Virus record (IMG/VR): IMGVR_UViG_2925891887_000001
Reading direction: 5' to 3' (one strand)
DNA length: 64,000 nucleotides
From: a virus
Lineage: Duplodnaviria > Heunggongvirae > Uroviricota > Caudoviricetes
Shown here: piece by piece, positions 1 to 64,000 of the stretch
Layout: every line of letters starts with the position of its first letter
How positions within the stretch are numbered: position 1 is the first letter of the stretch
The notes under the pieces: generated by a model
Database searches by the model: none
The model's input: the letters and a program-made list of their open reading frames with translations, nothing else
Told to the model about the DNA's origin: nothing
Translations under genes and position numbers: made by a program

Positions 1-2
1 TA

Positions 3-101
3 ACTGGTGTTGCGGCTGGTACTGCCACAATCGAGGTTACTACCCAAGATGGTAGCCACAAAGCGACAGCGACCGTAGAGGTCACTGCCGCACAGGAATA
101 A
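3..101 (+). CDS. 3' end of an upstream gene; C-terminal Ig-like (Big_2-type) segment, likely head or decoration protein
   Basis: Open frame from the window edge to TAA at 99-101; the translation (GVAAGTATIEVTTQDGSHKATATVEVTAAQE) resembles the C-terminal Ig-like tail of the protein at 2761..3507. Confidence 0.4.
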   Translation, partial: TGVAAGTATIEVTTQDGSHKATATVEVTAAQE

Positions 102-145
102 CCGATATTGGGCGGCGAAAGCCGCCCAAGAGGAGAGAAAGCGTT

Positions 146-580
146 ATGAAACCAGCAAAAATTGTTTTATTAGAACCGCAATTTTCCGGTTATTCGGGAA
201 TGCTGTGTGGCGTTCAGTTCGAGAACGGGGTATCCGTAGCGGAGTTGCCTTTTATCGATCAGCAAAGGATTTGTGCCTCAATGCGAGCATCAACAGTCGA
301 GGGCAAAAATGTTTCTCCGTCTGCCGCATACAGTGATCGTGGCGAGTTGACCGCAGACCTGATTACCGAGCCAGCAGCACCTGGCATTGTGCCAATGAAA
401 CGTGGGACACCAGATGAACCGGCCAAACAGATCCAGACTTTCACACGAGAAGAGTTGGAGTCAATTGCAGACAATGAAGGCATTGCCGGTCTACGTGTGA
501 TTGGTAATCAGGTTGGTGTCAAAGCGAAAGGAATTGTCGAGATGATTGAAGGCATCCTGAAAGCACAAGGCGGTGAGTAA
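146..580 (+). CDS. hypothetical phage structural/morphogenesis protein
   Basis: 144-aa ORF, ATG preceded by AGGAGAG, position in head-tail joining region. Confidence 0.6.
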   Translation: MKPAKIVLLEPQFSGYSGMLCGVQFENGVSVAELPFIDQQRICASMRASTVEGKNVSPSAAYSDRGELTADLITEPAAPGIVPMKRGTPDEPAKQIQTFTREELESIADNEGIAGLRVIGNQVGVKAKGIVEMIEGILKAQGGE

Positions 581-1413
581 TGGCGCAGATCGACTCGTAT
601 CGTAGCGGTGAAGCTGTTTCCCTTTCATTTGCCTTCAACGTGCTGGATATCGAATCTGCTACCTACACAGTAAAGGACAGCACCGGGGCTATTCTCGTTG
701 ATGGCGAGCCGCTAGAAATTACCAGCGGTCAAATGTCGATTCCGGTTGTCGTGTCGGCTGAATATAACCAGCTCTCTGAGAAAGAGCGAGATCTGCGGTA
801 CGTCATTGTGAAGGCTGTTGCATCGGGTCTGACGCATGAAGAGCGGCAAATGTATGTTCTGCTGAATAGTTTTGAACTGTCGATACCAGAACAGTCGTTT
901 GCAACTGTCGCTGATGCTCAAATGCAGGCGATCGATATGCTGAATGGGGACACTTTGCTGTCGGATGGTGAAGGCTTAATGCGCAAGCGTCTCATTGAGG
1001 CTACCAGACGAATTAAAACTTTACCGTTCTCAATCCGCAAAATTCTACGTATCGACTTTGACCGATACGATCGCCCTCAAAATATGCTGAATGTGTATGA
1101 CATTCCGTGGGGAGCAGATGGAGCGTACCGGCATGATTTAGTCGATTGGGAAAAGATGACGCAGGAGAAGTTTGAAGAGTTCCCTGACTACTTCAAAGAA
1201 GCGTTGATGCTTGCCGTTGTCAACGAAGCGTGTGAGATCGCAAATGGCAATGATGTAGCCGCAGCACGAGAGGATGGCATTTTGTCAGAGTCCATCGGTG
1301 AAACAACCAACATGTACCGTACCGGTAAAGCTGCAAACGTGCATGTGGCTCGTAGTACCTGGCGCTTGCTGGTCAGTTACATCAACAACCGTATGATTGT
1401 TCGCCGTGCGTAA
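580..1413 (+). CDS. hypothetical phage structural/morphogenesis protein
   Basis: 277-aa ORF, start overlaps upstream stop (TAATG), same strand as the morphogenesis operon. Confidence 0.6.
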   Translation: MAQIDSYRSGEAVSLSFAFNVLDIESATYTVKDSTGAILVDGEPLEITSGQMSIPVVVSAEYNQLSEKERDLRYVIVKAVASGLTHEERQMYVLLNSFELSIPEQSFATVADAQMQAIDMLNGDTLLSDGEGLMRKRLIEATRRIKTLPFSIRKILRIDFDRYDRPQNMLNVYDIPWGADGAYRHDLVDWEKMTQEKFEEFPDYFKEALMLAVVNEACEIANGNDVAAAREDGILSESIGETTNMYRTGKAANVHVARSTWRLLVSYINNRMIVRRA

Positions 1414-1492
1414 CGCCAGTCGCATTATTTACTTTTGGTCGAAAGGGTTTTTGGCCAGTAATGAGAGCGACCGACAACAACAGGGAGAGAGC

Positions 1493-1837
1493 ATGAATAT
1501 TTCATGGCAAACAGAAATTGCGATCTACCGCTTTGGCGCAAAGAACGTTTACGGTGAGGCGCAATTACAATTCGTCAGGAAGACGAATGTCGGCGTGGTT
1601 AAGTTCGAACAGAGTAATGAGAAATCGTCAGTTCGTGCTGATAGCTCTGGTAGTCGTGGTAAGGCGAGTCTGGAGCTGTTTGATGCTGTGTTAGTAGTCC
1701 CTTTAGAAGCGGCTGTACAACTTGATGATGTACTGATCCTTGAAGGTCAAAAATTAAAGGTGTCCAGTGTTCATCGCCGCTGGGGGCTACGAGGAAGACC
1801 TGGGCATCTTGAAGTAGGGGCGAATATATGGGTCTGA
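1493..1837 (+). CDS. hypothetical protein (head-tail joining region)
   Basis: Internal ATG (MNISWQTE) preceded by AGGGAGAG; the longer 1397 start would overlap the upstream gene. Confidence 0.5.
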   Translation: MNISWQTEIAIYRFGAKNVYGEAQLQFVRKTNVGVVKFEQSNEKSSVRADSSGSRGKASLELFDAVLVVPLEAAVQLDDVLILEGQKLKVSSVHRRWGLRGRPGHLEVGANIWV

Positions 1838-2301
1838 AATACGATGCGCATCAGTTCAAACGTGCGGGGAATAGACTCAACAACAGCCAGAAAGCATTTA
1901 AGCGATATCTTATTCGGGACATGGAAAAGCTGGCGCGTTTGGTTGAGCGCCTCAGCCGTGCAATGGCCCCGCTGGAAACCGGATCTCTGGAGACAGCCAT
2001 CTTTGCCAGGGTGATTAAAGAAGGTTATTCAGGGCTGCGCATTGAGCTTTCTGTGTCTGGAGCAAAACCACGTCAGGGGCATCCGGGCGTAGAAGTCGGT
2101 GACTATGCTAAGTACATGGAGCTGGGTAAATACCGACTCGGTTATCTTTCTCGAATGAAGAACGTGACAAACCCACCAATTGCCGGTGTTAAACCCCGTG
2201 TTGGGCCACACTTTCTGGAAAGAGCGGTGGAAATTAGCGAGAAGCAGTTCTCAGAAGCGATTCTTGAGGCTGCCAGAAAAGCCGGATTTACGAGAGGTTA
2301 A
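1828..2301 (+). CDS. hypothetical head-tail connector/tail completion candidate
   Basis: 157-aa ORF tightly packed in the operon upstream of the major tail gene. Confidence 0.55.
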   Translation: MGLKYDAHQFKRAGNRLNNSQKAFKRYLIRDMEKLARLVERLSRAMAPLETGSLETAIFARVIKEGYSGLRIELSVSGAKPRQGHPGVEVGDYAKYMELGKYRLGYLSRMKNVTNPPIAGVKPRVGPHFLERAVEISEKQFSEAILEAARKAGFTRG

Positions 2302-2302
2302 T

Positions 2303-2686
2303 GTGTTTATTGAAGCGTTTGCAAGTTTGATGCAGAAGGCAAAGATTGGCACGGTCGGGACTGACATTTTCTGTCACTACTTGCCTGCCAATGTGAAATC
2401 TGGCGTCCTGCTTATTAACCCAAATACCGGTATCAGCATCGATCATGAGCTACAGGGCTTTTACCACGAATCATTCACAATAATTGTGCGTGGTTCGTCA
2501 ATTACTACGACGGTTGAGAAAGCCAATAAAATCATTGAGATGTTTCCAGTAGAGGAAACGGAATCTGGTGGTGTTTATTTTCGACTGGTACGACCGATGG
2601 CGATGCCAATCATTTATCCCAAAAATGATGGGGCATTAATAGAAGCAGGCATTCCTATTGAATTTGCTGGCTATTTATTGAATTAA
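2303..2686 (+). CDS. hypothetical tail completion/terminator candidate
   Basis: ORF immediately upstream of the major tail gene; start uncertain (GTG 2303 after GAGAGG, or ATG 2330). Confidence 0.45.
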   Translation: MFIEAFASLMQKAKIGTVGTDIFCHYLPANVKSGVLLINPNTGISIDHELQGFYHESFTIIVRGSSITTTVEKANKIIEMFPVEETESGGVYFRLVRPMAMPIIYPKNDGALIEAGIPIEFAGYLLN

Positions 2687-2760
2687 CTCAATTGGTAAGT
2701 ATATACTTACTATTAGCGCAATGAATGCGTAGAATTAACGGAAAAAGGAGTTTTCCATCA

Positions 2761-3507
2761 ATGTCTAATACCCATGTAAAAAACATCAAACTTGGTGCCT
2801 GTAAGGTGTCGTTTGGTGGTGTGGATTTGGGTTACACCAAAGGTGGTGTTCAGGTTGAAATCGCAACCGAAACGCTGAAAGTGACCGTAGACCAGCTGGG
2901 CCAGACCACGATCTCCGAGCTGATCCAGGGCCGCAACATCACCATTACTGCGCCGCTGGCTGAATCCGTGTTGAAAAACATGGTCGATCTGATGCCAGGT
3001 TCCACGCTGAGTTCTGGCGAAGATACCGTAACCATCACGTCTGCGCAGGGAGTGAACCTGATCGACGTTGCGAAAGAGTTGGTGCTGACCCCGCAGGATG
3101 CGACGGATTATGTTCTGACCATCCCTAAAGCAGCAACCGCGGGTAACTTCACCATGACCTACCAGTCTGACGACGTTCGCGTGTTCTCAGTTGAGTTTTC
3201 CGCTTACCCGGACGACGCTGGCGTGTTGGGGAAAATGAGCCTCCCAAAGCCGGTTGAGAGCGTCACGCTGACCCCGTCTTCACCGACCGTAAAAGTGGGC
3301 ACTAAAGTTCAATTGAGCGCAACCTTCACCCCGGCCGATGCAACCAATAAGACTGGCGTGTGGAGCTCTGATGCGACTGATAAAGCGACCGTAGATCAGA
3401 ACGGACTGGTAACTGGTAAAGCTGTCGGTTCAGCCAATATCACCTTCACAACTAATGACGGTGCCAAGAAGGCGACCAAAGCCGTCTCTGTAACTGCCGC
3501 AAGCTAA
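2761..3507 (+). CDS. major tail protein with C-terminal Ig-like (Big_2-type) domain
   Basis: ATG after AAAGGAG; lies directly upstream of the chaperone/tape-measure genes (lambda gpV position); Ig-like C-terminal segment. Confidence 0.7.
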   Translation: MSNTHVKNIKLGACKVSFGGVDLGYTKGGVQVEIATETLKVTVDQLGQTTISELIQGRNITITAPLAESVLKNMVDLMPGSTLSSGEDTVTITSAQGVNLIDVAKELVLTPQDATDYVLTIPKAATAGNFTMTYQSDDVRVFSVEFSAYPDDAGVLGKMSLPKPVESVTLTPSSPTVKVGTKVQLSATFTPADATNKTGVWSSDATDKATVDQNGLVTGKAVGSANITFTTNDGAKKATKAVSVTAAS

Positions 3508-3569
3508 ATTGTGATAACCCAAGAGGCCCATGGATGGGCCTCTGTATGAGTTTAAAAGGATTTTAACCA

Positions 3570-3887
3570 ATGACCAAATTACTCGATCTCGATTCCATTC
3601 TGCCTCCGAAGAAAAGCATCAAATTTGGCGGTCAGGAATATCCCATCGTTGAAATGACGGTAGGTCTGTTCGTTTCCATCAAGCAGATGGAAGGCAAAGA
3701 TCTCATGAACATGTCTCCTGTTGAGCAAGTGACAGCTTATGCAGATCTGGTTCGTAAGGTTATCCCTTCAGTACCTGACGAAGTTCTTGAAAAACTGACT
3801 GTTCCGCAACTCCAGCAGATCTTCACCTTCGCTATGGAAGTGATTGATGAAGAAAACGAAAAAGCGGCTGGCGAAGGGGCAAAGTAA
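3570..3887 (+). CDS. tail assembly chaperone (gpG-like)
   Basis: 105-aa acidic protein between major tail and tape measure genes; AAGGA RBS. Confidence 0.65.
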   Translation: MTKLLDLDSILPPKKSIKFGGQEYPIVEMTVGLFVSIKQMEGKDLMNMSPVEQVTAYADLVRKVIPSVPDEVLEKLTVPQLQQIFTFAMEVIDEENEKAAGEGAK

Positions 3888-4237
3888 TTTCCCGCGATGA
3901 ATCCGGGACAAGGACCGTCTCAATAGATCTCGGATTCTATTTCAGTCGTGTAGTTGCTCACTACGCCGTGTCGCCATTAGAGCTACTGAACGTTCCTCTC
4001 ACGATGTTCTGGATGCTCAGTCGCAATATAGACCGTCTGCGTGCGGAAGAGGATGTCCGCAACTTACAAGTCGCTCGTGCGTCCCAGGCGGATGGCGAGG
4101 CTGTGAAGGCGTTCATGGAGGGTTTGCAACTCAGGATTGGAAGACCAGTCGTAACAGATAAAGTCTACGATCCAAGCCAGGATAAGGCAGACCCTGACGC
4201 CAAAGAGCAACTGATGCAAATATTTGGCAGAGGATGA
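3570..4237 (+). CDS. tail assembly chaperone frameshift product (gpGT-like), candidate -1 programmed frameshift near 3858-3863
   Basis: The -1 frame is open from 3851 (after TGA 3848-3850) to 4237 and overlaps the last 34 nt of the gpG-like gene; the A-run GAAAAAG at 3858-3864 allows a -1 slip on AAA. Confidence 0.45.
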
Positions 4238-4244
4238 CAAGGGA

Positions 4245-7200
4245 ATGTCACAAAACGTAGAGTTTATCCTGTCGCTGGAAGACAAACAGTTTACAGCGTC
4301 AATCGATCGTGCGGGGAAACTGCTTACTCGATTTGGTGAGCAGGTAACAAAGCCTGCTCAAAAAATCCAAACCTTTGAACGCTCTTTGGGTTCGGTCGCC
4401 CGTATCATTGGCGTTCTGGAAAGCAAGCTCGATTCTACGGCAGATAAACTACAGGATGTAGCTGCCGGTTTTGAGCTTGCTTCAGATGCTACGCGTAAAA
4501 TGCGTGGCAACATCACCAGCCTCAATTCTGGTCTTAAAGCCCTGATTGAGCGCGTCGATACGACAACTTCTTCAGTAGATAAACTCACCGCGTCATTACG
4601 TAAAGTGCAATCAGAGCTAAATGATTTCTCTGATTGGGCGACCTATGCAAGCAAAAGCGCAAGCCGCTTTGGTACGGAGGTCAAAGAAGCCTCTGCGTCC
4701 GTGAGTGGCATGAATACGCGCCTTAATACCACGACGAAGCGACTCAGTAATTGGGGTGTCTCAACGAGTCAGGCTGCCGAGGGACTGAAAAAGGTTCGTG
4801 AGCAGATGGACGAAGTTATCGGACGTCAGCAACTGATTAGCAAGCCGGTACGCGTTCGTACATCTGGAGGTAGCGATGGTGGCAGCGGGCGGCGTAGCGG
4901 CTCTGGCCATAGCGGTAAAAGTAACGAAGGAGGTATGTTCTCTGGCCTTCGTGGCAACATTTTCCTGCTTGGCGAGATCGGAGATGCAGCCAGAACGGTT
5001 ACTGACATCATGTTTGGGTGGCAGAAGCCTATTGTTGAAGCTGCGGCCGAAATGGAACGTATGCGGGTGATGCTTCGAGGGTTGAATAAGGAGAAGTCCA
5101 ACCCGGGCCAGGCTGCCGCTGATGATATGAAGTACATCGTAGACATGGCTCAAAATGCGCCGTTCGCGATGCAGGCGTTAACAGACTCCTTCGTGAAGTT
5201 TCGTTCTGCTGGCTTAGATCCAACCGATGGTTCTCTGAAGGCGCTGGTGGACTCCGTTGCTCGTTTTGGTGGTGATAGTGAGCTGTTGAAACGTGCGGCT
5301 GTGGCCGTTCAGCAGATGTCCGGTAAGGGCGTTGTGTCAATGGAAGAGCTACGTCAGCAATTAGGTGAAGCCGTTCCTAACGCGATGCAGGCAATGGCAG
5401 ACGCCGCAGGCATCACTATGGGGGAACTGACTAAAGCCGTTGCCAGCGGTACGGTTGAGGCAAAACAGGCGTTGTCTCTGATGTTTGTTGGTCTGCGTGC
5501 GGAGAATGAGAACGCAGCGAAAGACATGATGCAAACCTACACAGGTGCGCTGGCGCAACTTCAGACGTCATTCACGTTATTTGCTGATCGGGTTGGTCAG
5601 GCCGGATATCTGGATTCTCTATCGAAGGGGATGAAAGAACTGGCTTCAATCATGAATAGCGCCGAAGGGATTTCGTTTGCCAATTCTTTAGGTTCGGGGT
5701 TAACAACGGCAATCGATGGGTTGCGTCAGCTTGCTCAATGGTTAGCAAAGAACCAAGAGCTGGTAATTAATCTCGGTAAGGTCGTGGCCGCGATGGTTGC
5801 GTTCAAACTGATGCGAGCAGGGATCATGGGGGTAGTTGGCGCTGGGAGCCAGATGGTTAGCACCTTTGCCACGATGGCGACCGCCATACAGACTCCATTT
5901 AACCTCGGCGCTACAGCAGTAACTCGATTCAATCGTGCGGCACGTATGGGGCTGGCTCCGATCCCCTCTCTTATTTTCGCCATCCGTGGGGCGATTACGG
6001 GGCTTAAAGGCGCTTTTGCTGGATTAACGGCGTTCATTGCAGCAAACCCTATAGGGGCAGCATTTACAGTTGCCACAGTAGCTGTTGCTGGCCTAATCAC
6101 GTACATGACCATGCTCCGCAGCGAAACTTCAAAGGTCGTTGACGAGATTAGGAAAATACCAGAGGCGATGACGGCGGCCAAACGTGCACAGATGGCGGAG
6201 TATAAAGCGCGTCTTGAGCAACAAATCACGCAAAAGGAACAAGAGTTAAAATCTGGCGAAAAGGTGGTTTATGGGCCGGGTATGGCCGGAACTACAGTAA
6301 AGATTAATCAGGATGAACGTAAGCGTATAGAAAATGAGCTAAATGACCTTCGTGAGAAACGCGATAAAACTACTGGGGCAATTGAACGCGGAGACACTGC
6401 TGTAGCCAAACGTCTTGCAAAAGATGCGGCAGAATCACAGATAGAGAAAATACGGGAAGAGAATAGAGACTTTGCGGCAACATTCGCTAAAGCTCGTCAA
6501 GAGGCTCTGGATAAGATCCAGAAAATCAATGATGACGGTTCACTTTCAGATGACGAAAAGAACAAGCTATTGGCACCGTTACGTGAAACGGTAAACAAAA
6601 GCTATCTGGAGCCTGCGCAAAAACTGGTTGATTCACTTTCTTCTCGTAAGAATGCGACCGAGAAGCAAATTGCGACTCTTAATGATCAGCTTGAAAAAGC
6701 CAAAAAGGATGGAAATACCGAGCAGATCCAGAAACTGCAAGGCAGTATTCGTGGTTATCAGGAGCATTTGGAAGCCGTTGCTCAGGAGCTGACTCAGGCA
6801 GAGTTCGAGAGAGATAACGCGGCCAAAACTGGTAAGGGCGTAATGTCAAACCAGGGGACTGTTCTTGGGTTAGGTACAACTGATAAAGCTGCTCAGAAGG
6901 CGCTGGCGCAATATATGCGAAACCAGATGGATTCTGCGACTTATCAGCGTACTTTGCCTGACGGCACTCCGATGATGGACTTCGAAGGTAAGCCGATTAT
7001 TGGGCCTAAACAACTCAAGACGCAGCTTAATTTGCAGAAAGCATCCAGCGCCAGCTCTCTGGAGAAAATGAGCGATGAAGAGCGTGCCGCAGCCATTGCT
7101 GCACTGACTAAAGCTCGTGAACAGGATGCCGCAGCCGCCGAGAAAGCAGCCCAACGATCAGCTAACGCCTCGCAGCGTGCGGCCAAGAAGGAACAGGCAG

Positions 7201-8819
7201 CGCAACAGAAACTGGCAGCCGGATACCAGAAGGCTCTGGACAAAGCCGATCAGCTTATGGGGCAAATGGGTGAAAGCTCTAAGGCTACGGTATCGTTTGA
7301 TCAGTCTCTTCGCGATACAACGAAATCGCTGACAGATTTGGCTAATGCGGTTCCTAACGAGTTCATCACTCAAGAGATGATCGACAAGGCGAAAAAACGT
7401 CTTGAAGACCTCAAAAATGCGACACCTGAATATCGCGAGATGTTTAATCGCCGCAATGTTGAGCAGATGATCTCCACCTGGGCACCGGAGGCGGATTCCA
7501 TTATTAGTGCTGGCTATACGCCGTCTCGCGAAGAGAAAGTTGCTGATTTCGAAGACACCTACAACCGCAATCTCAAAGCGTTGATAGAACTTCGTGATAA
7601 GGCGTCTGATCCTAAAGTTGTGGCGCTTTATACAAAGAAAATCAATCAACTGATTGCTGCTGGCAATACCGCGCTTATTAAAGAGACGGGGACTGCGACG
7701 CAGAAGTTGGCACTGGAATACGAAAACCTGGCAGAGCAGATCGAAAGCACCTGGACTGATTTGTTTAGTGGCTTAACTGATGTCCTGACTGATTTCGTTA
7801 TTAACGGGAAGATGAGCTTCTCCAGCCTATCTCAGTCCATTTTGAAAGATATCACCAATATGGTCGTGAAGTCGCAAATCACGCTGCCTCTAATGAACAT
7901 GTTGGGGATGGGAACCACCGCAGCTGGTAGTTCACAGAGTGGCAATTTGCTCACTGGAGTTGCTTCTGCCGTTGCCAATCAAGGTGTACGAATGGGCAAC
8001 ACTGTTAATGGCGACAAGTCGGTAGGAGAAGCCACGAAGGAGACGTCCAGTTCGGTAACTGGATTGGGGCAAACAACACAGCAGACCACCAGCGCAATTG
8101 GCACAGCAACAAATGCGATTGGTAGCTGGGTATCGGGGCTATTTGATAGCACCGAAGCCAAAGATGCTGAGACAAAAGCAGTGAAGGACTCCATCTTCTC
8201 GATGCAGAACCTCAGCTCTGTTACCGGCGCTCTGTCTGCCGCGTTTGCAATGCTTGGAGCTAATGCTTCCGGCTCTGGTAATAAGTGGTTGAATTTCGGC
8301 GCGACAGTTGCATCTGGTTTGGTTTCAGTATGGGCTGGTGGTGGATTCGATGGATTGATGTCCGGTTCTTCTGGCTCAACTTCCGGGTTCAACAATCTGA
8401 CCAGTTCTGCTGCCGATGGCACGAATGGTATTCCTGCAATTCCGAAGTTTGCAAATGGTGGCATATTCGGAAAAGACGGCGTGATCCCGCTCCGGGCATA
8501 CCAGAAAGGCGGTATCGCCAACTCACCTCAATTGGCGTTGTTTGGGGAAGGCGATATGAATGAGGCGTATGTTCCATTGCCTGATGGCCGAACAATCCCT
8601 GTAACGCTCAGTACCGATGGTATGAGTGGAGGCGGAAATGTTCTTTCTCCTGTATCAATTGAGATCAACGTCCATAGTGACGGTAGCACGACAGAATCCG
8701 GCGATACAGAAAGCATATGGAACAATGCCGCTCAACGGATGAAAGCAATCGCGCTTGAGACTATCGCTCAAGAGAAACGCCCTGGCGGATCACTCAACCC
8801 AAACACTCAACGTAACTAA
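4245..8819 (+). CDS. tail tape measure protein
   Basis: about 1.5k-aa ORF directly after the chaperone pair; long helical segments, Gly/hydrophobic central region; start uncertain (TTG 4224 or ATG 4245). Confidence 0.85.
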   Translation: MSQNVEFILSLEDKQFTASIDRAGKLLTRFGEQVTKPAQKIQTFERSLGSVARIIGVLESKLDSTADKLQDVAAGFELASDATRKMRGNITSLNSGLKALIERVDTTTSSVDKLTASLRKVQSELNDFSDWATYASKSASRFGTEVKEASASVSGMNTRLNTTTKRLSNWGVSTSQAAEGLKKVREQMDEVIGRQQLISKPVRVRTSGGSDGGSGRRSGSGHSGKSNEGGMFSGLRGNIFLLGEIGDAARTVTDIMFGWQKPIVEAAAEMERMRVMLRGLNKEKSNPGQAAADDMKYIVDMAQNAPFAMQALTDSFVKFRSAGLDPTDGSLKALVDSVARFGGDSELLKRAAVAVQQMSGKGVVSMEELRQQLGEAVPNAMQAMADAAGITMGELTKAVASGTVEAKQALSLMFVGLRAENENAAKDMMQTYTGALAQLQTSFTLFADRVGQAGYLDSLSKGMKELASIMNSAEGISFANSLGSGLTTAIDGLRQLAQWLAKNQELVINLGKVVAAMVAFKLMRAGIMGVVGAGSQMVSTFATMATAIQTPFNLGATAVTRFNRAARMGLAPIPSLIFAIRGAITGLKGAFAGLTAFIAANPIGAAFTVATVAVAGLITYMTMLRSETSKVVDEIRKIPEAMTAAKRAQMAEYKARLEQQITQKEQELKSGEKVVYGPGMAGTTVKINQDERKRIENELNDLREKRDKTTGAIERGDTAVAKRLAKDAAESQIEKIREENRDFAATFAKARQEALDKIQKINDDGSLSDDEKNKLLAPLRETVNKSYLEPAQKLVDSLSSRKNATEKQIATLNDQLEKAKKDGNTEQIQKLQGSIRGYQEHLEAVAQELTQAEFERDNAAKTGKGVMSNQGTVLGLGTTDKAAQKALAQYMRNQMDSATYQRTLPDGTPMMDFEGKPIIGPKQLKTQLNLQKASSASSLEKMSDEERAAAIAALTKAREQDAAAAEKAAQRSANASQRAAKKEQAAQQKLAAGYQKALDKADQLMGQMGESSKATVSFDQSLRDTTKSLTDLANAVPNEFITQEMIDKAKKRLEDLKNATPEYREMFNRRNVEQMISTWAPEADSIISAGYTPSREEKVADFEDTYNRNLKALIELRDKASDPKVVALYTKKINQLIAAGNTALIKETGTATQKLALEYENLAEQIESTWTDLFSGLTDVLTDFVINGKMSFSSLSQSILKDITNMVVKSQITLPLMNMLGMGTTAAGSSQSGNLLTGVASAVANQGVRMGNTVNGDKSVGEATKETSSSVTGLGQTTQQTTSAIGTATNAIGSWVSGLFDSTEAKDAETKAVKDSIFSMQNLSSVTGALSAAFAMLGANASGSGNKWLNFGATVASGLVSVWAGGGFDGLMSGSSGSTSGFNNLTSSAADGTNGIPAIPKFANGGIFGKDGVIPLRAYQKGGIANSPQLALFGEGDMNEAYVPLPDGRTIPVTLSTDGMSGGGNVLSPVSIEINVHSDGSTTESGDTESIWNNAAQRMKAIALETIAQEKRPGGSLNPNTQRN

Positions 8820-8993
8820 CTATCGACTGCCCCGACCGGGGCAGTCTCACAAGGATGTGAGATGGAAAGACAAACGTTTAATTGGTATCCAGATTACGAA
8901 TCTGAAAAGAGCGTAAAACCGAATGTAACGGTACTTAATTTTGGTGATGACTACGAGCAGCGACAGGCTCAAGGTCTTAATCGTATTAAAGAA

Positions 8994-9002
8994 GAATGGT
9001 CG
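8994..9002. repeat. IS1 target site duplication, left copy (GAATGGTCG)
   Basis: Identical 9-mer directly flanks both IS1 ends. Confidence 0.9.
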
Positions 9003-9017
9003 GGTAATGACTCCAAC

Positions 9018-9521
9018 TTATTGATAGTGTTTTATGTTCAGATAATGCCCGATGACTTTGTCATGCAGCTCCACCGATTTTGAGAACGACAGCGACTTCC
9101 GTCCCAGCCGTGCCAGGTGCTGCCTCAGATTCAGGTTATGCCGCTCAATTCGCTGCGTATATCGCTTGCTGATTACGTGCAGCTTTCCCTTCAGGCGGGA
9201 TTCATACAGCGGCCAGCCATCCGTCATCCATATCACCACGTCAAAGGGTGACAGCAGGCTCATAAGACGCCCCAGCGTCGCCATAGTGCGTTCACCGAAT
9301 ACGTGCGCAACAACCGTCTTCCGGAGCCTGTCATACGCGTAAAACAGCCAGCGCTGGCGCGATTTAGCCCCGACATAGCCCCACTGTTCGTCCATTTCCG
9401 CGCAGACGATGACGTCACTGCCCGGCTGTATGCGCGAGGTTACCGACTGCGGCCTGAGTTTTTTAAGTGACGTAAAATCGTGTTGAGGCCAACGCCCATA
9501 ATGCGGGCAGTTGCCCGGCAT
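9018..9521 (-). CDS. insB: IS1 InsB (transposase part, expressed as InsAB by frameshift)
   Basis: 167-aa ORF recognised as IS1 InsB, overlapping insA in another frame. Confidence 0.9.
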
Positions 9522-9715
9522 CCAACGCCATTCATGGCCATATCAATGATTTTCTGGTGCGTACCGGGTTGAGAAGCGGTGTAAGTGAACTGCAGTTGCC
9601 ATGTTTTACGGCAGTGAGAGCAGAGATAGCGCTGATGTCCGGCGGTGCTTTTGCCGTTACGCACCACCCCGTCAGTAGCTGAACAGGAGGGACAGCTGAT
9701 AGAAACAGAAGCCAC
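9440..9715 (-). CDS. insA: IS1 InsA
   Basis: 91-aa ORF ([40 protein letters not shown]...) recognised as IS1 InsA. Confidence 0.9.
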
Positions 9716-9770
9716 TGGAGCACCTCAAAAACACCATCATACACTAAATCAGTAAGTTGGCAGCATCACC

Positions 9771-9779
9771 GAATGGTCG
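9771..9779. repeat. IS1 target site duplication, right copy (GAATGGTCG)
   Basis: Identical 9-mer directly flanks both IS1 ends. Confidence 0.9.
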
Positions 9780-10056
9780 TTAACCTTTACCAGATCATAC
9801 AACGAAATTAATGCAATCGATGACTTCCTGACTGAGCGAGCAGGCGTTGAGTCGTTCTATTGGGTTAATCCAAGAGGAAAACGGATTGTAGTTGTATGTG
9901 ACAGTCATACGGTCAAGCGATATCAGGGGTACTGTGTCTTAACTGCTACATTCAGACAAGTATTTGAGGCTTAAGTATCTGGATAAGTAAGTACTAATTT
10001 ACTATCATTGTGGCGCTGACAGGATGTTAGCGCCTACTTATTTCAAGGATGAAACA

Positions 10057-10755
10057 ATGGGAATTAAAGCTGATATTCAGAGCTTATCTCCCTCTGCACT
10101 CATTGAGTTGTTCGTACTGGATATGTCGAACACAACTTCAGGGGGGAAGTTATTCTTCCACGCCGGAACAAACGAACTGATGCAACCTGTCGTCTGGCAA
10201 GGAGTGACATACGAGCCGTGGCCAATCAAAGCATCAGGCTTTGACAAAACTGGCCAGGGAACGTTGCCACGTCCAAAAATTCAGGTATCGAACTTTGCCG
10301 GAACCGTCTCTGCGGAAGTTCAGGCGAACGACGATCTTGTTGGCTGCCGCATTATTCGCAAGATGACGCTGGCTCGCTTCCTCGATGCCGTTAATTTTAA
10401 AGACGGCAACCCAACAGCAGATCCAAACCAACATTTCCCGGATGAAATGTGGTTTATCGAACAGAAAACGCTCGAAACTCATCAGGTTGTCGAGTTTGAG
10501 TTGTCCAGTGTGTTCGATTTGATGGGGGTGCAACTGCCGTATCGTCAGATCATTAAAAACACCTGCCCGTGGAAATACCGAGGGCCAGAATGCGGCTATA
10601 CCGGTCCATATTTCGACAAAAATAACCAGCAGACGTCTATGTCTGGTGCTGATTACTGCACAAAACGTTATGACGCCTGTAATGCGCGTCGGAATTATTT
10701 TGCCAACGGAGTGATCCATTTTGGCGGGTTTATTGGAGCTACGCGATATGGGTAA
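10057..10755 (+). CDS. minor tail protein L-like
   Basis: C-terminal cysteine cluster (CPWKYRGPECGY, CTKRYDAC) as in lambda gpL; gene order M-L-K-I-J. Confidence 0.75.
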   Translation: MGIKADIQSLSPSALIELFVLDMSNTTSGGKLFFHAGTNELMQPVVWQGVTYEPWPIKASGFDKTGQGTLPRPKIQVSNFAGTVSAEVQANDDLVGCRIIRKMTLARFLDAVNFKDGNPTADPNQHFPDEMWFIEQKTLETHQVVEFELSSVFDLMGVQLPYRQIIKNTCPWKYRGPECGYTGPYFDKNNQQTSMSGADYCTKRYDACNARRNYFANGVIHFGGFIGATRYG

Positions 10756-11545
10756 TAAAGCAATCCCTGAGCTTGGCTCTGATGTTATGCAGCAAATCTA
10801 TCTCTGCGCCATAAATCGCTACCCTAATGAAGCGTGTGGCTTTCTGGTGAGAACTAATGGCGACAAATATCGCTTTATGGAAGCGCGAAATGTTTCGGAG
10901 AACCCGCAGAACACTTTTGTAATGCACGTTGACGACATTATAGCGGCAGAGGATGCAGGTGACGTAATCGCAATCTGGCATTCACATACTGATGAATCAG
11001 CAGAAGCATCTGATGCCGATCGTGCAGGCTGTGAAGCGACGGAAGTTCCGTGGATGATTCTGGCTATTCGCAAGAATGTTGAGGGAGATGCCCCTTTCCA
11101 TTTTAGCGAGATGAATGTGATCACACCTGATGGTTTCGAAATGCCATACCTGGGTAGACCGTATGTATTTGGCGTATTCGATTGCTGGATGTTGTGTCGG
11201 GACTATTTGAAGCGTGAGTTTAACGTCGAGCTTAACCCGAACGCACACCTGCATATTCCATCGTGGTACACCGGCGATAACGACATTCTCGACCAGAACT
11301 ACCGAAACGAAGGGTTGGTACGGCTTGCGCCTGGAACAGAGCCTCAACGTGGGGACGTCTTCTTTATTCAATACGGGAAAATGCCAGATCACTGCGCGGT
11401 TTATATCGGCGATGGAATGATTCTTCATCACCAGATCGACCGTCTTAGTTGTCGTGCTTATTACGGCGGAATGTATCAGAAACATACGACGCATCACTTG
11501 CGTCACAGAGACTTGCTCAAGGGAGATGAGACGTGTCTGAGTTAG
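10748..11545 (+). CDS. tail assembly protein K-like (MPN/JAB plus NlpC/P60 domains)
   Basis: JAB-type HSHT motif region followed by Cys/His of an NlpC/P60-like domain (DCWMLC); gpK position. Confidence 0.75.
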   Translation: MGNKAIPELGSDVMQQIYLCAINRYPNEACGFLVRTNGDKYRFMEARNVSENPQNTFVMHVDDIIAAEDAGDVIAIWHSHTDESAEASDADRAGCEATEVPWMILAIRKNVEGDAPFHFSEMNVITPDGFEMPYLGRPYVFGVFDCWMLCRDYLKREFNVELNPNAHLHIPSWYTGDNDILDQNYRNEGLVRLAPGTEPQRGDVFFIQYGKMPDHCAVYIGDGMILHHQIDRLSCRAYYGGMYQKHTTHHLRHRDLLKGDETCLS

Positions 11546-12126
11546 TTCATGTGCAGCTTGGCGGACCTATGGCTAAACATTTTGGTCGCCACTGGCATCT
11601 AAAGGTGCGCAATACAAAACAGGCTCTGGATTTAATTGAAGCCAACAAGCCTGGGTTTAAAGCATGGATGAAGCGCAATATCAAAACCTATGACAGTTAC
11701 CACATCCAGATCACCAATAAACAGGGCCACAAGTGGTCTGTTGACGAAAGTGAATATCAGATGATGGGGCAGTCTGACAACATTGCCAAAATCCGCATTA
11801 CACCTGTTCCGCGAGGAAGCGGTGGATCTGCTTTTGGGTGGTTTCAGACGGTAGTAGGGGCCGCTTTGTTGGTTGTATCGGCGGTAGTGATGCCTGCTTT
11901 AGCACCTCTCGGTTTGTCACTGATGATGGGCGGCATATCACAAATCATATCGCCGCAAGCCACTAACGAAAGTGTGAGACAGGCAGATAACTCGAACTCT
12001 TATTATTTCGACGGCCCTCAAAATACAGAAAACCAGGGCAACCCAGTACAACTTATCTATGGCGAGGAAATTCTGGTTGGCTCACAGGTTGTGAGTTCTT
12101 CAATCACGATTGACCAGCTAATGTAA
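11533..12126 (+). CDS. tail assembly protein I-like
   Basis: GTG start after GGGAG; hydrophobic C-terminal segment; gpI position between K and J. Confidence 0.6.
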   Translation: MSELVHVQLGGPMAKHFGRHWHLKVRNTKQALDLIEANKPGFKAWMKRNIKTYDSYHIQITNKQGHKWSVDESEYQMMGQSDNIAKIRITPVPRGSGGSAFGWFQTVVGAALLVVSAVVMPALAPLGLSLMMGGISQIISPQATNESVRQADNSNSYYFDGPQNTENQGNPVQLIYGEEILVGSQVVSSSITIDQLM

Positions 12127-12143
12127 ACAAGGATTTTTTGAAC

Positions 12144-15100
12144 ATGGAACAGTTCAAGAAGAAAAAGCTACCGCTGTTTATTGCCGGTGCGGGTGGTAAA
12201 AAAAGCAGCAAAAGCTCTAGTCGTACACCGGTTGAAGCCGACGATACCGTAAATTCTCGTGCAATGGCCGCTATCCTCGATCTTCTTGGGGAAGGGGTAA
12301 TTGGCGGCTTAGTAAATGGCGCAAGATCTATTTTTATCGACGATCTGCCGATTGTAAATGAAGACGGTTCCTCCAACTTCAGCGGAATCACATGGGATTT
12401 TCGCGACGGTTCACAAGACCAGACTCCAATGTCTGGCTTTGATTTCGTTGAAACGCCTAAATCCGTCAATATCCAGTTAAAAAAAACACATTATGTAACG
12501 GTTTCAATCGATAACGATGAAGCTGATCGGGTTCGTGTCATCATGAAGTTTCCTTCTTTGCGAAGCATAGATAAAAAAACTGGTGACACGAACGGTACGA
12601 CTGTTGAGTACAAGTTCCAGATAGCAAATGGCGACTCAACATTTGTAGATGTGGTCGCGGAAGGTGAAAAAAGCGTTGGCATTAAGCTAACAGCAAAGAA
12701 GACCGGCGTTTATTACCGTAGCTACGAGCTGAAGCTGCCTAAGCCTGGACGCGCATACAAGGTTCGTGTAGTCCGTATTACCGATGATAACAGTAGCCAG
12801 TATCTCTATAACGATACATGGGTGGATTCAATCGGGGAAATTGTCGATACACCGATGAACTATCCAAACTCTGTTTTGGTTGGATTGAAGGTAAACTCTG
12901 AGCAATTCGGCAGCACCATGCCATCTCGCTCTTATCTGGTGCGTGGCCTAAAAATTCGAGTACCTTCAAACTATAACGAGTCCAGTAACACTTACGCTGG
13001 GGTATGGGATGGCACTTTTAAGCTGTTGTCTTCTTCGAACCCCGCGTGGATTCTCTTTGATTTGCTGACCAATGCTCGATATGGCCTTGGTCAGTATGTG
13101 TCGGAATCTATGATTGACCTTGGCCAGTTGTACCAGATTGGTCGATATTGTGACGAAGAGGTCGATGATGGCTTTGGTGGCAAAGAGAAACGCTTTGCAA
13201 TCAATACGCAGATCACCAGTCGACAGGACGCATACCGGCTAATTCAGGATATTGCCGGAGCATTCCGCGGCATGGTGTTTTGGGCTGGTGGGATGGTTAA
13301 CATCATGCAGGATAGCCCATCAGATCCGGTAATGATGTTTACCAACTCTAACGTCAAAGATGGATTGTTTACCTATAAAGGTTCTGCGCGTAAAGATCGC
13401 CCATCCGTTGCGCTCGTAACCTACAACAACAAGGAGGACGGTTATAAGCAAAACATCGAGTACGTCGAAGATCAGGACGCAATGCGCCGTTATGGTGAGC
13501 GTAAAACAGAAGTCGTAGCATTTGGCTGTACAAGCCGAGGGCAGGCTCACCGAGTTGGTTTGTGGCTTTTATATACCGCCAGAATGGAGTCGGATGTAAT
13601 TACATTTACTGCCGGCTTAGACGCGTCATTTCTGATGCCTGGTGAAACCGTTCTGATTCAGAACAAATATCGCGCAGGCAAACGTAACTCAGGTCGAATT
13701 GTGGCGTTTACCAAAAACAGCGTCACACTCGATGCGCCTGTGTCGTTAGCCAAAGGCGGCTGCTTTATTCGAATACTGAATCAGGAAGGCAAAATCGTTG
13801 AACGCGATGTTCTTGAAACTGGCGAAAATATAACAAAAGTTACGTTTTCAAAAGCCCTGTCTTCGGCTGAAACGCCTGTTTTGAACGGCGTCTGGACTAT
13901 TACAGAACCAGACCTCGAACCTATGCGCGTTCGCATCGTTAACATCGCGCAGGGGGAAACGCCGGGTAGCTTTGACATCACCGCTGTTGAGAACAATCCG
14001 TCTAAATATGAGGCAATCGACAATGGTGCAACGCTGATCCCACAGAATACGACGGTATTGGACCCAACTTACTCCAAGCCATCTAATCTGCAAATCACTG
14101 AAGGGACTTATCTCTCAAGCCCGGGCAACCTGTCAGTAAAACTGACTGCAACATGGGAAGGGAAATCTCCAGAGTATTGGATCAGTTGGCGACGTTCTGA
14201 TGAAAACAATGTATCGAACTGGCAATCGGCGCGTGTAACCGAAGAGCAATACGAAATCGTTAATGTCGCGGAGAATGGACGCTACGACTTCCAGCTGTAT
14301 GCGGTTTCATTCAACGGTAAAAAAACAGAGATTATCAGTACCGTTTATCAGGTGTTGGGCACAATGACACCGCCGGATGCCCCAACGTCATTAACGGCCG
14401 TTGGAGACTATCGTAATGTGATACTGAATTGGGTTAATCCAGATTCGGTAGACCTTGATCACATTAATGTTTACGCATCCCAGACCAACAATCTGGATAC
14501 GGCGAAACTGATCGCAGAGTCTGCAAGCACCACCTTTACACATGCTGGTCTTGGGGATAGCGAAACGTGGTATTACTGGGTTCGAGCATCGAACAAGCGA
14601 GGTATGTTAAGTCCTCCGAACTCAAACTTGGGTACAGAGGCGACAACTCGCGATGTACTGTCGTTCCTGACTGGCAAAATTACATCTTCCGAGCTTGGTC
14701 AGGCTCTGCTTGAGGACATCAACAGCAAAGCCTCTCAAGAAGCAGTTGACGAGTTAAATGAGCATATCAACCAGAGCGTCGAATCTTTGGAGGGGGCGGT
14801 AAACGACGTTAAGGAAGATATAGCTGAATTAGATAAGCAGTTCAGCGATAACCTCGCGGATTTTGAAATAAAATTCAACGAGCGTAGCGATGCTTTGGAG
14901 AACGCACAAACCGAGCTTAAAGGTGAGGTTTCGGCAACGATCGACAAGGTCAATGAAGCGTTTGAAAAAATTGATGCTACTGATGCTGCAATTGTTGAAA
15001 TCGAAAACACCGTATCTGAACACGATAAAGCTCTCGCTAATACAGTCGAGGCAATAAAGGCTGCAAGAGATGAAGCGGCGGCTCTTATTGCTAAGGAAAG

Positions 15101-16871
15101 CGAGGCTCGTGTTGAAGGCGATGCTGCAAACGCTAAACAACTGGAAGTGTTGCAGTCAACGGTAGAGGAAAGCTCCGCTGCCGTTGAAGAAATGAAAAAG
15201 ACGGTTGCAGAGGTCGATCGTGCCAGTGCAGAACTGACTACGAACATTGAAGCGTTAGCTAAAACAAATATTGACCTGGCTCTTCGTCAAGATGAAGACC
15301 AGCACAAGCAGATGGTCAATAACGCGAAGATCGCAACAACACAGAAAACCTTTGCTGATGATATGTCCGCAATGGCCACGAAGGTTGAGGAAATTCGCGT
15401 AGAAATTGGCGAAGACATTAAGGCCAGTATTCTGGAAGAGTCCACCGCTCGTGCCGATGGCGATGAAGCGTTGGCAAAGCGTGTCACTCAGCTGCAATCT
15501 AAGTTTGAAGGAGATATCAGCGCGGCGATTAGTACAGAGCAGGAGGCTCGTACATCTGCCGATGAAGCTCTGACGACACAAATCACTCAGCTTGAGTCGA
15601 AAGTAAGCAACGATATCGTCGCAGCTATTAAGGAAGAGCAAGAAGCCCGAGCAACGGAAGATTCGGCTCTGGCAAGCCAGATCACCCAACTTCAGGCAAA
15701 AGTTGATGATGATATTTCTGCTGCAATACGCAGTGAGCAGGAGGCCCGAGCAAGCGGGGACTCTGCGTTAGCCAAACAAATAAACCAGCTTCAGTCAAAG
15801 GTTGACGGTGATATATCCGCTGCCATCACTCAGGAGCAGGAGGCCAGAGCAAGTGCTGACCAGGCGCTCTCACGAGAAATTAACAGCCTGCGAGCACAAA
15901 CCGGAACTGATATTGCCGCAGCGGTTGCTGTAGAGACAAAAGCAAGGACTGATGCCGATAGTGCATTGTCTACCCAGATTACGTCTCTTACAGCAAAAGC
16001 TAATGATCTCAAGGCGTCTCTTGCCAGAGAAACAACGGCTCGTGCAGATGGTGATACCGCTTTAACAAAAGAGGTTTCAAGTTTAAAAGCACAGACAGCG
16101 AAAGATATTAGTGCGGCCGTTGCAGTTGAAACGCAGGCTCGAACTGATGCTGACTCGGCGTTGTCGTCTCAGATCACCAAGCTGACCTCTCAATACAAAG
16201 AGGATATTAAAGCGGCTGTAGCAACCGAAACGAAAACGCGTACAGAGCAAGATGCTGCATTGGCGACTCAAATCACAAACTTAGAGTCTCAAACGGCAGC
16301 CAACATTTCCGCGGCGGTCACAACTGAAACGAAAGCGAGAACGCAGGCAGATAATGCTCTGAGTGGGCGAATCGATACTCTGAAAGCAGAGGTGAATGGA
16401 AATACCGCGACAATTCAACAGCAGGCAACAGCTATTGCTGATACCAACAAAAAAGTGTCAACCGCGTGGACGTTGAAAATGGAGACTTCAACGAGCGGAG
16501 GGCAGAAGTATGTTGCCGGTATTGCGCTTGGTATTGACACCACTGGGCTATCTCAGTTTTTGGTTCAGGCGGACAGGTTTGGTTTGGTCAACTCTGTTAA
16601 CGGGAAGATCACAACGCCATTTGTTATCGAAAACAGTATCGCCTATATGAATGGAGCGTATATCAAGGATGGCACAATCACCAATGCAAAAGTAGGCGAT
16701 CTGCAATCTACCAATTTTGTTAGCGGTAGATCTGGATGGCGGTTCGGCAAAAATGGAACGCTTGAGATCAACGGTAATAGCGGCGGCAATGGGCGATTGG
16801 TTATAAATGGTCAGCGGATTGACGTTTATGACGATAACAACGTCCTACGAGTAAGAATTGGCCGTCTGTGA
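12144..16871 (+). CDS. tail tip/host specificity protein J-like with long coiled-coil repeat shaft
   Basis: about 1575 aa; N-terminal region with gpJ-like features, then about 12 in-frame 31-32 aa repeats, C-terminal distal domain. Confidence 0.8.
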   Translation: MEQFKKKKLPLFIAGAGGKKSSKSSSRTPVEADDTVNSRAMAAILDLLGEGVIGGLVNGARSIFIDDLPIVNEDGSSNFSGITWDFRDGSQDQTPMSGFDFVETPKSVNIQLKKTHYVTVSIDNDEADRVRVIMKFPSLRSIDKKTGDTNGTTVEYKFQIANGDSTFVDVVAEGEKSVGIKLTAKKTGVYYRSYELKLPKPGRAYKVRVVRITDDNSSQYLYNDTWVDSIGEIVDTPMNYPNSVLVGLKVNSEQFGSTMPSRSYLVRGLKIRVPSNYNESSNTYAGVWDGTFKLLSSSNPAWILFDLLTNARYGLGQYVSESMIDLGQLYQIGRYCDEEVDDGFGGKEKRFAINTQITSRQDAYRLIQDIAGAFRGMVFWAGGMVNIMQDSPSDPVMMFTNSNVKDGLFTYKGSARKDRPSVALVTYNNKEDGYKQNIEYVEDQDAMRRYGERKTEVVAFGCTSRGQAHRVGLWLLYTARMESDVITFTAGLDASFLMPGETVLIQNKYRAGKRNSGRIVAFTKNSVTLDAPVSLAKGGCFIRILNQEGKIVERDVLETGENITKVTFSKALSSAETPVLNGVWTITEPDLEPMRVRIVNIAQGETPGSFDITAVENNPSKYEAIDNGATLIPQNTTVLDPTYSKPSNLQITEGTYLSSPGNLSVKLTATWEGKSPEYWISWRRSDENNVSNWQSARVTEEQYEIVNVAENGRYDFQLYAVSFNGKKTEIISTVYQVLGTMTPPDAPTSLTAVGDYRNVILNWVNPDSVDLDHINVYASQTNNLDTAKLIAESASTTFTHAGLGDSETWYYWVRASNKRGMLSPPNSNLGTEATTRDVLSFLTGKITSSELGQALLEDINSKASQEAVDELNEHINQSVESLEGAVNDVKEDIAELDKQFSDNLADFEIKFNERSDALENAQTELKGEVSATIDKVNEAFEKIDATDAAIVEIENTVSEHDKALANTVEAIKAARDEAAALIAKESEARVEGDAANAKQLEVLQSTVEESSAAVEEMKKTVAEVDRASAELTTNIEALAKTNIDLALRQDEDQHKQMVNNAKIATTQKTFADDMSAMATKVEEIRVEIGEDIKASILEESTARADGDEALAKRVTQLQSKFEGDISAAISTEQEARTSADEALTTQITQLESKVSNDIVAAIKEEQEARATEDSALASQITQLQAKVDDDISAAIRSEQEARASGDSALAKQINQLQSKVDGDISAAITQEQEARASADQALSREINSLRAQTGTDIAAAVAVETKARTDADSALSTQITSLTAKANDLKASLARETTARADGDTALTKEVSSLKAQTAKDISAAVAVETQARTDADSALSSQITKLTSQYKEDIKAAVATETKTRTEQDAALATQITNLESQTAANISAAVTTETKARTQADNALSGRIDTLKAEVNGNTATIQQQATAIADTNKKVSTAWTLKMETSTSGGQKYVAGIALGIDTTGLSQFLVQADRFGLVNSVNGKITTPFVIENSIAYMNGAYIKDGTITNAKVGDLQSTNFVSGRSGWRFGKNGTLEINGNSGGNGRLVINGQRIDVYDDNNVLRVRIGRL
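15440..16390 (+). repeat. in-frame tandem repeat region (about 12 x 31-32 aa units, EQEAR..D.AL..QI.QL.SKV..DISAAI) within the J-like gene
   Basis: Periodic repeat visible in the translation; nucleotide copies are diverged. Confidence 0.6.
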
Positions 16872-16964
16872 TGGTGGAAAAAAAATTTTATATCGGTAAA
16901 AATAGGTAGGTATATACTTAATGGCGGGCAAGGATAGCCCGCCAAATCAAGGAGCATATTCAAC

Positions 16965-19900
16965 ATGTGGTACAGGGAAGGTACTATCACATTTACACAG
17001 GGCAGCAATACTCTGGTTGGGGCAGGGACAGCCTGGAACGTAACAGCTAATGGTGTGTTGCCGGGGATGATCGTCATTGGCCCCGACAATAAGCTGTATG
17101 AGATCAAGCGCGTAACCAGTGATACGAACATTGTTCTCTCAGAACCTTATACCGGCGAAACTCAGTCTGAAGTTCCGTGCCGAATCATTACGACCTATGA
17201 AGGCGACTTAACACAGTTTAGCGCGCGCTTTACTGCGCTAATGTCGCGTATGTCGGCTGATTCCAAGTCCATACGCAGTTGGTTGACTGCGCTGGATGAG
17301 GTGACAATCGAGCGTGAAGACGGTACAGAAGTGACCGTTAAGCCGCTAATGCAGATCGTCAACGAGCACAACGAAAACGTTGAGTGGTATAAAAATAACA
17401 CTGACGCGATTGATGCTGCTGGCGACAAAGCTCGTGAGGCGGCGGCCAGTGCTGCCGCAGCAGCAAAAAGCGCCAATGCCGCTGGAGAAAAAGCCTCTCA
17501 AGCGTCTCAAAGTGCATCCGCTGCGGCATCCTCACAAAGTGCCGCAAGTGCGAGTGCAACTGCTGCGAAAAAATCTGAAACGAATGCTGCAGCGTCACAA
17601 AAATCTGCAGCCACTTCTGCATCCACCGCGACCACGAAGGCGTCAGAAGCTGCCACCTCAGCCCGGGATGCGGCGGCCTCAAAAGAGGCAGCGAAATCAT
17701 CAGAAACGAGCGCAGCCTCGAGCGCCAGTAATGCCGCTTCCTCGGCAACGGCGGCAGGAAATTCCGCGAAGGCGGCAAAAACGTCCGAGACGAACGCCAG
17801 GTCTTCTGAAACGGCAGCGGGACAGAGCGCCTCGGCTGCGGCAGGCTCAAAAACAGCGGCTGCGTCGTCTGCCAGTGCCGCGTCAACAAGTGCCGGGCAG
17901 GCCTCAGCCAGTGCCACCGCCGCCGGAAAATCGGCAGAAAGTGCCGCATCGTCTGCTTCAACTGCCACAACGAAGGCTGGCCAAGCCACTGAACAGGCCA
18001 GCGCAGCAGCGAGGTCTGCTTCCGCAGCGAAGACATCCGAAACGAACGCGAAAGCGTCGGAAACCCGTGCAGAATCCTCAAAAACGGCAGCCGCATCGTC
18101 CGCCAGTTCGGCGGCGTCATCGGCATCATCGGCGTCTGCTTCAAAAGATGAGGCGACCAGACAGGCGTCAGCAGCGAAGGGCAGCGCCACGACGGCATCC
18201 ACGAAAGCAACAGAGGCGGCAGGCAGTGCGACGGCAGCATCTCAGAGCAAAACTGCTGCTGAATCCGCTGCGACCCGTGCGGAAGCTGCTGCTGATCGTG
18301 CTGAAGAGATTGCCGGTGCAGTTGCGATGGAAGACGCAAGCCTTACAACTAAAGGTGTTGTGAAACTTAGCAGTGCTGTCGACAGCACCAGTGAATCGCT
18401 GGCCGCAACGCCAAAAGCAGTTAAAGCAGCCAATGACAATGCGAATAGCAGGGTGCCATCTAACCGAAAAGTTAACGGTAAAGCACTGACTGCGGATATC
18501 AAATTAACGCCGAAAGATATTGGTACTTTAAATTCAGTAACGATGTCTTTCTCTGGCGGGGCAGGGTGGTTCAAACTGGCTACGGTTACCATGCCACAAG
18601 CGAGTTCCATCGTTTACATCGCATTGATTGGTGGCGCTGGTTACAACGTCGGCTCCCCACATCAGGCAGGCATTTCAGAACTGGTTCTACGAGCAGGCAA
18701 TGGAAACCCCAAAGGGATTACAGGTGCTTTGTGGAAGCGTACAGCTGTCGGATTAACGAATTTCGCCTGGATCAACACATCCGGCGATACATATGATATT
18801 TACGTTGAGATTGGCAATTATGCGACTCGTGTAAATATCCATTGGGATTGTACTGCAAATGCGACAGTTTCTATTTATACCTCGCCAACATATTCAGCGA
18901 GTAAGCCTTCCAGCGTTACCGATGGTGTTGTTTATACGATGTATAGCACACATCAGAAACCGACGCCGTTAGATATTGGAGCACTGCCAACAACCGGAGG
19001 AACAGTTTCAGGTCCGTTGTCTGTTACAGGTGGATTAACTGGTTCATTGAATGGTAATGCAAGTACAGCCACGAAATTGCAGACGGCAAGATCTATCGGT
19101 GGAGTTGTTTTCGACGGTTCTGCAAATATTAACCTTCCAGGTGTAAACACTACGGGTAATCAGAACACCACTGGTAATGCTGCAACTGCTACAAAACTTC
19201 AGACTGCAAGAAAAATATCCGGTGTTCCATTTGATGGTTCTACTGATATCACTTTAACCGCTGCGCATGTTGCCGCTTTCGCAAGAAGGGCAACAGGGTC
19301 ATATGCGGATGCTGATGGTGGCGTGCCGTGGAATGCTGAATCTGGTGCTTACAATGTAACTAGAACAGGCGACACCTATATTCTTGCCAACTTTTATACC
19401 GGTGTAGGTAGTTGCCGGACCCTGCAGATGAAGGCGCATTACAGAAATGGAGGTCTGTTCTACCGTTCCTCAAGAGATGGCTATGGTTTTGAAAGTGGTT
19501 GGGAGCAGGTTTACACGACTGGATTTATGCCTCAGCCGGCTGATATAAACGCGCCAACCGCTGCCGCTGGATGGTTAAATAGTGGTAACGGAACGGCATT
19601 TACGACTGCTCAATTTATAACTTGGCTAAATAATCAGGGGGCATTTACAAACAAACATTGGATCGCACGGTGCTCATGGACTTACGCCAACAATAATTAT
19701 ATAGACGACACTGGTTGCGGTAGGATCGATCTATCTGGTTCCGTGATTGAGGTGTTTAGTAATAAGGCAACAAGCCACTACACTATTCGTGTTACAACGA
19801 CAACAACATCGGGTCATGGTGGTGTTAACAATGCGGAATTTATTTATGTGTACAATGGAAGTGATTATGCACCAGGCTGGCGTCGTTCTTATAACACTAG

Positions 19901-21263
19901 AAACAAACCAACAGCTTCTGATGTAGGAGCATTACCGCTTTCAGGTGGCACATTATCTGGAGGGTTAACATCTTCTGGTGAGATCATTTCAAAATATGCA
20001 AATGGTTTCCGCATTGCTTACGGTAAGTTTGGGTTCTTTATCCGTAATGATGGGGTGAACACATATTTCCTGCTAACAGCATCAGGAGACACATTAGGTT
20101 CATGGAACGGTTTGCGACCTATTACAATTAATAATACCAGCGGTGCTGTATCAATTGGTAATGGACTAAATGTGACTGGTGGCGTAAATGGTAGTTTGAA
20201 CGGTAATGCTTCAACAGCTACGAAGTTGCAAACAGCGAGAAACATCAATGGTGTTAAGTTTGATGGTTCAGGCGATATCAATATTAATACATTGGTATCT
20301 CGTGGCCGAGTTACGGCGTTAAGCGGCTCTACTCAAGGCACTGCTGGCATTCAAATGTATGAGGCGTACAACAATAGCTACCCGACCACGTATGGCAACG
20401 TATTGCACATGAAAGGTGCGAGTGCTGCTGGTGAGGGCGAGTTGCTTATTGGCTGGAGTGGTACGAGCGGTGCACATGCGCCAGTTTTCATTCGCTCACG
20501 AAGAGATAACACAGGTGCAGCATGGTCAGCGTGGGCGCAGGTATATACCGCTAAGGATTCAATCCCTGGTGTGAATACAACTGGTAATCAGAACACTACT
20601 GGTAATGCCGCAACCGCCACAAAATTGCAGACAGCAAGGAAAATTGCTGGTGTGGCGTTTGATGGCTCTGCCGATATAACTTTGACTGCGGCTAACCTTA
20701 ATGCTTACACGAAAACAGAGGTAGCAAACCTTCTAAGTTCCTATGCAAGCAGATCATCACTGACAGGCTATAGTGGCAACCTGGATATTGTTGCTGAAAC
20801 ACTGGTTGTCAAATCAGGCGGTAGTGGAGGGTTTGCTATATGGGATATTGGCACAACTACTAGCGGTGCCAATATGTACATTGATCCAAACCCAGGTATC
20901 AATACAGTTTGGCGTTCAACGTCTTCAAGGCGCTATAAAAAGGATATTGAAACATTACAAGATCGATATGCTGATGAACTTTTGTCATTAAGACCTGTTT
21001 GGTATCGTTCAATTTGTCGAGGTGACCGAAAGGATTGGGGGTATTACGGCCTTATTGCTGAAGAGGTTGGTGAGATTGCCCCGCAATATGTCCATTGGCG
21101 TGAACCAACAAATAATGATTCTCCAGAAGATATTTCCTCAAATGGTATGGTCGCTGAAGGAGTGATGTATGAGCGTTTGGTTGTACCACTCATTTATCAT
21201 ATTCAGCAATTGACCAAAAGGGTTGAGGAGCTTGAAACGAAGTTAAATTCACCTAAAGAATAA
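16965..21263 (+). CDS. tail fibre protein with Ala/Ser-rich low-complexity region, four phage-fibre repeat modules and C-terminal S74-type intramolecular chaperone domain
   Basis: AAGGAG RBS; repeated ATKLQTAR.I.GV.FDGS.DI.L modules; C-terminal segment containing SRRYKKDIE typical of the auto-cleaving chaperone domain. Confidence 0.85.
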   Translation: MWYREGTITFTQGSNTLVGAGTAWNVTANGVLPGMIVIGPDNKLYEIKRVTSDTNIVLSEPYTGETQSEVPCRIITTYEGDLTQFSARFTALMSRMSADSKSIRSWLTALDEVTIEREDGTEVTVKPLMQIVNEHNENVEWYKNNTDAIDAAGDKAREAAASAAAAAKSANAAGEKASQASQSASAAASSQSAASASATAAKKSETNAAASQKSAATSASTATTKASEAATSARDAAASKEAAKSSETSAASSASNAASSATAAGNSAKAAKTSETNARSSETAAGQSASAAAGSKTAAASSASAASTSAGQASASATAAGKSAESAASSASTATTKAGQATEQASAAARSASAAKTSETNAKASETRAESSKTAAASSASSAASSASSASASKDEATRQASAAKGSATTASTKATEAAGSATAASQSKTAAESAATRAEAAADRAEEIAGAVAMEDASLTTKGVVKLSSAVDSTSESLAATPKAVKAANDNANSRVPSNRKVNGKALTADIKLTPKDIGTLNSVTMSFSGGAGWFKLATVTMPQASSIVYIALIGGAGYNVGSPHQAGISELVLRAGNGNPKGITGALWKRTAVGLTNFAWINTSGDTYDIYVEIGNYATRVNIHWDCTANATVSIYTSPTYSASKPSSVTDGVVYTMYSTHQKPTPLDIGALPTTGGTVSGPLSVTGGLTGSLNGNASTATKLQTARSIGGVVFDGSANINLPGVNTTGNQNTTGNAATATKLQTARKISGVPFDGSTDITLTAAHVAAFARRATGSYADADGGVPWNAESGAYNVTRTGDTYILANFYTGVGSCRTLQMKAHYRNGGLFYRSSRDGYGFESGWEQVYTTGFMPQPADINAPTAAAGWLNSGNGTAFTTAQFITWLNNQGAFTNKHWIARCSWTYANNNYIDDTGCGRIDLSGSVIEVFSNKATSHYTIRVTTTTTSGHGGVNNAEFIYVYNGSDYAPGWRRSYNTRNKPTASDVGALPLSGGTLSGGLTSSGEIISKYANGFRIAYGKFGFFIRNDGVNTYFLLTASGDTLGSWNGLRPITINNTSGAVSIGNGLNVTGGVNGSLNGNASTATKLQTARNINGVKFDGSGDININTLVSRGRVTALSGSTQGTAGIQMYEAYNNSYPTTYGNVLHMKGASAAGEGELLIGWSGTSGAHAPVFIRSRRDNTGAAWSAWAQVYTAKDSIPGVNTTGNQNTTGNAATATKLQTARKIAGVAFDGSADITLTAANLNAYTKTEVANLLSSYASRSSLTGYSGNLDIVAETLVVKSGGSGGFAIWDIGTTTSGANMYIDPNPGINTVWRSTSSRRYKKDIETLQDRYADELLSLRPVWYRSICRGDRKDWGYYGLIAEEVGEIAPQYVHWREPTNNDSPEDISSNGMVAEGVMYERLVVPLIYHIQQLTKRVEELETKLNSPKE

Positions 21264-21323
21264 ACAACTTCAATCGGGGCTGGAGCTAAACCAGCCCCTG
21301 CTTAAAAGTATAAGGATATATTT

Positions 21324-21578
21324 ATGAGCTATGGTGCACAGGTTTGGTCGCCATCAAGACAGGAGATGGTCAATGCGTTGGCCCCTGTTTATTACCTCGA
21401 TTATTTTACTCCCTCTGGTTCAGGAAGTAGAACATATGAGGTTGAGGCGGGATTGGGAATCGACTATTACATAATGGACGTAACCAATGGAAAGTACACA
21501 AGTCTTACGGTTTCTGGAAATACCATTTCGTGGTCTGGAGCTAGTGGTAATTTAAACATATTGGTTTTTCAAAAATAA
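21324..21578 (+). CDS. hypothetical protein (tail fibre-associated)
   Basis: 84-aa ORF after the tail fibre gene; lower GC than flanking genes. Confidence 0.5.
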   Translation: MSYGAQVWSPSRQEMVNALAPVYYLDYFTPSGSGSRTYEVEAGLGIDYYIMDVTNGKYTSLTVSGNTISWSGASGNLNILVFQK

Positions 21579-22186
21579 TGTACGGAAGCAAGATATATCG
21601 ATCTGACGGGAAGGTCTGGATGTCTCCTTCTTTGTCTCCTATCGTTTTTCAGAGAAAGCAGGTTGTTTCTTTGTCCGGCGGGACAGAGTTTAACACCAAA
21701 ATATCTCCAGATCGTTCACCGATTATTTTTGTTGCCTATTCGAAAGCTGTTTCATTAATAGCCAACAGAATAGTGCGTAACAACCAGGTGATTTACAGTT
21801 TCGGAGGTCAGGGTAGCGACTCTAGTGCCACGATATACGTATTTTCGAAAGGTATAGCCAAAAAAGAAACTTGGGGCATGAGTTTTTTCAATGCACAAGG
21901 GGAGGAAATCTATAATACGGCAAATATCCCACTTTCATTTACCTTTCTTAATAATACGGAGTGGAACAGCTCTGGAGGGCATGTTTTTGATTACCCTCCA
22001 GCGATAATCCCAACATATGCGAATGTGTTCGCTGTTCCAGTACCGGGCGGAGCCATGACAATGGTTTATGGATATGCGGCATATGGAAATACTGTTAGCT
22101 CGATATTCGTAAACCAACTTAATGGCGGCCATAGTTTTAGCGTAAATGGCAGAGTACCGGTAATAAATAGAAATCTGTATAACTGA
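21578..22186 (+). CDS. hypothetical protein (tail fibre-associated)
   Basis: 202-aa ORF with start/stop overlap to the upstream gene. Confidence 0.5.
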   Translation: MYGSKIYRSDGKVWMSPSLSPIVFQRKQVVSLSGGTEFNTKISPDRSPIIFVAYSKAVSLIANRIVRNNQVIYSFGGQGSDSSATIYVFSKGIAKKETWGMSFFNAQGEEIYNTANIPLSFTFLNNTEWNSSGGHVFDYPPAIIPTYANVFAVPVPGGAMTMVYGYAAYGNTVSSIFVNQLNGGHSFSVNGRVPVINRNLYN

Positions 22187-22193
22187 TGAGTAG

Positions 22194-22427
22194 ATGATGA
22201 AAAGATTATTTCTAACAATAGCTGTTGTTCTCTCTCTTACTGGCTGCCAGAAATTGCCGACACCTATATGTTACGGTGAGGCTATCATTGGTGGACAGGA
22301 GACAGTCATACCCATATATGCTGTTAAAAAAGTGAACGACTATACCTTATACAAAGCGGGTAGCATCTATAACTGGCGATGGGTAGGAGTAGGTGCTTTC
22401 TCATCAGTCCGTTGCAATGCTGAATGA
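22194..22427 (+). CDS. small lipoprotein, candidate Cor-like superinfection exclusion protein
   Basis: Signal peptide with lipobox LTGC; 77 aa; located between tail fibre genes and the lysis cassette. Confidence 0.45.
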   Translation: MMKRLFLTIAVVLSLTGCQKLPTPICYGEAIIGGQETVIPIYAVKKVNDYTLYKAGSIYNWRWVGVGAFSSVRCNAE

Positions 22428-22508
22428 TAGGTAAGTACACACCTACAACAAAAGGGTGAAATGTGATATAAATCCGCCATCCCGATTTGACTTTTCATGG
22501 AGGAAAAC

Positions 22509-22832
22509 ATGTCGAACGAGATGGCGGGCGTTACAACAGAGCAAGTTGAGCGTATTGCCGCGATCGTTGCTCGGGAGGTTGTTGGCAAATTAGGTAAAGA
22601 GCTACGTGAAGAAATTGGCCAGGAGGTCAACGATCAGCTGAAAACCTACTTTGGTGATATGACCCCGGCGCAACATAGTATTCAACACTCCAACCTGGAC
22701 AAACTCCTTAACCGGTTAGATTCCATCTCAAGTGGGTTCTTTGGCGGCATTGTTTCTAAAATAACGTCGTTCATTATTACCGCACTGCTTTTGGGGTTAG
22801 CCGCGTATGGCGTAAAAAATGGACTGCAATAA
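22509..22832 (+). CDS. membrane protein, holin candidate
   Basis: GGAGG RBS; single C-terminal hydrophobic helix; first gene of the putative lysis cassette. Confidence 0.4.
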   Translation: MSNEMAGVTTEQVERIAAIVAREVVGKLGKELREEIGQEVNDQLKTYFGDMTPAQHSIQHSNLDKLLNRLDSISSGFFGGIVSKITSFIITALLLGLAAYGVKNGLQ

Positions 22833-22845
22833 CAGGAGATCAAGG

Positions 22846-23538
22846 ATGAAGACTCCGAGAGGTATTCGTAATAATAACCCCGGTAATCTTGATAAAGGAT
22901 CACCGTGGCAAGGTCTGGTTGCGAATCCAGACGAACCGCGCTTTTGCACGTTTAAAGACCCTGTTTGGGGGATTCGTGCACTGGCGGTGACTCTAATTAC
23001 CTACCACGACAAGCGTCGCGCAAAAGACGGCTCAAGTATCGATACCATTCGTGAAGTTATTGAACGTTGGGCACCGCCGAATGAAAACAACACTGACGCC
23101 TACATTAATGAGGTGTCTAAAGCCGTTGGTGTAACCGCAGACATGATTATCGATCTGCATGATTACGACATTCTTCGACCTTTGGTTGAGGCAATCATTC
23201 GCCATGAGAATGGGCGAGGTCCGCTAAAAACGCTGAACACCTGGTATGCGGCAGAAGTTATTGAGGAAGGTCTGCGTCGAGCTGGCGTCGTTAAGCCGGT
23301 GAAAACCGTGAAGGCTGTTCCTGTAACTAAAGAAACAGCAGGCGCAACTGTTACAGCAGGTATTGGTCTGGCGCAGCTGGCCGATGTTATGCCGCAGGTT
23401 TCCGCTGCTATGGATAAAGCACAAGGTCATATCTCTAGCGGGGATACAGTACGCATCATCTTCGGTATTGCCACTATTGTTGTGGCTGGATTTATCGCCT
23501 GGTCGCAGGTAAGAAGACACCAGAAAGGGATGGTCTAA
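22846..23538 (+). CDS. lysis cassette protein, candidate endolysin with C-terminal membrane anchor
   Basis: CAGGAG RBS; conserved-looking RGIRNNNPGN N-terminal motif; sits between holin candidate and spanins; C-terminal hydrophobic helix. Confidence 0.35.
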   Translation: MKTPRGIRNNNPGNLDKGSPWQGLVANPDEPRFCTFKDPVWGIRALAVTLITYHDKRRAKDGSSIDTIREVIERWAPPNENNTDAYINEVSKAVGVTADMIIDLHDYDILRPLVEAIIRHENGRGPLKTLNTWYAAEVIEEGLRRAGVVKPVKTVKAVPVTKETAGATVTAGIGLAQLADVMPQVSAAMDKAQGHISSGDTVRIIFGIATIVVAGFIAWSQVRRHQKGMV

Positions 23539-23539
23539 T

Positions 23540-23791
23540 ATGCTAGGCAGCCTGATGACAAAGCTAAAAGTTGCTTTGATTACGCTGGCTGCCGTTCTTT
23601 TCGTTCTGGTCGGCGCTTACACGATGGGCGGAAATGCGGCGCGACGAGCAATGGAAGAGAAGGCAAAACAGGAAGACAGAAAACGACTTCAAAGCACAGT
23701 GGATGTCAAAAATGAAACGGTTAATGAAGTGCGGCAAAAAGATGCCTCTGGTGTTCATCGCGAGCTGTTTGATAAATGGGTGCGTGATTAA
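23540..23791 (+). CDS. i-spanin (Rz-like)
   Basis: N-terminal transmembrane anchor followed by a charged helical periplasmic region; an o-spanin candidate is embedded in the +1 frame. Confidence 0.6.
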   Translation: MLGSLMTKLKVALITLAAVLFVLVGAYTMGGNAARRAMEEKAKQEDRKRLQSTVDVKNETVNEVRQKDASGVHRELFDKWVRD

Positions 23792-23939
23792 GACGCAGGC
23801 TCCAGGCGTGCTATTCTGCGATGCTGCAAATCCTATCTATGTGAGTAGAGAGGATTTTATGACTGAGGAAACGGAGCGACAGTTGCTTATCCACAATACG
23901 ATAGGTGAAAGGCTGTGTGAGTGGGGGCACCTGAACTGA
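23703..23939 (+). CDS. o-spanin (Rz1-like lipoprotein), partly nested in the i-spanin gene
   Basis: Short signal peptide with lipobox (FIASC) in an ORF that begins inside the i-spanin gene in another frame; start uncertain (ATG 23703 or 23712). Confidence 0.5.
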   Translation: MSKMKRLMKCGKKMPLVFIASCLINGCVIKTQAPGVLFCDAANPIYVSREDFMTEETERQLLIHNTIGERLCEWGHLN

Positions 23940-24163
23940 GTCGATGATTGATGAGTGGTCTCAGTTTACCTTTTATCCTAAAGATGGCATCTTCACTCAT
24001 ATACACGCCTGTTCACTCAAGCTCATGTTGAATCATTTAGTAATTTGATGTAGATTTATTAGGCATCCACGTAAGTGGGCACATACAGGCTACGCATCCT
24101 CGTAGCCTTCAACCCCGAGAGGGGTGCCGCAATGACACTTGTGTTAACGGCTAAGGTGGATAT

Positions 24164-24583
24164 ATGCTAAATTATCATGACAATACGCGTTCTATGCAGA
24201 CGATCCGCACCAATACTGCGGTCATCGACAGCTTTCCTATGCGTATTCACAACAGTGAAGACGCAGTAGAAGTGCGACGTATGTTGTGCCGTGAATCAGC
24301 TAACCGCCAGCACTTCATCGTCACTTTTAAGAGCGATGTGGCGCGTGCCGAAAAGATCTCTAATTCTACGTCACTGGTTAAACCGTTGGCCGAGGTTGTC
24401 GCTAACGGTAAACGAACCTCTTTTGTTTTAGATGTTGCTGAACAATATCCTGACTTGAAGTGTTTAGATCGTGATATTTCTTCACGAATCAAACAAGTTG
24501 TAGAGTCTTTTATGAAGAAATTCTGTAAAATCGATGATATGGAACCATCAACGGCACAGAATACTTCATGGCACCATCTCTAA
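24164..24583 (+). CDS. hypothetical protein
   Basis: 139-aa ORF, first gene after a 220-bp non-coding gap following the lysis genes. Confidence 0.5.
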   Translation: MLNYHDNTRSMQTIRTNTAVIDSFPMRIHNSEDAVEVRRMLCRESANRQHFIVTFKSDVARAEKISNSTSLVKPLAEVVANGKRTSFVLDVAEQYPDLKCLDRDISSRIKQVVESFMKKFCKIDDMEPSTAQNTSWHHL

Positions 24584-25341
24584 TTGGTCAGGCGAACAGA
24601 TTAATCCCTGAAATAGAAGACTACAGCAAGGTCTTGTCTGAAATGCCGAGAGCGACGAGAATTATCGCTCTCGGTGAGTTCTATTTTATCTCCCGAGGTT
24701 TCGATCTAATTCGATTTACCGAATACGAGCTTGTTGATTCGGCCTATGAACGCTGTATTGTTGGCGAGTGTCTTGAGTCATGTGATCCTGATTACCAAGA
24801 GCAGGAAGTTAAGCGACTCAAACGTGCTGGTTACACACCTCTTGAGATAGGAGCAGAAATTGAATCCTACAAGTTGCATGTGGGGCAGCCAGTCCAAACA
24901 GTCTTCCGCGTGGCCTACTGCGAGTTTCCAATCAAGGATAAATCTGGAGTAAAAGTCAGCGCCAAGCAGATTAGAGGGGTTTTTACTCATGCTGATTATA
25001 TGGGATTAGGCATCGCAAGTTTTGCTTACCTTTATCTCGTAGATAAGTATCAGTACTTGGTTTGCGATACGTTACAGACGGTAAAAGGCGCAACTCTTTG
25101 GGCTGTGAGTATGCGCAAACATGGACTGGTCGAAATTTACGATACGAAGAACGAAAATTTTATAGAGGAATTGGGTGAGGATGCCTGTGGCGTAAGTGGT
25201 TTTATTCCGTGGGATATCGGTAAGTCTGACGGAGGCCAGATGCGAAGACGTGAAGAGTGGGGGACTAATAAAATCAATCTCACCCCAGGTGCTTGTACTC
25301 ATATAGTGAACATTCTGACTAAACGATCTATGAATCAATAA
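24568..25341 (+). CDS. hypothetical protein
   Basis: 257-aa ORF followed by a hairpin plus T-run terminator. Confidence 0.55.
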   Translation: MAPSLIGQANRLIPEIEDYSKVLSEMPRATRIIALGEFYFISRGFDLIRFTEYELVDSAYERCIVGECLESCDPDYQEQEVKRLKRAGYTPLEIGAEIESYKLHVGQPVQTVFRVAYCEFPIKDKSGVKVSAKQIRGVFTHADYMGLGIASFAYLYLVDKYQYLVCDTLQTVKGATLWAVSMRKHGLVEIYDTKNENFIEELGEDACGVSGFIPWDIGKSDGGQMRRREEWGTNKINLTPGACTHIVNILTKRSMNQ

Positions 25342-25342
25342 A

Positions 25343-25366
25343 CCCGCTACGGCGGGTTTTTTGTTA
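25343..25366 (+). terminator. Rho-independent terminator
   Basis: CCCGCTACGGCGGG hairpin followed by TTTTTTGTT. Confidence 0.7.
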
Positions 25367-25490
25367 TTAAGCCCCCCCTATGTACCTATCATTAAACCTT
25401 TACACCGCAGCCGTAGGCATTTAGGCTATATCACATATAAGAAAACAAGTTGTTTCAGACGATAATTATATACGCAAAGGGAACTCTCCA

Positions 25491-26159
25491 ATGACCAAGA
25501 TCTTTGTGGTTGGCGGCACAAAGGGCGGGCCTGGCAAATCCACCGTTGCCCAGCAAATTGCCGTTTGCCTGAAAGTCAAAAAGAAGAAGAAGGTTTATAT
25601 TACCGATATAGATATTCAGCGCACGACAACGAGCTGGTGTGAAGACCGTCGACAGAACGAAGACCTTGAGCTGATTCCTTTCGCATACGTTCAGGATGAC
25701 ATCATTAAGCACCTAAAATCGCTTCAGGGTAGAGCTGAGTTTGTAGTGGTAGATGCTGGTGGCTTCGACTCCGAAATTCAGCGACAAGCGATGCTGATGG
25801 CTGACGTTATCATTATCCCGCTGCGTCCTAAGCGTCGTGATTTGAAATCTTTACGTGACATCGATCCTATTATCGACAATGTTCGCAATGTAAACGATAA
25901 AGTGAAGGTCCGCGCGGTCATGAACCAGTGCCCGGCTTTGCCATCACAAGTGTCTCGCATTCTGGCGGCTAAAGAGATTGTTGAGACGTTTGGCATCGAG
26001 TCTGCGCCAGTCAATCTATATAACCGCAACGTCTATGATGATGCGGAAGAGTCTGGTCGTTCTATCTTTGAAATGACCGGTAGCGAGCGCGACAAAAAGG
26101 CGGAAGCCGAGTTTGAAGAATTTGTAGATTATCTGTTGAGTCTGGAGGAAGAAGAATAA
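25491..26159 (+). CDS. parA: ParA-family partition ATPase
   Basis: N-terminal deviant Walker A (GGTKGGPGKST), about 220 aa, followed by a small overlapping gene. Confidence 0.75.
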   Translation: MTKIFVVGGTKGGPGKSTVAQQIAVCLKVKKKKKVYITDIDIQRTTTSWCEDRRQNEDLELIPFAYVQDDIIKHLKSLQGRAEFVVVDAGGFDSEIQRQAMLMADVIIIPLRPKRRDLKSLRDIDPIIDNVRNVNDKVKVRAVMNQCPALPSQVSRILAAKEIVETFGIESAPVNLYNRNVYDDAEESGRSIFEMTGSERDKKAEAEFEEFVDYLLSLEEEE

Positions 26160-26518
26160 TGTCCATGAAAATGGGTGACCTAGCAAAGCGCAAAGAGCCT
26201 GATGCACCGGCTAAGAACACAACTCCTTTGCGCCAACCAGTCAGACCACAGGGACGCCCGACTCGTGGCAAAGAGAAAATTAAAAGCCGCACAATGTCAC
26301 TGGAGGACGAATACTTCGAACTGCTGGAGATGATGAAGTTCATCCCTCGCTTCGAGAAGTTCACTCGTTCTGACGTGATTCGTGCTGCTATTTTCCATCT
26401 TGCGGAGAAGACACCGCAGGAAATCGAGGACATCGTGAAACTTAACGAGGCGATCACAGCTGCCGATGTCACGATGCGTACCGATGAAATTAAACGCGAG
26501 TTGATGAAGAAAGGGTGA
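26159..26518 (+). CDS. small partition/centromere-binding protein candidate (ParG-like ribbon-helix-helix)
   Basis: 119 aa, basic N-terminus, RHH-like segment (RTMSLEDEYFELLEMM...SDVIRAAIFHL); start overlaps parA stop. Confidence 0.5.
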   Translation: MSMKMGDLAKRKEPDAPAKNTTPLRQPVRPQGRPTRGKEKIKSRTMSLEDEYFELLEMMKFIPRFEKFTRSDVIRAAIFHLAEKTPQEIEDIVKLNEAITAADVTMRTDEIKRELMKKG

Positions 26519-26569
26519 TTATATTGGGCGTTTGTTACGCCCAATATATGAGTTGAAGGATAGACACCA

Positions 26570-28276
26570 ATGGAATCGATAGAAGTATTTTTAAAAAATT
26601 TTTTGGACTCAGATCATCGGGTTGCTGTCATAAAAGGAAATTGGGGAGTAGGTAAAACGCATTATTGGAATAGCTTTTATACTAAACATTCTAAAAAATT
26701 AGATTTTAATGCATATTCATATGTTTCTTTGTTTGGAATAAATTCTATTGGAGACATTAAAAAAGCTCTTTATCATTGTGCCACACCAATTAATGAAAAG
26801 AAATATAAAGAACTGATTTTATCTGAAACGGATCGAACTATGATTCGTTATAGAAATGGGTTTTGGGGATGGTTGAAATACAACTCCTTGTCAAAATTTA
26901 TAATACATTTTGGAAAGAACGATTTTTTTGGGTTCAAAACTGATAATCTGCTGTCATCTCTTGAGTATAAATTTGTTAATAATTATTTGGTTTGCATTGA
27001 TGATATTGAACGAAAAGGTAGTGCGCTAGAAATTAAAGAGATTATGGGGGTAATTGATGAGTTGGCAAGAAGAAAAAATTGCAAGGTTGTTCTAATATTA
27101 AATGAAGATAACTTACATGAAGAAACTGCACAACAACAGTTTTTAGAGTATAGAGAAAAAATAATTGATGTGGAAATAAAATACGATCCCACGCCTGAGA
27201 AAAACTTAAGAAAAGTTTTTTATGAGACTGACCCTGATTTTCTTTTGTTAAAAAACCTAGCAAATGATTTAAACATCAAAAACATTAGAATATTAAATAA
27301 AATAAAATCATCTCTAGTTATATTTAGAGATGTGCTAAAGTTAGCAGAGGATAAGGTTAGAGAAAGTTTTATTAATAGATTGGTCTTATTTTCAGTGGTT
27401 TACTATTTTGGTGTTCCTAGCGTTGATTATGCTTCATTTAAGGAGTCAATCAAAAATATACATGCATTCGACTATATGTTAGATGATAAAGATGAAAAGG
27501 AAGAAGTTAACTCTGTATATTCATTTGTTAATAGCCTTGATGTTATTTATGAACGAGCAGAAAGTGCTTTCGATGATGATATAGATTTTTACCTTAAGAA
27601 CGGTTATGTTTCTTCTGAAAGCAATATTCTAAATATAATAAAAGAAAAAAATGAACAATATAGAGATAATAGGGTTTTATGTGAGGTTTATAAAATTTGG
27701 GATGTTTTTAGAAACTCTTTTAAAGATAATGAATCAGAGTTTATTTTTCAAATTGAGCGCGTAATTAACGATAGTCTGTTGCGTATACCAATTGGACAGT
27801 TCGTAGGTTTAATAAATGTCCTAATTAAATTGGATAGAGATTGTAATAATATTATAGAGGCATATGCAGATGCTTTTGTTAATAAAGACAATGCGTATGC
27901 TACATTTAATTCTTTGCGAGTAGAGATCTTCGGAAATGAAGAATTAGGTTTCAGAATTGAAAAAAAATTGAAAGATAGAAATCCAGATGACTATAACTTA
28001 GATAAAATTATAAAAAAAATAGCTGGTGGAAGATTTAACCATAGTGATGTGAATATTCTTAACAGTTTTTCTAAAGATGATTACGTAAACTGGATATTAT
28101 CCTGTGATCAGGATGCTTTGAATTTAGTAGAAGAGACTATGCTCAAGTTCAAGGGTATGCAACACCCGACAGACGAACAGAAGAGCATCACTGATAAAGC
28201 AATAGAAGCTTTGGAGGAAGTTGCTTCAAAATCAACACTTAATAAGCTGCGTGTTAATAAAATACTCAATCATTAA
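26570..28276 (+). CDS. KAP-family-like P-loop NTPase, strongly AT-rich cargo gene
   Basis: Walker A in KAP style (GNWGVGKTHYW), Walker B (LVCIDDIER); codon usage and base composition differ sharply from neighbours. Confidence 0.6.
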   Translation: MESIEVFLKNFLDSDHRVAVIKGNWGVGKTHYWNSFYTKHSKKLDFNAYSYVSLFGINSIGDIKKALYHCATPINEKKYKELILSETDRTMIRYRNGFWGWLKYNSLSKFIIHFGKNDFFGFKTDNLLSSLEYKFVNNYLVCIDDIERKGSALEIKEIMGVIDELARRKNCKVVLILNEDNLHEETAQQQFLEYREKIIDVEIKYDPTPEKNLRKVFYETDPDFLLLKNLANDLNIKNIRILNKIKSSLVIFRDVLKLAEDKVRESFINRLVLFSVVYYFGVPSVDYASFKESIKNIHAFDYMLDDKDEKEEVNSVYSFVNSLDVIYERAESAFDDDIDFYLKNGYVSSESNILNIIKEKNEQYRDNRVLCEVYKIWDVFRNSFKDNESEFIFQIERVINDSLLRIPIGQFVGLINVLIKLDRDCNNIIEAYADAFVNKDNAYATFNSLRVEIFGNEELGFRIEKKLKDRNPDDYNLDKIIKKIAGGRFNHSDVNILNSFSKDDYVNWILSCDQDALNLVEETMLKFKGMQHPTDEQKSITDKAIEALEEVASKSTLNKLRVNKILNH

Positions 28277-28448
28277 TAGATTATGACCTGCTTCCGTATG
28301 TATTTAATAAGTTACTTATTATTTGTATATACAGAAGCAGGTCTTTTAAAGACGCCCACCAGAACAAGTCCCTTCCGTTTCCACTTCCAAAAACTGCCAC
28401 CAGTCGCTATCATCCGCTCATTGTGATAAGTAAGTAACTACCTACCAG

Positions 28449-29198
28449 GTGAGCCACATGAGCCAAATCTTTTTCGATACCATCGACAACGACCAGTACG
28501 ACTTCATGACAGAGTGGAATACCGCTGTTATGGACAAGTGGGTTGCTGAAAACATTGGTTTGTCGCGCTGCAAAGACGAGGCTGAACTGTTTGAGACGAA
28601 GTGGTTTGATTACCGCGATATGCATCCTCTCATGGCCACCTGTCTGTTTACGGAGGCATACAAACGTCAGTACTCAAATATCATGCTGACGCACGGTCGT
28701 GAACACTTTGAAACAGCTCCGTTCACCACCGGGTTAAAACGCTTGCCTTATCAGGAGTTGTCGACTGCTAATAAAACGTCGCTATGGAAAGCACGCCAGT
28801 TTGCGGATCGCTATTGCTGCTCATACGACTACTTTATCTCCACTGTTCTTTCCGCAGCTGCACGACGTCTGTGGGACAAGCTGCCTCGCCCACAGCATTT
28901 GTGGCAGCCAGAACTGATTGAGATATTTGAAGAGAAATTAGCCAGACGCGCAACAACCCGTCTGGATGACTCTCTGGTTAGCTTTAAGCATATGGGAGAC
29001 ATGCAGTTCAACCCGATTCAGGAAAGCTATTTTGAGTGGATTCTGGAGCGTTTGCGCACCATCCCTCGCAGTAAGCGCATACGCGCAATTTTCTCCGCTA
29101 TCTGGCTAATGGAAATCGTTCCAGAGCGCCTTATTTCCGCCCACTTTCCAGAAGAACTGGAAGAAGCACGGCGGTTTATTGATCCCCTATCTAATTAA
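28449..29198 (+). CDS. hypothetical protein (upstream of replicative helicase)
   Basis: 249-aa ORF; GATAAGTAAGTA motif upstream. Confidence 0.5.
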   Translation: MSHMSQIFFDTIDNDQYDFMTEWNTAVMDKWVAENIGLSRCKDEAELFETKWFDYRDMHPLMATCLFTEAYKRQYSNIMLTHGREHFETAPFTTGLKRLPYQELSTANKTSLWKARQFADRYCCSYDYFISTVLSAAARRLWDKLPRPQHLWQPELIEIFEEKLARRATTRLDDSLVSFKHMGDMQFNPIQESYFEWILERLRTIPRSKRIRAIFSAIWLMEIVPERLISAHFPEELEEARRFIDPLSN

Positions 29199-29219
29199 CT
29201 AATACTAGAAAACAATTTG

Positions 29220-29232
29220 TTTAAAAAACAAA
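29220..29232. promoter_or_regulatory. AAACAATTTGTTT palindrome upstream of the helicase gene
   Basis: 13-bp perfect palindrome; near-identical copies at 48876-48888, 57309-57321, 42839-42852 and 25442-25455, each 20-45 bp upstream of a start codon. Confidence 0.5.
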
Positions 29233-29241
29233 GGAAAGCAC

Positions 29242-30582
29242 ATGACCGAACTTTGCCATACAGGACGCGGGCTGTCCGAAGAGTTTGATGAAGATTTCCA
29301 GAACAGACTGACGGCATATTTTTGTCGTGATCACGAGTTTCTTACTCGTGCGGGAGATCTGGTTGTGCCTAGCCAATTTGCCAATGCGGCCAATGCCATA
29401 TTGGTTAATATGGTTTCGGGCTATTACCGTATGTACAAGAGCGCGCCCTCTTCATCTGCAATTCTGGATATGCTTAAGCGTGCGAAACGCGATAAGACTA
29501 TCCGTGAGGAACTATTCGCCGATGTTGTTGTTGCGTTTAAGCGCATCCTTGCAGAAAAATTGTCCGATACCTCGTACATGGTTGACCAGGTATCAACCTT
29601 CGCAAAAAGCGTAGCGTTTGATGATGCTCTGATTAAGGCTGCTGAACTGAAAGAGAAGGGCGACTTTCAGGGGGCGATGGCAATCATGGCCAAGGTTCAG
29701 CAGATTGGATCGAACGAAGCGACCGGAATCTATGACTACTACACCTCCGCAAGTGAGCGATTGAAAGCGCGTGAATATGAGGCTTCAGAGGAGTATGTAC
29801 CAAACAGTATTACAACTGGACTCCCTCTTCTCGATAGGTTGCTGTACCAAAAAGGCTGGGCAAAGCGCGAAATGGTGCTCTTCATGGGGTTCGCTAAATC
29901 CGGTAAATCGACCGCAATGGGTGAGTTTTCCATAAACGCAACGCTTGCTGGCTACAATGTTCTGTATCTCTCGCTGGAGGTTCACACCAACATTTTGTCC
30001 GACCGTTTTGATGCAAGATTGTCGGAGACGGAAATGTCCAAGTTGGTGGAACGGCGCGATGAAGTTCATCGTAAGTTGGCAGAGTTGGGAGCCTCTAAGG
30101 GGATTGGTAGTTTGTGGGTTGTTGAGCGTCCGTCAGGAAGTATGTCACCGGCAGATCTGGACCGTATGCTTAACAGCATGAAAGCCAACGGCATGGTGCC
30201 TGACATGGTTGTTGTCGACTACGCAGATTTGATGCGTGCCAGTTATGACCTTCGTGATGATCGCGCCAACATTCGTAGTATCTACACCGATTTACGTGCT
30301 CTTTATGACAAGCATAACGTTGCTGGGATCACGGCATCGCAGACAAACCGTGAAGGTGGCGCGTCAGAAGTTGCCACAATGATGCACGCTGCCGACAACA
30401 TCGAAAAAGTACGTATTGCTGACCTGGTAATAACGATCAACAAAACCGAAGAAGAAGAAGCGAAAGGAGAGGCTCGTCTCTACTTTGCCGGTTCACGTAA
30501 CCAGCAGGGAGGGATCAGCATTCGCGTTAAACAAAACCTCGAACAAATGCGCTTCATTGAGCGAATCTTAGACGTTACCTAA
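29242..30582 (+). CDS. DnaB-like replicative helicase
   Basis: Walker A (GFAKSGKST), DnaB-type Walker B (VVVDYADLM), about 446 aa. Confidence 0.75.
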   Translation: MTELCHTGRGLSEEFDEDFQNRLTAYFCRDHEFLTRAGDLVVPSQFANAANAILVNMVSGYYRMYKSAPSSSAILDMLKRAKRDKTIREELFADVVVAFKRILAEKLSDTSYMVDQVSTFAKSVAFDDALIKAAELKEKGDFQGAMAIMAKVQQIGSNEATGIYDYYTSASERLKAREYEASEEYVPNSITTGLPLLDRLLYQKGWAKREMVLFMGFAKSGKSTAMGEFSINATLAGYNVLYLSLEVHTNILSDRFDARLSETEMSKLVERRDEVHRKLAELGASKGIGSLWVVERPSGSMSPADLDRMLNSMKANGMVPDMVVVDYADLMRASYDLRDDRANIRSIYTDLRALYDKHNVAGITASQTNREGGASEVATMMHAADNIEKVRIADLVITINKTEEEEAKGEARLYFAGSRNQQGGISIRVKQNLEQMRFIERILDVT

Positions 30583-30591
30583 AAAATAAGC

Positions 30592-31845
30592 GTGGAGAAC
30601 ACCTCCACGCTTGATTCATTGGTGAAACAACTTTTCTTTTGCCAAACCACAAAAGAAAAACACATGAGCCTTTATGTTATATCAACATTTAGGTTGGTCA
30701 CAATATTGCCTGTTAAAAGTGGAATTATCGTGAGCGAGCTGAAAGAGCTAATTGCCGAATTAGATTTTGAACAATGGTTGGATACTGAAGGTATCGTTTA
30801 TCGACGTGGAGGCGTGAGTGCTCGCGGTCGTGAAGTGAATATCAAAGAGTGTCCGGTATGCGGCAGCTCCAACTGGAAGGTATATTTCAATCTGACCAGT
30901 GGCGTCGGCAAATGCTTCGCTGGTGATCATCCCGAAGAGATTCAGTTCAATAAGCTGGTCTTCCTCAAGCACTACAGCGGTAAATCACGACGACAGTTCG
31001 AGGAATATGTGCAGAACGCTCTTCTTTCCCAGGGGTGGACACCAAAGAAAGAAGAGCTAGTGCTTGCAAGCACAGTCGAGTTAGAGGGGCCAGTTGCACT
31101 CCCTCGTCATTACGAGCTTCCTATAGATGGCCGTCTTCCAGACTATCTGGTTGAACGAAACATATCACCTGAAATGGCAAAGTATTTTGACCTACGATAC
31201 TGCGTCGAAGGCAAGCACGCTTATGTAGATCCGTATACAGATCAGGTAAAAGGGCAGATATTCGATATGCGAATACTGATACCGGTTTACGATCTGGATG
31301 GGGTAATGAAGACATTTCAGGGACGAGACATTACCGGTACAGCAGAACGCCGCTACCTCTTTCCTATGCAGCTTCCAGCTTCAGGTAAATTTCTCTACAA
31401 CGGCCATAATGCAGTCGGCAAACAGACTGTAGTTGTCTGTGAGGGTTCGTTCGATGTTATGGGGGTCAAACGAGCTATTTTCGACGAAGAAACATTACGT
31501 GATTACGTGGAGCCAATAGGAACGTTCGGGATGCATCTATCTGGCAACACCACTCAGGATGCAGAAGATCAGTTGGGCGCGTTCCTGACGCTCAAGGCGC
31601 GTGGATTACGTAATGTGATCATGATGTGGGATAGTGAAAAGCAAGCTATACGAAACACGATGGCCGCAGCCAGGCGACTGACCAGTATTGGTCTTAATGT
31701 CAAAGTTGCGTGTTTGGGCGAGGAAGGACTCGACCCCGGCGATGCGACACCGGGGCAGATTATCAAAGCCTACTATTGCGCAAAACCTTATTCACGACAG
31801 CTTGAACTTTTAAGCAAGGTAAAAGGTATAGCAGCATTAGTTTGA
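30592..31845 (+). CDS. DNA primase (zinc ribbon plus TOPRIM)
   Basis: CPVCGSSNW...CFAGDH zinc-binding motif and TOPRIM-like acidic motifs (VVVCEGSFD); start uncertain. Confidence 0.65.
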   Translation: MENTSTLDSLVKQLFFCQTTKEKHMSLYVISTFRLVTILPVKSGIIVSELKELIAELDFEQWLDTEGIVYRRGGVSARGREVNIKECPVCGSSNWKVYFNLTSGVGKCFAGDHPEEIQFNKLVFLKHYSGKSRRQFEEYVQNALLSQGWTPKKEELVLASTVELEGPVALPRHYELPIDGRLPDYLVERNISPEMAKYFDLRYCVEGKHAYVDPYTDQVKGQIFDMRILIPVYDLDGVMKTFQGRDITGTAERRYLFPMQLPASGKFLYNGHNAVGKQTVVVCEGSFDVMGVKRAIFDEETLRDYVEPIGTFGMHLSGNTTQDAEDQLGAFLTLKARGLRNVIMMWDSEKQAIRNTMAAARRLTSIGLNVKVACLGEEGLDPGDATPGQIIKAYYCAKPYSRQLELLSKVKGIAALV

Positions 31846-33090
31846 ACCAGTATTAGTCACGTAAACATTGACCGAAAATGATTTAACTTCTGTGTTGAAG
31901 TTGTCAGTCATTACCGCGAGGTAGGCATTCTTGGTATCTCTGAATTGCTTCAGGATGATTTGAACGTTATCGGTGCAAACAAACGAGGTAGCCAGATTGC
32001 CTCCTTTCTCTGAAAAATCCTTCAAGAAGGTGCAGTCAACTTTGCCATCATTAGCGGTGAAGACGGCATCATCACCCTGCCAGGTAAATGTTGCGTTAAC
32101 GCCTTTATCAATGGATTTAGCAATAAGTCGCTGAGTGTCAGATTTGGCATTTTGCTGTTTTGAAGGCGAACGGAACGTACCTTTTGCTTTCATTGCAGCA
32201 ACGTTTTCGCAGCCCGTTTCGTCATCTTTATCGCAAGCAGCTTGGTAAAGCTCTGATGCTTTCCGATAATCCTGTTTGACGCCCAATCCCTTAAGATACA
32301 TGTAACCAAGGTGGTTCATGGCATAATCATTTCCTAAGCTGATTGCTTGTTCTAAAAGACTTCTGGCCTTCGAATAGTCTTTTTTTATACCTTCTCCATG
32401 CATCAACTTGTATCCAAGCGCGCTCATGGCGTTATTATTTCCTAATTCAGCTGCTTTCAAGTACCACTTAATTGCCTCTTTATTGTTGCGCTTAACAGCA
32501 ACACCATCGTCGTACATAGAGCCTAGCCCATACATTCCTGCGGCATTTCCACTATCCGCAGCCTTTTTATAAGATTTAAATGCTTTCTTGTAATCTTTCG
32601 GAACTCCCTTACCGTATTGATATAAATATCCCATATAGGCAAGCGAAGGTATATCACCAGCTTCTACTGCTAGTTTGTGATATTTTAAAGCAGCTTCTGG
32701 GTCCTCCTTTCCAGTCCAACCTCGTTCGTATATAACGGCAAGATTATGGTAAGCACTGCCGTTGCGAGCATTTCCTGCTAGTTTGTAGTACTCAACGGCC
32801 TTATTTAGATCTTTATCTACTCCCTTCCCAATTGTGTACATAACCCCAAGCGCATAATATGCTACTTTATCTCCCTTTTCTGCGGCGAGATCGATCCACT
32901 TCTTGGCCTCTACTAAATCCTCATCAAAGCCATTAGCCCCATCCAAATAATTTGTCCCTAACGCACTTTGTGCTGTGGTATCTCCTGCGGTGGCGGCGTC
33001 GATCAGCGTTTGTTTATTATCTGCGTTAACGTATCCAGGGCCGAAAAGCAAAGCTAATGCCAGCAACGATGAAGGTTTTATGAGTTTCAT
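31837..33090 (-). CDS. secreted Sel1-like repeat (TPR-like) protein
   Basis: Signal peptide then multiple about 36-aa repeats of Sel1 type (A..YYKLAA..G...A...LG.MY..G.GV..D); only large minus-strand gene in the replication block. Confidence 0.7.
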   Translation of the reverse strand: MKLIKPSSLLALALLFGPGYVNADNKQTLIDAATAGDTTAQSALGTNYLDGANGFDEDLVEAKKWIDLAAEKGDKVAYYALGVMYTIGKGVDKDLNKAVEYYKLAGNARNGSAYHNLAVIYERGWTGKEDPEAALKYHKLAVEAGDIPSLAYMGYLYQYGKGVPKDYKKAFKSYKKAADSGNAAGMYGLGSMYDDGVAVKRNNKEAIKWYLKAAELGNNNAMSALGYKLMHGEGIKKDYSKARSLLEQAISLGNDYAMNHLGYMYLKGLGVKQDYRKASELYQAACDKDDETGCENVAAMKAKGTFRSPSKQQNAKSDTQRLIAKSIDKGVNATFTWQGDDAVFTANDGKVDCTFLKDFSEKGGNLATSFVCTDNVQIILKQFRDTKNAYLAVMTDNFNTEVKSFSVNVYVTNTGSN

Positions 33091-33317
33091 ATTTTATGTT
33101 CTGTTGATATAGGATGAACAGTTTAGACGCGGCAAGCGTCAAGTGTGCGAAAAGGGTACTTAAATTTAGTTAATCTGTCAGCTTTGATAATTTATGAACT
33201 GTAAAGTTGATGTGATATTAATCACTGATGGAAATAATGAGCTATGGAATTATTGTGACACGGCTCGTGTTTTGGTTAACTAATACCTACGATAAATATA
33301 AATAAAGGGAAGTCAAA

Positions 33318-33731
33318 ATGAGCAAAAAGAAGTTGATTTTAACAGGTGCTTTATTGTCGTTGTTTGCATTAGTTGGGTGTAAGCCTACAGACGAGAAGGC
33401 TATTACTCTGGGCCAACAGGCAATTGCGGATGATATGAAAGATCCCACGTCGGTGATGTTTAGGAAAGATAAGTTTGTCAGGACTGATCATGATGATGGG
33501 AGTGTGACAGGCTTTGTGTGTGGTGAATTAAACGCCAAAAATGGCTTTGGTGCATACGTGGGCTATCACTCATATGTTGTTGAACTCGAAATGAAGCCAA
33601 AGGGCATGTTTTCAAAAGGGGTGGTATACAAAATCCTATCGAAGTCGTTGGCACCTAATGATCCTCATGATTTACAGCGTTATAAGCAGGTCTACAGAAA
33701 GATGTGCAACAGTGAGGCTGTAGCTCATTAA
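33318..33731 (+). CDS. lipoprotein, function unknown
   Basis: Signal peptide with lipobox LVGC; AGGGA RBS. Confidence 0.55.
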   Translation: MSKKKLILTGALLSLFALVGCKPTDEKAITLGQQAIADDMKDPTSVMFRKDKFVRTDHDDGSVTGFVCGELNAKNGFGAYVGYHSYVVELEMKPKGMFSKGVVYKILSKSLAPNDPHDLQRYKQVYRKMCNSEAVAH

Positions 33732-33856
33732 AGGTGAATGCTGGGCTGAGGATATGCCCGGCATCTTAGTATAAAGAACTATTGCACCTAAAATGATAAG
33801 TAGATACATACTTAAGTTTTTGTAAGAATACTTTCATCCGTTAGCTAGGAGTTGGT

Positions 33857-34639
33857 ATGAAAGAAGAAATTAAGAGATTAGCCTGCAACATCATTGATAA
33901 AACTGGTTTAGAAATCAGCGAGAGCAATCGGCTAGACATCATTGAAAAAGCCGTCAATACGGCAATGGATCATATCGCCACTCGTTTGGTCGAGATCCCT
34001 CTACCGGGGCTACCTTATCTGAAGGTTAAGTTGTGCGTATGGGACGAACCTGCACATGCACGACGTTCTGCATTAGTTGTTTTTGTACGCAAAGAAAACT
34101 TACGAACTCTAAAAGTGCAGGTTGGGGCGTGGTTTGATGGCAGAGTCATCTATACAGATACCATTATCTGTCCTCCAGGTGACGAACATATTGAAGCCGT
34201 TATTCGAGAATCAATTCGAGCTATGCGTAGTTTAGCTTTGCTGGAAGACAAGCAAAACTTTGAAGATTACTTGCTGTCGGTAAAAGCTGAACCAACATTG
34301 TCTCTGAAAGCCGATTTCGTCACCCCGACAAATCTGTTGGAGGTTTTGATTAATAAAGGGGCTAATGATGCTGTAAACCTAATCAGGGAGAGCGAATATT
34401 CGACTCTTTGGGACATGTGCAAAAGCCAGTTGGATCTTGTGCATATCATTGTTGATGCGGGTAAGGCGTGTGATGGCGTAATGGCGGAATTTGCTGGGAA
34501 GATGGTCAGGATTGCTAACGAATTACCGATGATAGAGCAAGAGGCCAAATCATACGCCACCAATCATGTCACAGAGCTTCTTGCCCCCTATCGCTTAGAA
34601 AGCGATCAGCGCAAGATGATTAGCTGGGGAAGTTGGTAA
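33857..34639 (+). CDS. hypothetical protein
   Basis: 260-aa ORF with AGGAG RBS. Confidence 0.55.
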   Translation: MKEEIKRLACNIIDKTGLEISESNRLDIIEKAVNTAMDHIATRLVEIPLPGLPYLKVKLCVWDEPAHARRSALVVFVRKENLRTLKVQVGAWFDGRVIYTDTIICPPGDEHIEAVIRESIRAMRSLALLEDKQNFEDYLLSVKAEPTLSLKADFVTPTNLLEVLINKGANDAVNLIRESEYSTLWDMCKSQLDLVHIIVDAGKACDGVMAEFAGKMVRIANELPMIEQEAKSYATNHVTELLAPYRLESDQRKMISWGSW

Positions 34640-34706
34640 GCTCTCTGTGTGTCGTTTTTTACGCAAATAATGATAAGTAAGCACAAGATTATTTCTGGCG
34701 GTAATT

Positions 34707-35177
34707 GTGAAAGCTGATTTGTCAAAAGTCCCTTCTATTTCAGGAAATAACGGTTATTCACTTCGTTGTGAGGAAGTAAAGATAAACGGTGAGTCGGCAT
34801 ATTGCAGCTACTCCGTTTGCCAGCACACCATTCTTGCCTTCAAAGAAAACCGTCTTCCTCGAACGTCTTTCCAGTCGTGCGCAACCGCTATTAAAGCAGG
34901 CAAATGCAAGGCGTTAAAAATGATGGTTGAAGAGATTCGTAAAGGAGAATCTCTGTATTTCGAAGATATGACCGCACTCATTAAGGAGGTTGAAGAACGG
35001 AATAAACAAGCCAGAACTATAAAACGAAAACGTGACAGTGTAACGATTAATAGCATGGTTAAGAAGAGCGCCACATCACAAACAGCGATCACTGACGTGT
35101 ATGCGGCGTTGATTGAAGAAACAACAAAAGAAACACATGAGCAAATCGATCAACATATGGAGGCAAAACAACAATGA
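34707..35177 (+). CDS. hypothetical protein
   Basis: 156-aa ORF; start uncertain; stop overlaps ligase start. Confidence 0.45.
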   Translation: MKADLSKVPSISGNNGYSLRCEEVKINGESAYCSYSVCQHTILAFKENRLPRTSFQSCATAIKAGKCKALKMMVEEIRKGESLYFEDMTALIKEVEERNKQARTIKRKRDSVTINSMVKKSATSQTAITDVYAALIEETTKETHEQIDQHMEAKQQ

Positions 35178-36496
35178 AAAAGTTGATCGCACTTAAGCAT
35201 AAGCTGGACGAAATGAAAGCTATAGGAACCAATGCAAAAAAAGAGGCATTGGCCAACATGGATGACTTTGAACAAAGCATGGTTTCATTGATGCTCAACC
35301 CTTTCATCCGTTTTGGGGTAAAGAAATACAAAGTGGCAGAGCCGCTTAGTGAGTCCATCCCAAGTGACGTAAAAGCCATTGATGTACTGAATAAGCTGGC
35401 CTCTCGCGAGCTAACGGGGAACGCAGCAATAGCAGCTGTTGAGTCTATCGTGGCGTCAATGTGCGCCGATGGGCAGGACGTGTTCCGTCGTTTCCTCTTA
35501 AAAGACCCGAAAGCAGGTGTTGGGATTAGCCTATGCAACAAGGTTTTTGAAAATCCCATTCCGAAATTCGAGGTGCAGCTGGCGTCACCGTATAAAGAAA
35601 AAGGCGACAAATACCCCTTCAAGCCAAATCCTAAAGCAAAATGGCCGATGATTGGCAGTCTTAAGCTCGATGGTTTGCGAGTAATTTGCGAGGTTATTGT
35701 TGACGAGGAAGAGGTTAACTTCCTTTCTCGTACTGGTAATCCAATCACGTCTCTCGATCACCTAAAGCCAGCAATGCTCGAATTAGGCAAACTTTCAGGC
35801 CACAAACACATCTTCTTCGATGGTGAAGGAACAGCCGGTTCATTTAACCAGTCCGTATCTGCATTGCGCAAAAAGAACGTGCAGGCAATTGGCGCTATTT
35901 ATCATGTTTTCGACTTCTTCCTACCGGAATGGCGAGCACAGGCTAAATCCAAAGAGTATGCAAAGACAGGTATGAAGCTGAAAGAGCGCCTGGCTATTCT
36001 CGTGGCGTTGTTCAAAAACGATCGCAGTGAAGGCTACACACAAGACATTCACCTGCATCCGTTCTATATCATCCATAGCCACGAAGACTTCATCGAACGC
36101 TTCATGAAACGCCTGGACGATAATGAAGAAGGGGAGATGGGCAAAGATCCGAACTCTGTTTACGAGTTTAAACGTACCCGCAGCTGGTGGAAGTTAAAAG
36201 ACGAAGATTCAGAAGATGGTGAAATTATCGATTTTGAGCCGGGCGATCCGGACTCTGGTTTTGCCAACACGCTTGGAAAAATTGTTATTCGTCTTGAAAA
36301 CGGCGTCATCGTTCGTGCGAGCGGTATTAAGCATAAATATCTGGACGAGATCTGGAACAACAAAGAGAAGTACCGTGGTCGTATTGTTGAGGTTCATTGT
36401 CACGAGAAAACACCGGATGGCAGCTTACGCCACCCCCGACTGAAATGGCCGCGTTGCTTACGCGATACAGAAGATCGAATCGGAGATAAAGAATGA
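35174..36496 (+). CDS. ATP-dependent DNA ligase
   Basis: Adenylation motif I KxDG (SLKLDGLRV) and ligase-size ORF. Confidence 0.8.
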   Translation: MKKLIALKHKLDEMKAIGTNAKKEALANMDDFEQSMVSLMLNPFIRFGVKKYKVAEPLSESIPSDVKAIDVLNKLASRELTGNAAIAAVESIVASMCADGQDVFRRFLLKDPKAGVGISLCNKVFENPIPKFEVQLASPYKEKGDKYPFKPNPKAKWPMIGSLKLDGLRVICEVIVDEEEVNFLSRTGNPITSLDHLKPAMLELGKLSGHKHIFFDGEGTAGSFNQSVSALRKKNVQAIGAIYHVFDFFLPEWRAQAKSKEYAKTGMKLKERLAILVALFKNDRSEGYTQDIHLHPFYIIHSHEDFIERFMKRLDDNEEGEMGKDPNSVYEFKRTRSWWKLKDEDSEDGEIIDFEPGDPDSGFANTLGKIVIRLENGVIVRASGIKHKYLDEIWNNKEKYRGRIVEVHCHEKTPDGSLRHPRLKWPRCLRDTEDRIGDKE

Positions 36497-36672
36497 TGCT
36501 CGGCTGGATGATTGCATTTTTAGCAGTTGGTTTTTTCATAGGTATTGTGGTGATGTCCAGTTGCATCAATGACTACATTAAAAGCGGTGTTATAGAAAGA
36601 CGCGGTCGTATTTATCGCATTGTAGAAATAACCAACACCCTGAAGGAGATTAAGGATGATCGTATTAAGTAA
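36493..36672 (+). CDS. small membrane protein (59 aa)
   Basis: Not in the ORF track (below 60 aa); ATG overlaps ligase stop; one TM helix; paralogous to 36868..37020. Confidence 0.4.
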   Translation: MMLGWMIAFLAVGFFIGIVVMSSCINDYIKSGVIERRGRIYRIVEITNTLKEIKDDRIK

Positions 36673-36871
36673 ACGGGAGAAGGAAACGCTTCATGAAATC
36701 AGTAAGTGGCCGGAGTTCCCTGAGTACTGGAAGCCTAAAACGCGAGCTAAGTTAGAGCGTTTAGGGTTGGTTGCAAACGTTTCTGAAACGTGGTGTTCGG
36801 CCAACTACCAGTTAACTGATAAAGGGAAAGTATTGCTACAGCAATTAGTAGAATCAGGAGTGTTAAAATGA
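36656..36871 (+). CDS. hypothetical small protein
   Basis: 71-aa ORF with AAGGAG RBS. Confidence 0.5.
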   Translation: MIVLSKREKETLHEISKWPEFPEYWKPKTRAKLERLGLVANVSETWCSANYQLTDKGKVLLQQLVESGVLK

Positions 36872-37020
36872 TTCCATACATCTCATTAGCTTTTATGGGT
36901 GGCTTCCTTATCGGCTTCGGCATCTGTCGTGATTTAGTTAAGCAGGAACTTAAAACCAAAACACTGTGCATCGGAAAGCGTGTGTATCGGGTAGTTCATG
37001 AAACAAAGGTGAAAAAATGA
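36868..37020 (+). CDS. small membrane protein (50 aa), paralogue of 36493..36672
   Basis: ATG overlapping upstream stop; TM helix followed by a shared basic motif (RVYRVVHETK versus RIYRIVEITN). Confidence 0.4.
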   Translation: MIPYISLAFMGGFLIGFGICRDLVKQELKTKTLCIGKRVYRVVHETKVKK

Positions 37021-37307
37021 GCAATTTAACTTCTTGGGAATGGTGGTTGGCCACCTATTTCTTAGCGGCCGGAGTCGCATTCGCCTTTTACGTAGGTCAG
37101 TTAGTCGTAAAACTGTTGCTGATTAAATTTGCTAGTCATAAACGTATCGATGATGGTCTGTGGCGTCTTGGCGCCCTGGTGGAAACTCGCTACGGGCAAC
37201 TTAAGGAGAACGAAACCATTACTATCCAAGCGAAACGATTCACTGCCACCATTACAAGAACACCTAGTCGTAGAGTGGCCTTGATCAAAAAAGTCACAAC
37301 CGAATAA
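37017..37307 (+). CDS. small membrane protein
   Basis: 96-aa ORF, N-terminal TM helix, ATGA start/stop overlap. Confidence 0.5.
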   Translation: MSNLTSWEWWLATYFLAAGVAFAFYVGQLVVKLLLIKFASHKRIDDGLWRLGALVETRYGQLKENETITIQAKRFTATITRTPSRRVALIKKVTTE

Positions 37308-37316
37308 AAACATATT

Positions 37317-37338
37317 GATAAGTATTTACTTACTTATC
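37317..37338. promoter_or_regulatory. perfect inverted repeat GATAAGTA-N6-TACTTATC, member of the recurrent GTAAGTA motif family
   Basis: Read directly from the sequence; related palindromes recur in many intergenic regions. Confidence 0.5.
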
Positions 37339-38085
37339 TTTTGTGTATAAGATGACTTTGTTTTCGTTGAGACGCGACTGTTTGAACTTAAATACAAGTG
37401 CAAACGAAGAAGTCTATCTGGCAGTAGCCTAATAAGCCAAACACCAGCGAGGTCAGTTTCCAGCCTCGTTACCGAAATGGGACACACTGAGCGAGTGTGA
37501 TTGCAGAACGCAGGAGGGAACATTCATGTTCCCTCCGATGAAGTAACAGAATGGGCGGTTGGTATATTTTCAACTCCATATGACTCCCGGATTCTTAGCC
37601 ACTGACCGCCCATCCTGTTACGTCATTTTGTTCAATTATGTCGTTTATACTGGGTTAAAAAGCGGCGACGTAGCCCGGCTGGTATGGTTAGCCAGCACAC
37701 AACGTTGAGGCCATTACATTTTTATCAATTCTAAGGTTCTATTCACAGAGATACCGGCGAGCGTTGATATGTAACATGTTGGGCAAACATTCAATCGGAG
37801 TAGTGGCCTCAACGTTGTGAAGACGGGATTGTTGTGTAGGTTTAACCACTGTTGCCATTGGTGCCTGTTTTCACAACAAATGATTCCATACATCACATTG
37901 TATAAATTACAAAGTAGGTGCTGTCCTCAGAAACATCATCTACTTAAAGATTTTGCCTTCTACTATTGAGCGAAGTCGAAAGCGTCTGGCACTAACGAAA
38001 AGTGCAAGTAGCGGTGCGTTTCCTGGCAGAAACTAAACCGTCGCGATTGGCACTGTTGAGTAATAAATACTGGCAGTGCTGAATT

Positions 38086-38160
38086 GATGGTGTAGCTCAG
38101 CGGTAGAGCAGTTGGCTGTTAACCAACTGGTCGGTGGTTCGAATCCACCCACCATCGCCA
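38086..38160 (+). tRNA. tRNA-Asn (anticodon GTT)
   Basis: Cloverleaf read by eye: acceptor GATGGTG/CACCATC, anticodon loop CTGTTAA, T-loop GGTTCGAATCC, encoded CCA. Confidence 0.8.
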
Positions 38161-38165
38161 ATTTA

Positions 38166-38252
38166 GGGGAGTTAGTCCGTAGAGGTAGCGGTGTAGACTG
38201 TAAATCTACTGTCATGGCGACTCGGGTGGTTCGACTCCATCACTCCCCACCA
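38166..38252 (+). tRNA. tRNA-Tyr (anticodon GTA), long variable arm
   Basis: Acceptor GGGGAGT/ACTCCCC, anticodon loop CTGTAAA, T-loop GGTTCGACTCC, encoded CCA. Confidence 0.75.
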
Positions 38253-38256
38253 AATT

Positions 38257-38332
38257 GCCGGTTTAGCTCAGTTGGTAGAGCAGTCGCTTTGTAAGCGAAT
38301 GGCCAGCGGTTCAAGTCCGTTAACCGGCACCA
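38257..38332 (+). tRNA. tRNA-Thr (anticodon TGT)
   Basis: Acceptor GCCGGTT/AACCGGC, D-arm AGCTCAGTTGGTAGAGC, anticodon loop TTTGTAA, T-loop GGTTCAAGTCC, encoded CCA. Confidence 0.75.
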
Positions 38333-38652
38333 ACACAACAGGTAAGAGCATTGGGCGAATCGGCGATACTGACCCACAAGGCCGTAAATCGATAGAGTCA
38401 GACCAGTGCTCTTACCGTTGTGAGGAAGTGCAGCTCTTTGAAGCAACCAGAAGATAAGCATCTGGCTTCACAACACAACGATAATATCATTACGGTTAAT
38501 CGTCGTTCATGTGCACAATGACTGGTCGAAAGGTAGTGATCTTACCGTTGTGATGAATGCACAGGCTGATGTGCCGCAACTACAGTAGTGCGCGCTTTGC
38601 GGGGCTTGCTACAACCCTGTGTCGGAGTTCAGCACCGACCATCACAATAGCT

Positions 38653-38739
38653 GGAGAGTAGGGAGCATGGTGCTCAAGCGGTCTTGAAAACCGTCCCATT
38701 GTGCAAACGATGATGGTTCGATTCCATTACTCTCCGCCA
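38653..38739 (+). tRNA. tRNA-Ser (anticodon TGA), long variable arm
   Basis: Acceptor GGAGAGT/ACTCTCC, anticodon loop CTTGAAA, T-loop GGTTCGATTCC, encoded CCA. Confidence 0.7.
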
Positions 38740-38894
38740 GACACAGCGTTGAGCGGTTTGGCCTTTTAATCAACTCGATTAAGACTCCGCTAACATAAAC
38801 CAGACCGCTCAACGCTGTGATAGATAATTACGGCAGACGTTCTTAACCATAGCTTGCTAACATCCTAGCAACACTTTTTTCAGCGCAAAATTCA

Positions 38895-38918
38895 AAGGGG
38901 CTTCGGCCCCTTTTTTGT
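38895..38918 (+). terminator. Rho-independent terminator closing the tRNA cluster
   Basis: AAAGGGGC-TTCG-GCCCC hairpin followed by TTTTTTGTT. Confidence 0.75.
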
Positions 38919-38931
38919 TGAACAGTGCAAT

Positions 38932-40194
38932 TTACTTTGCATAGTCGCCCAATTTTAATATTTCGCGCTTATATTCATTAACCATGCTACTGGATTCAGT
39001 ATAAATTCGATTTAAAAGATTATCGTTATCTTTATTTTCATTTATCTTAATTAGTGCTAATTTATATTCATAGTCATCAAATGCCACAATTAAATGGTGG
39101 CCTGGGATTATATCTTCGTCACTCTTAAAGTATATATCTTCAAGTATGTAATCTAGTTGATTAGATTTTCTTTTCTCGATGTAATCTTCAGCCATAGCTA
39201 TTACATCATTCCTGTCATTTAACCTGTTTTTTTCGGAAGGCACATCTTCGTAATGTTGCACGATTGAACAACCAATAAGGCGTGGGATGTAAACGTCAAA
39301 ATGAGTAACTCTATCATTCGCGGTTTTAAGTAGTTCCTCAAAGTAGTTTCTTACATGTAAAGGCAACTTCTCAAAGTAATCATTAATTATAGGAGAACAA
39401 GGAGTTTTATAATTCATAAGAACCGACGGTACGAGCTTTGGGTGTCGAAACATCCAGTCCCTTTTAACGTCCGATGGAACATAATAACTTTTAATGATAT
39501 TATCAAAATAATTTATCATTCGAGATTTGAATATTTTGTTGAATCTAAGGTTTATGAATGTATCCAGATAAGGCATATTTGAATAAGCATCATCAAAAAA
39601 TATTTCATCATTGAAAAAATCATATTTATTCAATAAACAACACAGTTTTTCCGAATTAATATGTTCACAATAATCGATTTTTAATCCAAAGATAGCAATG
39701 ATCAACTTCATCTGAGGTGGGATTTTAAAAATTAATTGTGACACATACGCTCTTTTTTCCTTGAGACATTCCCCATCAATATAAAATGAACCATCCACAT
39801 ACTCAAATATATTAATAATATGCTTCACATACTGTATTACCTCATGCTGTCTTACCAATGGATAATATAGTCTATGTAACTCATCGCTGTTTAAATTAAT
39901 TTTGTGTTTATCGATAATTTGTTTTGCAAGAAGACATAACTCATCATGTTGATTTAATAAGGAATCAAACCATTGTTTAAATGCACTCTTTCGCATTTCG
40001 AACAATGATTCAGTTGTTAATTGAAGGGCTGAAAAAGCTGCTTTTGCACTTTTTCTCGCTTCGTAGGCATTCCATGCTGTTGCTATAAAAGCAAATGCTG
40101 TAGCCAATGTTCCAACAGTTTGACCATTTAAAACAACCCAATCCCAAAAAATGACGGTGAGCAGTAGTATAATAATGAAAATTAAAAAAGGCAT
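38932..40194 (-). CDS. AT-rich membrane-anchored protein of unknown function (cargo gene)
   Basis: 420-aa ORF, two N-terminal hydrophobic helices, strongly AT-rich, adjacent to tRNAs and an integrase. Confidence 0.55.
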   Translation of the reverse strand: MPFLIFIIILLLTVIFWDWVVLNGQTVGTLATAFAFIATAWNAYEARKSAKAAFSALQLTTESLFEMRKSAFKQWFDSLLNQHDELCLLAKQIIDKHKINLNSDELHRLYYPLVRQHEVIQYVKHIINIFEYVDGSFYIDGECLKEKRAYVSQLIFKIPPQMKLIIAIFGLKIDYCEHINSEKLCCLLNKYDFFNDEIFFDDAYSNMPYLDTFINLRFNKIFKSRMINYFDNIIKSYYVPSDVKRDWMFRHPKLVPSVLMNYKTPCSPIINDYFEKLPLHVRNYFEELLKTANDRVTHFDVYIPRLIGCSIVQHYEDVPSEKNRLNDRNDVIAMAEDYIEKRKSNQLDYILEDIYFKSDEDIIPGHHLIVAFDDYEYKLALIKINENKDNDNLLNRIYTESSSMVNEYKREILKLGDYAK

Positions 40195-40368
40195 GTATGT
40201 ATTTCACTCTACTAACTATAAAATATTAGGCTAATGTTAACCAAACAATGCCTTAATTAATAGATTGATCGAGGCTTTAATAGCTTTATAATGCAGACTT
40301 TAAAGATAAGTATGCACATACCTATCTTCTTTGTAAGTAAAGTTGCATATCAATTCTATGAGGTAACA

Positions 40369-40614
40369 ATGACGATCACTATCTACGGACGAGATAACTG
40401 CTCATACTGCAAACGTGCGGTCGAGCTGGCGAAGCAACTAAAGGGACATGGCTACGGTGATTATGAGTACATCGACATCACCACTGCCGGTATCGACAAG
40501 GAAAAACTAAGTGAAATTGTTGGTAAACCGGTAGAGACTATCCCCCAAGTGCTGATCGATGGCCAACCGATTGGCGGATACACAGAACTGGCTGCATACG
40601 TCAGCACCCTCTGA
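40369..40614 (+). CDS. glutaredoxin-like protein (NrdH/NrdC-like, CxxC)
   Basis: MTITIYGRDNCSYCKRA... with GAGGT RBS; about 81 aa; followed by a terminator. Confidence 0.7.
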   Translation: MTITIYGRDNCSYCKRAVELAKQLKGHGYGDYEYIDITTAGIDKEKLSEIVGKPVETIPQVLIDGQPIGGYTELAAYVSTL

Positions 40615-40632
40615 TTTTAACGGCTCACAGGA
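40611..40632 (+). terminator. Rho-independent terminator
   Basis: CGGCTC-ACAG-GAGCCG hairpin followed by TTTTTA. Confidence 0.65.
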
Positions 40633-40824
40633 GCCGTTTTTATTCCCACCAAACTCACTCCCGTTTCCCTTAAAATTCAAAAAACAACGTCAAAATGATT
40701 CCATACCTACTATGTATGGAATCATTACTGAAAATGAGTTACTTTTACTCTTGATCCTATAAGAATCTATGCCTAATATACTGTTTACTTATACAGTAAA
40801 TCGGCGTAACTCGGTGATTGTCAT

Positions 40825-41928
40825 ATGAAAAATAGCTTTGACAGAGCACGCGCTGCGGAGAACACCTCAAAAGAGGCGATTGAGTATCTCGAAAGAGCAT
40901 CTCAAATGCAGGCCGTTATGATCTCGCAGGTCAGCAATGACATGAGATTCTCGGACGCATTCATGTTATTCACTCGCTTATCTCTGCTGATAACAAGACG
41001 TCGGCCAGAGATCGCTGTTCATTGTATTTTGATACATGTTTTGCCGCACATTGCCGATGTAAAAGTAAGTGACATTAATAGGTTCATGGTGAACCAACTG
41101 GTCAACCCACTAATACTGGATGGCAAAATTGTTATGGGCCGCCGCGTTTTCTCTCTGATGAAGCAGTTCCTTAGCTGGTGCGCCTTCCAGGGGATGATAG
41201 ACGTGTCACCGTTAAACGATATGTCACTAAACAAAGTTGCCGGTGGCGCAAAGCCCACACCTCGCGAGCGGAAGCTGACCGACGCAGAGGTATGGGTGTT
41301 CTGGAATATATGGGACTACTTCAATGTGTGCGCTGGTACAAAATGGGCGGCCAGGCTGTGTCTTGTATCCGCAAGACGACCTGACGAAGTACTGCGGGCT
41401 AAAAAAAGTGAGTTCAATCTTAAGCGTGGGGTTTGGAATCAAGGCAAGAGGAACAAATCTGCCCGTGAGCATTCGCTGCCTTTAAGCACATTAATGCGCA
41501 CATGTATTGAAGAGTTGTTCGAATACGGTAAAGGCAGCCAGTGGCTCGTGCCTTCGAATAAAAAAATCGGGAAAGACCTTCCTATGTCTAAAGTGGCAAT
41601 AGCCCAGGCATTACGTCGTATCCTGGAACGACCAGAACTGATGGAGCTTGAGCCATTTACACCCCGAGACTTGCGCCGTACTGCGCGTAGTTACTTCCCA
41701 GCATTAGGCATAAGCCAGGAGGTCTCACGCAAAATCATGAACCACAGTCTTGAGGGGATAGATCGAGTCTACGACCGGCACGATTATATGGACGAGATGC
41801 GAGACGCCTTAGAAAGTTTCTCGACGTACATCGCATCAATCGTAGAGCAACCGGATTTAGACGAAATTGACCACAAATTCAAGGGAGATCGTCTATCAAC
41901 AGAGCTTATTCGTGTAAATTTTTCATAG
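40825..41928 (+). CDS. tyrosine recombinase/integrase
   Basis: C-terminal catalytic signature (RDLRRTARSY ... HS..G.DRVYDRHDY); 367 aa. Confidence 0.75.
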   Translation: MKNSFDRARAAENTSKEAIEYLERASQMQAVMISQVSNDMRFSDAFMLFTRLSLLITRRRPEIAVHCILIHVLPHIADVKVSDINRFMVNQLVNPLILDGKIVMGRRVFSLMKQFLSWCAFQGMIDVSPLNDMSLNKVAGGAKPTPRERKLTDAEVWVFWNIWDYFNVCAGTKWAARLCLVSARRPDEVLRAKKSEFNLKRGVWNQGKRNKSAREHSLPLSTLMRTCIEELFEYGKGSQWLVPSNKKIGKDLPMSKVAIAQALRRILERPELMELEPFTPRDLRRTARSYFPALGISQEVSRKIMNHSLEGIDRVYDRHDYMDEMRDALESFSTYIASIVEQPDLDEIDHKFKGDRLSTELIRVNFS

Positions 41929-42309
41929 AGACTTTATGGCCTCAACAACCTTTTGTGATGCGCCTTTCTCTTTACCGAATCGCTCGTTATATGCAGCAAG
42001 AACCTGTTTTTCGTCCTCGTTAAGAGGAGCGGTGCCTTCTTTGTATAAAAATGCTGCGAGTTCAGGTTGGCGTTCTTCCAGCACCATCATCATAAGACGA
42101 CTTGGCTCAATACCCAGCGCCAGCGCCAACGGACGAACCTTATCGATAGGCAAAGGAATTTTGCCACTTTTAATTAAAGAAAGGTTGTTGGCATTTTTAT
42201 AACCAATAAGTCTGGCTATTTGGGCCTGACTCATAGGTGAGGATTCAATCAGCCCTGCGATAAAAGCGGCATAGCGACTTTCTATAAATTCAATCTTGTT
42301 GTCAGACAT
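41923..42309 (-). CDS. HTH (XRE-family) transcriptional regulator
   Basis: Helix-turn-helix segment QAQIARLIGYKNANNLSLIKSGK; divergent from 42560..42772 across an AT-rich intergenic region. Confidence 0.65.
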   Translation of the reverse strand: MSDNKIEFIESRYAAFIAGLIESSPMSQAQIARLIGYKNANNLSLIKSGKIPLPIDKVRPLALALGIEPSRLMMMVLEERQPELAAFLYKEGTAPLNEDEKQVLAAYNERFGKEKGASQKVVEAIKSL

Positions 42310-42559
42310 TGTTACAACCTTTGCGCGTTCAATTCTCTCTGGTAAGTGCTTACCGATATTACATCAAAGGTTAGGGTTGTAAAGCTATTATCATTTTTTC
42401 GATAGGCACTTAAAAGACCGGTTAAAGGCCATTGCACGGAGAAAAATTAGCCCAAAACAGGTAAGAAAATTAACTTGCATATGATATGAATGTATTCAGT
42501 ATTGATATAAATTTTAGTAGTATTCCTTACCATAGTATAAGTTAGAATGGATTGATTGA

Positions 42560-42772
42560 ATGAACACCACTATTTCCAGCCTAATCGCTCTTGAGATCGG
42601 ACACGTACAGAAATTAGCTGATGAGTGTGTAGCTGACATCCTCACCGATCTACCGAATGAGCAGATTCAGGTTGGTGTGAATGACACAACTGGCTTTATA
42701 TTCGAACTTAACAACAAACGCTTCACGCTTCTCAATATCGGCTCCGGGTCTTTAGCCGTCAGAATCTGTTAA
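42560..42772 (+). CDS. hypothetical small protein
   Basis: 70-aa ORF divergent from the HTH regulator gene. Confidence 0.4.
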   Translation: MNTTISSLIALEIGHVQKLADECVADILTDLPNEQIQVGVNDTTGFIFELNNKRFTLLNIGSGSLAVRIC

Positions 42773-42870
42773 CCCCTCTTCTCCCTGCGCGAATGGCTTA
42801 GTTCCCTGTTCGCGCAGTGCTACATTAAACACACTAGTAAATAATTTGTTTTCATAACAAAGGATTAGCC

Positions 42871-44979
42871 ATGTCTAAAAAACGTTCCATCAAAGAGGTT
42901 CAGGACTTCCGTGACAGTGTAAAACGAGTAGTCGCTCTCCTTTCAGGTAAAAACATCCCTGTTGCAGAACGAGGGGACGACGCTTATGTACGCTATAACG
43001 ATGATGGAGAGCCAATTCTCGTAAACATCCCATCAATCCCGGATAACGCAACACCGGCATTGATGAATGCTGTGCGCGGATTTCTCGATCATGAGGTTGC
43101 TCACATTTTGTTTACCGATATTCGTGTGTCCAACAAAATGAGAGAAAAAGGACGCGTTCCTTCCTGGTCGCTATGGAATGCCTTAGAAGACGTGTTCATC
43201 GAGCGAAAAATGGGTCAGGTCTTTAACGGAACAAGACGTAATCTGATGGCAACTCAGCGCCTTATAATCGAAAAAGTCTTTAAACCAAAGGCTTCAGAGG
43301 CTATTGCTTATTGTGGCAAAGATCAGCGCGCGCTTTTTCTAAACTTCTTTCTCTGTCCGGTTGTAAGAGCCTGGGATGGCCAAGCACCGTTCGTAGATTT
43401 CATGGATGAACATTGGCCTGTCATTGAGAAACCAATTTCATTATTAAAAGAACATGGTATCGATGTGGCCGTGCGTAACATGTCTTGCACCGAGGATTGT
43501 GTAAAGGTGGCTGCGACCATAGCTAAGATCCTCAAAGACACTGAAAGTGAAAGCAAAGGTAAGGAGTCAGCTCCGGGAAAAACTTCCGATCCTTCAGACG
43601 CTGACCAGACGGATGCCTCTGGAGAAAACAATGAAGACAACGAAGATCATGAGACTCCCTCAGTGTTAGATAATCACAAATCTATCAAATCAGAATCACA
43701 TAGTAAGTACAAACATGATAATAACAACAGTGATGATTCAGATAATTCTGAATCATCAGAAACAATATTCGATGATACAGAAAATGATAAAGAGGTATCA
43801 GATTCTGATGCTTCTGATAACGCGGCGTCAGAATCATTAACCGCTGACCACGAAAAAAGAAAAACGACAGAAGACGGCTCTTCAGATATCCCAACTCCGT
43901 CAAAAATGAGTCTGGAAGAGGCTTTAGAGGAGCTGGATAGCATAGAAGATGAAGTCGGAGGCATGACAGAAGATGCTCTATCCGAAACGATTAAAAGCGA
44001 GTTAACAGAAAGCTCGAAAAGCGAATACAGGCCATACAATCGCTCATACGACTTCATCGGCTCGATTGATCAGGCAGAAGCCCATATCAAACGGCTTATT
44101 AAAACATTCTCCGATATTGATTTGGGAGGATATCCAATCAGCCGCTATCGCATCGTTCCTGAAGGCAACCAGCTCTTCGACAAATATATTGAAAAGCATC
44201 TTTCGTCAGGTGTTTCGTCGACGCTGGCAAAAGACCTGGAGCGAGCAATAGCAAGCAGAAACAGAGTTCAGTTTATACCGGGCCAGCGTCGGGGGCGCAT
44301 TCATGGTTCTAGTATCTACAGATTAGCAATGAATGATGCTCGCGTGTTTCGTAAAAAAGAAGAATCTAAAGCCGTTAACGCCTGTGTTCAACAAGTGATT
44401 GATTTATCAGGTTCAATGAGTGGTATAACGATTAAACTGGCTCTTGCAAGTGCATATACCATCGCCGATGCCCTTGATCGAATAAATGTTCCCAACATTA
44501 TCACTGGCTTCACTACATTTGGTAGTCATATGGCGGCAGGAGAACTTAAGGCTGTCAAGTATGAGTTCTCTCGCTTTGAATCTTTAATGCTACCTATCAT
44601 CAAAAATTGGAATGAAAAGGTAAATTCTCGCGAAGTTCGCTCACGTATGGGGTGCGTAGGCTACACATTCCCACTTCTTAATAACGTGGATGGTGAAAGC
44701 ATAGCCAGCCTTGCATCGTTATTTTCCGGTCGCATGGAGGACAGGAAGATCATGCTTGTTCTGAGTGATGGCGCGCCGTGGGCTGTTGGGAGAGGTTTTG
44801 ACGCTCATTTGCGTTCAGTTGCGAAGCAAATTGAAACGCAGACTGATATTGATTTGATGGCAATTGGCATCATGACTGACGCACCGGAGAGATTTTACTC
44901 AAATCATGCCCTGGTAACGAGCGTTGATAGTCTTGGTTCATCTGTAGTTACTGAACTATCTCGTATCATTTTAAAGTGA
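42871..44979 (+). CDS. von Willebrand factor A (vWA) domain protein with acidic Asp/Glu/Ser-rich linker (CobT-like)
   Basis: MIDAS motif DLSGSMSG in the C-terminal part; long acidic low-complexity segment; paired with the downstream AAA+ gene. Confidence 0.65.
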   Translation: MSKKRSIKEVQDFRDSVKRVVALLSGKNIPVAERGDDAYVRYNDDGEPILVNIPSIPDNATPALMNAVRGFLDHEVAHILFTDIRVSNKMREKGRVPSWSLWNALEDVFIERKMGQVFNGTRRNLMATQRLIIEKVFKPKASEAIAYCGKDQRALFLNFFLCPVVRAWDGQAPFVDFMDEHWPVIEKPISLLKEHGIDVAVRNMSCTEDCVKVAATIAKILKDTESESKGKESAPGKTSDPSDADQTDASGENNEDNEDHETPSVLDNHKSIKSESHSKYKHDNNNSDDSDNSESSETIFDDTENDKEVSDSDASDNAASESLTADHEKRKTTEDGSSDIPTPSKMSLEEALEELDSIEDEVGGMTEDALSETIKSELTESSKSEYRPYNRSYDFIGSIDQAEAHIKRLIKTFSDIDLGGYPISRYRIVPEGNQLFDKYIEKHLSSGVSSTLAKDLERAIASRNRVQFIPGQRRGRIHGSSIYRLAMNDARVFRKKEESKAVNACVQQVIDLSGSMSGITIKLALASAYTIADALDRINVPNIITGFTTFGSHMAAGELKAVKYEFSRFESLMLPIIKNWNEKVNSREVRSRMGCVGYTFPLLNNVDGESIASLASLFSGRMEDRKIMLVLSDGAPWAVGRGFDAHLRSVAKQIETQTDIDLMAIGIMTDAPERFYSNHALVTSVDSLGSSVVTELSRIILK

Positions 44980-45074
44980 ACAAAACAGCCTTAACGATAA
45001 GTAACCACTTACGATATATAATGATATATTTATATAAGAAGTTGAACGCTCATTAGAGAACAAAGGAAAAACGC

Positions 45075-46310
45075 ATGACGACTACTGCACTGCAAAATGA
45101 AAAAAATCCTTCTGATTACCTTGTTTGCAAGTGGTGCGGCAAATCATTTCACTATTTTAAGTCCCATGTAGCCAATGGTAATTGCGAGGGCATTCCTGAG
45201 TCAGTAAAAGATGCCGATCCTGACACCGTACTGAAAATGTACACAACGCAGTTTCCAGATGAACCAACGCTATCGAAAAAGGCACTTGATGCAATTCAAG
45301 CTAAACGTGCCGAGCAAAAAAGCGAAATGGCCAAATCTTCTGGCTTGACCAGTAGCCCTGGCTACACAGGCACAGTTGAGTACAAGACAGATCTGGTCGC
45401 AGCTCACGAACTGCTAAACGTAACAGTGGAAGAACTCGGAACAAAACGTGGGACGCCGCTCATGGTTAGCGTCAACGTCAATACGCCGTATCCAGAGTTC
45501 GTTCCCGAAGTGAAGAAAGGCTACGTATATGGCGACTTCGAACTGATCAAAGATATTTTCATGATGCTTGAACTTGGCATACCTGGCTATTTGTGGGGTC
45601 ATGCAGGAACAGGCAAATCGTCATTGCCTACACAGCTATGTGCTTTGCTCAATCGTCCGTTGATCCGTGCCCAACATACAGCATCAATGGAAGAGGCACA
45701 TGTTACGGGGCAAATTCTGGCGCGTGATGGCTCTACGTATTTCGAACCTGGCTTGCTTGCGCTCGCAATGAAGCATGGCTGGGTTTACCTCGCGGATGAA
45801 TACGACTTTGCGTTTCCACAAATTCTTGGCGTGTATCAGCCAGTGCTGGAAGGTGAAGCGTTGGTCATCAAAGAGGCAACTCCAGAATGGCGTCGCATTA
45901 CTCCGCATGAACGGTTTGCTTTCATTGGCACTGGCAACACGAACGGATCTGGTGATGAAACCGGCTTGTACCAGGGTACAAACATCCAGAACGCCGCGAA
46001 CTTTTCGCGTTTTGGCATCGTTTCGAATGTGAAATACATGAGCAAAGACGCAGAGATCAACATGTTGACAAATGCAGGCATCGTGGATGAATACGCTGAA
46101 AAGATGGTTAAGTTTGCCGGTATCGTTCGCGATGGATACGAAGAACACCTCATTAGTCAGCCAATTGGCCCTCGTGAACTTTTGTTGTCGGCCAAGATTG
46201 GAATGATGCGAGGCGACTTTGTGACAGGTATTGAGCGTTCTTTCATTAACAAACTCCCTTCAGCTTCTGCACAAGCGGCTCGTGAAGTTGTTCAAAAAAT
46301 ATTTGGTTAA
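45075..46310 (+). CDS. MoxR/CobS-like AAA+ ATPase
   Basis: Walker A GHAGTGKSSL, Walker B-like VYLADEYD; 411 aa. Confidence 0.65.
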   Translation: MTTTALQNEKNPSDYLVCKWCGKSFHYFKSHVANGNCEGIPESVKDADPDTVLKMYTTQFPDEPTLSKKALDAIQAKRAEQKSEMAKSSGLTSSPGYTGTVEYKTDLVAAHELLNVTVEELGTKRGTPLMVSVNVNTPYPEFVPEVKKGYVYGDFELIKDIFMMLELGIPGYLWGHAGTGKSSLPTQLCALLNRPLIRAQHTASMEEAHVTGQILARDGSTYFEPGLLALAMKHGWVYLADEYDFAFPQILGVYQPVLEGEALVIKEATPEWRRITPHERFAFIGTGNTNGSGDETGLYQGTNIQNAANFSRFGIVSNVKYMSKDAEINMLTNAGIVDEYAEKMVKFAGIVRDGYEEHLISQPIGPRELLLSAKIGMMRGDFVTGIERSFINKLPSASAQAAREVVQKIFG

Positions 46311-46490
46311 TCGTGCGTAAAGGATGTTTCGGCTCTCTTATCGCTGCTTCTGAAACTGGTAAGGCTTGTCTGGTGTGTCCAGACAAGCCCGATTGTCACC
46401 AATCAGCAAAAGAAGTTGCGATTTCGATGCATGGGAAGTTCGTAGGCTTCCCCAATGACAAAATCAAAAAAACCAGAAAGGTAAAAACAC

Positions 46491-48854
46491 ATGAAGGCAC
46501 TGATGGTTCGAACTGACTTCTCACTTGGGGAGTCGGCTCTAAAAGCAGAAAACGCGGTGAAGATTGCCAGAGAAGCTGGCTACACCGCTGTAATTTCAGC
46601 AGATAGCATGAATATTGCGAGCGTTATTCCACTACAACGTGCCGCTGGTGACGACATGGCGGTTATTTGTGGTGTGAAACTAAACATTGTTGATGATCCC
46701 ACATACGAGCACCGGGCTAAACTTGCTAAAGAATCTATGAGATGTATGGAATCATTAGAGCGAGGACGTAACTACTCGTTTACCGCTCTAATTAAAAATG
46801 AGAAAGGATATCGCGACATCTGCGAACTAATGACGGCGGCCAACACACGAGAACAGTTCTACTTTGTACCGCGTCTCTCGCTCGAACAGTTGGTTTCTAC
46901 ATATGCCAAAGGCAACATCATCCTGCTTACTTCCGACATCGGTAGCGTGTTCCAACGCAACGATTTTGCAAAAATCATAAGCACACTGATTACAGCGGGT
47001 GGAAAAGACAACTTCTATAGTGTGGTTTATCCGCACCCTACCCCATTCTACGACCAGATTAACGTCCGGGCGATGAAAGTCGCCAGCGCATTGAAAATAG
47101 AGCCAGTGGCGTTCTATCCCGCTTATTACGAATCGATCGACGATGCAGACATTAAAGACATTGCGCACATGGTTACGAACAACATCAAAATCGACCAGCC
47201 GCATCGTCTGCGTATCCCCCACCAGCGAGATAACGCCGTCAATGGTCGCCGCCATCTCCTTGAGGCGCTTAAAGCCTTCTCCGTTCGCATGGATGTGCCG
47301 GTAACAGCTGCAATGGCCTCAACAACGCAGGATACCATTATCGATGCCTGCACATGGCGCTGGCATGAATTGCCGCCAGCACTGCCAAAGATGGCAGACG
47401 ACGAGCCTGCAACGCTGATGAAACTGGCTGTTGCAGGGCTGCGTAAACGTCTTACCACAAAAGAGTTTGGCTACACACCACCTGCTTCTGAGAACAGGGT
47501 TTATGTTGAGCGGCTAAAGTACGAAATGGACACGCTGACTCGCCTGGGATTCTGTGGTTACTTCCTGATGGTGCGCGATCTGATGAATCATAGTCGTGAA
47601 ACTGGCATTCCCGTTGGGCCTGGTCGTGGTTCCTCTGCCGGTTCTCTGGTGGCGTGGTGCATAGGCATAACCAACGTCGACCCAATCCGTCACGGTCTTC
47701 TGTTTGAGCGTTTCATCAACCCTGAGCGTCTCGACTTGCCGGATGCGGACTTGGACTTCAGCCAGGCACGTCGCCATGAGGTGATCGAGTATCTGAATGA
47801 ACGCTACGGCGAAGATTACGTTGCAGGCATTCCGAACTTCACCTACCTGGGCGCAGCCTCTGCACTACGTGATACCGCTCGTATTTATGGTGTGGAGTCC
47901 GCAGATATGGCGGTATCAAAAGAGCTGAAGAACGTCGAGGATGATAGCCTTCCATTGGAGGAGCTGCGCGAACAACTGGCAAGTCTCGACAAATACGCAA
48001 CAAAATATCCTGATGCATTCAATGCAGCCTGCAAGTTACAAAGCCTTATGCGTGGCTTTGGTAGACATGCGGCAGGGATGATCGTAGCAGGTGTTCCTCT
48101 GACAGAACGTACACCGGTTGAACGCCGTGGTGACGCGCGTTGTATCGCATTTGACAAGCGTTACTGCGAGGCTATGGGCCTAATTAAGCTGGACGTGCTT
48201 GGCCTGGCAACTCTCGATTTGCTCGATAGTGCAAAACGCTACATAAAAGAGAACACAGGTGAAGATATCAATCTTGATGCCATTTCTCTTGAAGATCGCA
48301 AGGTGCTGGATGGTTTTGCTGCAGGGTATACACAGGGCGTATTCCAGCTTGAATCAGGCCCAATGCGCAAGCTGCTTAAAGATTTAGGTGGTGGAATTGA
48401 GCCAATGAGCTTTAAAACGGTCGTCGCTACAACTGCGCTCTTCCGACCTGGCCCGATTCAATCCGGCATGTTGGACGATTATGTGTCCGTGGCCAAAGGC
48501 TTCATGGCCCCACATTCCTTACACCCAATGCTGGACGACATCTCTCGCGACACAAACGGAGTTCTGATTTATCAGGAACAGATCATGGCTGCTACGCGAA
48601 TCTTGGCGGGGTTCTCAATGGCGGAAGCAGACTCGGTCAGGAAAGCGATCGGGAAAAAAGATATGGAGAAAATGAAATCCATTGGCGGCGACTTCATTAA
48701 GCGAGCGGAGGAAGGCTGGGTGACAGTGTCACTGGATGATGGTTCTACGAGAAAAATCCATAAAGCAGCACGCCTACTTTGTGCTGATGGTGAGCGTCGC
48801 ACTTATGCCGAAGCAATGGCAATAAATGCCGACATAACGAGCTTCGATATTTGA
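46491..48854 (+). CDS. DNA polymerase III alpha-type (DnaE-like) replicative polymerase, N-terminal part
   Basis: Polymerase core block GRGSSAGSLVAWCIGITNVDPIRHGLLFERFINPER; ORF ends in non-conserved sequence just before the finger-domain motif. Confidence 0.75.
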   Translation: MKALMVRTDFSLGESALKAENAVKIAREAGYTAVISADSMNIASVIPLQRAAGDDMAVICGVKLNIVDDPTYEHRAKLAKESMRCMESLERGRNYSFTALIKNEKGYRDICELMTAANTREQFYFVPRLSLEQLVSTYAKGNIILLTSDIGSVFQRNDFAKIISTLITAGGKDNFYSVVYPHPTPFYDQINVRAMKVASALKIEPVAFYPAYYESIDDADIKDIAHMVTNNIKIDQPHRLRIPHQRDNAVNGRRHLLEALKAFSVRMDVPVTAAMASTTQDTIIDACTWRWHELPPALPKMADDEPATLMKLAVAGLRKRLTTKEFGYTPPASENRVYVERLKYEMDTLTRLGFCGYFLMVRDLMNHSRETGIPVGPGRGSSAGSLVAWCIGITNVDPIRHGLLFERFINPERLDLPDADLDFSQARRHEVIEYLNERYGEDYVAGIPNFTYLGAASALRDTARIYGVESADMAVSKELKNVEDDSLPLEELREQLASLDKYATKYPDAFNAACKLQSLMRGFGRHAAGMIVAGVPLTERTPVERRGDARCIAFDKRYCEAMGLIKLDVLGLATLDLLDSAKRYIKENTGEDINLDAISLEDRKVLDGFAAGYTQGVFQLESGPMRKLLKDLGGGIEPMSFKTVVATTALFRPGPIQSGMLDDYVSVAKGFMAPHSLHPMLDDISRDTNGVLIYQEQIMAATRILAGFSMAEADSVRKAIGKKDMEKMKSIGGDFIKRAEEGWVTVSLDDGSTRKIHKAARLLCADGERRTYAEAMAINADITSFDI

Positions 48855-48902
48855 GAATTAATTTATAAGATAAGAAAACAATTTGTTTAGTGAGTCTTAG
48901 AA

Positions 48903-49637
48903 ATGCCGAGTACGAAGTACAAAATCACAGAAGAATGGTTACGTCAGCGTTACATGGTTGACCTGATGAGAAAAGAAGACATTGCCGCCGAAGCTGGTTG
49001 CAGCAAGGCAAATATTGACCGCTTATTAGCCAAATGGGGGATCAGGCGCGGAAGCGCGCGGATCTCCGCTACCCCAGCCTGGAATCGTGGCAAAAACAAA
49101 AATAATGACGAACGTATGAAGCGTCTCTCCGAAGCCCGGACTGGCACTGGCAACCCTATGTATGGGAAAACCTCGTGGAATGCCGGTCTGCGTGCTGATA
49201 TCGATGAGCGAGTGGCCACCGTTTCGAAAAAGCTAACCGGCAGAACAATCCGCGCGGAGACGAAGGAAAAGCTGGCGGCTGCCAAACGCGGAAAGATCGG
49301 AGAAGAAGCGAACAACTACAAAGGTGGCATCATCGTAAAAACCAACGGCTACATGATGCAGCTGGTTGGTAACAATGGCGTTTCGCAATACGAATACGTT
49401 CATCGATTGATAGCGAAAGAACGTCTCGGTCGGGAGCTACGTGACGATGAACATGTCCACCATATTAACCGCGATACGATAGATAACGCCCCTGGGAATC
49501 TTGTAGCACTTCCAGAAGACGCCCACATTCGCCTGCATAGTGAAATGCGTGAAGAGATATGGAGCTGGGAGCGCCAACGGAACTGGCTGGCCTCCAATGG
49601 GTATGAGTTCGTGAAGATTGATGAGGTGACTGCATGA
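48903..49637 (+). CDS. HNH homing endonuclease inserted within the split DnaE gene
   Basis: HNH motif (HHINRDTIDNAPGNLVALPEDAHIRLH) and repeated basic NUMOD-like motifs (WNRGKNK, MYGKTSWNAGL). Confidence 0.75.
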   Translation: MPSTKYKITEEWLRQRYMVDLMRKEDIAAEAGCSKANIDRLLAKWGIRRGSARISATPAWNRGKNKNNDERMKRLSEARTGTGNPMYGKTSWNAGLRADIDERVATVSKKLTGRTIRAETKEKLAAAKRGKIGEEANNYKGGIIVKTNGYMMQLVGNNGVSQYEYVHRLIAKERLGRELRDDEHVHHINRDTIDNAPGNLVALPEDAHIRLHSEMREEIWSWERQRNWLASNGYEFVKIDEVTA

Positions 49638-50803
49638 AAATTACCGGTGTTGTCGAAGAGAGCAATGGCCTGACGCACGAACGAGCCGAAGAAATCTGGA
49701 ATATGTTTGAGAAATCCGGCGCGTATGCCTTCAACAAATCACACTCTGTTGCTTACTCCTTAATCAGTTATCAATCTATGTGGTTGAAAACTCATTATCC
49801 CGCAGAGTTTTTCGCTGCTGCTCTCACTATTCTTGGCGAAGATAAACACCAGGGGCTGGTTAAAGATGCGCTGACCTATGGCATTCGCGTATTGCCACCA
49901 GACGTTAACGTGTCATCTAACCGAATCGAGATCCGCACGCTTGAAGATGGCAGCCAGGTGCTGTATGCGCCCTTCTCTGCTGTGAAGGGGTGTTCTGAGA
50001 ATGGCTGCCAAGCCATCATGAGAGCGCGAGAAAAAGTTGGCGGCAAATTCGAGTCACTGGCGCAATTCGAAGAAGCTGTCGAGAAACGTGCCTGTAATAG
50101 TCGAGTGCGCGAATCGCTGCAAAAAGTAGGGGCGTTTGCATCCATCGAGCCAGGCAGTCTGCCAGCAACTGATCCAGAGCGCCTACGCGACCAGGCTGAA
50201 TTGATGGGAAACCTTGTCATAGACGCAGTTAAAGCCTCACGTCCGTTTGAGATGAACCCCAAACGTTCGGCTGAAATTAACGTACTCATGACGCGGATGG
50301 CGGCTGAAATGGGCTTAGGTGATGAACTAATCCGCCCCAGCATTGGTATTAAGCCGAAAATCATGATCATTCTGGACAATGCGAACGGCAATGATGCTCG
50401 AACCGGTTACTTTATGGAGAACGGATACGACGACTTTAAGGCCAAGCTATTGACGGCTGGAGATTTACGCATGGGCGATCTCTATGTCACAGGTGTTTGC
50501 AAGAAGGTTAAAGACAAAGAAAAAGACTACACCAAAGACGAGATCGGCCAGTTCACCGACTTTATGCGTGAAGAGATCAATCTGGTGCGTCCGACCTATG
50601 TGCTGACGTGTGGCAGCCGGGCAACTTCATTGTTTAACAACAAAAACAAGCCATCCGATTTGGTCGGCAGGAAGGAGTATCTTCCAGACCTTGACGTTAC
50701 TGTCTTTTACGGGTTTAACCCCAACATTCTTTACTTCAGACCTGAAGAGGGAGAACGACTAGAAGCGATATTAGCCGACGTAGCAGAAACTATTAAGACG
50801 TGA
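49634..50803 (+). CDS. DnaE-like polymerase, C-terminal part
   Basis: Begins with the conserved finger motif region (GAYAFNKSHSVAYSLISYQSMWLKTHYPAEF); own ATG overlapping the HNH stop. Confidence 0.75.
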   Translation: MKITGVVEESNGLTHERAEEIWNMFEKSGAYAFNKSHSVAYSLISYQSMWLKTHYPAEFFAAALTILGEDKHQGLVKDALTYGIRVLPPDVNVSSNRIEIRTLEDGSQVLYAPFSAVKGCSENGCQAIMRAREKVGGKFESLAQFEEAVEKRACNSRVRESLQKVGAFASIEPGSLPATDPERLRDQAELMGNLVIDAVKASRPFEMNPKRSAEINVLMTRMAAEMGLGDELIRPSIGIKPKIMIILDNANGNDARTGYFMENGYDDFKAKLLTAGDLRMGDLYVTGVCKKVKDKEKDYTKDEIGQFTDFMREEINLVRPTYVLTCGSRATSLFNNKNKPSDLVGRKEYLPDLDVTVFYGFNPNILYFRPEEGERLEAILADVAETIKT

Positions 50804-50810
50804 TCCAATA

Positions 50811-50836
50811 AACATGGCCATAAAGGCCATGTTTTC
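50811..50836 (+). terminator. Rho-independent terminator
   Basis: ACATGGCC-ATAAA-GGCCATGT hairpin followed by TTTT. Confidence 0.65.
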
Positions 50837-50905
50837 CCTTATCCCCTCACCCCCCCTATCTTCAAGCTCATTGCCTCATCATTACAATGATATAATCAAT
50901 ACAAA

Positions 50906-51361
50906 ATGATAAGTGATAAGGAAATGTGCATGATCGCCGATATTTACGAGAAAATAATGTCTGATCTCGAGTTTGACCGAGACAATCTGGAGGAAGTCTG
51001 GCGTAGACAACCCCGCCTTTTAATGGAGTATGGCTCAAAACTCGCTCATGCAGAAAGAAGTGTCGCAGAGGCAAAACTTAACCTTGAAGCTGTTGAAGCA
51101 AAGCTATACGACACAGAGCGTAAGAACTTGAGTATGAACGGCATTAAGTTCAACGAATCTGTACTGGACGCTAAGGTTAAAACAAACCCACAGTATCTGT
51201 CTAAAAGGCAGAAGTTGGATGAAGCACGGCACATCGCAGACATATACAAACATGCTGTCGCCGCCTTTTCGCATCGCCGAGACATGATCGTTCAGGCGTC
51301 AAAGATGGCCATCGTTGAATTAGAGCGATTAGGCTCTGAACGCTTTATTACTCCCCGTTGA
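50906..51361 (+). CDS. hypothetical protein (possible recombination mediator)
   Basis: 151-aa helical ORF immediately upstream of the SSB gene; function not supported by motif. Confidence 0.45.
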   Translation: MISDKEMCMIADIYEKIMSDLEFDRDNLEEVWRRQPRLLMEYGSKLAHAERSVAEAKLNLEAVEAKLYDTERKNLSMNGIKFNESVLDAKVKTNPQYLSKRQKLDEARHIADIYKHAVAAFSHRRDMIVQASKMAIVELERLGSERFITPR

Positions 51362-51478
51362 TTTTTGATAGATAATAAGTAAGTACTGATCTATCATTTA
51401 ACAGCTCGAAAGAGCCACGAATGAACGAAAGCCCAACGCGCATAGCGCCATCGGCCAAATCACAACAAGGAGAAACAC

Positions 51479-52507
51479 ATGTCTAAGACATTACTTGATT
51501 TGCTTAACAAAACTCGTGAAGACATTGCCGCCAAACGTGGTAACAACGTTGATCTGACTCGCTTAAAAGACGGCGTCAACTATATCCGCATCTTCCCGAA
51601 TAAAGACGACCCAAACGGTAAGTTCTTCCAGACTTTCGGTATGCACTACGTTAAGTATCAGAACGAGGAAGGTAAAGAAGCAACCAACGCTTATATTTGT
51701 GAGCAACATACTCACGGTCGCGCTTGTCAGCTATGCGAAATGGTGATGGAAGGTCGCGCTCGTCACAAGGGTAACAAAGCAATGGAAGAACGCATCGGTC
51801 AAATGCGTGCCACTCCTCGCTACCTGGTCAACGGCATTCTTTCTGCTCGTGAGGATTTCGCAGATGCTGAGAAATGCCAGTTAATCGAGCTGCCGTCTAC
51901 TGTATTCGATGATATCTGCAAAGCAATCACCGAAGACATCGCTGATGATATCGGCAATCCACTGAGCAAAGAGGAAGGCTACGCATTCCTGATTAAACGT
52001 ACTGGCTCTGGTCGCGATACCAAATATGACGTCTCGCCTAAGCGTAAAGTCTACAAAGGCGATATCGAAGATAAATTCTGGAATACCCAGCATGATCTGA
52101 TCGCATACGCAAATCAGGCTGATGAAACTCGTCTTCTGTCGACAGTTCGCACTATGGGTCGTCTGATTGGCATCGCTGCACCAACTGCCGCAGCATCTGC
52201 ACCAGCAATTTCCTCAACCGCGAAAACATCGGCTGCGGCACTACCTGGATTTGGCTCTGTCACTGGTCATACGGAGGGTGCGACTGCTGTAGCTACCGCT
52301 CATACCCCAGCTTCTGAACCAACCAGTCTGGTTGATGAAGAAATCCTCCGTGCCGTTGAAACTGAATTTAAACCAGAAGCAAGTCCCGCTGCCGTTGCAG
52401 TATCAGTCAAAGAGTCTGAAGCAGTCGCAACGACATCTGTAGCAGCCGCATCTGCGACGGAAGATGAAGGTCTGGATGACCTACTGAGAGAGCTGGACTC
52501 TCTGTAA
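51479..52507 (+). CDS. single-stranded DNA-binding protein (T4 gp32-like)
   Basis: Zn-binding His/Cys cluster (HTHGRACQLCE), Ala/Ser-rich linker and acidic C-terminal tail (EDEGLDDLLRELDSL). Confidence 0.6.
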   Translation: MSKTLLDLLNKTREDIAAKRGNNVDLTRLKDGVNYIRIFPNKDDPNGKFFQTFGMHYVKYQNEEGKEATNAYICEQHTHGRACQLCEMVMEGRARHKGNKAMEERIGQMRATPRYLVNGILSAREDFADAEKCQLIELPSTVFDDICKAITEDIADDIGNPLSKEEGYAFLIKRTGSGRDTKYDVSPKRKVYKGDIEDKFWNTQHDLIAYANQADETRLLSTVRTMGRLIGIAAPTAAASAPAISSTAKTSAAALPGFGSVTGHTEGATAVATAHTPASEPTSLVDEEILRAVETEFKPEASPAAVAVSVKESEAVATTSVAAASATEDEGLDDLLRELDSL

Positions 52508-52523
52508 TCCCATTACGTGACCA

Positions 52524-52552
52524 GTAAGGCGTCTACGGACGCCTTACTTTTT
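52524..52552 (+). terminator. Rho-independent terminator
   Basis: GTAAGGCGTC-TACG-GACGCCTTAC hairpin followed by TTTTT. Confidence 0.7.
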
Positions 52553-52567
52553 GGAAGGAATGTACCG

Positions 52568-53512
52568 GTGAATTATCTCTTCGTAGATGGCAATAGCCTG
52601 GGTTATTACCACCAACAATCTGACAAATTGCACAACGGCGAAATGGAAGTACAGGCTGCTTTCGGCTTTGTTAAGAACGTCCGTCGTTATGCCTCCATCC
52701 TCCATGCCCGACCTATGATTCTTTGGGATGGATTTAGTGACAAGCGTCGCGACTTTTACCCGGACTACAAAGCAAATCGCGACGACGATCCTGATATGAA
52801 AAAGATGAAGGAAGGCTTTGCTATCCAGAAGCCATACATCCTCAAAATGATGACCGCGCTTGGAGTTACCCAACTCATTGCAAAAGATGCAGAAGCGGAT
52901 GATCTGGCCGGGCTGCTGGTATCCCGCATGGCACCGCAGCCAACCGTTGAACACATCTATCTGTTAACAGGCGATAGCGACTGGCTTCAGTTAGTTCGTG
53001 AAAACGTAAGCTGGGTAAGCCTGCGTGAAGACGCCAAAAACAAGCAGGTTAATTTTGAGCAATTTGCGGAGCTGACAGGATTCGCTACTCCTCGCGCATT
53101 TTTGGAAGCAAAAGCATTACAAGGCGATAAATCGGACAACATTAGCGGTGTTGGTGGCATTGGTGCTGGCGGTGCGAAAGAGCTGCTGCATGAATGGGGA
53201 AGTGTCGCAACGATGGTACGCGGCATCAACGACGGCTCAATCGTGGTTGACAAAGGACGCCATAAGACCGCCTTCAACAAACTAGCGAAGAATGCCTTCA
53301 ACGAGAAAACAGGCTGTCGAATGCTCGAAGCGTTCAAGAGAAACATCACGCTAATGAACCTGATTGAGACGAAGTTTCCGCCTACCGAAATCGAAACAAT
53401 CAAAGGCAATCGTGACGTGAAAGCATTCGAGCAACTGTGCTACGAGCTGAATTTCCGTTCGTTCCTTGAAGACCTTGAAGTGTATGTTCTTCCATTCGAA
53501 AGGTATTGCTAA
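52568..53512 (+). CDS. 5'-3' exonuclease/flap endonuclease (RNase H-like)
   Basis: N-terminal LFVDGNSLGYY and H3TH-type glycine-rich segment (GDKSDNISGVGGIGAGGAKELL); GTG start after GGAAGGA placed downstream of the terminator. Confidence 0.75.
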   Translation: MNYLFVDGNSLGYYHQQSDKLHNGEMEVQAAFGFVKNVRRYASILHARPMILWDGFSDKRRDFYPDYKANRDDDPDMKKMKEGFAIQKPYILKMMTALGVTQLIAKDAEADDLAGLLVSRMAPQPTVEHIYLLTGDSDWLQLVRENVSWVSLREDAKNKQVNFEQFAELTGFATPRAFLEAKALQGDKSDNISGVGGIGAGGAKELLHEWGSVATMVRGINDGSIVVDKGRHKTAFNKLAKNAFNEKTGCRMLEAFKRNITLMNLIETKFPPTEIETIKGNRDVKAFEQLCYELNFRSFLEDLEVYVLPFERYC

Positions 53513-53778
53513 TGCTTAAATCAATTATTAATGGCGCTACAACCACCCCTGCCCAACTGGCAAAAGAGATTGTCTTTTATCACGGTGAGTACGCTGTCAT
53601 CGCACTGCCGTCAATTCTAGGCGCTGCCGGAATGAAAGCGACAGATCGCGAGTTTGGATTAGTCAGCGAGCAGGTCGTAAAAATCCTCGCTCGTGTATCC
53701 AGACTCCTTAACCACGATGCGATTGTATTCGATGAATCCGCCGCTTTAAAACGAATCAACGAAACAAAAGGAGCCTGA
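53506..53778 (+). CDS. hypothetical protein
   Basis: 90-aa ORF between the exonuclease and recA. Confidence 0.45.
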   Translation: MLMLKSIINGATTTPAQLAKEIVFYHGEYAVIALPSILGAAGMKATDREFGLVSEQVVKILARVSRLLNHDAIVFDESAALKRINETKGA

Positions 53779-53780
53779 TC

Positions 53781-56120
53781 ATGGCAAAAGGAAAATCCGC
53801 ACTGGCACTTGCTCTGAAAAAGAAAATCGGTAGCAACGACGAAATTCAGAAAGTAACTCATTGGATTGATACAGGCTTTCCACCGTTAAACAAAGCTATT
53901 TCTGGTCGTTACGATGGCGGCTTCCCATGTGGTCGTATCGTCGAAGTATTCGGTCCTCCAAGTGCAGGGAAATGTGTTACCGCAGACACCATGCTGCTGA
54001 CGGAGCGTGGAATGGTAACAGTGAAAGAGTTGTTTGAGATTGAAGGGTACAAAGCGACATGCACTACTCGCGATGTAGAGCATAACGTTGGACTCATCAA
54101 TGAAAATGGCGTGATAGAGAAGACCTCACACCTGACATGGAACAACCGTCGCAAATTCAAGCGTATTAAGCTGGCATCAGGCGGTTATATCGAGGCTACG
54201 TTCCGTCACCCAATCCGTGTGGTTGACGACTTAGGTAATGTCGTCTGGCGACATGCTGAAAAAATCAGTGTAGGCGACACGATTCCTTCAATGGTTGGCA
54301 CACATCAATTCGGCGATCAGCACCTGGATGCCAATATCGCAAAACTGATGGGCTATTTAATTGCTGACGGATACGTCGCCTCTGAAAATTCAGTGAATTT
54401 TTCTAACACAGATCCTTTCATCAAGGATGAGTACTACCGCCTCATTTCGCTGGTATCAGACAAGATGCCAGTTACGAGAAAACATAACGGCTCGGAAGAC
54501 CATGTGCTGTTTAGCAAAGAGGTGCGTTCGCTGCTTTTTAAAGAATATGGTCTGGAGTATGAGAAAGCTGCTGGCAAGCAGGTTCCGTTGAGTGTGCGTC
54601 GCGCCAATAGCGAGGCTCAAATTGCATTCCTTCGCGGCTACTTTGAGCTGGAATGCCACGTCAATGATGGTCGCTGCATTGAGGTTGTGAGCGCGAGTGG
54701 GCTGCTGCTACAGCAAATTCGCCTCATGCTCCTGAATCTGGGGATTACGTCAACTATCTCTGAAAAACACGTCGCGGGTTATGAAAATACATATTACCGG
54801 CTGTCATTCAGTGGCTCTAATTACGACCTTTTTCTGTCAACGATTGGTTTCGAATCTCCGGCACGTTTATCAGTGGCAACCAAACGGGACATTGGTTTTG
54901 ACCGCACTTACTCAGGCTATGTTCCGCACATCAGCGGCTTAGTGAAATCACTCTACGAGTCGCTCACCAAGACCACCCGTGAAGACTACGCTCTGGTAGA
55001 CCACGTTATTGGCCGCGGCGATCGTGTCGGAATAGACAAACTGCGAGAAATCTATGTCTCCTTCATTGGCAGAAAGAATCGTTTTAACGAGCATCTGTTT
55101 GCACAACTGGCAGCGGTAATTGGCTCTAACTTGTTCTACGACGAAGTCGTGGCTATTGAGGAAGGTGAAGCACCAACGTTCGACGTAGCGATGCCGGAAA
55201 CACACTCTTTCTGGTCTAACGGGATTATCAGCCACAACACATTCCTTGCAACAGCAGCGATGATCTCCGCTCAAAAACAAGATGGTCTGGCGGTATTCCT
55301 CGATCATGAAAACAGTTTTGACGTTGGCCTGGCTGTAGCCAATGGCCTGAACGCAGATGAGGATGACGGTCAGTGGGTCTACAAACAGCCGGATACCTTC
55401 GAAGACTCCGTAGAGCTGATCGGCACAATCCTCAAGCTGGTGCGCGACGAAGAGCTTATTCCGGAAACAGCCCCTATCTGCATCGTAGCCGACTCTCTGG
55501 CGTCGATGGTTCCGAACTCGAAGGCTGAGAAGTTCGACAAGATGGCAGAAGGCACTGCGAAAGACAAAGATCAGCTGAACATGAACGACAACACGGCGCT
55601 GGCGCGCGCGACAAGTGCGAACTTCCCTACTCTGGCGCTTTGGGCGCGTAAGTACAACGCGTGCATCATCTTCTTGAACCAGGTGCGTACCAAAATTGGT
55701 GTGATGTTTGGCGATCCGACTACGTCTCCGGGTGGCGACTCTCCGAAGTTCTACGCTTCTGTACGTATCCGTCTTGGTGCATCGGTGATGAAGGATGGTA
55801 AAGAGAAGATCGGCCAGGACGTAGGCGCAGAATGCATCAAAAACAAAGTTGCACCACCGTATGGCAAATGCACCTGGAAATTCTACTTCGATCCTACTCG
55901 TGGCCTCGACGTTATCGAATCGCTCGTCGAGTACATGCTGGAAGAAGGATACCTGCCAAAGAACGCCAGCGGGCGAGTTGAAATTGGTGACAAGAAATAC
56001 ACCAAATCGCAGATCGTCGAGATGTATCGGGAGAAGCCACTGGCTGAAATCATTGCGGCTTTGCAGGCAATCGACGACCGAAGAGCAAAAGACAACCCCA
56101 CCGAGTCAGTAGAAGAGTAA
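53781..56120 (+). CDS. recA: RecA recombinase precursor containing an intein
   Basis: Exteins (64 + 293 aa) align to bacterial RecA (GRIVEVFGPPSAGK | TFLATAA..., IIFLNQVRTKIGVMFGDPTTSPGG, KFYASVRIRLG); intein residues begin with Cys and end HN before Thr. Confidence 0.85.
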   Translation: MAKGKSALALALKKKIGSNDEIQKVTHWIDTGFPPLNKAISGRYDGGFPCGRIVEVFGPPSAGKCVTADTMLLTERGMVTVKELFEIEGYKATCTTRDVEHNVGLINENGVIEKTSHLTWNNRRKFKRIKLASGGYIEATFRHPIRVVDDLGNVVWRHAEKISVGDTIPSMVGTHQFGDQHLDANIAKLMGYLIADGYVASENSVNFSNTDPFIKDEYYRLISLVSDKMPVTRKHNGSEDHVLFSKEVRSLLFKEYGLEYEKAAGKQVPLSVRRANSEAQIAFLRGYFELECHVNDGRCIEVVSASGLLLQQIRLMLLNLGITSTISEKHVAGYENTYYRLSFSGSNYDLFLSTIGFESPARLSVATKRDIGFDRTYSGYVPHISGLVKSLYESLTKTTREDYALVDHVIGRGDRVGIDKLREIYVSFIGRKNRFNEHLFAQLAAVIGSNLFYDEVVAIEEGEAPTFDVAMPETHSFWSNGIISHNTFLATAAMISAQKQDGLAVFLDHENSFDVGLAVANGLNADEDDGQWVYKQPDTFEDSVELIGTILKLVRDEELIPETAPICIVADSLASMVPNSKAEKFDKMAEGTAKDKDQLNMNDNTALARATSANFPTLALWARKYNACIIFLNQVRTKIGVMFGDPTTSPGGDSPKFYASVRIRLGASVMKDGKEKIGQDVGAECIKNKVAPPYGKCTWKFYFDPTRGLDVIESLVEYMLEEGYLPKNASGRVEIGDKKYTKSQIVEMYREKPLAEIIAALQAIDDRRAKDNPTESVEE
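53973..55238 (+). mobile_element. intein (422 aa) with LAGLIDADG homing endonuclease domain, inserted in the RecA Walker A motif between K and T
   Basis: In-frame element CVTADTMLL...IISHN followed by +1 Thr; LAGLIDADG-like motifs LMGYLIADGYV and FLRGYFELECHV. Confidence 0.8.
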
Positions 56121-56124
56121 ACAC

Positions 56125-56148
56125 AAGGCGTCCACAGGACGCCTTTTT
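56125..56148 (+). terminator. Rho-independent terminator
   Basis: AAGGCGTCC-ACA-GGACGCCTT hairpin with TTTTT. Confidence 0.7.
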
Positions 56149-56211
56149 ATCTCTTGAAAATATATAAGTACTTACTTATTATTTTCGCATAACAACCACA
56201 TAGGAAAACAC

Positions 56212-56412
56212 ATGATCAAAATCTATCTATTGGCAGTAGCCACAGGCGTTTCAGTGGCTCTCATCTACGGTTTACTGGTTCCGTCGCTGATTTCTACCAA
56301 GAGTGATTTAGCCGTCATGTTTGGAGTTATCGTTGGTTTTGGTGCTCCTGTAATCGGTCTTATTGCTGGTCGTAAGTTTATCAACTCATTAATCAAAGCA
56401 AAGGGGAAATAA
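56212..56412 (+). CDS. small two-helix membrane protein (partner of the SPFH protein)
   Basis: 66 aa, two hydrophobic helices, 4 nt upstream of the SPFH gene. Confidence 0.5.
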   Translation: MIKIYLLAVATGVSVALIYGLLVPSLISTKSDLAVMFGVIVGFGAPVIGLIAGRKFINSLIKAKGK

Positions 56413-56415
56413 GTA

Positions 56416-57246
56416 ATGAAGAAAGGTTTACTTGCAGTTGCTCTGGCGGCTATTTGCACAATGGGTCTTACTGGCTGTGATCGCGTGGAGCCTGGATACG
56501 TTGGCATCAAAGTAAACAAATTAGGTGAAGACAAAGGGATCGGTGAAGTGGTTGGCGTTGGTCGCCAATGGACAGGTCTTAACACCGAACTTTACGTATT
56601 CCCGACCTTCAAACAAATGAAGACCTACGACGAACCGTTCACATTCCAGATGAGTGACGGTACTGCTATTGGTCACAAAATTGGCGTTGCGTATCTGGTT
56701 AATCGTGACAAGGTAACGACGGTGTTCCAGACCTATCGCAAAGGCGTAGACGATATCACCGAATCAGATCTGCGTCAGAAAATTGCCGACTCTCTAAACC
56801 GTTTGGCCAGCCGTATGACCACTGACTCATTTATCGACGGTGGTAAGGCGCAATTGCTGGACAACGCACTGAAAGATATTCAGAAAGAGATGTCTCCGGT
56901 TGGTATTGAGGTACTGAGCCTGTCATGGGTTGGAAAGCCTGATTACCCAAAAACCGTCATTGAATCTATCAACGCCAAAGTAACGGCTAACCAGCGTACT
57001 CTGCAACGTCAGCAGGAAGTTGAACAACGTAAAGCTGAGGCGAATATGCTACGTGAACAGGCTAATGGTGAAGCTGATGCTATCCGTGCTCGTGCGCAAG
57101 CAGAAGCAGACGCCATTCGTCTGCGCGGTGAAGCTCTGCGTCAAAACCCGAACGTTATGGAACTGGAAGCCATCAATAAATGGAATGGCCAGTTACCGCA
57201 GTACATGACTCAAGGGGCTAACACTCCTTTCATTACAGTGAAATAA
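56416..57246 (+). CDS. SPFH/Band-7 (stomatin/HflC-like) domain lipoprotein
   Basis: Lipobox LTGC; SPFH-like core followed by Ala/Glu/Arg-rich helical segment (EADAIRARAQAEADAIRLRGEA). Confidence 0.6.
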   Translation: MKKGLLAVALAAICTMGLTGCDRVEPGYVGIKVNKLGEDKGIGEVVGVGRQWTGLNTELYVFPTFKQMKTYDEPFTFQMSDGTAIGHKIGVAYLVNRDKVTTVFQTYRKGVDDITESDLRQKIADSLNRLASRMTTDSFIDGGKAQLLDNALKDIQKEMSPVGIEVLSLSWVGKPDYPKTVIESINAKVTANQRTLQRQQEVEQRKAEANMLREQANGEADAIRARAQAEADAIRLRGEALRQNPNVMELEAINKWNGQLPQYMTQGANTPFITVK

Positions 57247-57262
57247 CTCCCCTAAAAAGTTC

Positions 57263-57288
57263 AGGCGTCCAGTTGGACGCCTTTTTTA
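57263..57288 (+). terminator. Rho-independent terminator
   Basis: AGGCGTCC-AGTT-GGACGCCT hairpin followed by TTTTTTAT. Confidence 0.7.
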
Positions 57289-57337
57289 TCGCAATTATCT
57301 TATTAAGAAAATAATTTGTTTAAAAGGATAAGAAAAC

Positions 57338-57763
57338 ATGACAGCTATTAAGAAACTCTACGATGCCGCAAACGTGGCTCTGGATGTTATTGATGATGAA
57401 GCAGCAAAAGGCTTTCCTGAACCTGATTGGGCGCATCAGCTACGAAACGCTATCGCAGAAATGACCCCACCAGATCCAACCCCCGAGGAGACAGACTGGC
57501 AGCGATTCATCCGTATGTACGCTCAGGAAATAGGTCCAACGCCAACGGCAGAGCAGGCAATGCTGCTGAAATACTTCAAAGAGGCGGGAGAGGATTTACC
57601 AATTGATGACTCAGCATATTGGTTCCACTGCGCATGGCGTAAGTATGACGTGATATTCACACAAGGCATGGGAAGCAAAGATATGGTTGTGTGGCATCTA
57701 CTCCATATAGACACAGCCGTTGACAGAGTTATTGAACAGTTTTTCCCTAAACAAGAAGATTGA
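57338..57763 (+). CDS. hypothetical protein
   Basis: 141-aa ORF preceded by the AATAATTTGTTT palindrome. Confidence 0.5.
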   Translation: MTAIKKLYDAANVALDVIDDEAAKGFPEPDWAHQLRNAIAEMTPPDPTPEETDWQRFIRMYAQEIGPTPTAEQAMLLKYFKEAGEDLPIDDSAYWFHCAWRKYDVIFTQGMGSKDMVVWHLLHIDTAVDRVIEQFFPKQED

Positions 57764-57818
57764 TCGCCTATTCATAACTAACAAAATAAGTAAACACTAA
57801 CCACAAAAGGAAAAACAC

Positions 57819-58094
57819 ATGAGAGTTTTAGTTCGAATCGTTACCAGCACTGTCTATGACGTGTTTCCGCTTTTTATGGTCAAAGTCGATGGCCTTAACG
57901 ATGAAGAAACTGACGCGCTGATCCAGCGTACTCTTGTTGAATATACAGGTCATGACGCTGATTCAGTGATGGTTGATGACGATGGTGTTTGTTGGCATAA
58001 CGGCAACTGTTGGTACGTAGAAGAGACTCAACAAATCAGTAATGAAGATGCTGAACATCTTGAGCGTATTTTAAGCATCAGCACTTTTGAGTGA
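57819..58094 (+). CDS. hypothetical protein
   Basis: 91-aa acidic ORF with the conserved AAAGGAAAAACAC leader. Confidence 0.5.
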   Translation: MRVLVRIVTSTVYDVFPLFMVKVDGLNDEETDALIQRTLVEYTGHDADSVMVDDDGVCWHNGNCWYVEETQQISNEDAEHLERILSISTFE

Positions 58095-58309
58095 GTTTAC
58101 AGTAAAGTTTATATAAGTTAGTATCTACCTATCATGAAGATTTTTATTGAATACTTGTTACTCATCGTTTCAATAGCTTTTGTCATCGACTGCATTTTCA
58201 CTGGTGTCATTCGTAAAGTCTTTTCCCCGGTGCACGACGTAGTCATAAACGCTTTGGCTATCGTGCTCGTATTTAATTCAGCATTTGATGTAATCAAAGA
58301 GGTGGCAGC

Positions 58310-58645
58310 ATGAAGACCATCCCATTCGCGCTGTTGTTTCTTTCTTCGATCGTTGTGGCCGACACCACTGTTTATCAGTGTGAAATGTCTGTAGCCGACG
58401 TTAAGAATGGCGCTCTTACCGACGTCATAAAAGCACCATATGGAGCGATGGTCGTAGACAGCGGCGACCAGTTCTATGTTGTGCGTGACGATCGAGTGTT
58501 GTCATCCCCATATCTCACAAATCGTAATGGCAAATTAACCGGCGTCGGAGAAGACCACTTCGTATACAACAAATACAAGGGCTTCTATGGCGTTCACGCT
58601 TCTCAGCAAAGCTACCTTTTCGATGACTGCAAGGAGGTTGGGTAA
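58310..58645 (+). CDS. secreted protein with signal peptide, function unknown
   Basis: 111 aa, N-terminal signal peptide (MKTIPFALLFLSSIVVA). Confidence 0.5.
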   Translation: MKTIPFALLFLSSIVVADTTVYQCEMSVADVKNGALTDVIKAPYGAMVVDSGDQFYVVRDDRVLSSPYLTNRNGKLTGVGEDHFVYNKYKGFYGVHASQQSYLFDDCKEVG

Positions 58646-58857
58646 TGGCATTAACACTGGCAGGTCTGGAAATCGAGAAAACAAGCGGCTACTGGCGTGC
58701 TAAGGGTTTCAAGCAGCCTGGCATTCTTGAGCGTCTGGAACGTGAAGATGGGTATATCGTCCACCAGCGGCGTGAATGGCGTATGTACGATCCAGAAACA
58801 GGAAAACTGACTACAAAAGCCGGAACACTTTGGGGTCTGTTAAAGAAAATACACTAA
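58645..58857 (+). CDS. hypothetical small protein
   Basis: 70-aa ORF with ATGA overlap; followed by hairpin 58867..58888. Confidence 0.45.
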   Translation: MALTLAGLEIEKTSGYWRAKGFKQPGILERLEREDGYIVHQRREWRMYDPETGKLTTKAGTLWGLLKKIH

Positions 58858-58904
58858 ATGCAAACTGACTGCGGCACGTTCCGCAGTCATATTTCATAGT
58901 CGTC

Positions 58905-59437
58905 ACCGCTGACAGCATACACAATCAACTACCGCTGATAGCATATCGAGAGTCTATCTCACCGCTCACAGCATACTTTACTCGATTCTTTACCGCTGAC
59001 AGCATACTTAAGAAATTGCATGAATAATGTGTCCCGGTATGGGTATAACCAGAACAAAATTACCGCTGGCAGCATACGAATGTCTGACATATACCATTAA
59101 TTACCGCTGATAGCATATCCAAACAAAAATTCCTCAATAACACACCGCTGACAGCATACGTTCTATCAGGGAGTAGCAGGCAATAAATGCCTTTCACTAC
59201 AAGCAACCAGCGCAATAGCAATAGAATGTTAGTGAGCGCAAACCTATATGGAATGCACTCTTCGAGGTTAGTAACCACTGGGGAGGTATGACAGAGCATT
59301 GAGTGGTGATAGATGATTTACCGCTCACAGCATACGTTCATCTCACTATACCGCTGGTAGCATATCTTTAACCGTTCACAGCAAACTTTTCAGAAAAATA
59401 GCCGCTGATAGCATACATTTCACCGCTGACAGCATAT
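58905..59437 (+). repeat. iteron array downstream of rep: about 12 direct copies of a 16-bp unit (consensus ACCGCTGACAGCATAC), incA-like
   Basis: Copies read at 58905, 58931, 58961, 58992, 59062, 59103, 59144, 59320, 59350, 59371 (degenerate), 59401, 59422, all in the same orientation. Confidence 0.85.
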
Positions 59438-60531
59438 CAAAGCAGTTTGAGACTATTGGAAAGGATCTCAATCATCTTGATATTTTCAGGCGTCAAATTC
59501 TGCGAAAGTTCGGTTATCTTGTTGATAATGTTCTGTTTGGCATCAATTTCCCCAGCTTTCTCATCTGGTTTTTTGGGTTCGATGTCTTCAGGTTTTGGCG
59601 GTGCGACTTTGAGTTTTGGATTGCGGCTGTGAATCTGGATATAGATCGACCGCCCACGCTTAATCTCGCTGTATTCGAGATAGCCCAAATCTTGGAGAGC
59701 TTTTAAGCCGTTACGTATAGTCTGATTCTGCGAGCTGACATTCCTGCTACTCAAATTGAGTCGCGCACGCAATCGAGCAAGCGATACCGGCGCAGGCTTG
59801 GTTGGAAGACTTTCGATGAAGGTGTACAGAGCCTGTGCTGTTTCTTTGCGTGGTAGCTTATTGATAACCTTTAACTGCAAAAGAACCTTATGGTCAAAGC
59901 GATATAGTTCGGCCAGCTTCGGTTCTGCATAGAACACCACCGTATCTTTCTGCTCGTTGTAGTCCACGCTATTGATGAGGTGCACCATCAGAAGCGAGAT
60001 CTTGTTAGAGCCGTCGACGTTCTTTTCTTCATACGTTCTCTGGAAAGACAGAGTTGTACGCATGATCTTCAAAAGACTGTTTGTAAGCCGGTCGCGGAGT
60101 GTTTTGCGGATCTGTGACGATGGATAGCCACAAAACTTAGCAAATTTCGTGATGCTTAACTCGACACGACCGTTAGGTTCGCCGTATTCTGCCAGCGAAC
60201 GCACAACGCCCACCCACGTTTTGAAATCATGATCCATGTCGAGACGAGGACCGGTTATCTTGATATCGGAATAGCCTTCAGAACGGGCTACTTCGAGCTG
60301 GACAAGCTCCTTTGAAGCATCGATCTCATTTGGCTTGTTACGTTTACTGTATTTTGTTCCCTTAAGCGTGGGGACGAACAACCCCAGTCGCATCAACGCA
60401 ATTGGTTGGACTGTATTGTTGCTATTAGGGACAAGTTCCCCTGTGTACAATTCAAGGGAACCTTCTTCAAAGTTGTCGATGTTATCTTCTACTTCTTTGT
60501 TATTTTTACCTTTTTTATTTTTTGTGGACAT
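59437..60531 (-). CDS. replication initiator (iteron-binding Rep protein) candidate
   Basis: 364-aa ORF flanked on both sides by the same 16-bp iterons; basic N-terminus; start MSTKNKKG at the DnaA-box-like TGTGGACA pair; assignment from replicon architecture, not from a protein motif. Confidence 0.6.
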   Translation of the reverse strand: MSTKNKKGKNNKEVEDNIDNFEEGSLELYTGELVPNSNNTVQPIALMRLGLFVPTLKGTKYSKRNKPNEIDASKELVQLEVARSEGYSDIKITGPRLDMDHDFKTWVGVVRSLAEYGEPNGRVELSITKFAKFCGYPSSQIRKTLRDRLTNSLLKIMRTTLSFQRTYEEKNVDGSNKISLLMVHLINSVDYNEQKDTVVFYAEPKLAELYRFDHKVLLQLKVINKLPRKETAQALYTFIESLPTKPAPVSLARLRARLNLSSRNVSSQNQTIRNGLKALQDLGYLEYSEIKRGRSIYIQIHSRNPKLKVAPPKPEDIEPKKPDEKAGEIDAKQNIINKITELSQNLTPENIKMIEILSNSLKLL

Positions 60532-60551
60532 GTGGACACCTTTGTCATTCA

Positions 60552-60653
60552 ACCGCTGACAGCATACTTGATTTGCCGCTGACAGAATACCAAAAACAGT
60601 TGGCAGCATACGGTGAACCGCTGACAGACTATCAATTACCGCTGACAGCATAC
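60552..60653 (+). repeat. iteron array upstream of rep (origin-proximal, about 5 copies at roughly 21-bp spacing)
   Basis: Copies at 60552, 60575, 60596 (degenerate), 60617, 60638 of the same 16-bp unit. Confidence 0.8.
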
Positions 60654-60693
60654 ATGAACATGACTTCAGACCAGTCGTGGCGCGGCTTACAGC

Positions 60694-60766
60694 GATCGGG
60701 GATCTTATTTGATCTATATAAGGATCTATCTATGGATCTCTTTATTAGGATCTATCCTGTGGATAT
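60694..60766. promoter_or_regulatory. origin-associated AT-rich region with six GATC sites and a DnaA-box-like 9-mer (TGTGGATAT)
   Basis: GATC at 60694, 60701, 60711, 60723, 60735, 60749 within GGATCT-type repeats; TGTGGATAT at 60758-60766. Confidence 0.6.
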
Positions 60767-60852
60767 GTGAATAATTAAAACAGGCATTTACTACCTTCGG
60801 CGCACCTGGTGGGTTATCGTTGCCTCGGCTAACAATCACAGAAAAATGACAT

Positions 60853-61497
60853 ATGGATCTAAAACGCACGCGCTGGGTTCGTCGTCTTGAAGACGGCTCC
60901 TACACTATCGAATCAAATTCCAACCTGAATAAGCAGAAGTTGCTTTGTGACATCTGCGGTATAGCGGCGAAGTGCCCGATCTACGAAACCAGAATTAAAC
61001 TTGATAAGGCTGGTGTGAATTTTCATTTAAACAGTTGCATCAGGTACGTTCCATTACTCGCATTTCGTAAACCGATCATCGGATTGGATGCTCCCTACTT
61101 CAACACACTCCGTTCAGGTGTGACGTGGCGAGATCGTTTATCACCAGACAAGCTGATTTGCCTCGTATCCGCAGACACAGGGAAAATCATCCGTTTTGGG
61201 AAAGTAGACAAGGTTTACTCAGGCCCAGTAGACGAAATGTTGCGGAAACACAGCCGGTTTAATCATCTCTGTATGGGTGGTGAGAAAATCGAGAAGGTAG
61301 AAGAAGTGATCCGCAAATCCTACGGACACTTTCTGACCAAAGATAGCCTGCTCACCGCAATCTACATCAGACATGTAAAACGTGAGTTCGACCTCGAATA
61401 CCACAGCGAAGAAGAGCTTAACCTTGTTGACCCACGTCCAAAAGCTGGCGTCATAAGCATAAACGCAGCGCGTAAAAAGCCCACTGACGCGCTGTAA
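60853..61497 (+). CDS. hypothetical protein
   Basis: 214-aa ORF downstream of the origin region. Confidence 0.5.
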   Translation: MDLKRTRWVRRLEDGSYTIESNSNLNKQKLLCDICGIAAKCPIYETRIKLDKAGVNFHLNSCIRYVPLLAFRKPIIGLDAPYFNTLRSGVTWRDRLSPDKLICLVSADTGKIIRFGKVDKVYSGPVDEMLRKHSRFNHLCMGGEKIEKVEEVIRKSYGHFLTKDSLLTAIYIRHVKREFDLEYHSEEELNLVDPRPKAGVISINAARKKPTDAL

Positions 61498-61751
61498 CCC
61501 TCCAGATCGTATATTGGCGTAGATAGAATCTACGCCCCCTCAAAATAGCTCTCATAGCGTTCTACAGTGATCCTGTCTTATTTTTAGTCATACAGACAAG
61601 CAAAGTTGCGCCACAACAAATAGGTATATACTTACTTATAAATTTTGTATATTAAGGCGCTCGTTTCATTCCTAACATACCGTTATGCATAGTTGTTTAC
61701 CTTCTCATTGCTCTTAGAATTTGTATCAAAATAATCACAAAGGAAAAACAC

Positions 61752-62837
61752 ATGACTTTGCCATACGGCGTCATTTCTGACTGCCACTACCACAAATGGG
61801 ATGCGTTCTCCACGACGAACGCAGAGGGGCTTAACTCCAGACTTGAAATACAGTTGGAAGCAACGAAAGAAGCAGCCATCGCCATGAAGAAGGCCGGTTG
61901 TAAGTACATGTTGGTTGCCGGTGATACATTTCACGTCCGAGGAACTGTGTCCCCTTCTGTTTTGCATTACGTAACTGAAACGTACAAGTGGATTATCAAC
62001 GAGCTTGATCTGACAGTAGTAATGCTGGCCGGTAATCACGATCTTGAAACCAACGATTCAGTATATAGCGCCAACGCAGCAGCATCGCTGAGTTCTATCG
62101 GCGTGGTAATCGTATGTGGCAAACGCCCACACTCAATAAAAATTGGTGATGTGACTGTCCACCTGATTAGCTGGCGTAACAATCATGCGGAGCTTATCAG
62201 CGATCTGAAAGCATTACGTAAGAGCGTAGAAGGTGACAATCATGACGTTGTTATCCATACATCCATTAACAAAGCCATTCCAACAATGCCTGACGTCGGT
62301 ATCGATGCGCAGGAGTTAAAGGATATCGGCTTTCGTCTCGTGCTTAGTGGGCATTACCACAACCACAAAGAGGTCATTCCTGGAGTTATCAGTGTCGGTG
62401 CACTGACTCATCAAAATTGGGGAGATGTTGGATCTCTGGCTGGCTACATGATCGTAAACCCGGACGGCAGTTTCAGTCACTACGAAACCAGTGCGCCTAA
62501 ATTCATTAACCTGGAAGATGATGTTGCTGATGACCAAATTCGCGGCAACTACGTGCGTTTCCGCGCCGTAATTGAGAACGATGAAGAAGGCATTAAGTAC
62601 CAGAACATCCTCAAAACAATGGGTGCAAAAGGTGTCGTGTGCAACTTCATCCGTAAGTCATCAATGATGGAAGGGACAGCCAGCACAACTGAAACCAGCA
62701 AAATCGATAGCCTGGGAGAGTCGGTATCTGCTTATTGCAAGATTGTCCACGATACTGACGGCGGATTTGATCTGAGCAAATTGGATATTTTGTGTCAGGA
62801 AATCCTCACCGAAGCGGAGAGTTCGGAGGCTGTGTGA
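61752..62837 (+). CDS. sbcD: SbcD/Mre11-like metallophosphoesterase nuclease
   Basis: Phosphoesterase motifs (SDCHYH, AGDTFH, LAGNHD, SGHYHNH); conserved AAAGGAAAAACAC leader. Confidence 0.75.
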   Translation: MTLPYGVISDCHYHKWDAFSTTNAEGLNSRLEIQLEATKEAAIAMKKAGCKYMLVAGDTFHVRGTVSPSVLHYVTETYKWIINELDLTVVMLAGNHDLETNDSVYSANAAASLSSIGVVIVCGKRPHSIKIGDVTVHLISWRNNHAELISDLKALRKSVEGDNHDVVIHTSINKAIPTMPDVGIDAQELKDIGFRLVLSGHYHNHKEVIPGVISVGALTHQNWGDVGSLAGYMIVNPDGSFSHYETSAPKFINLEDDVADDQIRGNYVRFRAVIENDEEGIKYQNILKTMGAKGVVCNFIRKSSMMEGTASTTETSKIDSLGESVSAYCKIVHDTDGGFDLSKLDILCQEILTEAESSEAV

Positions 62838-63070
62838 AGCAAAGTCGTTATGGGAGCTTTCGAGACTTTGCCATCACGATGAAAAGACTTGAACGAGGCC
62901 AGACGGTGATGTTTCACAAGCCCTACCCGCCACAAGGAAATCCCGTAGCGTTTTATCTTGGAAGGTTAACAAGAAAAGGCGTATTGAGGCGCAGATCCTT
63001 CCCGGCGCATACGGAGTTCAGATTGAAAGAAGGTCAAAAGCTAACACACGGTATCAAAGGTGTTATATGA
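62792..63070 (+). CDS. hypothetical small protein (uncertain)
   Basis: 92-aa ORF overlapping the end of the sbcD-like gene; may not be expressed. Confidence 0.3.
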   Translation: MSGNPHRSGEFGGCVKQSRYGSFRDFAITMKRLERGQTVMFHKPYPPQGNPVAFYLGRLTRKGVLRRRSFPAHTEFRLKEGQKLTHGIKGVI

Positions 63071-64000
63071 AGTTTTTAAAGCTCCAGGTTGAGAATTTTA
63101 TGGCTATCGCCAGCGCGGAGGTCGAGTTAGATCAGCGTGGTTTAGTGCTCATTCAGGGTGTTAATAGTGATGATAGTTCCGCATCAAGTAATGGCTCTGG
63201 AAAGTCAACGCTAATGAATAGCCTGATGTGGTGTCTTTATGGCGAAACAGCTCATGGTGTGAAGGGTGACGATGTGTTGTCTACCGACCATGAAAAGAAC
63301 TGTCGTGTTGCAGTAACCATCGAGGATGAAGGCAAAAGATATGCGATCATTCGTCACCGTAAACACAAAGAGTTCAAAAATCGGCTTATCGTTCGTGGTG
63401 AAGACGGCGATATGACGAAAGGCAAAGATGCGCTGACGCAAGAGTTCGTCGAGCGTCTGATCGGTGCATCTAAAGAGGTTTTCATGGCTTCCATCTATGC
63501 AAGCCAAGAAGCTATGCCAGATTTACCTGGAATGTCCGACAAAAACCTCAAAACCATCGTAGAAGAAGCCGCTGGCGTTGACAGACTGACACGCGCCTAC
63601 GCTATTGCTCGTGAGCGAGCTAATGCAGCTGCCGCACGTATGGATGTGGTTAAAACCAAATTGGAGTCGACAATCTCGACCATTGAGGCAACACAGTCAG
63701 AAATTGAGTCAGCGAAAGCCTCCTCTGAATCATGGGAGCAAGAGCGTTCTAAACGTTATGACGATGCCCTGGCTGGGCTGGCCAGTGCCGAAGTTGAGTT
63801 AACGGAAGTTGAACTTGAGATCCGCACTCTTCCCGAACAGATCCGTGATACCGAGAAGGCAATCGAAAGTGAGCGCAAAAAGTTAGCCTCAAAAGAAGAA
63901 CATGACGCCAAGTTGCTCAAAGTTCGTGGTGCGATAACTGATATTCGGGCAAGCATCAAAGCTACAGAAAATAGTCAGGCTGATGCAATGAACCGCGCGC
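63067..64000 (+). CDS. sbcC: SbcC/Rad50-like ATPase, 5' part (truncated by the window end)
   Basis: N-terminal Rad50-type Walker A (LIQGVNSDDSSASSNGSGKSTLMNSL) followed by coiled-coil sequence; ORF runs to the window edge. Confidence 0.7.
   Translation, partial: MKFLKLQVENFMAIASAEVELDQRGLVLIQGVNSDDSSASSNGSGKSTLMNSLMWCLYGETAHGVKGDDVLSTDHEKNCRVAVTIEDEGKRYAIIRHRKHKEFKNRLIVRGEDGDMTKGKDALTQEFVERLIGASKEVFMASIYASQEAMPDLPGMSDKNLKTIVEEAAGVDRLTRAYAIARERANAAAARMDVVKTKLESTISTIEATQSEIESAKASSESWEQERSKRYDDALAGLASAEVELTEVELEIRTLPEQIRDTEKAIESERKKLASKEEHDAKLLKVRGAITDIRASIKATENSQADAMNRA

What the first reader, a model, noticed from the sequence alone, without database searches (positions are those of the whole stretch)
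38932..42309. tRNA-adjacent cargo island: AT-rich membrane protein, glutaredoxin, tyrosine recombinase and HTH regulator
Immediately after the tRNA cluster and its terminator lies a minus-strand, strongly AT-rich 420-aa gene with two N-terminal transmembrane helices and no recognisable motif, followed by a CxxC glutaredoxin, an integrase-type tyrosine recombinase and a divergently transcribed HTH regulator. The recombinase could be the dimer-resolution or integration function of the phage-plasmid, or could mark a nested mobile island that brought the membrane protein (an abortive-infection-like candidate).
Basis: inference. Interest (0 to 1): 0.65.

Follow-up and report, generated by a model that had tools for sequence, protein, structure and literature searches.

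The report
AbiC-like defence gene in phage-plasmid hotspot
The four genes are not one mobile island: only the AT-rich membrane protein is imported cargo, a very divergent and so far unannotated relative of the AbiC/AbiP anti-phage proteins sitting in a swap-prone slot of an SSU5/pHCM2-type phage-plasmid, while the glutaredoxin, recombinase and repressor belong to the plasmid's conserved backbone.

Summary
All four genes exist at the stated coordinates. The window is an E. coli SSU5/pHCM2-type phage-plasmid. The 420-aa gene (38932-40194, minus strand, 31% GC against 46% for the window) has two N-terminal transmembrane helices and no direct Pfam, NCBIfam or PADLOC hit. It is nevertheless homologous over nearly its full length to putAbiC (PF16872) proteins: hhalign probability 99.7%, and 38 of 50 family members hit PF16872.

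The gene fills a replaceable slot between the tRNA terminator and grx. Sister plasmids carry AbiG, a type I restriction-modification system, other genes or only gp49 there. It is present in 44 of the 247 complete E. coli genomes that carry this locus.

The glutaredoxin, tyrosine recombinase and HTH repressor are backbone genes. The recombinase occurs in 933 plasmids, including Y. pestis pMT1, and is never chromosomal in 5,426 complete E. coli genomes. No tRNA-derived att repeats flank the block, so the nested-island idea fails and the abortive-infection idea gains support by homology and position.

Two unreported features lie upstream of the recombinase gene: a conserved LexA box, and a 13-7-13 palindrome whose outer edge is a recurrent boundary of cargo exchange. 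In pMT1 that boundary abuts the caf1 (F1 capsule) region.

Verdict: new member of a known kind; moderate interest.

The parts
38086..38739 (+). tRNA array (Asn-GTT, Tyr-GTA, Thr-TGT, Ser-TGA). It is backbone, but the tRNA complement varies among relatives (4, 3, 2 or 1 genes).
   Evidence: ARAGORN; Rfam
38894..38913 (.). Bidirectional intrinsic terminator (AAAGGGGC-TTCG-GCCCCTTTTTT). It ends the tRNA transcript on the + strand and the 420-aa gene on the - strand, and it forms the left edge of the replaceable slot.
   Evidence: homology with Cyrano and p4_0.2 stops at 38917
38918..40357 (.). Slot A cassette: the replaceable segment holding the AbiC-like gene and its AT-rich upstream region. In Cyrano and p4_0.2 it is replaced by a gp49 gene; in pS2-S1K81-2 by AbiGi plus a partner; in a Salmonella plasmid by a type I R-M system.
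   Evidence: blastn breakpoints; annotations; PADLOC AbiGi at 5.5e-47
38932..40194 (-). 420-aa AbiC/AbiP-family (putAbiC-like) membrane-anchored protein. Layout: transmembrane hairpin at residues 2-46, a conserved juxtamembrane motif ATAWNAYEARKSAKAA, then a roughly 370-aa mostly helical cytoplasmic domain.
   Evidence: (phrog_18168)
40195..40368 (.). AT-rich (28.7% GC) divergent promoter region. It holds a grx promoter-like site at 40265-40292 and a weak minus-strand -35/-10 candidate for the AbiC-like gene, read by eye.
40369..40614 (+). GrxA-family glutaredoxin (CSYC), a backbone gene, with its terminator at 40619-40638.
   Evidence: conserved in relatives
40694..40726 (.). Palindrome of 13-7-13 bp, AATGATTCCATAC-CTACTAT-GTATGGAATCATT. 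It is a candidate core site of the adjacent recombinase (or a repressor operator) and marks the right edge of all cargo variability.
40779..40798 (.). LexA (SOS) box TACTGTTTACTTATACAGTA. It overlaps the putative integrase promoter (TTGATC 40751-40756, 17-nt spacer, TAATAT 40774-40779) and lies 27 nt upstream of the integrase ATG.
40825..41928 (+). Tyrosine recombinase (P4-like integrase family), a persistent backbone gene.
41923..42309 (-). 128-aa XRE-type HTH protein, homologue of Cyrano CYRAN_45 (putative lysogeny repressor). It is convergent with the integrase gene and overlaps it by 6 bp.
   Evidence: (PMC9928086)
37879..37891 (+). Single copy of the 13-mer AATGATTCCATAC, extended as AATGATTCCATACATCACAT, about 200 nt upstream of the tRNA array. 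Further perfect copies lie at 36867-36879 (+) and 46744-46756 (-).

Best explanation
The interval is the junction between an accessory-gene hot spot and the lysogeny/recombination module of an SSU5/pHCM2-type phage-plasmid.

The only imported gene is the 420-aa ORF. It is a single-gene, AT-rich cassette occupying 'slot A', between the tRNA-operon terminator and grx. It encodes a highly divergent member of the AbiC/AbiP (Pfam putAbiC) family.

Most likely mechanism, inferred by analogy: the protein is made from the resident plasmid prophage and anchored in the inner membrane by an N-terminal helical hairpin, with its large helical domain in the cytoplasm. When an unrelated phage infects, a phage product activates it. 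It then blocks phage development, either through nucleic-acid binding and loss of the early-to-late switch (as reported for AbiP) or through reduced capsid-protein output (as reported for AbiC). This would protect the lysogen population and the phage-plasmid.

Grx, the tyrosine recombinase and the HTH repressor are vertically inherited backbone genes. The recombinase is SOS-controlled through a conserved LexA box and probably acts on the adjacent 13-7-13 palindrome, for plasmid multimer resolution or recombination, not for chromosomal integration.

Shown here: homology, membrane topology, foreign composition, patchy distribution, and slot behaviour. Inferred: expression in the lysogen, anti-phage activity and its mechanism, and the recombinase's site.
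For: Identity of the element. The best match is E. coli plasmid pTW10722_119 at 99.4%. Phage records Cyrano, CMS-2020a and PhiR41_1 match the flanks.

Homology to AbiC/AbiP.
- BLASTP to a Pantoea plasmid protein gives E=6e-18 over residues 28-331. That protein hits PF16872 at 45.4 bits, cutoff 22.
- 38 of 50 family members found by a profile search of 1.84 billion representatives hit PF16872; 7 hit PADLOC AbiC and 4 hit AbiP.
- hhalign between the SSU5-locus subfamily and putAbiC-bearing proteins gives probability 99.7%, E=5e-27, over 384 columns.
- Two transmembrane helices followed by a positively charged segment, matching AbiC's reported two-helix topology (PMC13064643).
- A confident model (pLDDT 90.9) has no structural relative. 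The same is reported for AbiC and AbiP (PMC13064643).

Cargo behaviour.
- GC is 31% against 46%, and every homologue examined is 10-17 points below its surroundings.
- The gene is in 44 of 5,426 complete E. coli genomes, against 247 for the integrase locus, and in 137 plasmid records against 933.
- An allele at the same position is only 67.6% identical in DNA while its flanks are 95-98% identical.
- Divergent alleles occupy the same position in Klebsiella and Enterobacter phage-plasmids.

The slot holds defence genes in sister plasmids: AbiGi (5.5e-47) with a partner, and a type I R-M system.

Minus-strand genes at this locus are strongly expressed in a Cyrano lysogen: CYRAN_43 at 723 times background (PMC9928086).

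Backbone status of integrase, HTH and Grx; PMC7969092.
Against: - The window protein itself reaches no threshold in Pfam, NCBIfam or PADLOC.
- Several polar positions conserved in the wider family are replaced in this subfamily. The consensus FFEH is FFND here, and RNDVL is PPQMKL. Function may therefore have diverged.
- No enterobacterial member has been tested, to my knowledge. A lactococcal AbiC-like protein at 38% identity to AbiC gave no resistance in one screen (PMC11381338).
- The mechanism of AbiC/AbiP is itself unknown.
- AT-rich genes in E. coli are often silenced by H-NS (established knowledge), and no strong promoter consensus lies upstream.
- Chromosomal homologues sit as lone genes between housekeeping genes, not in recognisable defence islands.
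Confidence: 0.65

Rival explanations
1. The 420-aa protein is a lysogenic-conversion membrane protein that acts without killing the cell. It might be a superinfection-exclusion factor that blocks DNA entry, or a modifier of a membrane process, and so only resemble AbiC/AbiP in fold.
For: It is membrane-anchored. It lies next to the immunity and recombination module, as many exclusion genes do. The subfamily has lost polar residues conserved in the wider putAbiC family. For AbiC/AbiP themselves neither mechanism nor cell death has been demonstrated (PMC13064643).
Against: The positive-inside rule places the roughly 370-aa domain in the cytoplasm rather than facing incoming DNA at the periplasmic side. 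Known exclusion proteins are mostly much smaller (established knowledge). Homology to AbiC/AbiP runs along nearly the whole length.
Confidence: 0.2
2. The gene is a neutral or silenced xenogeneic passenger with no current function. It would be AT-rich DNA that landed in a permissive intergenic slot and is kept quiet by H-NS.
For: Very low GC. No strong promoter match. Patchy distribution.
Against: The ORF is intact and full-length in 43 complete E. coli genomes and in a cluster of 301 member sequences. Alleles as divergent as 32-55% identity keep their full length and an invariant juxtamembrane motif at the same locus in several genera. That pattern argues for purifying selection on a working protein.
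Confidence: 0.1
3. One reading: a nested mobile island carrying the membrane protein, grx, integrase and HTH genes integrated next to the tRNA genes and is mobilised by its own tyrosine recombinase.
For: A tRNA array adjoins an integrase and an AT-rich gene. There is one imperfect 19-nt repeat (16 of 19 matching) at 38334-38352 and 42453-42471.
Against: The integrase and HTH genes are present at the same place in 933 plasmids regardless of cargo, and Grx in most relatives. Their GC is backbone-like. Variability breaks into separate slots, at 38917/40358 and at 40592/40676-40694, rather than at the ends of the block. No repeat includes a tRNA 3' end. The locus is never chromosomal in complete E. 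coli genomes.
Confidence: 0.03
4. The 420-aa protein performs a housekeeping phage function, such as lysis, membrane anchoring of replication, or morphogenesis.
For: It matches a PHROG family (phrog_18168) made of phage-derived sequences.
Against: It is absent from functional relatives that produce virions or are deposited as phage genomes, such as Cyrano and PhiR41_1. It is absent from about 80% of E. coli plasmids of this type. Its composition is foreign.
Confidence: 0.02

Closest known systems
Lactococcal AbiC (Prf) and AbiP, the 'AbiC/P group'; Pfam PF16872 putAbiC; PADLOC AbiC and AbiP models
   Same: It is a single-gene system with low GC, carried on a mobile element. It has an N-terminal membrane anchor (two helices, as in AbiC) followed by a helical domain with no solved structural relative. 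Family-level sequence homology is strong (hhalign 99.7%; 38 of 50 members hit PF16872).
   Different: The window protein falls below every curated threshold. It is longer (420 aa; AbiC is about 344 aa from memory, and the PADLOC AbiP profile is 223 positions). Several family-conserved polar residues are substituted. It is carried by an enterobacterial phage-plasmid rather than a lactococcal plasmid. No phenotype is known.
Defence hot spots of temperate phages and satellites, such as the P2 and P4 hot spots; prophage 'morons'
   Same: It is a fixed position between conserved genes where unrelated defence genes replace one another (AbiC-like, AbiG, type I R-M, toxin-antitoxin). The cargo is AT-rich, has its own promoter and terminator, and is transcribed against the surrounding genes.
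   Different: The host element is a plasmid prophage of the SSU5/pHCM2/pMT1 family. I found no description of this hot spot in the papers searched. In other members the same region carries virulence loci (caf1 in pMT1).
P1 Cre/loxP
   Same: Both are phage-plasmids with a tyrosine recombinase gene lying next to a site made of 13-bp inverted arms around an asymmetric spacer (33 bp here, 34 bp for loxP). Neither is integrated in the chromosome.
   Different: There is no detectable sequence relationship to Cre. The spacer is 7 bp rather than 8. The gene carries a LexA box. Extra single 13-mers are scattered over 10 kb, which is more like P1 C1 operators. Recombination at the site has not been tested.
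Integron platform (intI, attI, cassettes), in which intI is LexA-regulated
   Same: An SOS box lies in the recombinase promoter, a recombination-type site lies just upstream of the gene, and variable cargo starts exactly at that site and extends away from the gene.
   Different: The recombinase is a P4-like integrase, not IntI. No attC-like sites bound the individual cargo genes. Much of the variation has breakpoints elsewhere, at 38917, 40358 and 40592.

Membership tests
AbiC/AbiP group (Pfam PF16872 putAbiC) | The protein itself matches the PF16872 profile above the gathering score (22 bits), or matches the PADLOC AbiC or AbiP models | tested here: not met
   No Pfam hit at E<=0.01 and no PADLOC hit at E<=1. 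The nearest subfamily member, P0007, reaches 18 bits.
AbiC/AbiP group (Pfam PF16872 putAbiC) | Demonstrable homology to bona fide family members by transitive or profile-profile comparison | tested here: met
   BLASTP E=6e-18 to a PF16872-positive Pantoea protein. 38 of 50 homologues hit PF16872, 7 hit PADLOC AbiC and 4 hit AbiP. hhalign probability 99.7% over 384 columns.
AbiC/AbiP group (Pfam PF16872 putAbiC) | N-terminal transmembrane anchor (two helices in AbiC, one in AbiP) followed by a soluble helical domain | tested here: met
   Hydropathy gives helices at 2-22 and about 28-46, followed by R47, K48 and K51. The AlphaFold2 model has pLDDT 90.9. Family description from PMC13064643.
AbiC/AbiP group (Pfam PF16872 putAbiC) | Stand-alone single-gene system on a mobile element | tested here: met
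   There is no co-oriented partner ORF between the terminator and grx. Plasmid and chromosomal homologues are also lone genes.
AbiC/AbiP group (Pfam PF16872 putAbiC) | Confers phage resistance with an abortive phenotype; nucleic-acid binding (AbiP) | not testable with these tools
   Needs phage challenge and biochemistry.
tRNA-targeting integrative genomic island | Direct att repeats, one of them the 3' end of a tRNA gene, bracketing the island | tested here: not met
   The repeat finder on 37500-43000 gave only a 15-nt match of the tRNA-Asn anticodon region inside the integrase ORF, and a 16/19 match that starts after tRNA-Thr.
tRNA-targeting integrative genomic island | Integrase and cargo are present or absent together, and share a foreign composition | tested here: not met
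   The integrase is in 933 plasmids and the cargo family in 137. Integrase GC is 47.6% and cargo GC 31.4%.
Tyrosine recombinase (PF00589) | Profile match above cutoff, and the catalytic residues R...HxxR...H/W...Y | tested here: inconclusive
   PF00589 at 39.4 bits (cutoff 27.1) and phrog_1 integrase at 1e-46. Read by eye from the sequence: SARRPDE, then RDLRRT (Arg in place of the first His), then NHSLEGIDRVY with the candidate nucleophile Tyr. No alignment to a solved structure was obtained.
GrxA-type glutaredoxin | Equivalog profile above cutoff, and a CxxC active site | tested here: met
   NF008401 at 107.8 bits (cutoff 84); CSYC at residues 11-14.
Cre/loxP-like resolution system | Recombinase gene next to a site with inverted arms of about 13 bp around a 6-8 bp asymmetric spacer | tested here: met
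   Site at 40694-40726, 13-7-13 bp. The arms are invariant across genera while the spacer varies.
Cre/loxP-like resolution system | The recombinase binds the site and recombines two copies of it | not testable with these tools
   The evidence is only indirect: homology breakpoints fall at the outer edge of the arm in several high-identity comparisons.
SOS (LexA) regulon member | CTGT-N8-ACAG box overlapping the promoter | tested here: met
   TACTGTTTACTTATACAGTA at 40779-40798 is the only perfect TACTGT-N8-ACAGT in the 64-kb window. It is conserved at the same place in every relative fetched, including pMT1. LexA binding was not tested.

The most novel reading that the evidence does not exclude
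The SOS-controlled tyrosine recombinase and its adjacent 13-7-13 palindrome form a cargo-exchange platform of the SSU5/pHCM2/pMT1 backbone, lox-like or integron-like in its logic. Foreign DNA would be recombined in at the palindrome. This would explain two observations: unrelated cargo (toxin-antitoxin genes, morons, a chaperone-usher operon in PhiR41_1, the caf1-IS-ymt region of Y. pestis pMT1) ends exactly at the outer edge of the invariant left arm, and the spacer differs or is flipped between lineages. Under this reading the AbiC-like gene is one of many payloads of a dedicated acquisition site, and the F1 capsule locus of the plague bacillus sits at that same site.
Probability: 0.2. Interest if true: 0.75.

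Novelty: new member of a known kind. Interest (0 to 1): 0.42.

Why it matters
- It assigns a family to a 'hypothetical protein' found in about 0.8% of complete E. coli genomes, which current defence-annotation profiles (Pfam, PADLOC) miss.
- It places an AbiC/AbiP relative in a genetically tractable host. The mechanism of that family has been unresolved since the early 1990s, so an E. coli member on an inducible phage-plasmid would make it testable with standard coliphage panels.
- It defines two replaceable slots in a widespread plasmid-prophage backbone found in clinical Klebsiella, E. coli, Salmonella and Y. pestis pMT1.
- It points to a conserved LexA box and a lox-like palindrome that may explain how that backbone acquires defence and virulence cargo.

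Tried and rejected
- Direct profile scans of the 420-aa protein (Pfam, NCBIfam, PADLOC) gave nothing. Only phrog_18168, of unknown function, matched.
- tblastn against 50,697 phage records found no match.
- The word-indexed protein search found only 7 close relatives, then 17 with a profile query.
- The first AlphaFold2 run, with 6 sequences, was unusable at pLDDT 60.6. The 50-sequence run was good at 90.9.
- The att-repeat search for a tRNA-targeted island was negative.
- A 14-mer shared by the grx/AbiC-like promoter region and the HTH promoter region (40278-40291 and 42377-42390) is within chance expectation. I did not build on it.
With the narrower alignment it returned only 3 chromosomal loci, whose neighbours are housekeeping genes. 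That gives no defence-island support.
- A look-up of P0076 found no contig.
- Literature searches for 'putAbiC' and 'PF16872' returned nothing.
- A cassette model for slot B was rejected: no second copy of the 13-mer bounds the slot-B cargo in pRM9975-1 or pS2-S1K81-2.


Full report
**What the window is.** The region 37500-43000 matches E. coli plasmids of about 110 kb, best pTW10722_119 at 99.4% over 100% of the query. It also matches phage records of SSU5-like phage-plasmids: Cyrano from E. coli LF82, CMS-2020a and PhiR41_1. Those phage records cover only 42-69% of the query, so part of the interval is variable. The surrounding genes fit the SSU5/pHCM2 family: ATP-dependent DNA ligase, CobT- and CobS-like proteins, DNA polymerase III alpha, primase and a DnaB-like helicase.

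**Observation check.**
- The four ORFs are at the stated coordinates. Four tRNAs (Asn, Tyr, Thr, Ser) lie at 38086-38739. A G+C-rich hairpin with T-runs on both strands lies at 38894-38913, 18 nt from the stop codon of the 420-aa gene.
- The 420-aa gene is 31.4% GC (GC3 28%) against 46.1% for the window. Grx (49.6%), the integrase (47.6%) and the HTH gene (43.7%) are backbone-like.
- Hydropathy and the structure model give two N-terminal transmembrane helices (residues 2-22 and about 28-46), followed by R47, K48 and K51. By the positive-inside rule the large C-terminal domain is cytoplasmic.
- Grx is an above-threshold GrxA equivalog with a CSYC active site. The integrase passes PF00589. The HTH protein is a weak XRE-type match.
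- One correction: the HTH gene is convergent with the integrase gene and overlaps it by 6 bp. It is divergent only from the downstream operon.

**What the membrane protein is.** Direct scans fail in Pfam, NCBIfam and PADLOC. Only phrog_18168, of unknown function, matches. A tblastn search of plasmids found homologues in 137 records. One of them is a Pantoea protein annotated 'putative phage abortive infection protein'.
- That Pantoea protein hits Pfam putAbiC (PF16872) at 45.4 bits (cutoff 22). It aligns to the window protein with BLASTP E=6e-18 over residues 28-331.
- A profile of the close family, searched against 1.84 billion representative proteins, found only 66 clusters, so the family is small.
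- Of 50 full-length members, 38 hit PF16872, 7 hit PADLOC AbiC and 4 hit PADLOC AbiP.
- hhalign between the SSU5-locus subfamily and four putAbiC-bearing proteins gives probability 99.7%, E=5e-27, over 384 columns.
- The putAbiC domain maps to residues of about 118-199. Y122, F193 and F194 are invariant across the family. The most conserved stretch within the subfamily is the juxtamembrane motif ATAWNAYEARKSAKAA.
- With the 50-sequence alignment AlphaFold2 gives pLDDT 90.9 and pTM 0.78. The model has a transmembrane hairpin, a helix of about 70 residues continuing from the second transmembrane helix, a helical domain and a small alpha/beta C-terminal part.
- No meaningful structural neighbour exists in PDB or BFVD.

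A 2026 review groups lactococcal AbiC (two transmembrane helices) and AbiP (one) as 'AbiC/P'. It likewise reports no function assignable from structure. AbiP binds RNA and ssDNA and blocks phage DNA replication and the early-to-late switch, while AbiC lowers capsid-protein production (PMC13064643). The window protein is therefore a remote member of this superfamily. It does not meet the curated thresholds, and it has replaced several family-conserved polar residues (FFEH to FFND, RNDVL to PPQMKL). Its function could have drifted.

**Cargo or backbone.**
- The integrase is found in 933 plasmid records, 926 of them full length. About 786 are at 80% amino-acid identity or more, in Klebsiella, Escherichia, Enterobacter, Yersinia (pMT1) and Salmonella. 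In the relatives inspected it is followed by the convergent HTH gene.
- Pfeifer et al. list tyrosine recombinases among the persistent genes of the SSU5 supergroup (PMC7969092).
- In Cyrano the HTH homologue CYRAN_45 is the putative lysogeny repressor (PMC9928086).
- Grx is present in the Klebsiella, Enterobacter and Salmonella relatives.
- By contrast the 420-aa gene occurs in 44 of 5,426 complete E. coli genomes, against 247 for the integrase locus.

*Slot A (38918-40357).* Pairwise blastn defines this slot, bounded by the tRNA terminator and the grx ribosome-binding site.
- It is replaced by a gp49 gene in Cyrano and p4_0.2.
- It is replaced by AbiGi (PADLOC 5.5e-47) plus a 403-aa partner in pS2-S1K81-2.
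- It is replaced by a 302-aa unrelated gene in pRM9975-1, and by a type I R-M system in a Salmonella plasmid.
- In plasmid p20170902CC-1 a 55%-identical allele sits in the same place: 67.6% DNA identity there, against 95-98% in the flanks.
- Alleles 32-36% identical occupy the same tRNA-adjacent, opposite-strand position in Klebsiella and Enterobacter phage-plasmids.

*Slot B (about 40592-40693, empty in the window).*
- It holds CYRAN_43 in Cyrano, which is expressed at 723 times background in the lysogen.
- It holds a YafO toxin pair in many relatives.
- It holds a chaperone-usher operon in PhiR41_1.
- It holds the caf1 operon, followed by IS elements and ymt, in Y. pestis pMT1.

No repeat of a tRNA 3' end brackets the block. 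The nested-island interpretation is therefore rejected. The abortive-infection candidate is supported by homology and by the company the slot keeps.

**The recombinase and its surroundings.** In 5,426 complete E. coli genomes all 281 occurrences of this locus are on plasmids and none is chromosomal. Stable chromosomal integration is therefore not its usual role.

Two conserved elements lie upstream of the integrase gene.
1. *A LexA box.* TACTGTTTACTTATACAGTA at 40779-40798 is a textbook SOS box and the only perfect TACTGT-N8-ACAGT in the 64-kb window. It overlaps a putative TTGATC-17-TAATAT promoter 27 nt before the ATG. It is conserved in all relatives fetched, including pMT1. Cyrano is induced by ciprofloxacin.
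2. *A palindrome.* AATGATTCCATAC-CTACTAT-GTATGGAATCATT lies at 40694-40726.
   - The arms are identical in E. coli, Enterobacter, Salmonella and Yersinia, and have one mismatch in Klebsiella.
   - The spacer varies: CTACTAT, CTATTAA, TCTTTAG, and in PhiR41_1 the exact reverse complement ATAGTAG.
   - In high-identity comparisons, homology with the window starts at 40692-40694 for PhiR41_1, pRM9975-1, pS2-S1K81-2 and the 2014C-3307 plasmid.
   - pMT1 and a Salmonella plasmid, 93% identical to the right, diverge at the first base of the palindrome.
   - A whole class of complete E. coli genome hits starts at query position 493-496, which is the same point.

An exchange inside a site whose arms are identical in all partners would produce exactly this apparent breakpoint at the outer edge of the arm. 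That favours a recombination site.

There is evidence the other way. Single copies of the 13-mer lie at 36867, 37879 and 46744 and are conserved in other genera. That distribution resembles scattered repressor operators, as for P1 C1. In addition, slot-B cargo is not bounded by a second copy of the 13-mer. I leave this open, at roughly even odds between recombination site and operator.

**Mechanism and confidence.**
- Shown: homology to AbiC/AbiP, membrane-hairpin topology, foreign composition, slot replacement by bona fide defence systems, and backbone status of the other three genes.
- Inferred: expression from the resident prophage, activation by an infecting phage, interference with phage gene expression or replication, SOS control of the integrase gene, and recombinase action at the palindrome.
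- Overall confidence in the main reading is 0.65. Homology alone I rate above 0.9.

**Novelty.** The protein family and the concept of prophage defence hot spots are known. New here are a divergent enterobacterial AbiC/P subfamily that current profiles miss, and the description of this particular hot spot with its flanking LexA box and palindrome. I rate it a new member of a known kind, of moderate interest.

Noticed in passing
window 36867-36879 (+), 37879-37891 (+), 40694-40706 (+), 40714-40726 (-), 46744-46756 (-): There are five perfect copies of the 13-mer AATGATTCCATAC. About 2 matches are expected even when 2 mismatches are allowed. Three copies extend to AATGATTCCATACATC[TA]CAT, and two overlap ATG codons of small ORFs beginning MIPYI. 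The copies are conserved at homologous positions in Klebsiella, Enterobacter, Salmonella and pMT1 relatives. They could be repressor operators (as for P1 C1) or recombinase sites; this is unresolved.
   Followed up: partly
window 40692-40694; L003, L022, L023, L024, L017 vs L018: Homology breakpoints between closely related plasmids pile up at the first base of the palindrome's left arm. The spacer differs between lineages and is exactly reverse-complemented in PhiR41_1. In PhiR41_1 the inserted chaperone-usher region also has a 13-mer copy on its far side (L009 18621).
   Followed up: partly
window 40779-40798: A conserved LexA box overlaps the putative integrase promoter. Because the integrase gene converges on and overlaps the repressor gene, SOS-induced transcription of the integrase gene could run antisense into the repressor gene. 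I found no mention of this in the papers searched.
   Followed up: partly
L017/L025 (Y. pestis pMT1 81-88 kb) and L003 (PhiR41_1): In pMT1 the caf1R-caf1M-caf1A-caf1 operon, followed by IS elements and the ymt phospholipase D gene, lies directly against the palindrome upstream of the same integrase. PhiR41_1 carries a PapD chaperone, an usher and an AraC-type regulator at the same spot, replacing window 35203-40693.
   Followed up: partly
window 37698-37819, 38334-38422, 38742-38819: There are three long hairpins with stems of about 20 bp that all open with CACA[A/G]C and close with G[T/C]TGTG. Their fold z-scores are -5.9, -5.8 and -10.3. One lies upstream of the tRNA array and two lie immediately 3' of tRNA-Thr and tRNA-Ser. 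They may be RNase III-type processing stems for the tRNA transcript. No Rfam family matches.
   Followed up: partly
window 26570-28276 (+): This is a second AT-rich (29.5% GC) cargo gene. It encodes a 568-aa KAP-family P-loop NTPase matching the PADLOC candidate system PDC-S49 (2.1e-21). The segment is absent from PhiR41_1, so it marks another variable slot.
   Followed up: partly
window 46491-50803: The DNA polymerase III alpha gene is split into a 787-aa ORF and a 389-aa ORF by a 244-aa HNH_3/NUMOD3 homing-endonuclease ORF at 48903-49637. Relatives have an uninterrupted gene of 1168-1172 aa. This may be an intron or a free-standing homing-endonuclease insertion.
   Followed up: partly
window 31837-33090 (-): A minus-strand 417-aa Sel1-repeat protein with a signal-peptide-like N-terminus lies in a segment missing from PhiR41_1 (31.8-33.8 kb). 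This is another accessory slot next to the primase gene.
   Followed up: no
L013 (GCA_041522175.1, contig JBGOMU010000001.1, 548-570 kb of 617,681 bp): An identical copy of the locus lies on a 617-kb contig. It is either an integrated or cointegrated phage-plasmid, or an assembly chimera. The Grx-palindrome-integrase junction is intact there, so any join is elsewhere.
   Followed up: no
window 38162-38638; L001, L006, L007: The tRNA complement varies between relatives: Asn-Tyr-Thr-Ser here, Asn-Thr-Ser in Cyrano, Asn-Ser in a Klebsiella plasmid, and Asn only in an Enterobacter plasmid. The 320-bp Thr-Ser spacer is absent from Cyrano.
   Followed up: no
L001 4835-5389 (-) and L005 5473-6027 (-): A 184-aa gene with no family match occupies slot B in Cyrano (CYRAN_43, the most highly expressed moron in the LF82 lysogen). 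A gene of the same length lies between tRNA-Ser and the AbiC-like allele in p20170902CC-1. If the two are homologous, the moron moves between slots. Their identity was not checked.
   Followed up: no

Follow-up and report, generated by a model that had tools for sequence, protein, structure and literature searches.

Organization of the locus

The locus lies within a 64,000-nt stretch of viral DNA (IMGVR_UViG_2925891887_000001; hereafter the window) that belongs to an SSU5-like (pSLy3-type) phage-plasmid. The window shares 99.4% identity with Escherichia phage CMS-2020a and 97.6% with Cyrano/pLF82, and the element is a temperate phage-plasmid, in keeping with the lysogeny or plasmid-state switch suggested in a preliminary description of the region. 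The virus family is common and leads a plasmid lifestyle in E. coli, Salmonella, Klebsiella, and Yersinia pestis. Mitomycin C induces four of the five SSU5-like phage-plasmids tested, and ciprofloxacin induction of Cyrano reaches 39-fold. The order recombinase gene, HTH gene, ∼70-aa ORF, cobT is common to E. coli, Y. pestis pMT1, S. Typhi pHCM2, Klebsiella, and Providencia. The features of the locus are as follows.

40694–40726: lox-like site of 13-7-13 layout (AATGATTCCATAC-CTACTAT-GTATGGAATCATT), candidate recombinase target, just upstream of the recombinase gene and outside the interval first described (41923–42871)
40751–40780, plus strand: candidate recombinase promoter, read from the sequence (−35 TTGATC, 18-nt spacer, −10 TAATAT)
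40779–40798: LexA (SOS) box TACTGTTTACTTATACAGTA, abutting the recombinase −10 and covering the predicted start site
40825–41928, plus strand: tyrosine recombinase (‘integrase’) gene (Pfam Phage_integrase, 6.8e-10; phrog_1, 1e-46)
41923–42309, minus strand: XRE-type HTH regulator gene, 128 aa, candidate prophage repressor and CYRAN_45 orthologue (phrog_8, structure model, orthology)
42341–42354: dyad O1, GGTAAGTGCTTACC (GGTAAG-TG-CTTACC), candidate operator by conservation, with predicted binding
42356–42383, minus strand: predicted leftward sigma-70 promoter of the HTH gene (−35 TTTACA, 16-nt spacer, −10 TAATAT), from a promoter scan and conserved in 8/8 loci
42399–42416: O1-like second site TCGATAGGCACTTAAAAG, upstream of the leftward −35
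42460–42465: isolated half-site GGTAAG, on the upstream side of the candidate rightward promoter(s)
42482–42511, plus strand: candidate rightward promoter(s) of the 70-aa ORF, with extended −10-like motifs TGATATGAA (42482–90) and TGATATAAA (42503–11), from motif reading; start sites putative
42526–42531: isolated half-site CTTACC, shortly after the candidate rightward promoter(s)
42560–42772, plus strand: gene for a conserved 70-aa protein (ORF46), CYRAN_46 orthologue, phrog_2627 (conservation, profile)
42785–42817, plus strand: 12-bp RNA hairpin in the small ORF–cobT spacer, a candidate for ending or impeding transcripts (RNAalifold consensus)
42838–42852, plus strand: TAAATAATTTGTTTT, 33 nt ahead of the cobT start; a degenerate copy of the dispersed palindrome motif AAAACAAnTTGTTTA
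42871–44979, plus strand: gene for a CobT-like VWA protein, first of the next unit (Pfam CobT_C, 3.3e-82; Cyrano annotation)

The HTH regulator

The minus-strand HTH gene faces the plus-strand small ORF, as originally described. Its product is 98.4% identical to CYRAN_45 (‘putative repressor’ by annotation) and matches the PHROGs family phrog_8, ‘transcriptional regulator’, at 6.6e-12; Pfam HTH_19 scores 18.9 bits, under its 30.2 cut-off. AlphaFold2 (pLDDT 77) models five HTH-domain helices (residues 12–23, 28–34, 41–47, 55–64, and 69–80) and, in the C-terminal 48 residues, three more. The nearest folds found by Foldseek are C.BclI, SPC32H Rep, Stl, and 434 Cro, all with weak E-values (at least 6e-3), and the matches also include C.AhdI and the N-terminal domain of lambda cI. 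As modelled, the protein has the profile-recognisable five-helix domain with a helix-turn-helix that defines XRE (Cro/C1-type) regulators. Searches of Pfam, PHROGs, and NCBIfam detect no S24 peptidase domain in it, which together with the three-helix C-terminus of the model rules out a self-cleaving repressor of the LexA/lambda-CI type. If the protein is the repressor, SOS induction must therefore come indirectly.

Homologues of the HTH protein are found in 995 plasmid records. Across the family there is almost no variation in the recognition-helix segment GYKN-N-LSLIKSGKIPLP, as would fit an unchanged operator. In Cyrano lysogens, CYRAN_45 RNA stands ∼10-fold over the prophage background, and the authors of that study placed the gene alongside the master repressors of other prophages (PMC9928086). 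Besides CYRAN_45, Cyrano encodes no XRE-type regulator on the minus strand, where the second ‘regulator’, CYRAN_114, resembles FljA, and no further CI-like candidate was found in its genome. The literature searched contains no binding or genetic test of the HTH protein, for which ‘repressor’ is an annotation. Lysogen expression and annotation give indirect support for it as a candidate prophage master repressor.

The intergenic control region

The intergenic region between the HTH gene and the small ORF (42310–42559) is 250 bp long with 33% G+C, compared with 42–48% in the adjoining kilobases, and so agrees with the AT-rich control region between divergent genes that had been proposed. The dyad reported there at 42342–42355 is present one base to the left. 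O1 consists of two perfect 6-bp arms and a 2-bp spacer, and by itself it is not above chance: shuffling the 250 bp yields a perfect 6-bp-arm dyad with a spacer of 0–4 in 36% of cases, and such dyads occur across the window at 0.43 per 250 bp. O1 is credible because its columns are invariant against a diverged background. Among eight loci, 12 of its 14 columns are invariant, as are 35/47 columns of the block comprising dyad and promoter versus 10/97 in the central intergenic part, while third-codon identity in the flanking genes is only 0.30–0.47, with synonymous sites near saturation.

The position of O1 is likewise conserved, beginning 30–34 nt from the HTH start codon in all eight loci. The leftward HTH promoter is the only promoter-like match between 41800 and 43000 in a scan whose promoter-like and terminator-like matches are no more numerous than in shuffles. 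O1 sits on the predicted start site of this promoter, directly after the −10, a placement that implies autoregulation of the HTH gene rather than control of the rightward promoter.

Further symmetries are less widely shared. The second site TCGATAGGCACTTAAAAG matches O1 at 14/18 positions, a score equalled by two of 2000 shuffles. Of the other partial dyads first proposed, this one is preserved in the window and Cyrano alone; elsewhere only AGGCA is conserved. The hexamers GGTAAG/CTTACC occur four times in the 250 bp versus 0.48 per kb in the window (∼30-fold enrichment), and CTCTGGTAAG (42337–46) and CTTACCATAG (42526–35) are 90% complementary. Evidence for the half-site at 42460–42465 is weak because the copy is degraded in PhiR41_1, and that at 42526–42531 is not conserved beyond the closest relatives; TCGATAGGCACTTAAAAG and both isolated half-sites are lineage-specific or decayed in a 95%-identical relative. 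GTAAG half-sites recur at the corresponding regions of distant relatives. No additional O1-like sites above chance were found elsewhere in the window.

The two candidate rightward −10-like motifs are 21 nt apart, at −78/−80 and −57/−59 from the ORF start. TGATATGAA is present in 6/8 loci. TGATATAAA also occurs in six, with a single-base difference in PhiR41_1 and no copy in pJN2-26, and it is found in pCP102 as well. An operator conserved among the loci could not be delineated for the rightward promoter.

The 70-aa ORF, the hairpin, and cobT

The small plus-strand ORF proves to be a genuine gene: it encodes a conserved protein and is under purifying selection. Its model is an alpha/beta fold, although only one of five structure models is confident. 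A Cro-like HTH identity was rejected, since Pfam and NCBIfam yield no HTH match and the alpha/beta model has no DNA-binding or otherwise informative fold match. Identity with a Coi-type inactivator was rejected as well (no BLASTP alignment; hhalign probability 0.3%).

The 9-bp stem described after the small ORF is present, but the hairpin ends at 42817, not 42820. Nine Watson-Crick pairs (CTGCGCGAA/TTCGCGCAG) form the stem, which as plus-strand RNA extends to 12 pairs via U·G, G·U, and G-C around a 9-nt loop. A 9-bp stem arises in 0.7% of shuffles of the 98-nt spacer, and the folding z-score is −2.6. Across eight distinct sequences 95.7% of pair cells are kept, versus 25–53% with the partner columns slid, and the consensus includes two compensatory pairs as well as wobble-to-Watson-Crick changes. 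Distant loci carry unrelated long hairpins at the same position. No U-tract follows the stem (the 3′ flank is UGCUACAUUAAAC) and the terminator scan gives no match there; a canonical intrinsic (Rho-independent) terminator was rejected, the stem being present and the U-tract absent. Published RNA-seq of Cyrano places cobT RNA 13–30 times below ORF46 RNA across the hairpin, a drop that could instead reflect differential stability or Rho.

The motif AAAACAAnTTGTTTA occurs four times in the window at no more than one mismatch, against 0.12 expected, with a fifth copy at two mismatches. Cyrano has ∼20 copies versus 0–5 in shuffles; 18/21 lie on the plus strand, and about a dozen sit 15–50 nt before a start codon. 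A copy of this type is conserved upstream of cobT in nine loci, and its presence there points to a separate transcription unit. Downstream of cobT are a CobS-like AAA gene and then DNA polymerase III alpha.

The recombinase gene and its LexA box

The recombinase and HTH genes are convergent. They overlap by 6 nt in the window, the range over the eight aligned loci being 6–9 nt, and convergent, overlapping ends are also visible in the ORF maps from four distant loci. Acinetobacter relatives keep the regulator and the small ORF, and there the recombinase gene is no longer convergent. Both hexamers of the candidate recombinase promoter are conserved in eight loci, with 8/12 positions matching consensus, under the scan threshold.

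The LexA box is the only CTGT-N8-ACAG in the window. Its arms are perfect and invariant in eight loci, and its N8 spacer is variable. With the pattern TACTGT-N8-ACAGTA overlapping a promoter, it reads as an E. coli-type SOS box and a predicted LexA site. The Cyrano genome has only two strong LexA boxes, one before the recombinase gene and the other before an S24-only (HumD/UmuD-like) gene. In macrophages, Cyrano int RNA rises ∼26-fold, parallel to the other LexA-box gene, CYRAN_98. We rejected a LexA-controlled antirepressor module, as neither the window nor the Cyrano genome has a LexA box before a small antirepressor gene.

The arms of the lox-like site are invariant and its spacer is variable in eight loci, and in Providencia the arms change symmetrically (GACTCCAGAC/GTCTGGAGTC). 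Two 13-bp inverted arms about a spacer of 6–8 bp are the layout of a simple (loxP/FRT-like) tyrosine-recombinase site, and this one would presumably serve the adjacent recombinase.

Expression in Cyrano

Published Cyrano RNA levels, as log2(FPKM+5) in LB and in macrophages at 6 h, are 6.6 and 9.9 for the HTH gene, 4.3 and 10.8 for ORF46, and 2.9 and 5.9 for cobT. ORF46 RNA thus increases ∼90-fold in macrophages, with cobT and the replication genes remaining low and virions absent; this pair of promoters can therefore account for at most part of the lysis-lysogeny decision. HTH and ORF46 RNA move together in four of five conditions, which a simple either/or switch does not predict. HTH RNA does not drop when int RNA climbs, as seen in bulk RNA-seq.

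A model for the control region

The locus is a conserved repressor-like gene with its control region, an ordinary kind of phage switch. We consider it probable that in this SSU5-like (pSLy3-type) phage-plasmid it serves as the immunity-type control region, with an HTH autorepressor and divergent control. In the plasmid-prophage state, the small XRE-type protein would be produced and, as a dimer on GGTAAG-TG-CTTACC after its own −10, would limit its own synthesis. We infer that it also holds the divergent rightward promoter low via poorly defined GTAAG-type sites. The rightward promoter would drive a short unit containing the conserved 70-aa protein, and the conserved RNA hairpin may insulate this unit from the cobT-cobS-dnaE replication genes. 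cobT seems to open a separate unit, bearing the motif common to other early genes. The lysogeny switch first suggested thus survives in part. Expression of the HTH orthologue in the lysogen and the temperate phage-plasmid background favor it; against it, the conserved dyad is only on the HTH gene's own promoter, the small ORF is not Cro-like, and ORF46 RNA can be high without virions.

In an alternative that we judge unlikely, the HTH protein would be only a local, autoregulated regulator of the recombinase or the 70-aa gene (e.g., tuning dimer resolution at the lox-like site), and lysis-lysogeny would be decided elsewhere, for example by another factor at the AAAACAAnTTGTTTA sites. The sole conserved dyad lies on the HTH gene's own promoter, that gene is tail to tail with the recombinase gene in 12/12 loci examined, high ORF46 RNA does not turn on lytic genes, and a palindrome unlike O1 precedes many early genes. 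However, Cyrano has no other CI-like regulator and expresses this one as a lysogen, the HTH gene faces the replication-gene block as is usual for immunity repressors, and Acinetobacter relatives retain the regulator and small ORF where the recombinase gene is not convergent.

It seems rather improbable that the 70-aa protein is a partner of the HTH protein, whether as an antirepressor (a role like that of P1 Coi) or as a non-HTH Cro substitute, with the pair forming a bistable core and the hairpin merely ending a one-gene unit. In its favor, the two are conserved together even in Acinetobacter, and the ORF46/HTH RNA ratio is reversed solely at the 6-h time point in macrophages, which is also the peak of SOS-controlled genes; the size and repressor-side position of the 70-aa gene also resemble those of P1 coi, which likewise adjoins lox-cre. 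The protein nevertheless has no similarity to Coi and, with one confident model in five, no informative fold match; macrophages yield no virions despite high ORF46 RNA, and no LexA box precedes the ORF. That the dyad and hairpin are chance symmetries in an AT-rich spacer with no regulatory role is strongly disfavoured and most improbable: the frequency of such dyads in shuffles and the unremarkable scan counts would allow it, but the dyad and promoter block is invariant beside near-saturated sites, the hairpin keeps its pairs with compensatory changes, and distant loci place unrelated hairpins at the same position.

It is tempting to speculate, as a long shot, that DNA damage is sensed without repressor cleavage or an antirepressor in SSU5-like phage-plasmids (Y. 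pestis pMT1 and S. Typhi pHCM2 among them). LexA would keep the promoter of the Cre-like recombinase gene, whose coding region has a tail-to-tail overlap with the repressor gene, at a low level and, after LexA cleavage, antisense transcription through the repressor gene would lower repressor synthesis; a second checkpoint, at the hairpin and at the AAAACAAnTTGTTTA sites before cobT and other early genes, would decide whether replication and lytic genes follow.

Comparison with known systems

As in lambdoid cI/cro regions, a small HTH repressor gene stands opposite to early and replication genes, the divergent genes are separated by a short AT-rich region with dyad symmetry, and the repressor is expressed in the lysogen, with a dyad on its own promoter that implies autoregulation. 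Unlike its lambdoid counterparts, the repressor lacks an S24 autocleavage domain. Only one conserved dyad, on the leftward promoter, was identified, against a tripartite operator serving both promoters in lambdoid regions, and it is accompanied by a lineage-specific second site and two isolated half-sites near the rightward promoter candidates. The product of the first rightward gene is modelled as alpha/beta and is no HTH Cro, and the hairpin would insulate that gene from the replication genes.

P1, whose immC region (c1, coi) is located by lox-cre, is also a phage-plasmid. In both, the neighbours of the repressor gene include a gene for a Cre-like recombinase with a 13-bp inverted-repeat site as well as a gene for ∼70 aa, and a second palindrome is scattered before many genes, as P1 C1 operators are. 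However, the repressor here is XRE-type rather than a P1 C1 family member, no similarity to Coi was found for the 70-aa protein, gene order and orientations differ, and the dispersed palindrome is unlike the dyad of the repressor itself.

The N15 AntC, 186 Tum, and SPC32H Rep/Ant systems likewise combine a repressor without a protease domain, an SOS-inducible element, and LexA boxes on the element, and SPC32H Rep is among the nearest folds to the HTH protein. Those systems have LexA-controlled antirepressors, whereas here no LexA box precedes an antirepressor-like gene. Finally, although the promoters here are ∼1.6 kb apart rather than 62 bp and interference between them is putative, the arrangement recalls coliphage 186 pR/pL: two convergent genes that differ in regulatory meaning, placed too close for a terminator to fit in between.

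Distribution and conservation of the locus

The HTH gene and its surroundings belong to a widespread family of elements. Positions 40800–43000 share 99.4% identity with Escherichia phage CMS-2020a, 97.6% with Cyrano (in E. coli LF82, plasmid pLF82), and 95% with PhiR41_1, a phage able to infect MG1655; all three are SSU5-like phage-plasmids of ∼108 kb. The plus strand carries nearly all genes of the window, in the order tail, lysis, partition, helicase/primase, tRNA cluster, cobT/cobS-like, and DNA polymerase. The few minus-strand genes of Cyrano are those expressed in the lysogen (PMC9928086). A tblastn search with the HTH protein found homologues in 995 plasmid records, with identities of at least 95% in E. 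coli, ∼65% in S. Typhi pHCM2 and in Enterobacter/Citrobacter, 64% in Y. pestis pMT1, 57% in Klebsiella, and 38–48% in Acinetobacter and Providencia. Carriers of both the homologue and the same neighbourhood include antibiotic-resistance phage-plasmids of E. coli, Klebsiella, and Enterobacter. One homologue, P0031 of Citrobacter amalonaticus, comes from a contig of 897 kb, which points either to integration of such an element into the chromosome or to a faulty assembly.

For comparison we retrieved 12 loci with an HTH homologue. Gene order is constant in the Enterobacterales loci: recombinase gene (int, plus), HTH gene (minus), intergenic region, a ∼70-aa ORF (plus), and cobT. Only Providencia departs from it, having yielded no small ORF of 55 aa or longer. 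When the window is compared with pHCM2, pMT1, or Klebsiella, identity at third codon positions is 0.30–0.47, so neutral sites are near saturation.

The HTH regulator and its candidate operator

As the preliminary description had it, an HTH gene and a small ORF flank a 250-bp AT-rich intergenic region (33% G+C). The features on its leftward side are:

41923–42309, minus strand: HTH gene, 128 aa
42341–42354: dyad GGTAAGTGCTTACC (O1)
42383–42356, minus strand: predicted HTH promoter TTTACA, 16 nt, TAATAT, the sole promoter-like site reported by the scan
42399–42416: second, O1-like site

The HTH protein matches phrog_8 ‘transcriptional regulator’ (6.6e-12) and Pfam HTH_19, the latter below cut-off only; searches found no PDB sequence at E up to 1 and no NCBIfam family for it or for the small ORF. 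In an AlphaFold2 model (pLDDT 77), five helices make up an XRE domain and three more follow towards the C terminus. The model's nearest solved folds, all with weak E-values, are restriction-modification controllers, the SPC32H Rep repressor, Stl, HigA, the lambda cI N-terminal domain, and 434 Cro. The protein lacks an S24 domain and is a candidate repressor unable to cleave itself. One relative already carries a repressor annotation.

The dyad was present, one base away from the position first assigned to it. Such a perfect dyad arises in 36% of shuffles and is statistically unremarkable alone; its conservation carries the argument. Twelve of its 14 columns are invariant among the eight aligned loci, and 35 of 47 across the dyad-plus-promoter block, compared with only 10 of 97 in the mid-intergenic region. 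The distance from dyad start to HTH start codon is 30–34 nt in all eight. The recognition-helix segment of the protein is likewise almost invariant across the family, which fits the unchanged dyad. Placed directly after the −10 element, O1 thus spans the point where HTH transcription is predicted to begin, an arrangement that predicts negative autoregulation.

The second site shares 14 of 18 positions with the dyad region, a score equalled by two of 2000 shuffles; outside the window it survives in Cyrano alone. The 250 bp contain four instances of the half-site GGTAAG/CTTACC, versus 0.48 per kb overall, and GTAAGT-like half-sites recur in the matching regions of distant loci. Isolated copies at 42460 and 42526, which decay in PhiR41_1, lie on either side of the best candidates for a rightward promoter, a pair of extended −10-like motifs offset by 21 nt:

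42482–90, plus strand: upstream motif
42503–11, plus strand: downstream motif

Six of the eight aligned loci have the upstream motif and six have the downstream one, which pCP102 shares too. The idea of a conserved O1-like site at this promoter was rejected, since the best matches (9–11 of 18) are at shuffle level; neither in the window nor in Cyrano do further O1-type operators exceed chance.

Together, the data describe a conserved, real regulatory region, whose most probable identity is the prophage-repressor locus of this phage-plasmid family; a lysogeny or plasmid-state switch had been proposed at the outset. We found no experimental dissection of this locus in the literature searched. 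A toxin–antitoxin reading of the HTH gene and small ORF was rejected because the genes diverge instead of sharing a transcript, and because the pair keeps its synteny with replication genes throughout the family. The sole other minus-strand ‘regulator’ of Cyrano, CYRAN_114, was dismissed as a rival repressor, being FljA-like.

The small ORF, the hairpin, and cobT

The small ORF, ORF46 (42560–42772, plus strand, 70 aa), was confirmed. It is a real gene, judging from its full-length phrog_2627 match, orthologues in the same place with 41–56% identity, and codon-position asymmetry. Its product gave four matches among PDB sequences, none better than E 0.19, and homology to P1 Coi was rejected, as there is no similarity.

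The hairpin reported after ORF46 was found at 42785–42817 rather than extending to 42820. Its nine Watson–Crick pairs were upheld; the plus-strand RNA forms 12 pairs when U·G, G·U, and G-C are counted. Shuffled sequences do as well in 0.7% of cases (folding z −2.6). The 12-bp stem also emerges from RNAalifold, with two compensatory pairs (CG/UA and GC/AU) and two wobble-to-Watson–Crick changes, although the compensatory changes may represent one inherited event. Across the alignment 95.7% of stem cells are paired, versus 25–53% in slid controls, and different hairpins occupy the same place in the distant loci pCP102, pINF102.5, and p1502320-2. No U-tract follows the hairpin; a C-rich, G-poor tract lies 5′ of the stem, and it is a matter of speculation whether Rho is involved. 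An Rfam scan of 40500–43200 returned nothing meaningful (best RsaH, E 0.87).

A degenerate copy of the palindrome AAAACAAnTTGTTTA follows the stem at 21 nt and precedes the cobT start by 33 nt. The window holds five 15-nt copies:

25442, plus strand
29209, plus strand
42838, plus strand
48875, plus strand
57308, plus strand

Four of the five have at most one mismatch, where 0.12 are expected by chance. Cyrano has ∼20 matches at up to two mismatches, versus 0–5 in shuffles; 18 of 21 have plus-strand orientation, about a dozen lie 15–50 nt before a start codon, and an ATAAT-like element is often found 11–16 nt upstream. The extended plus-strand motif, ..ATAAT..ACAC..AAG-AAAACAAnTTGTTTA, stands 28–49 nt ahead of the starts of five genes, among them parA, cobT, and the helicase gene. 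Unlike the HTH dyad in sequence, these copies look like a family of promoter/operator or 5′-UTR sites, and the copy before cobT suggests that cobT probably begins a separate unit. A small A/U hairpin, UUUGUU-UUCAU-AACAAA (42846–42862), has a 3′ arm that enters the cobT Shine–Dalgarno sequence AAGGA and may affect translation initiation; at 29216–29235 the helicase gene is arranged likewise.

Published Cyrano data allow transcription across these genes to be followed.

Table. RNA levels in Cyrano, log2(FPKM+5), from PMC9928086 (S1 Table)
Gene; LB; 1 h medium; 6 h medium; 1 h macrophage; 6 h macrophage
int; 5.6; 7.9; 6.1; 8.9; 10.3
HTH; 6.6; 9.2; 7.5; 10.3; 9.9
ORF46; 4.3; 7.0; 6.0; 8.7; 10.8
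cobT; 2.9; 3.3; 4.0; 5.2; 5.9
cobS; 2.7; 3.5; 3.4; 3.9; 5.1

Whenever ORF46 is on, its RNA is 13–30-fold above that of cobT, a drop that fits a barrier or unit boundary at the hairpin. In the same data ORF46 RNA can climb ∼90-fold with replication and structural genes still low, and no Cyrano virions were detected in macrophages (PMC9928086).

The recombinase gene and the SOS response

Cyrano is induced 39-fold by ciprofloxacin (PMC9928086). Mitomycin C induces four of five SSU5-like phage-plasmids tested. Two sites lie upstream of the tyrosine recombinase gene:

40694–40726: lox/FRT-like site AATGATTCCATAC-N7-GTATGGAATCATT, ∼100 bp upstream of the gene
40779–40798: LexA box TACTGTTTACTTATACAGTA, the sole CTGT-N8-ACAG in the window, abutting a conserved candidate −10 of the gene

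Across the eight aligned loci the arms of the LexA box are invariant and its spacer varies; p1502320-2 has the box too, and three distant loci lack it. The Cyrano genome has only one other strong LexA box (89275–89294), before CYRAN_98, an S24-only (HumD/UmuD-like) protein whose RNA profile parallels that of int; both RNAs rise ∼25–30-fold in macrophages, which impose an SOS response (PMC9928086). The 3′ ends of the recombinase and HTH genes overlap (by 6–9 nt in the eight aligned loci), so that transcription of either gene has to run into the other, and one idea is that this run-in might matter for induction. Bulk HTH RNA does not drop as int RNA rises, in libraries that may or may not be strand-specific (PMC9928086). 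A candidate terminator of the recombinase transcript inside the HTH gene (hairpin 42149–42165) was rejected, as it is not conserved in relatives. The recombinase matched no PDB sequence at E up to 0.01.

The lox-like site also has invariant arms and a variable spacer in the eight loci, with covarying arms in Providencia, and is probably a dimer-resolution or cyclisation site of the phage-plasmid. Exact copies of one arm plus adjacent bases, ATGATTCCATACATC(T/A)CAT, occur elsewhere:

36868–36886, plus strand
37880–37898, plus strand
46744–46755, minus strand

All three are far too long for chance, and one is inside the DNA polymerase III alpha gene. Each lacks a second arm; an invertible segment bounded by a second full site was rejected, only single arms having been found. 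Directly upstream of the lox-like site, cargo differs among close relatives: the window carries a 420-aa minus-strand gene (phrog_18168) and a glutaredoxin gene (38932–40614), Cyrano carries CYRAN_43 (40268–40822), the top-expressed gene of that prophage, and near the same position lie caf1 in pMT1 and a YafO toxin gene in other relatives. This region is a plastic spot.

Significance and comparison with known systems

The locus is of a conventional regulatory-region type in an already sequenced and annotated element, and S. Typhi pHCM2 and Y. pestis pMT1 are among the ∼1000 sequenced plasmids with the regulator homologue and same neighbourhood. DNA-damaging antibiotics induce these elements, and the map of operator, promoter pair, and SOS entry point is small and testable; it could account for the timing with which these plasmids become infectious phage, and perhaps open that timing to manipulation. 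A 2024 review lists no lysis–lysogeny mechanism for the SSU5-like group.

Antirepressor-dependent systems likewise have a non-cleavable repressor, but the LexA-controlled antirepressor on which they turn was not found here. P1 likewise places its repressor region beside a lox/Cre-like pair, although the repressor partner here is without homology to that of P1. Lastly, while it has neither the HTH-type Cro nor the cleavable repressor of cI/cro-type immunity regions, and no tripartite shared operator was made out, the locus appears to work in a similar way.

Follow-up and report, generated by a model that had tools for sequence, protein, structure and literature searches.

A CobS/CobT-like gene pair of an SSU5-like phage-plasmid combines a MoxR-class AAA+ ATPase with a vWA adaptor that carries a conserved HExxH motif

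According to the literature, viral homologues of cobS and cobT are widespread and belong to the core genes of T4-like cyanophages, and virome studies routinely count them as auxiliary metabolic genes (AMGs) for cobalamin. The same kind of system has been described from T4-like (group 2.2) jumbo phages as adjacent genes for a MoxR-class AAA+ ATPase and a vWA protein with an N-terminal HExxH domain, the MoxR and metallopeptidase-vWA pair (Iyer et al, 2021, PMC7824862), which is equivalent to the 'peptidase' and CobS core genes of cyanophages. In cells, CobST acts on CobN and NorQD on nitric oxide reductase. For viral cobS/cobT pairs, our search of full-text literature found no tested role or experiment; together with our homologue searches, this agrees with the first-pass annotation of the DNA analyzed here, which had remarked that such pairs recur in phages and phage-plasmids without an established role. 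The pair described below is a member of this already known kind of system.

The pair lies in a 64,000-nucleotide stretch of DNA (hereafter the window) from an Escherichia coli SSU5-like phage-plasmid; many plasmids are 99.9% identical to it, and phage Cyrano 98.5%. Both open reading frames (ORFs) are intact and, like all features below unless stated otherwise, are on the plus strand. The first (42871-44979) encodes a 702-aa CobT-like adaptor composed of a putatively M48-like N-domain, an acidic disordered linker, a shaft, and a vWA domain with a MIDAS site, and the second (45075-46310) a 411-aa CobS-like, MoxR-class AAA+ ATPase. The hosts of SSU5-like phages and plasmids with the pair include Escherichia, Salmonella, Yersinia, and other Enterobacteriaceae, among which it is found in 464 plasmid records; the listed host of PhiR41_1, a close relative of the window, is MG1655. 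The pair is also found in ICP2.

Both proteins are homologous to the cobaltochelatase subunits CobT and CobS, and HMM comparisons with the CobS/CobT, MoxR, and vWA families place this homology far beyond chance. The adaptor matches Pfam CobT (aa 9-293, E=1e-26) and CobT_C (aa 492-701, E=3e-82), both above the gathering thresholds, as well as phrog_1576 (1002 bits) and, across the motif region, the T4-like cyanophage family phrog_459 (E=5.6e-7). The profile of the adaptor family matches PDB CobT with E=1e-62, covering shaft and MIDAS, and the AlphaFold2 model of the adaptor has a mean pLDDT of 85.4. The ATPase matches AAA_5 in Pfam (E=2e-15), phrog_249 (358 bits), and PDB CobS (9ujv_A, E=1e-25) from aa 142 to its C-terminus at aa 411; the top Foldseek hits of its AlphaFold2 model (pLDDT 87.8) are NorQ and CbbQ (TM 0.83-0.88). 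The first-pass annotation had paired a 702-aa protein bearing a C-terminal MIDAS motif, DLSGSMSG, with a 411-aa MoxR/CobS-like partner bearing the Walker A motif GHAGTGKSSL; we located the former at aa 511-518 (from nt 44401) and the latter at aa 175-184 (from nt 45597), and the AAA_5, PDB CobS, and Foldseek matches concur on the class of the partner.

The C-terminal module of the adaptor, aligned to PDB CobT 9uka_G, starts with strand beta0 and a pair of helices wrapped around the vWA domain (aa 386-461; 44026-44253); Y386, D394, E457, and R458 of this segment are conserved. The following shaft, or finger (aa 462-501; 44254-44373), is predicted as a long beta-hairpin with a helical tip (strand 465-472, helix 479-485, and strand 493-499 in the AlphaFold2 model) and corresponds in the profile alignment to the cellular CobT shaft Q373-R413, which enters the CobS ring pore. 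Residues G471, G475, L482, and F493 are at least 90% conserved in our adaptor alignment (93 sequences, 27-61% identity); in an alignment of 128 sequences, the conservation of D489 and R491 is 87%. The pore-entering role of the shaft is taken from CobST (bioRxiv 10.64898/2026.07.21.739949) and NorD (PMC13036017). The vWA domain (aa 503-702; 44377-44976) carries a complete MIDAS consisting of D511, S513, S515 (44401-44415), N605, and D633, all five of which are conserved. Together with the MoxR AAA+ fold of the ATPase and its helix-2 and pre-sensor-1 inserts, a vWA partner with such a finger is the combination that characterizes MoxR-vWA chaperones such as NorQD, CbbQO, and RavA-ViaA.

In the ATPase, the Walker A motif GHAGTGKS (aa 175-182; 45597-45620) has G175, G178, G180, and K181 invariant in the ATPase alignment, as are D241 and E242 of the Walker B motif VYLADEYD (aa 237-244; 45783-45806), which all 113 full-length homologues possess. 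Alignments with PDB and S. meliloti CobS begin only at aa 142, upstream of which lies an N-terminal extension (aa 1-141; 45075-45497) with a C-x2-C...H...H element at aa 18-31 (nt 45126-45185 region). AlphaFold2 models this element as a beta-beta-alpha unit (strands 16-17 and 24-25, helix 28-33; pLDDT 80-94); C18 is invariant, and the pattern C..[CD] occurs within the first 45 residues of 112 of the 113 full-length homologues. The element is probably a zinc finger, the putative zinc binding being read from its residue pattern and modeled fold.

The two structured parts of the adaptor are joined by a Ser/Asp/Glu-rich acidic linker with a net charge of about -34 (aa 231-385; 43561-44025). The slightly wider segment aa 226-385 (nt 43546-44025) contains 31 S, 25 E, and 23 D (net charge -34), and the AlphaFold2 pLDDT falls below 50 at about aa 245-337. 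Between relatives, the linker is 33-37% identical and, through insertions and deletions, 145-249 aa long, as compared with 75-77% identity in the flanking domains; a search for a substantial tandem repeat in the linker found none. It is thus an intrinsically disordered, fast-evolving feature that is typical of the family. The acidic segment that the first-pass annotation had placed at 43.55-43.95 kb is real and slightly longer than that, but it is not "extraordinary", as a disordered acidic linker, about 90-250 aa in length, is standard in CobT proteins of cells and phages. Three ORFs on the minus strand (43323-43640, 43674-44057, and 43685-43903) overlap the linker region, where the sense strand is purine-rich (61% A+G). 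Since they lie inside a conserved gene, at a linker that accumulates indels, we judge them non-coding by-products of the purine-rich sense strand, in line with the earlier view that they are spurious.

The most informative feature of the pair is the N-domain of the adaptor (aa 1-230; 42871-43560), which had been overlooked in the initial description, correct as that was on the vWA/MIDAS domain and the acidic linker. AlphaFold2 predicts a helix (7-25), a three-stranded sheet (31-34, 39-42, and 48-53), and nine helices (62-230), with pLDDT above 90. On its own the domain matches Pfam CobT (PF06213) with E=7e-22, a family through which it is homologous to cellular CobT_N, and its predicted topology is the same as that of the solved cellular CobT_N, the fold of which has been compared by the authors of the crystal structure to the peptidase M48C domain (bioRxiv 10.64898/2026.07.21.739949). 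The first long helix after the sheet carries HEVAH (H74, E75, H78; 43090-43104), a zincin-type HExxH motif, and the next long helix carries EDVFIE (E106, D107, E111; 43186-43203), just preceded by N103, as a candidate source of the third zinc ligand. H74, E75, H78, E106, D107, and E111 are invariant in the adaptor alignment, and N103 is nearly so. The HExxH motif is likewise invariant in all 120 close homologues. In a set of 150 representatives, taken from 1126 clusters, 148 have it, and one of the remaining two is a fragment without the region (148/149 informative). Thus, both parts of a zincin signature, HExxH and a downstream acidic ligand, are conserved across the family. The motif is absent from all four cellular proteins compared, namely the CobT proteins of Sinorhizobium and Cereibacter and the CobT-like proteins of Pandoraea and Caballeronia.

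The glutamate of HExxH serves in zincins as the general base, a catalytic role, and not as a metal ligand, and this residue (E75) is among the invariant ones. Several observations temper a peptidase assignment. The distance from HExxH to the candidate glutamate is 28-33 residues, and the spacing in M48 enzymes is longer. Pfam peptidase models gave no match to the N-domain of 23 members up to an E-value of 5, and fold searches with the full-length adaptor model returned vWA matches only. Furthermore, the motif has been lost with the rest of the protein kept in at least two lineages, represented by Pseudomonas phage nickie (DSEISK) and representative P0387 (DHQVAL), so that proteolysis is not indispensable to the module. 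All well-studied relatives (CobST, BchID, NorQD) insert metals and do not cut proteins, which counts against a proteolytic reading and suits a metal-insertion chaperone instead: the pair would open a phage or host metalloenzyme, such as the PHP domain of the adjacent DnaE or an enzyme of nucleotide metabolism, and load its metal, with the HExxH site as the donor. A PHP-domain dnaE indeed follows the pair in the SSU5-like supercluster, and cellular CobS/CobT-like pairs outside B12 loci, which in Pandoraea lie by ureG and urease genes and in Caballeronia adjoin genes for a GTP-binding protein and an amidohydrolase, suggest that the module has been reused for other metal clients. However, these non-B12 cellular pairs lack HExxH, so metal delivery does not need it, and the invariance of a catalytic base is not what a ligand role predicts; as a general client DnaE is out, because in cyanophages and ICP2 the pair is accompanied by polymerases of other types. 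We therefore regard metal insertion without proteolysis as rather unlikely.

A role in cobalamin synthesis fares worse. Against the NCBIfam equivalog models, the adaptor scores 68.1 bits (TIGR01651, CobT; cut-off 759.05) and the ATPase 86.6 bits (TIGR01650, CobS; cut-off 558.55), about 6-11 times below the cut-offs. No CobN was found among the large ORFs of the window, in which the three ORFs of more than 1400 aa encode the tape measure, the tip attachment protein J, and a tail fibre, and no cobN is listed in the annotated stretches of Cyrano and SSU5 about 12 kb to either side of the pair. Judged by their sequences, the two proteins are not functional orthologues of cobaltochelatase (EC 6.6.1.2), and a well-characterized metabolic pathway with its other genes present, the finding that the first-pass annotation had named as contrary to its reading, did not emerge. 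To our knowledge, E. coli carries out no corrin-ring synthesis at all, yet the pair is present in the 464 enterobacterial plasmid records; Salmonella and Klebsiella use an anaerobic B12 route that is independent of CobN and involves CbiK. The face of the N-domain that binds CobN in the solved holoenzyme bears the intact peptidase-type site in the phage adaptor, and the ATPase has a 141-aa extension foreign to cellular CobS. That the genes are AMGs whose products dock on host CobN and raise cobalamin, as hypothesized for viral CobS/CobT (PMC8651126), is consequently very improbable here, despite a clear homology to two chelatase subunits that includes the shaft, the MIDAS, and the lid-binding domain. 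Three things speak against labeling this pair as cobalamin AMGs: its motif pattern, the lack of CobN, and its gene context.

As to this context, the pair is preceded by a 70-aa ORF (phrog_2627; 42560-42772), the first co-oriented gene after a divergent putative repressor gene, and a similar small ORF is found ahead of cobT in L007 and in Rhizobium phage RHph_X66. A 67-aa Cys-rich ORF (phrog_6337; 46313-46516) separates cobS from dnaE, which begins at 46491 and is overlapped at its start by 26 nt; this ORF is kept in SSU5 and replaced in distant relatives by a sigma70_r2-like ORF and an ORF of about 170 aa. Apart from this intervening ORF, the pair is directly upstream of the polymerase genes, as already recognized. 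The gene order helicase, primase, ligase ... cobT, cobS, dnaE, SSB, exonuclease, RecA is conserved from E. coli and Salmonella elements to Pseudomonas, Rhizobium, and environmental phages, at 29-45% identity; synteny within one phage supercluster is partly inheritance. No terminator-like site was found on the plus strand from 42165 to 51320, and the pair and the replication genes seem to share transcription that starts in the region adjoining the putative repressor gene. Several phage lineages have homologous pairs with HExxH and MIDAS in their replication or early modules, between gp46 and gp45 in the T4-like cyanophage P-RSM4 and upstream of primase and polymerase in the podovirus ICP2. Location is weak evidence of function, since phage early regions hold metabolic genes too.

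Gene context also bears on the role proposed for the T4-like jumbo-phage pair, by analogy with the MoxR/vWA proteins that Acidianus two-tailed virus requires for tail development, as a virion-assembly chaperone with a processing protease (PMC7824862). The present pair is homologous to its T4-like cyanophage counterpart (phrog_459; hmmsearch E=1.6e-19; shared motifs), which speaks for such a role. However, the structural genes of the window (tape measure, tip attachment protein, tail fibre) are at about 0.1-26 kb, and the pair at 43-46 kb is amid replication and recombination genes; the P-RSM4 and ICP2 pairs are likewise in replication contexts, and no lineage examined has an adjacent structural gene. 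We consider virion assembly unlikely.

The explanation that we favor, with a probability of roughly one half, is that the pair forms an ATP-driven, MIDAS-targeted remodeling machine, probably proteolytic, which acts early in infection on a protein client and is not a B12 enzyme. This reading draws on homology, architecture, the conservation and loss of the motif, the absence of CobN from the window, and synteny. From the solved complexes of the homologous CobST and NorQD, we infer that the ATPase would form a hexameric motor to which the adaptor docks as in a phage-clade CobS/CobT module: the shaft (aa 462-501) would enter the ring pore, the N-domain would bind the ATPase lid, and a client protein would be held between the MIDAS site and the N-domain. 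An intact zincin signature on a predicted M48-peptidase-like fold makes remodeling of the MIDAS-captured client coupled to its cleavage by the N-domain the most likely activity, functionally resembling a two-piece FtsH and not the insertion of cobalt into a corrin. The apparent co-transcription with replication genes near the putative repressor gene would place this activity at an early stage of the lytic or replicative phase, and the client may come from the host or be one of the phage's own replication or recombination proteins.

An involvement in conflict, in defense or anti-defense, for instance the proteolytic destruction of a host immunity protein or the exclusion of other phages by a vWA-MoxR type sensor, would share some of these properties: early expression would fit anti-defense, a variant that is a special case of the remodeling machine, and vWA-MoxR modules are frequent in prokaryotic conflict systems (PMC7159879). 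Yet PADLOC returned no significant match (DrmE at a marginal E=1e-3 for the adaptor, none for the ATPase), the neighbors of the pair are replication genes, and the pair is a conserved core element with a fixed position across a very wide supercluster, unlike the variable accessory islands in which defense genes are found. A conflict role thus seems distinctly improbable. An example of an accessory island in the window is that with a KAP NTPase (26570-28276). A match to AcrIIA26 (E=0.006) spans one helix and looks like chance.

Returning to the remodeling machine, its most specific form would be a two-component AAA+ protease that picks its substrate through the MIDAS and, early on, cuts or dismantles a specific host protein or a phage replication/recombination factor so that phage DNA can replicate, cellular CobT being a catalytically dead descendant; we offer this version tentatively, as possible though on the doubtful side. 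If it were true, the cobS/cobT "AMGs" of marine viromes, core genes in T4-like cyanophages, would not be B12 genes at all. The element that carries the pair replicates in E. coli, which makes the system tractable by ordinary genetics, and the answer would bear on the origin of ATP-driven chelatases.

Among known systems, cellular CobS and CobT (CobSTN; PDB 9ujv, 9uka) belong to the same families and have the same domain order as the phage proteins. CobS and the phage ATPase are both AAA+ ring subunits with extra lid helices, and CobT and the phage adaptor share the N-domain, in CobT likened to M48C, the disordered acidic linker, beta0 with its two helices, the shaft, and the vWA domain, whose MIDAS has five residues. 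They differ in that HExxH...E is intact in the phage adaptor and lost in cellular CobT, the zinc-finger-like element and the rest of the 141-aa extension occur in the phage ATPase only, the gene order is T then S in the phage pair and S then T in cells, and the phage pair, unlike CobSTN, is in a replication module with no CobN partner in the window.

The pair of T4-like jumbo phages and cyanophages shares with the phage-plasmid pair its adjacency, the order of adaptor then ATPase, and the replication gene cluster, as well as the N-terminal HExxH, an acidic stretch, and a DxSGS MIDAS. The P-RSM4 'peptidase' matches our adaptor profile with E=1.6e-19 and carries HEVGH and DWSGS, and tblastn relates the ATPase to cyanophage CobS at about 1e-29. 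The phage-plasmid genes have the composition by which Iyer et al defined their pair, an adjacent MoxR-class AAA+ gene and a vWA gene with an N-terminal HExxH domain (PMC7824862), and the homology to T4-like representatives was established via P-RSM4 and phrog_459, not via the accessions of that study. By contrast, the cyanophage adaptor has remote sequence similarity and no Pfam CobT match, phage type and polymerase differ, and the assembly role assigned to the jumbo-phage pair is disfavored by the gene context of the phage-plasmid pair.

NorQ and NorD (PDB 9qh4-9qhg; PMC13036017) are the best structural matches to the two predicted models, and there too the vWA domain reaches into the ring pore with a finger, and the motor remodels a linker; NorD has no peptidase-like HExxH N-domain, however, and serves iron insertion into a membrane client, nitric oxide reductase. 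The Rubisco activase CbbQ/CbbO, RavA/ViaA, and Rea1/Midasin have other clients and no protease-type domain, and Midasin has everything on one chain. Peptidase M48 resembles the predicted N-domain in that HExxH and, downstream of it, an acidic ligand sit on a fold of sheet plus helices, and FtsH, an AAA+ motor fused to an HExxH peptidase, is the functional analogue for the combination of motor and zincin. Unlike these enzymes, the phage pair has no peptidase HMM match and no membrane segments; unlike FtsH, it divides the motor and the predicted peptidase between two chains, and the choice of substrate would go via the MIDAS site.

The CobT-like adaptor gene (42871–44979, plus strand, 702 aa) and the CobS-like MoxR-class ATPase gene (45075–46310, plus strand, 411 aa) form a pair that we read, with a probability of about one in two, as a probably proteolytic remodelling machine, ATP-driven and MIDAS-targeted, that would act on a client protein early in the lytic or replicative cycle. 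The first-pass annotation had reported both ORFs, a MIDAS motif DLSGSMSG, and a Walker A motif GHAGTGKSSL; the motifs are indeed present at adaptor residues 511–518 and ATPase residues 175–184, respectively. Its finding was real and correctly read, including the location of the pair just 5′ of a polymerase gene: a 67-aa ORF follows the pair, and then dnaE.

The window belongs to an SSU5-like phage-plasmid, as judged from its matches to plasmids and phages and from the tail genes, Rep3-type initiator, integrase, and putative repressor that it also encodes. Over the 4.1-kb stretch with the pair, identity is 99.9% with many ~110-kb E. coli plasmids, 98.5% with Escherichia phage Cyrano, and 75% with Salmonella phage SSU5, the last across the aligned 60% of the query. 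The stretch matches 464 plasmid records, from Escherichia, Enterobacter, Yersinia, Salmonella, Citrobacter, and others. The Rep3-type replication initiator gene (59437–60651, minus strand) is consistent with a plasmid lifestyle. Elsewhere, the window encodes a 417-aa Sel1-repeat protein on the opposite strand within the replication module (31837–33090, minus strand) and, in a low-GC island (GC 0.34 vs ~0.47 elsewhere), a 568-aa KAP-family P-loop NTPase (26570–28276) that matches the PADLOC candidate defence system PDC-S49 (E = 2e-21). Between the tRNA cluster and a glutaredoxin gene lies a 420-aa ORF whose N-terminus is hydrophobic (38932–40194, minus strand) and which gave no match in Pfam and PADLOC scans; Cyrano holds other genes at this position, which therefore looks like a variable accessory slot.

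In Pfam, the 702-aa protein matches CobT at residues 9–293 (E = 1e-26) and CobT_C at residues 492–701 (E = 3e-82), and a profile of 93 adaptor sequences matches solved CobT with E = 1e-62. The 411-aa protein matches AAA_5 and, over residues 142–411, solved CobS (E = 1e-25). An HMM check for membership in a metabolic pathway, proposed in the first pass, returned NCBIfam equivalog scores of 68 bits (cut-off 759) and 87 bits (cut-off 559). The two proteins are homologues of the chelatase subunits but, by the curators' standard, not orthologues. PHROGs assigns the two to the categories 'unknown function' and 'porphyrin biosynthesis', and Cyrano (L001 12372–15811) labels them 'dimethylbenzimidazole phosphoribosyltransferase' and 'cobalamin synthetase', a mis-annotation that mistakes chelatase subunits of the Pseudomonas type for the unrelated proteins named CobT/CobS in Salmonella. 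Among tailed viruses, the cobST cluster is widespread, and viral cobST was proposed to hijack host CobN (Liu et al, 2021; PMC8651126). CobN is absent from the window, whose only very large ORFs are the tape measure, the tip attachment protein, and the tail fibre. E. coli is not known to have a corrin-ring pathway; the CbiK route, which Salmonella and Klebsiella follow, is independent of CobN. We consider it highly improbable that the pair is a true cobaltochelatase helper.

The earlier description of the adaptor held for its vWA domain, linker, and MIDAS but overlooked the N-terminal domain (residues 1–230; 42871–43560), which contains an HExxH motif. Searched against 1.84 billion cluster representatives, these 230 residues gave 1126 matches at E ≤ 1e-3. 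Among the best 150 of them, 148 carry HExxH inside the first 200 residues, the two exceptions being a fragment without the region and a sequence that reads DHQVAL. In the 93-sequence alignment, whose members share 27–61% identity, G70, D73, H74, E75, H78, E106, D107, E111, G120, and R166 are invariant. None of four cellular CobT or CobT-like proteins (Sinorhizobium, Cereibacter, Pandoraea, Caballeronia) has the motif; the stretch aligned to this region reads RGLGDSMALRKACHD or similar, and the alignment of the adaptor profile to solved CobT begins only just past it. The crystal structure of cellular CobT_N shows a single helix, then a three-stranded sheet, then eight helices, and the CobSTN holoenzyme preprint describes the domain as 'resembling the peptidase M48 subfamily C domain' (bioRxiv 10.64898/2026.07.21.739949). 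AlphaFold2 predicts the same order of elements for the phage N-domain (pLDDT > 90), and Pfam PF06213 joins the two, which together suggest a zincin-type site on such a fold in the phage clade. Judging from sequences and models, the phage clade appears to have retained a complete zincin-type site, whereas cellular CobT uses the fold only for docking. We infer that the invariant glutamate of HExxH argues for hydrolysis over mere metal binding, since in zincins this residue serves as the catalytic base rather than as a metal ligand. A literature search found no report of a catalytic motif retained in the viral clade and missing from cellular CobT.

Scanning 23 N-domains against Pfam at E values up to 5 returned no peptidase family, and a single N-domain sequence gave only chance matches to PDB sequences (HLA chains and others). 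The best PDB sequence match of the N-domain profile was the anti-CRISPR AcrIIA26 (E = 0.006, 49 residues, one helix), limited to the NxxEDxFIE helix; because AcrIIA26 is a Cas9 DNA-binding inhibitor, we judged this kinship to be probably chance. A locus search with the N-domain alignment recovered only close SSU5-like relatives (67–100% identity) and no new lineages.

The adaptor of Pseudomonas phage nickie (L010 8974–11058) reads DSEISK in place of DHEVAH and has a serine in place of D107; it has lost the zincin site while retaining the MIDAS and synteny. This loss, together with that in one other lineage, keeps alive the reading of the pair as a metal-insertion chaperone without proteolysis, as do cellular CobS/CobT-like pairs beside urease accessory genes or GTPase and amidohydrolase genes; given the putative catalytic glutamate, we regard this reading as rather unlikely. 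The Pandoraea pair (L096 4141–6978) directly follows ureG and the urease operon, and the Caballeronia pair (L095 4217–6933) adjoins genes for a GTP-binding protein and an amidohydrolase. The two pairs lie away from B12 genes, and neither adaptor has HExxH, a hint that motors of the CobST type act on other metalloenzymes. In two alphaproteobacteria (L008 888–4960; L009 266–4951), conserved genes for a BolA-family and a J-domain protein, not cob genes, precede cobS-cobT.

Adaptor residues 226–385 do form an acidic segment, rich in Ser, Glu, and Asp (net charge −34), of which residues ~245–337 are predicted to be disordered (AlphaFold2). In relatives, the linker measures 145–249 aa and is 33–37% identical, compared with 75–77% for the flanking N- and C-domains. 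It is not a repeat array, as a tandem-repeat search found only a 2.6-copy 9-mer. Cellular CobT has an acidic disordered linker of like kind; the segment, described as extraordinary in the first-pass annotation, is therefore typical of the family. Three antisense ORFs overlap its purine-rich stretch and are, as had been suggested, read as by-products.

The gene order helicase, primase, ligase, and, further on, cobT, cobS, small ORFs or a sigma-70-like ORF, dnaE, SSB, exonuclease, and RecA is conserved in Cyrano, SSU5, nickie, and Rhizobium phage RHph_X66, as well as in ~100-kb environmental phages and an Ectothiorhodospira prophage whose CobS is only 44–47% identical. In the T4-like cyanophage P-RSM4, a homologous 'peptidase' (HEVGH, DWSGS) and cobS are flanked by gp46 and the gp45 clamp; our literature search gave no temporal class for cyanophage cobS. 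The pair of podovirus ICP2 is directly 5′ of primase, an AAA family ATPase, and polymerase, and that of Roseobacter phage CRP-810, in the order S then T, lies near one end of the linear genome among hypothetical, endonuclease V, and integrase genes. In the window, the pair comes after a putative repressor gene of the opposite strand, and no terminator-like site was found on the plus strand between 42165 and 51320. Replication-gene order, repressor neighbour, and the absence of a terminator-like site speak for a role early in infection or in replication rather than in virion assembly, location being weak evidence. Virion assembly was proposed for the MoxR and metallopeptidase-vWA pair noted in T4-like jumbo phages (Iyer et al, 2021; PMC7824862); for the present pair, an assembly chaperone-protease seems unlikely. 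Gene context and the PADLOC results also count against a defence role, which we rejected, leaving a conflict system distinctly improbable.

Several GGTAAG/CTTACC half-sites (42310–42560, between the putative repressor gene and a 70-aa ORF) and a 21-nt tandem direct repeat in the same intergenic region (42482–42523) could be operators, although the count of the half-site pattern across the window is not significant. In a promoter scan, sigma-70-like sites were rarer than in shuffles. Between cobS and dnaE, the E. coli and Salmonella elements have a Cys-rich ORF of 67 aa (46313–46516), and distant relatives have a sigma-70 region-2-like ORF plus a ~170-aa ORF (L003 11182–12365; L012 12734–13934). 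The window's dnaE (46491–50803) is split into a 787-aa ORF with PHP, pol III alpha, and finger domains and a 389-aa ORF with HHH_6, separated by a free-standing HNH_3/NUMOD3 homing-endonuclease ORF (48903–49637); in Cyrano (98.5% identical) and SSU5 it is one ORF of ~1170 aa. Phage DnaE ends in a uracil-DNA-glycosylase-like domain in relatives L003–L007 (L003 12387–15809), to which the 389-aa ORF (49634–50803) has only a weak match. The RecA-like gene (53781–56120, 779 aa) is interrupted by an intein (Intein_splicing 73–486) that contains a LAGLIDADG endonuclease (LAGLIDADG_3 279–356). The SSU5 recombinase has no intein, and the RecA of an Ectothiorhodospira prophage relative also has one.

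Phage CobS/CobT-like pairs are an already known kind of system; our literature search found no experimental work on viral members, and E. coli makes the function of this one testable. The adaptor's MIDAS residues D511, S513, S515, N605, and D633 are invariant or 99% conserved, and all five align with the MIDAS of solved CobT. Residues 462–501, before the vWA domain, align with the CobT 'shaft' and are predicted to form a long hairpin with a helical tip. The CobT shaft enters the CobS ring (bioRxiv 10.64898/2026.07.21.739949), and NorD has an equivalent finger. Walker A and Walker B are conserved among homologues of the ATPase, whose model retrieves NorQ and CbbQ first in Foldseek (TM 0.83–0.88). 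Unlike cellular CobS, the phage ATPase carries a 141-aa N-terminal extension, which opens with a C-x2-C…H…H element in a predicted beta-beta-alpha unit.
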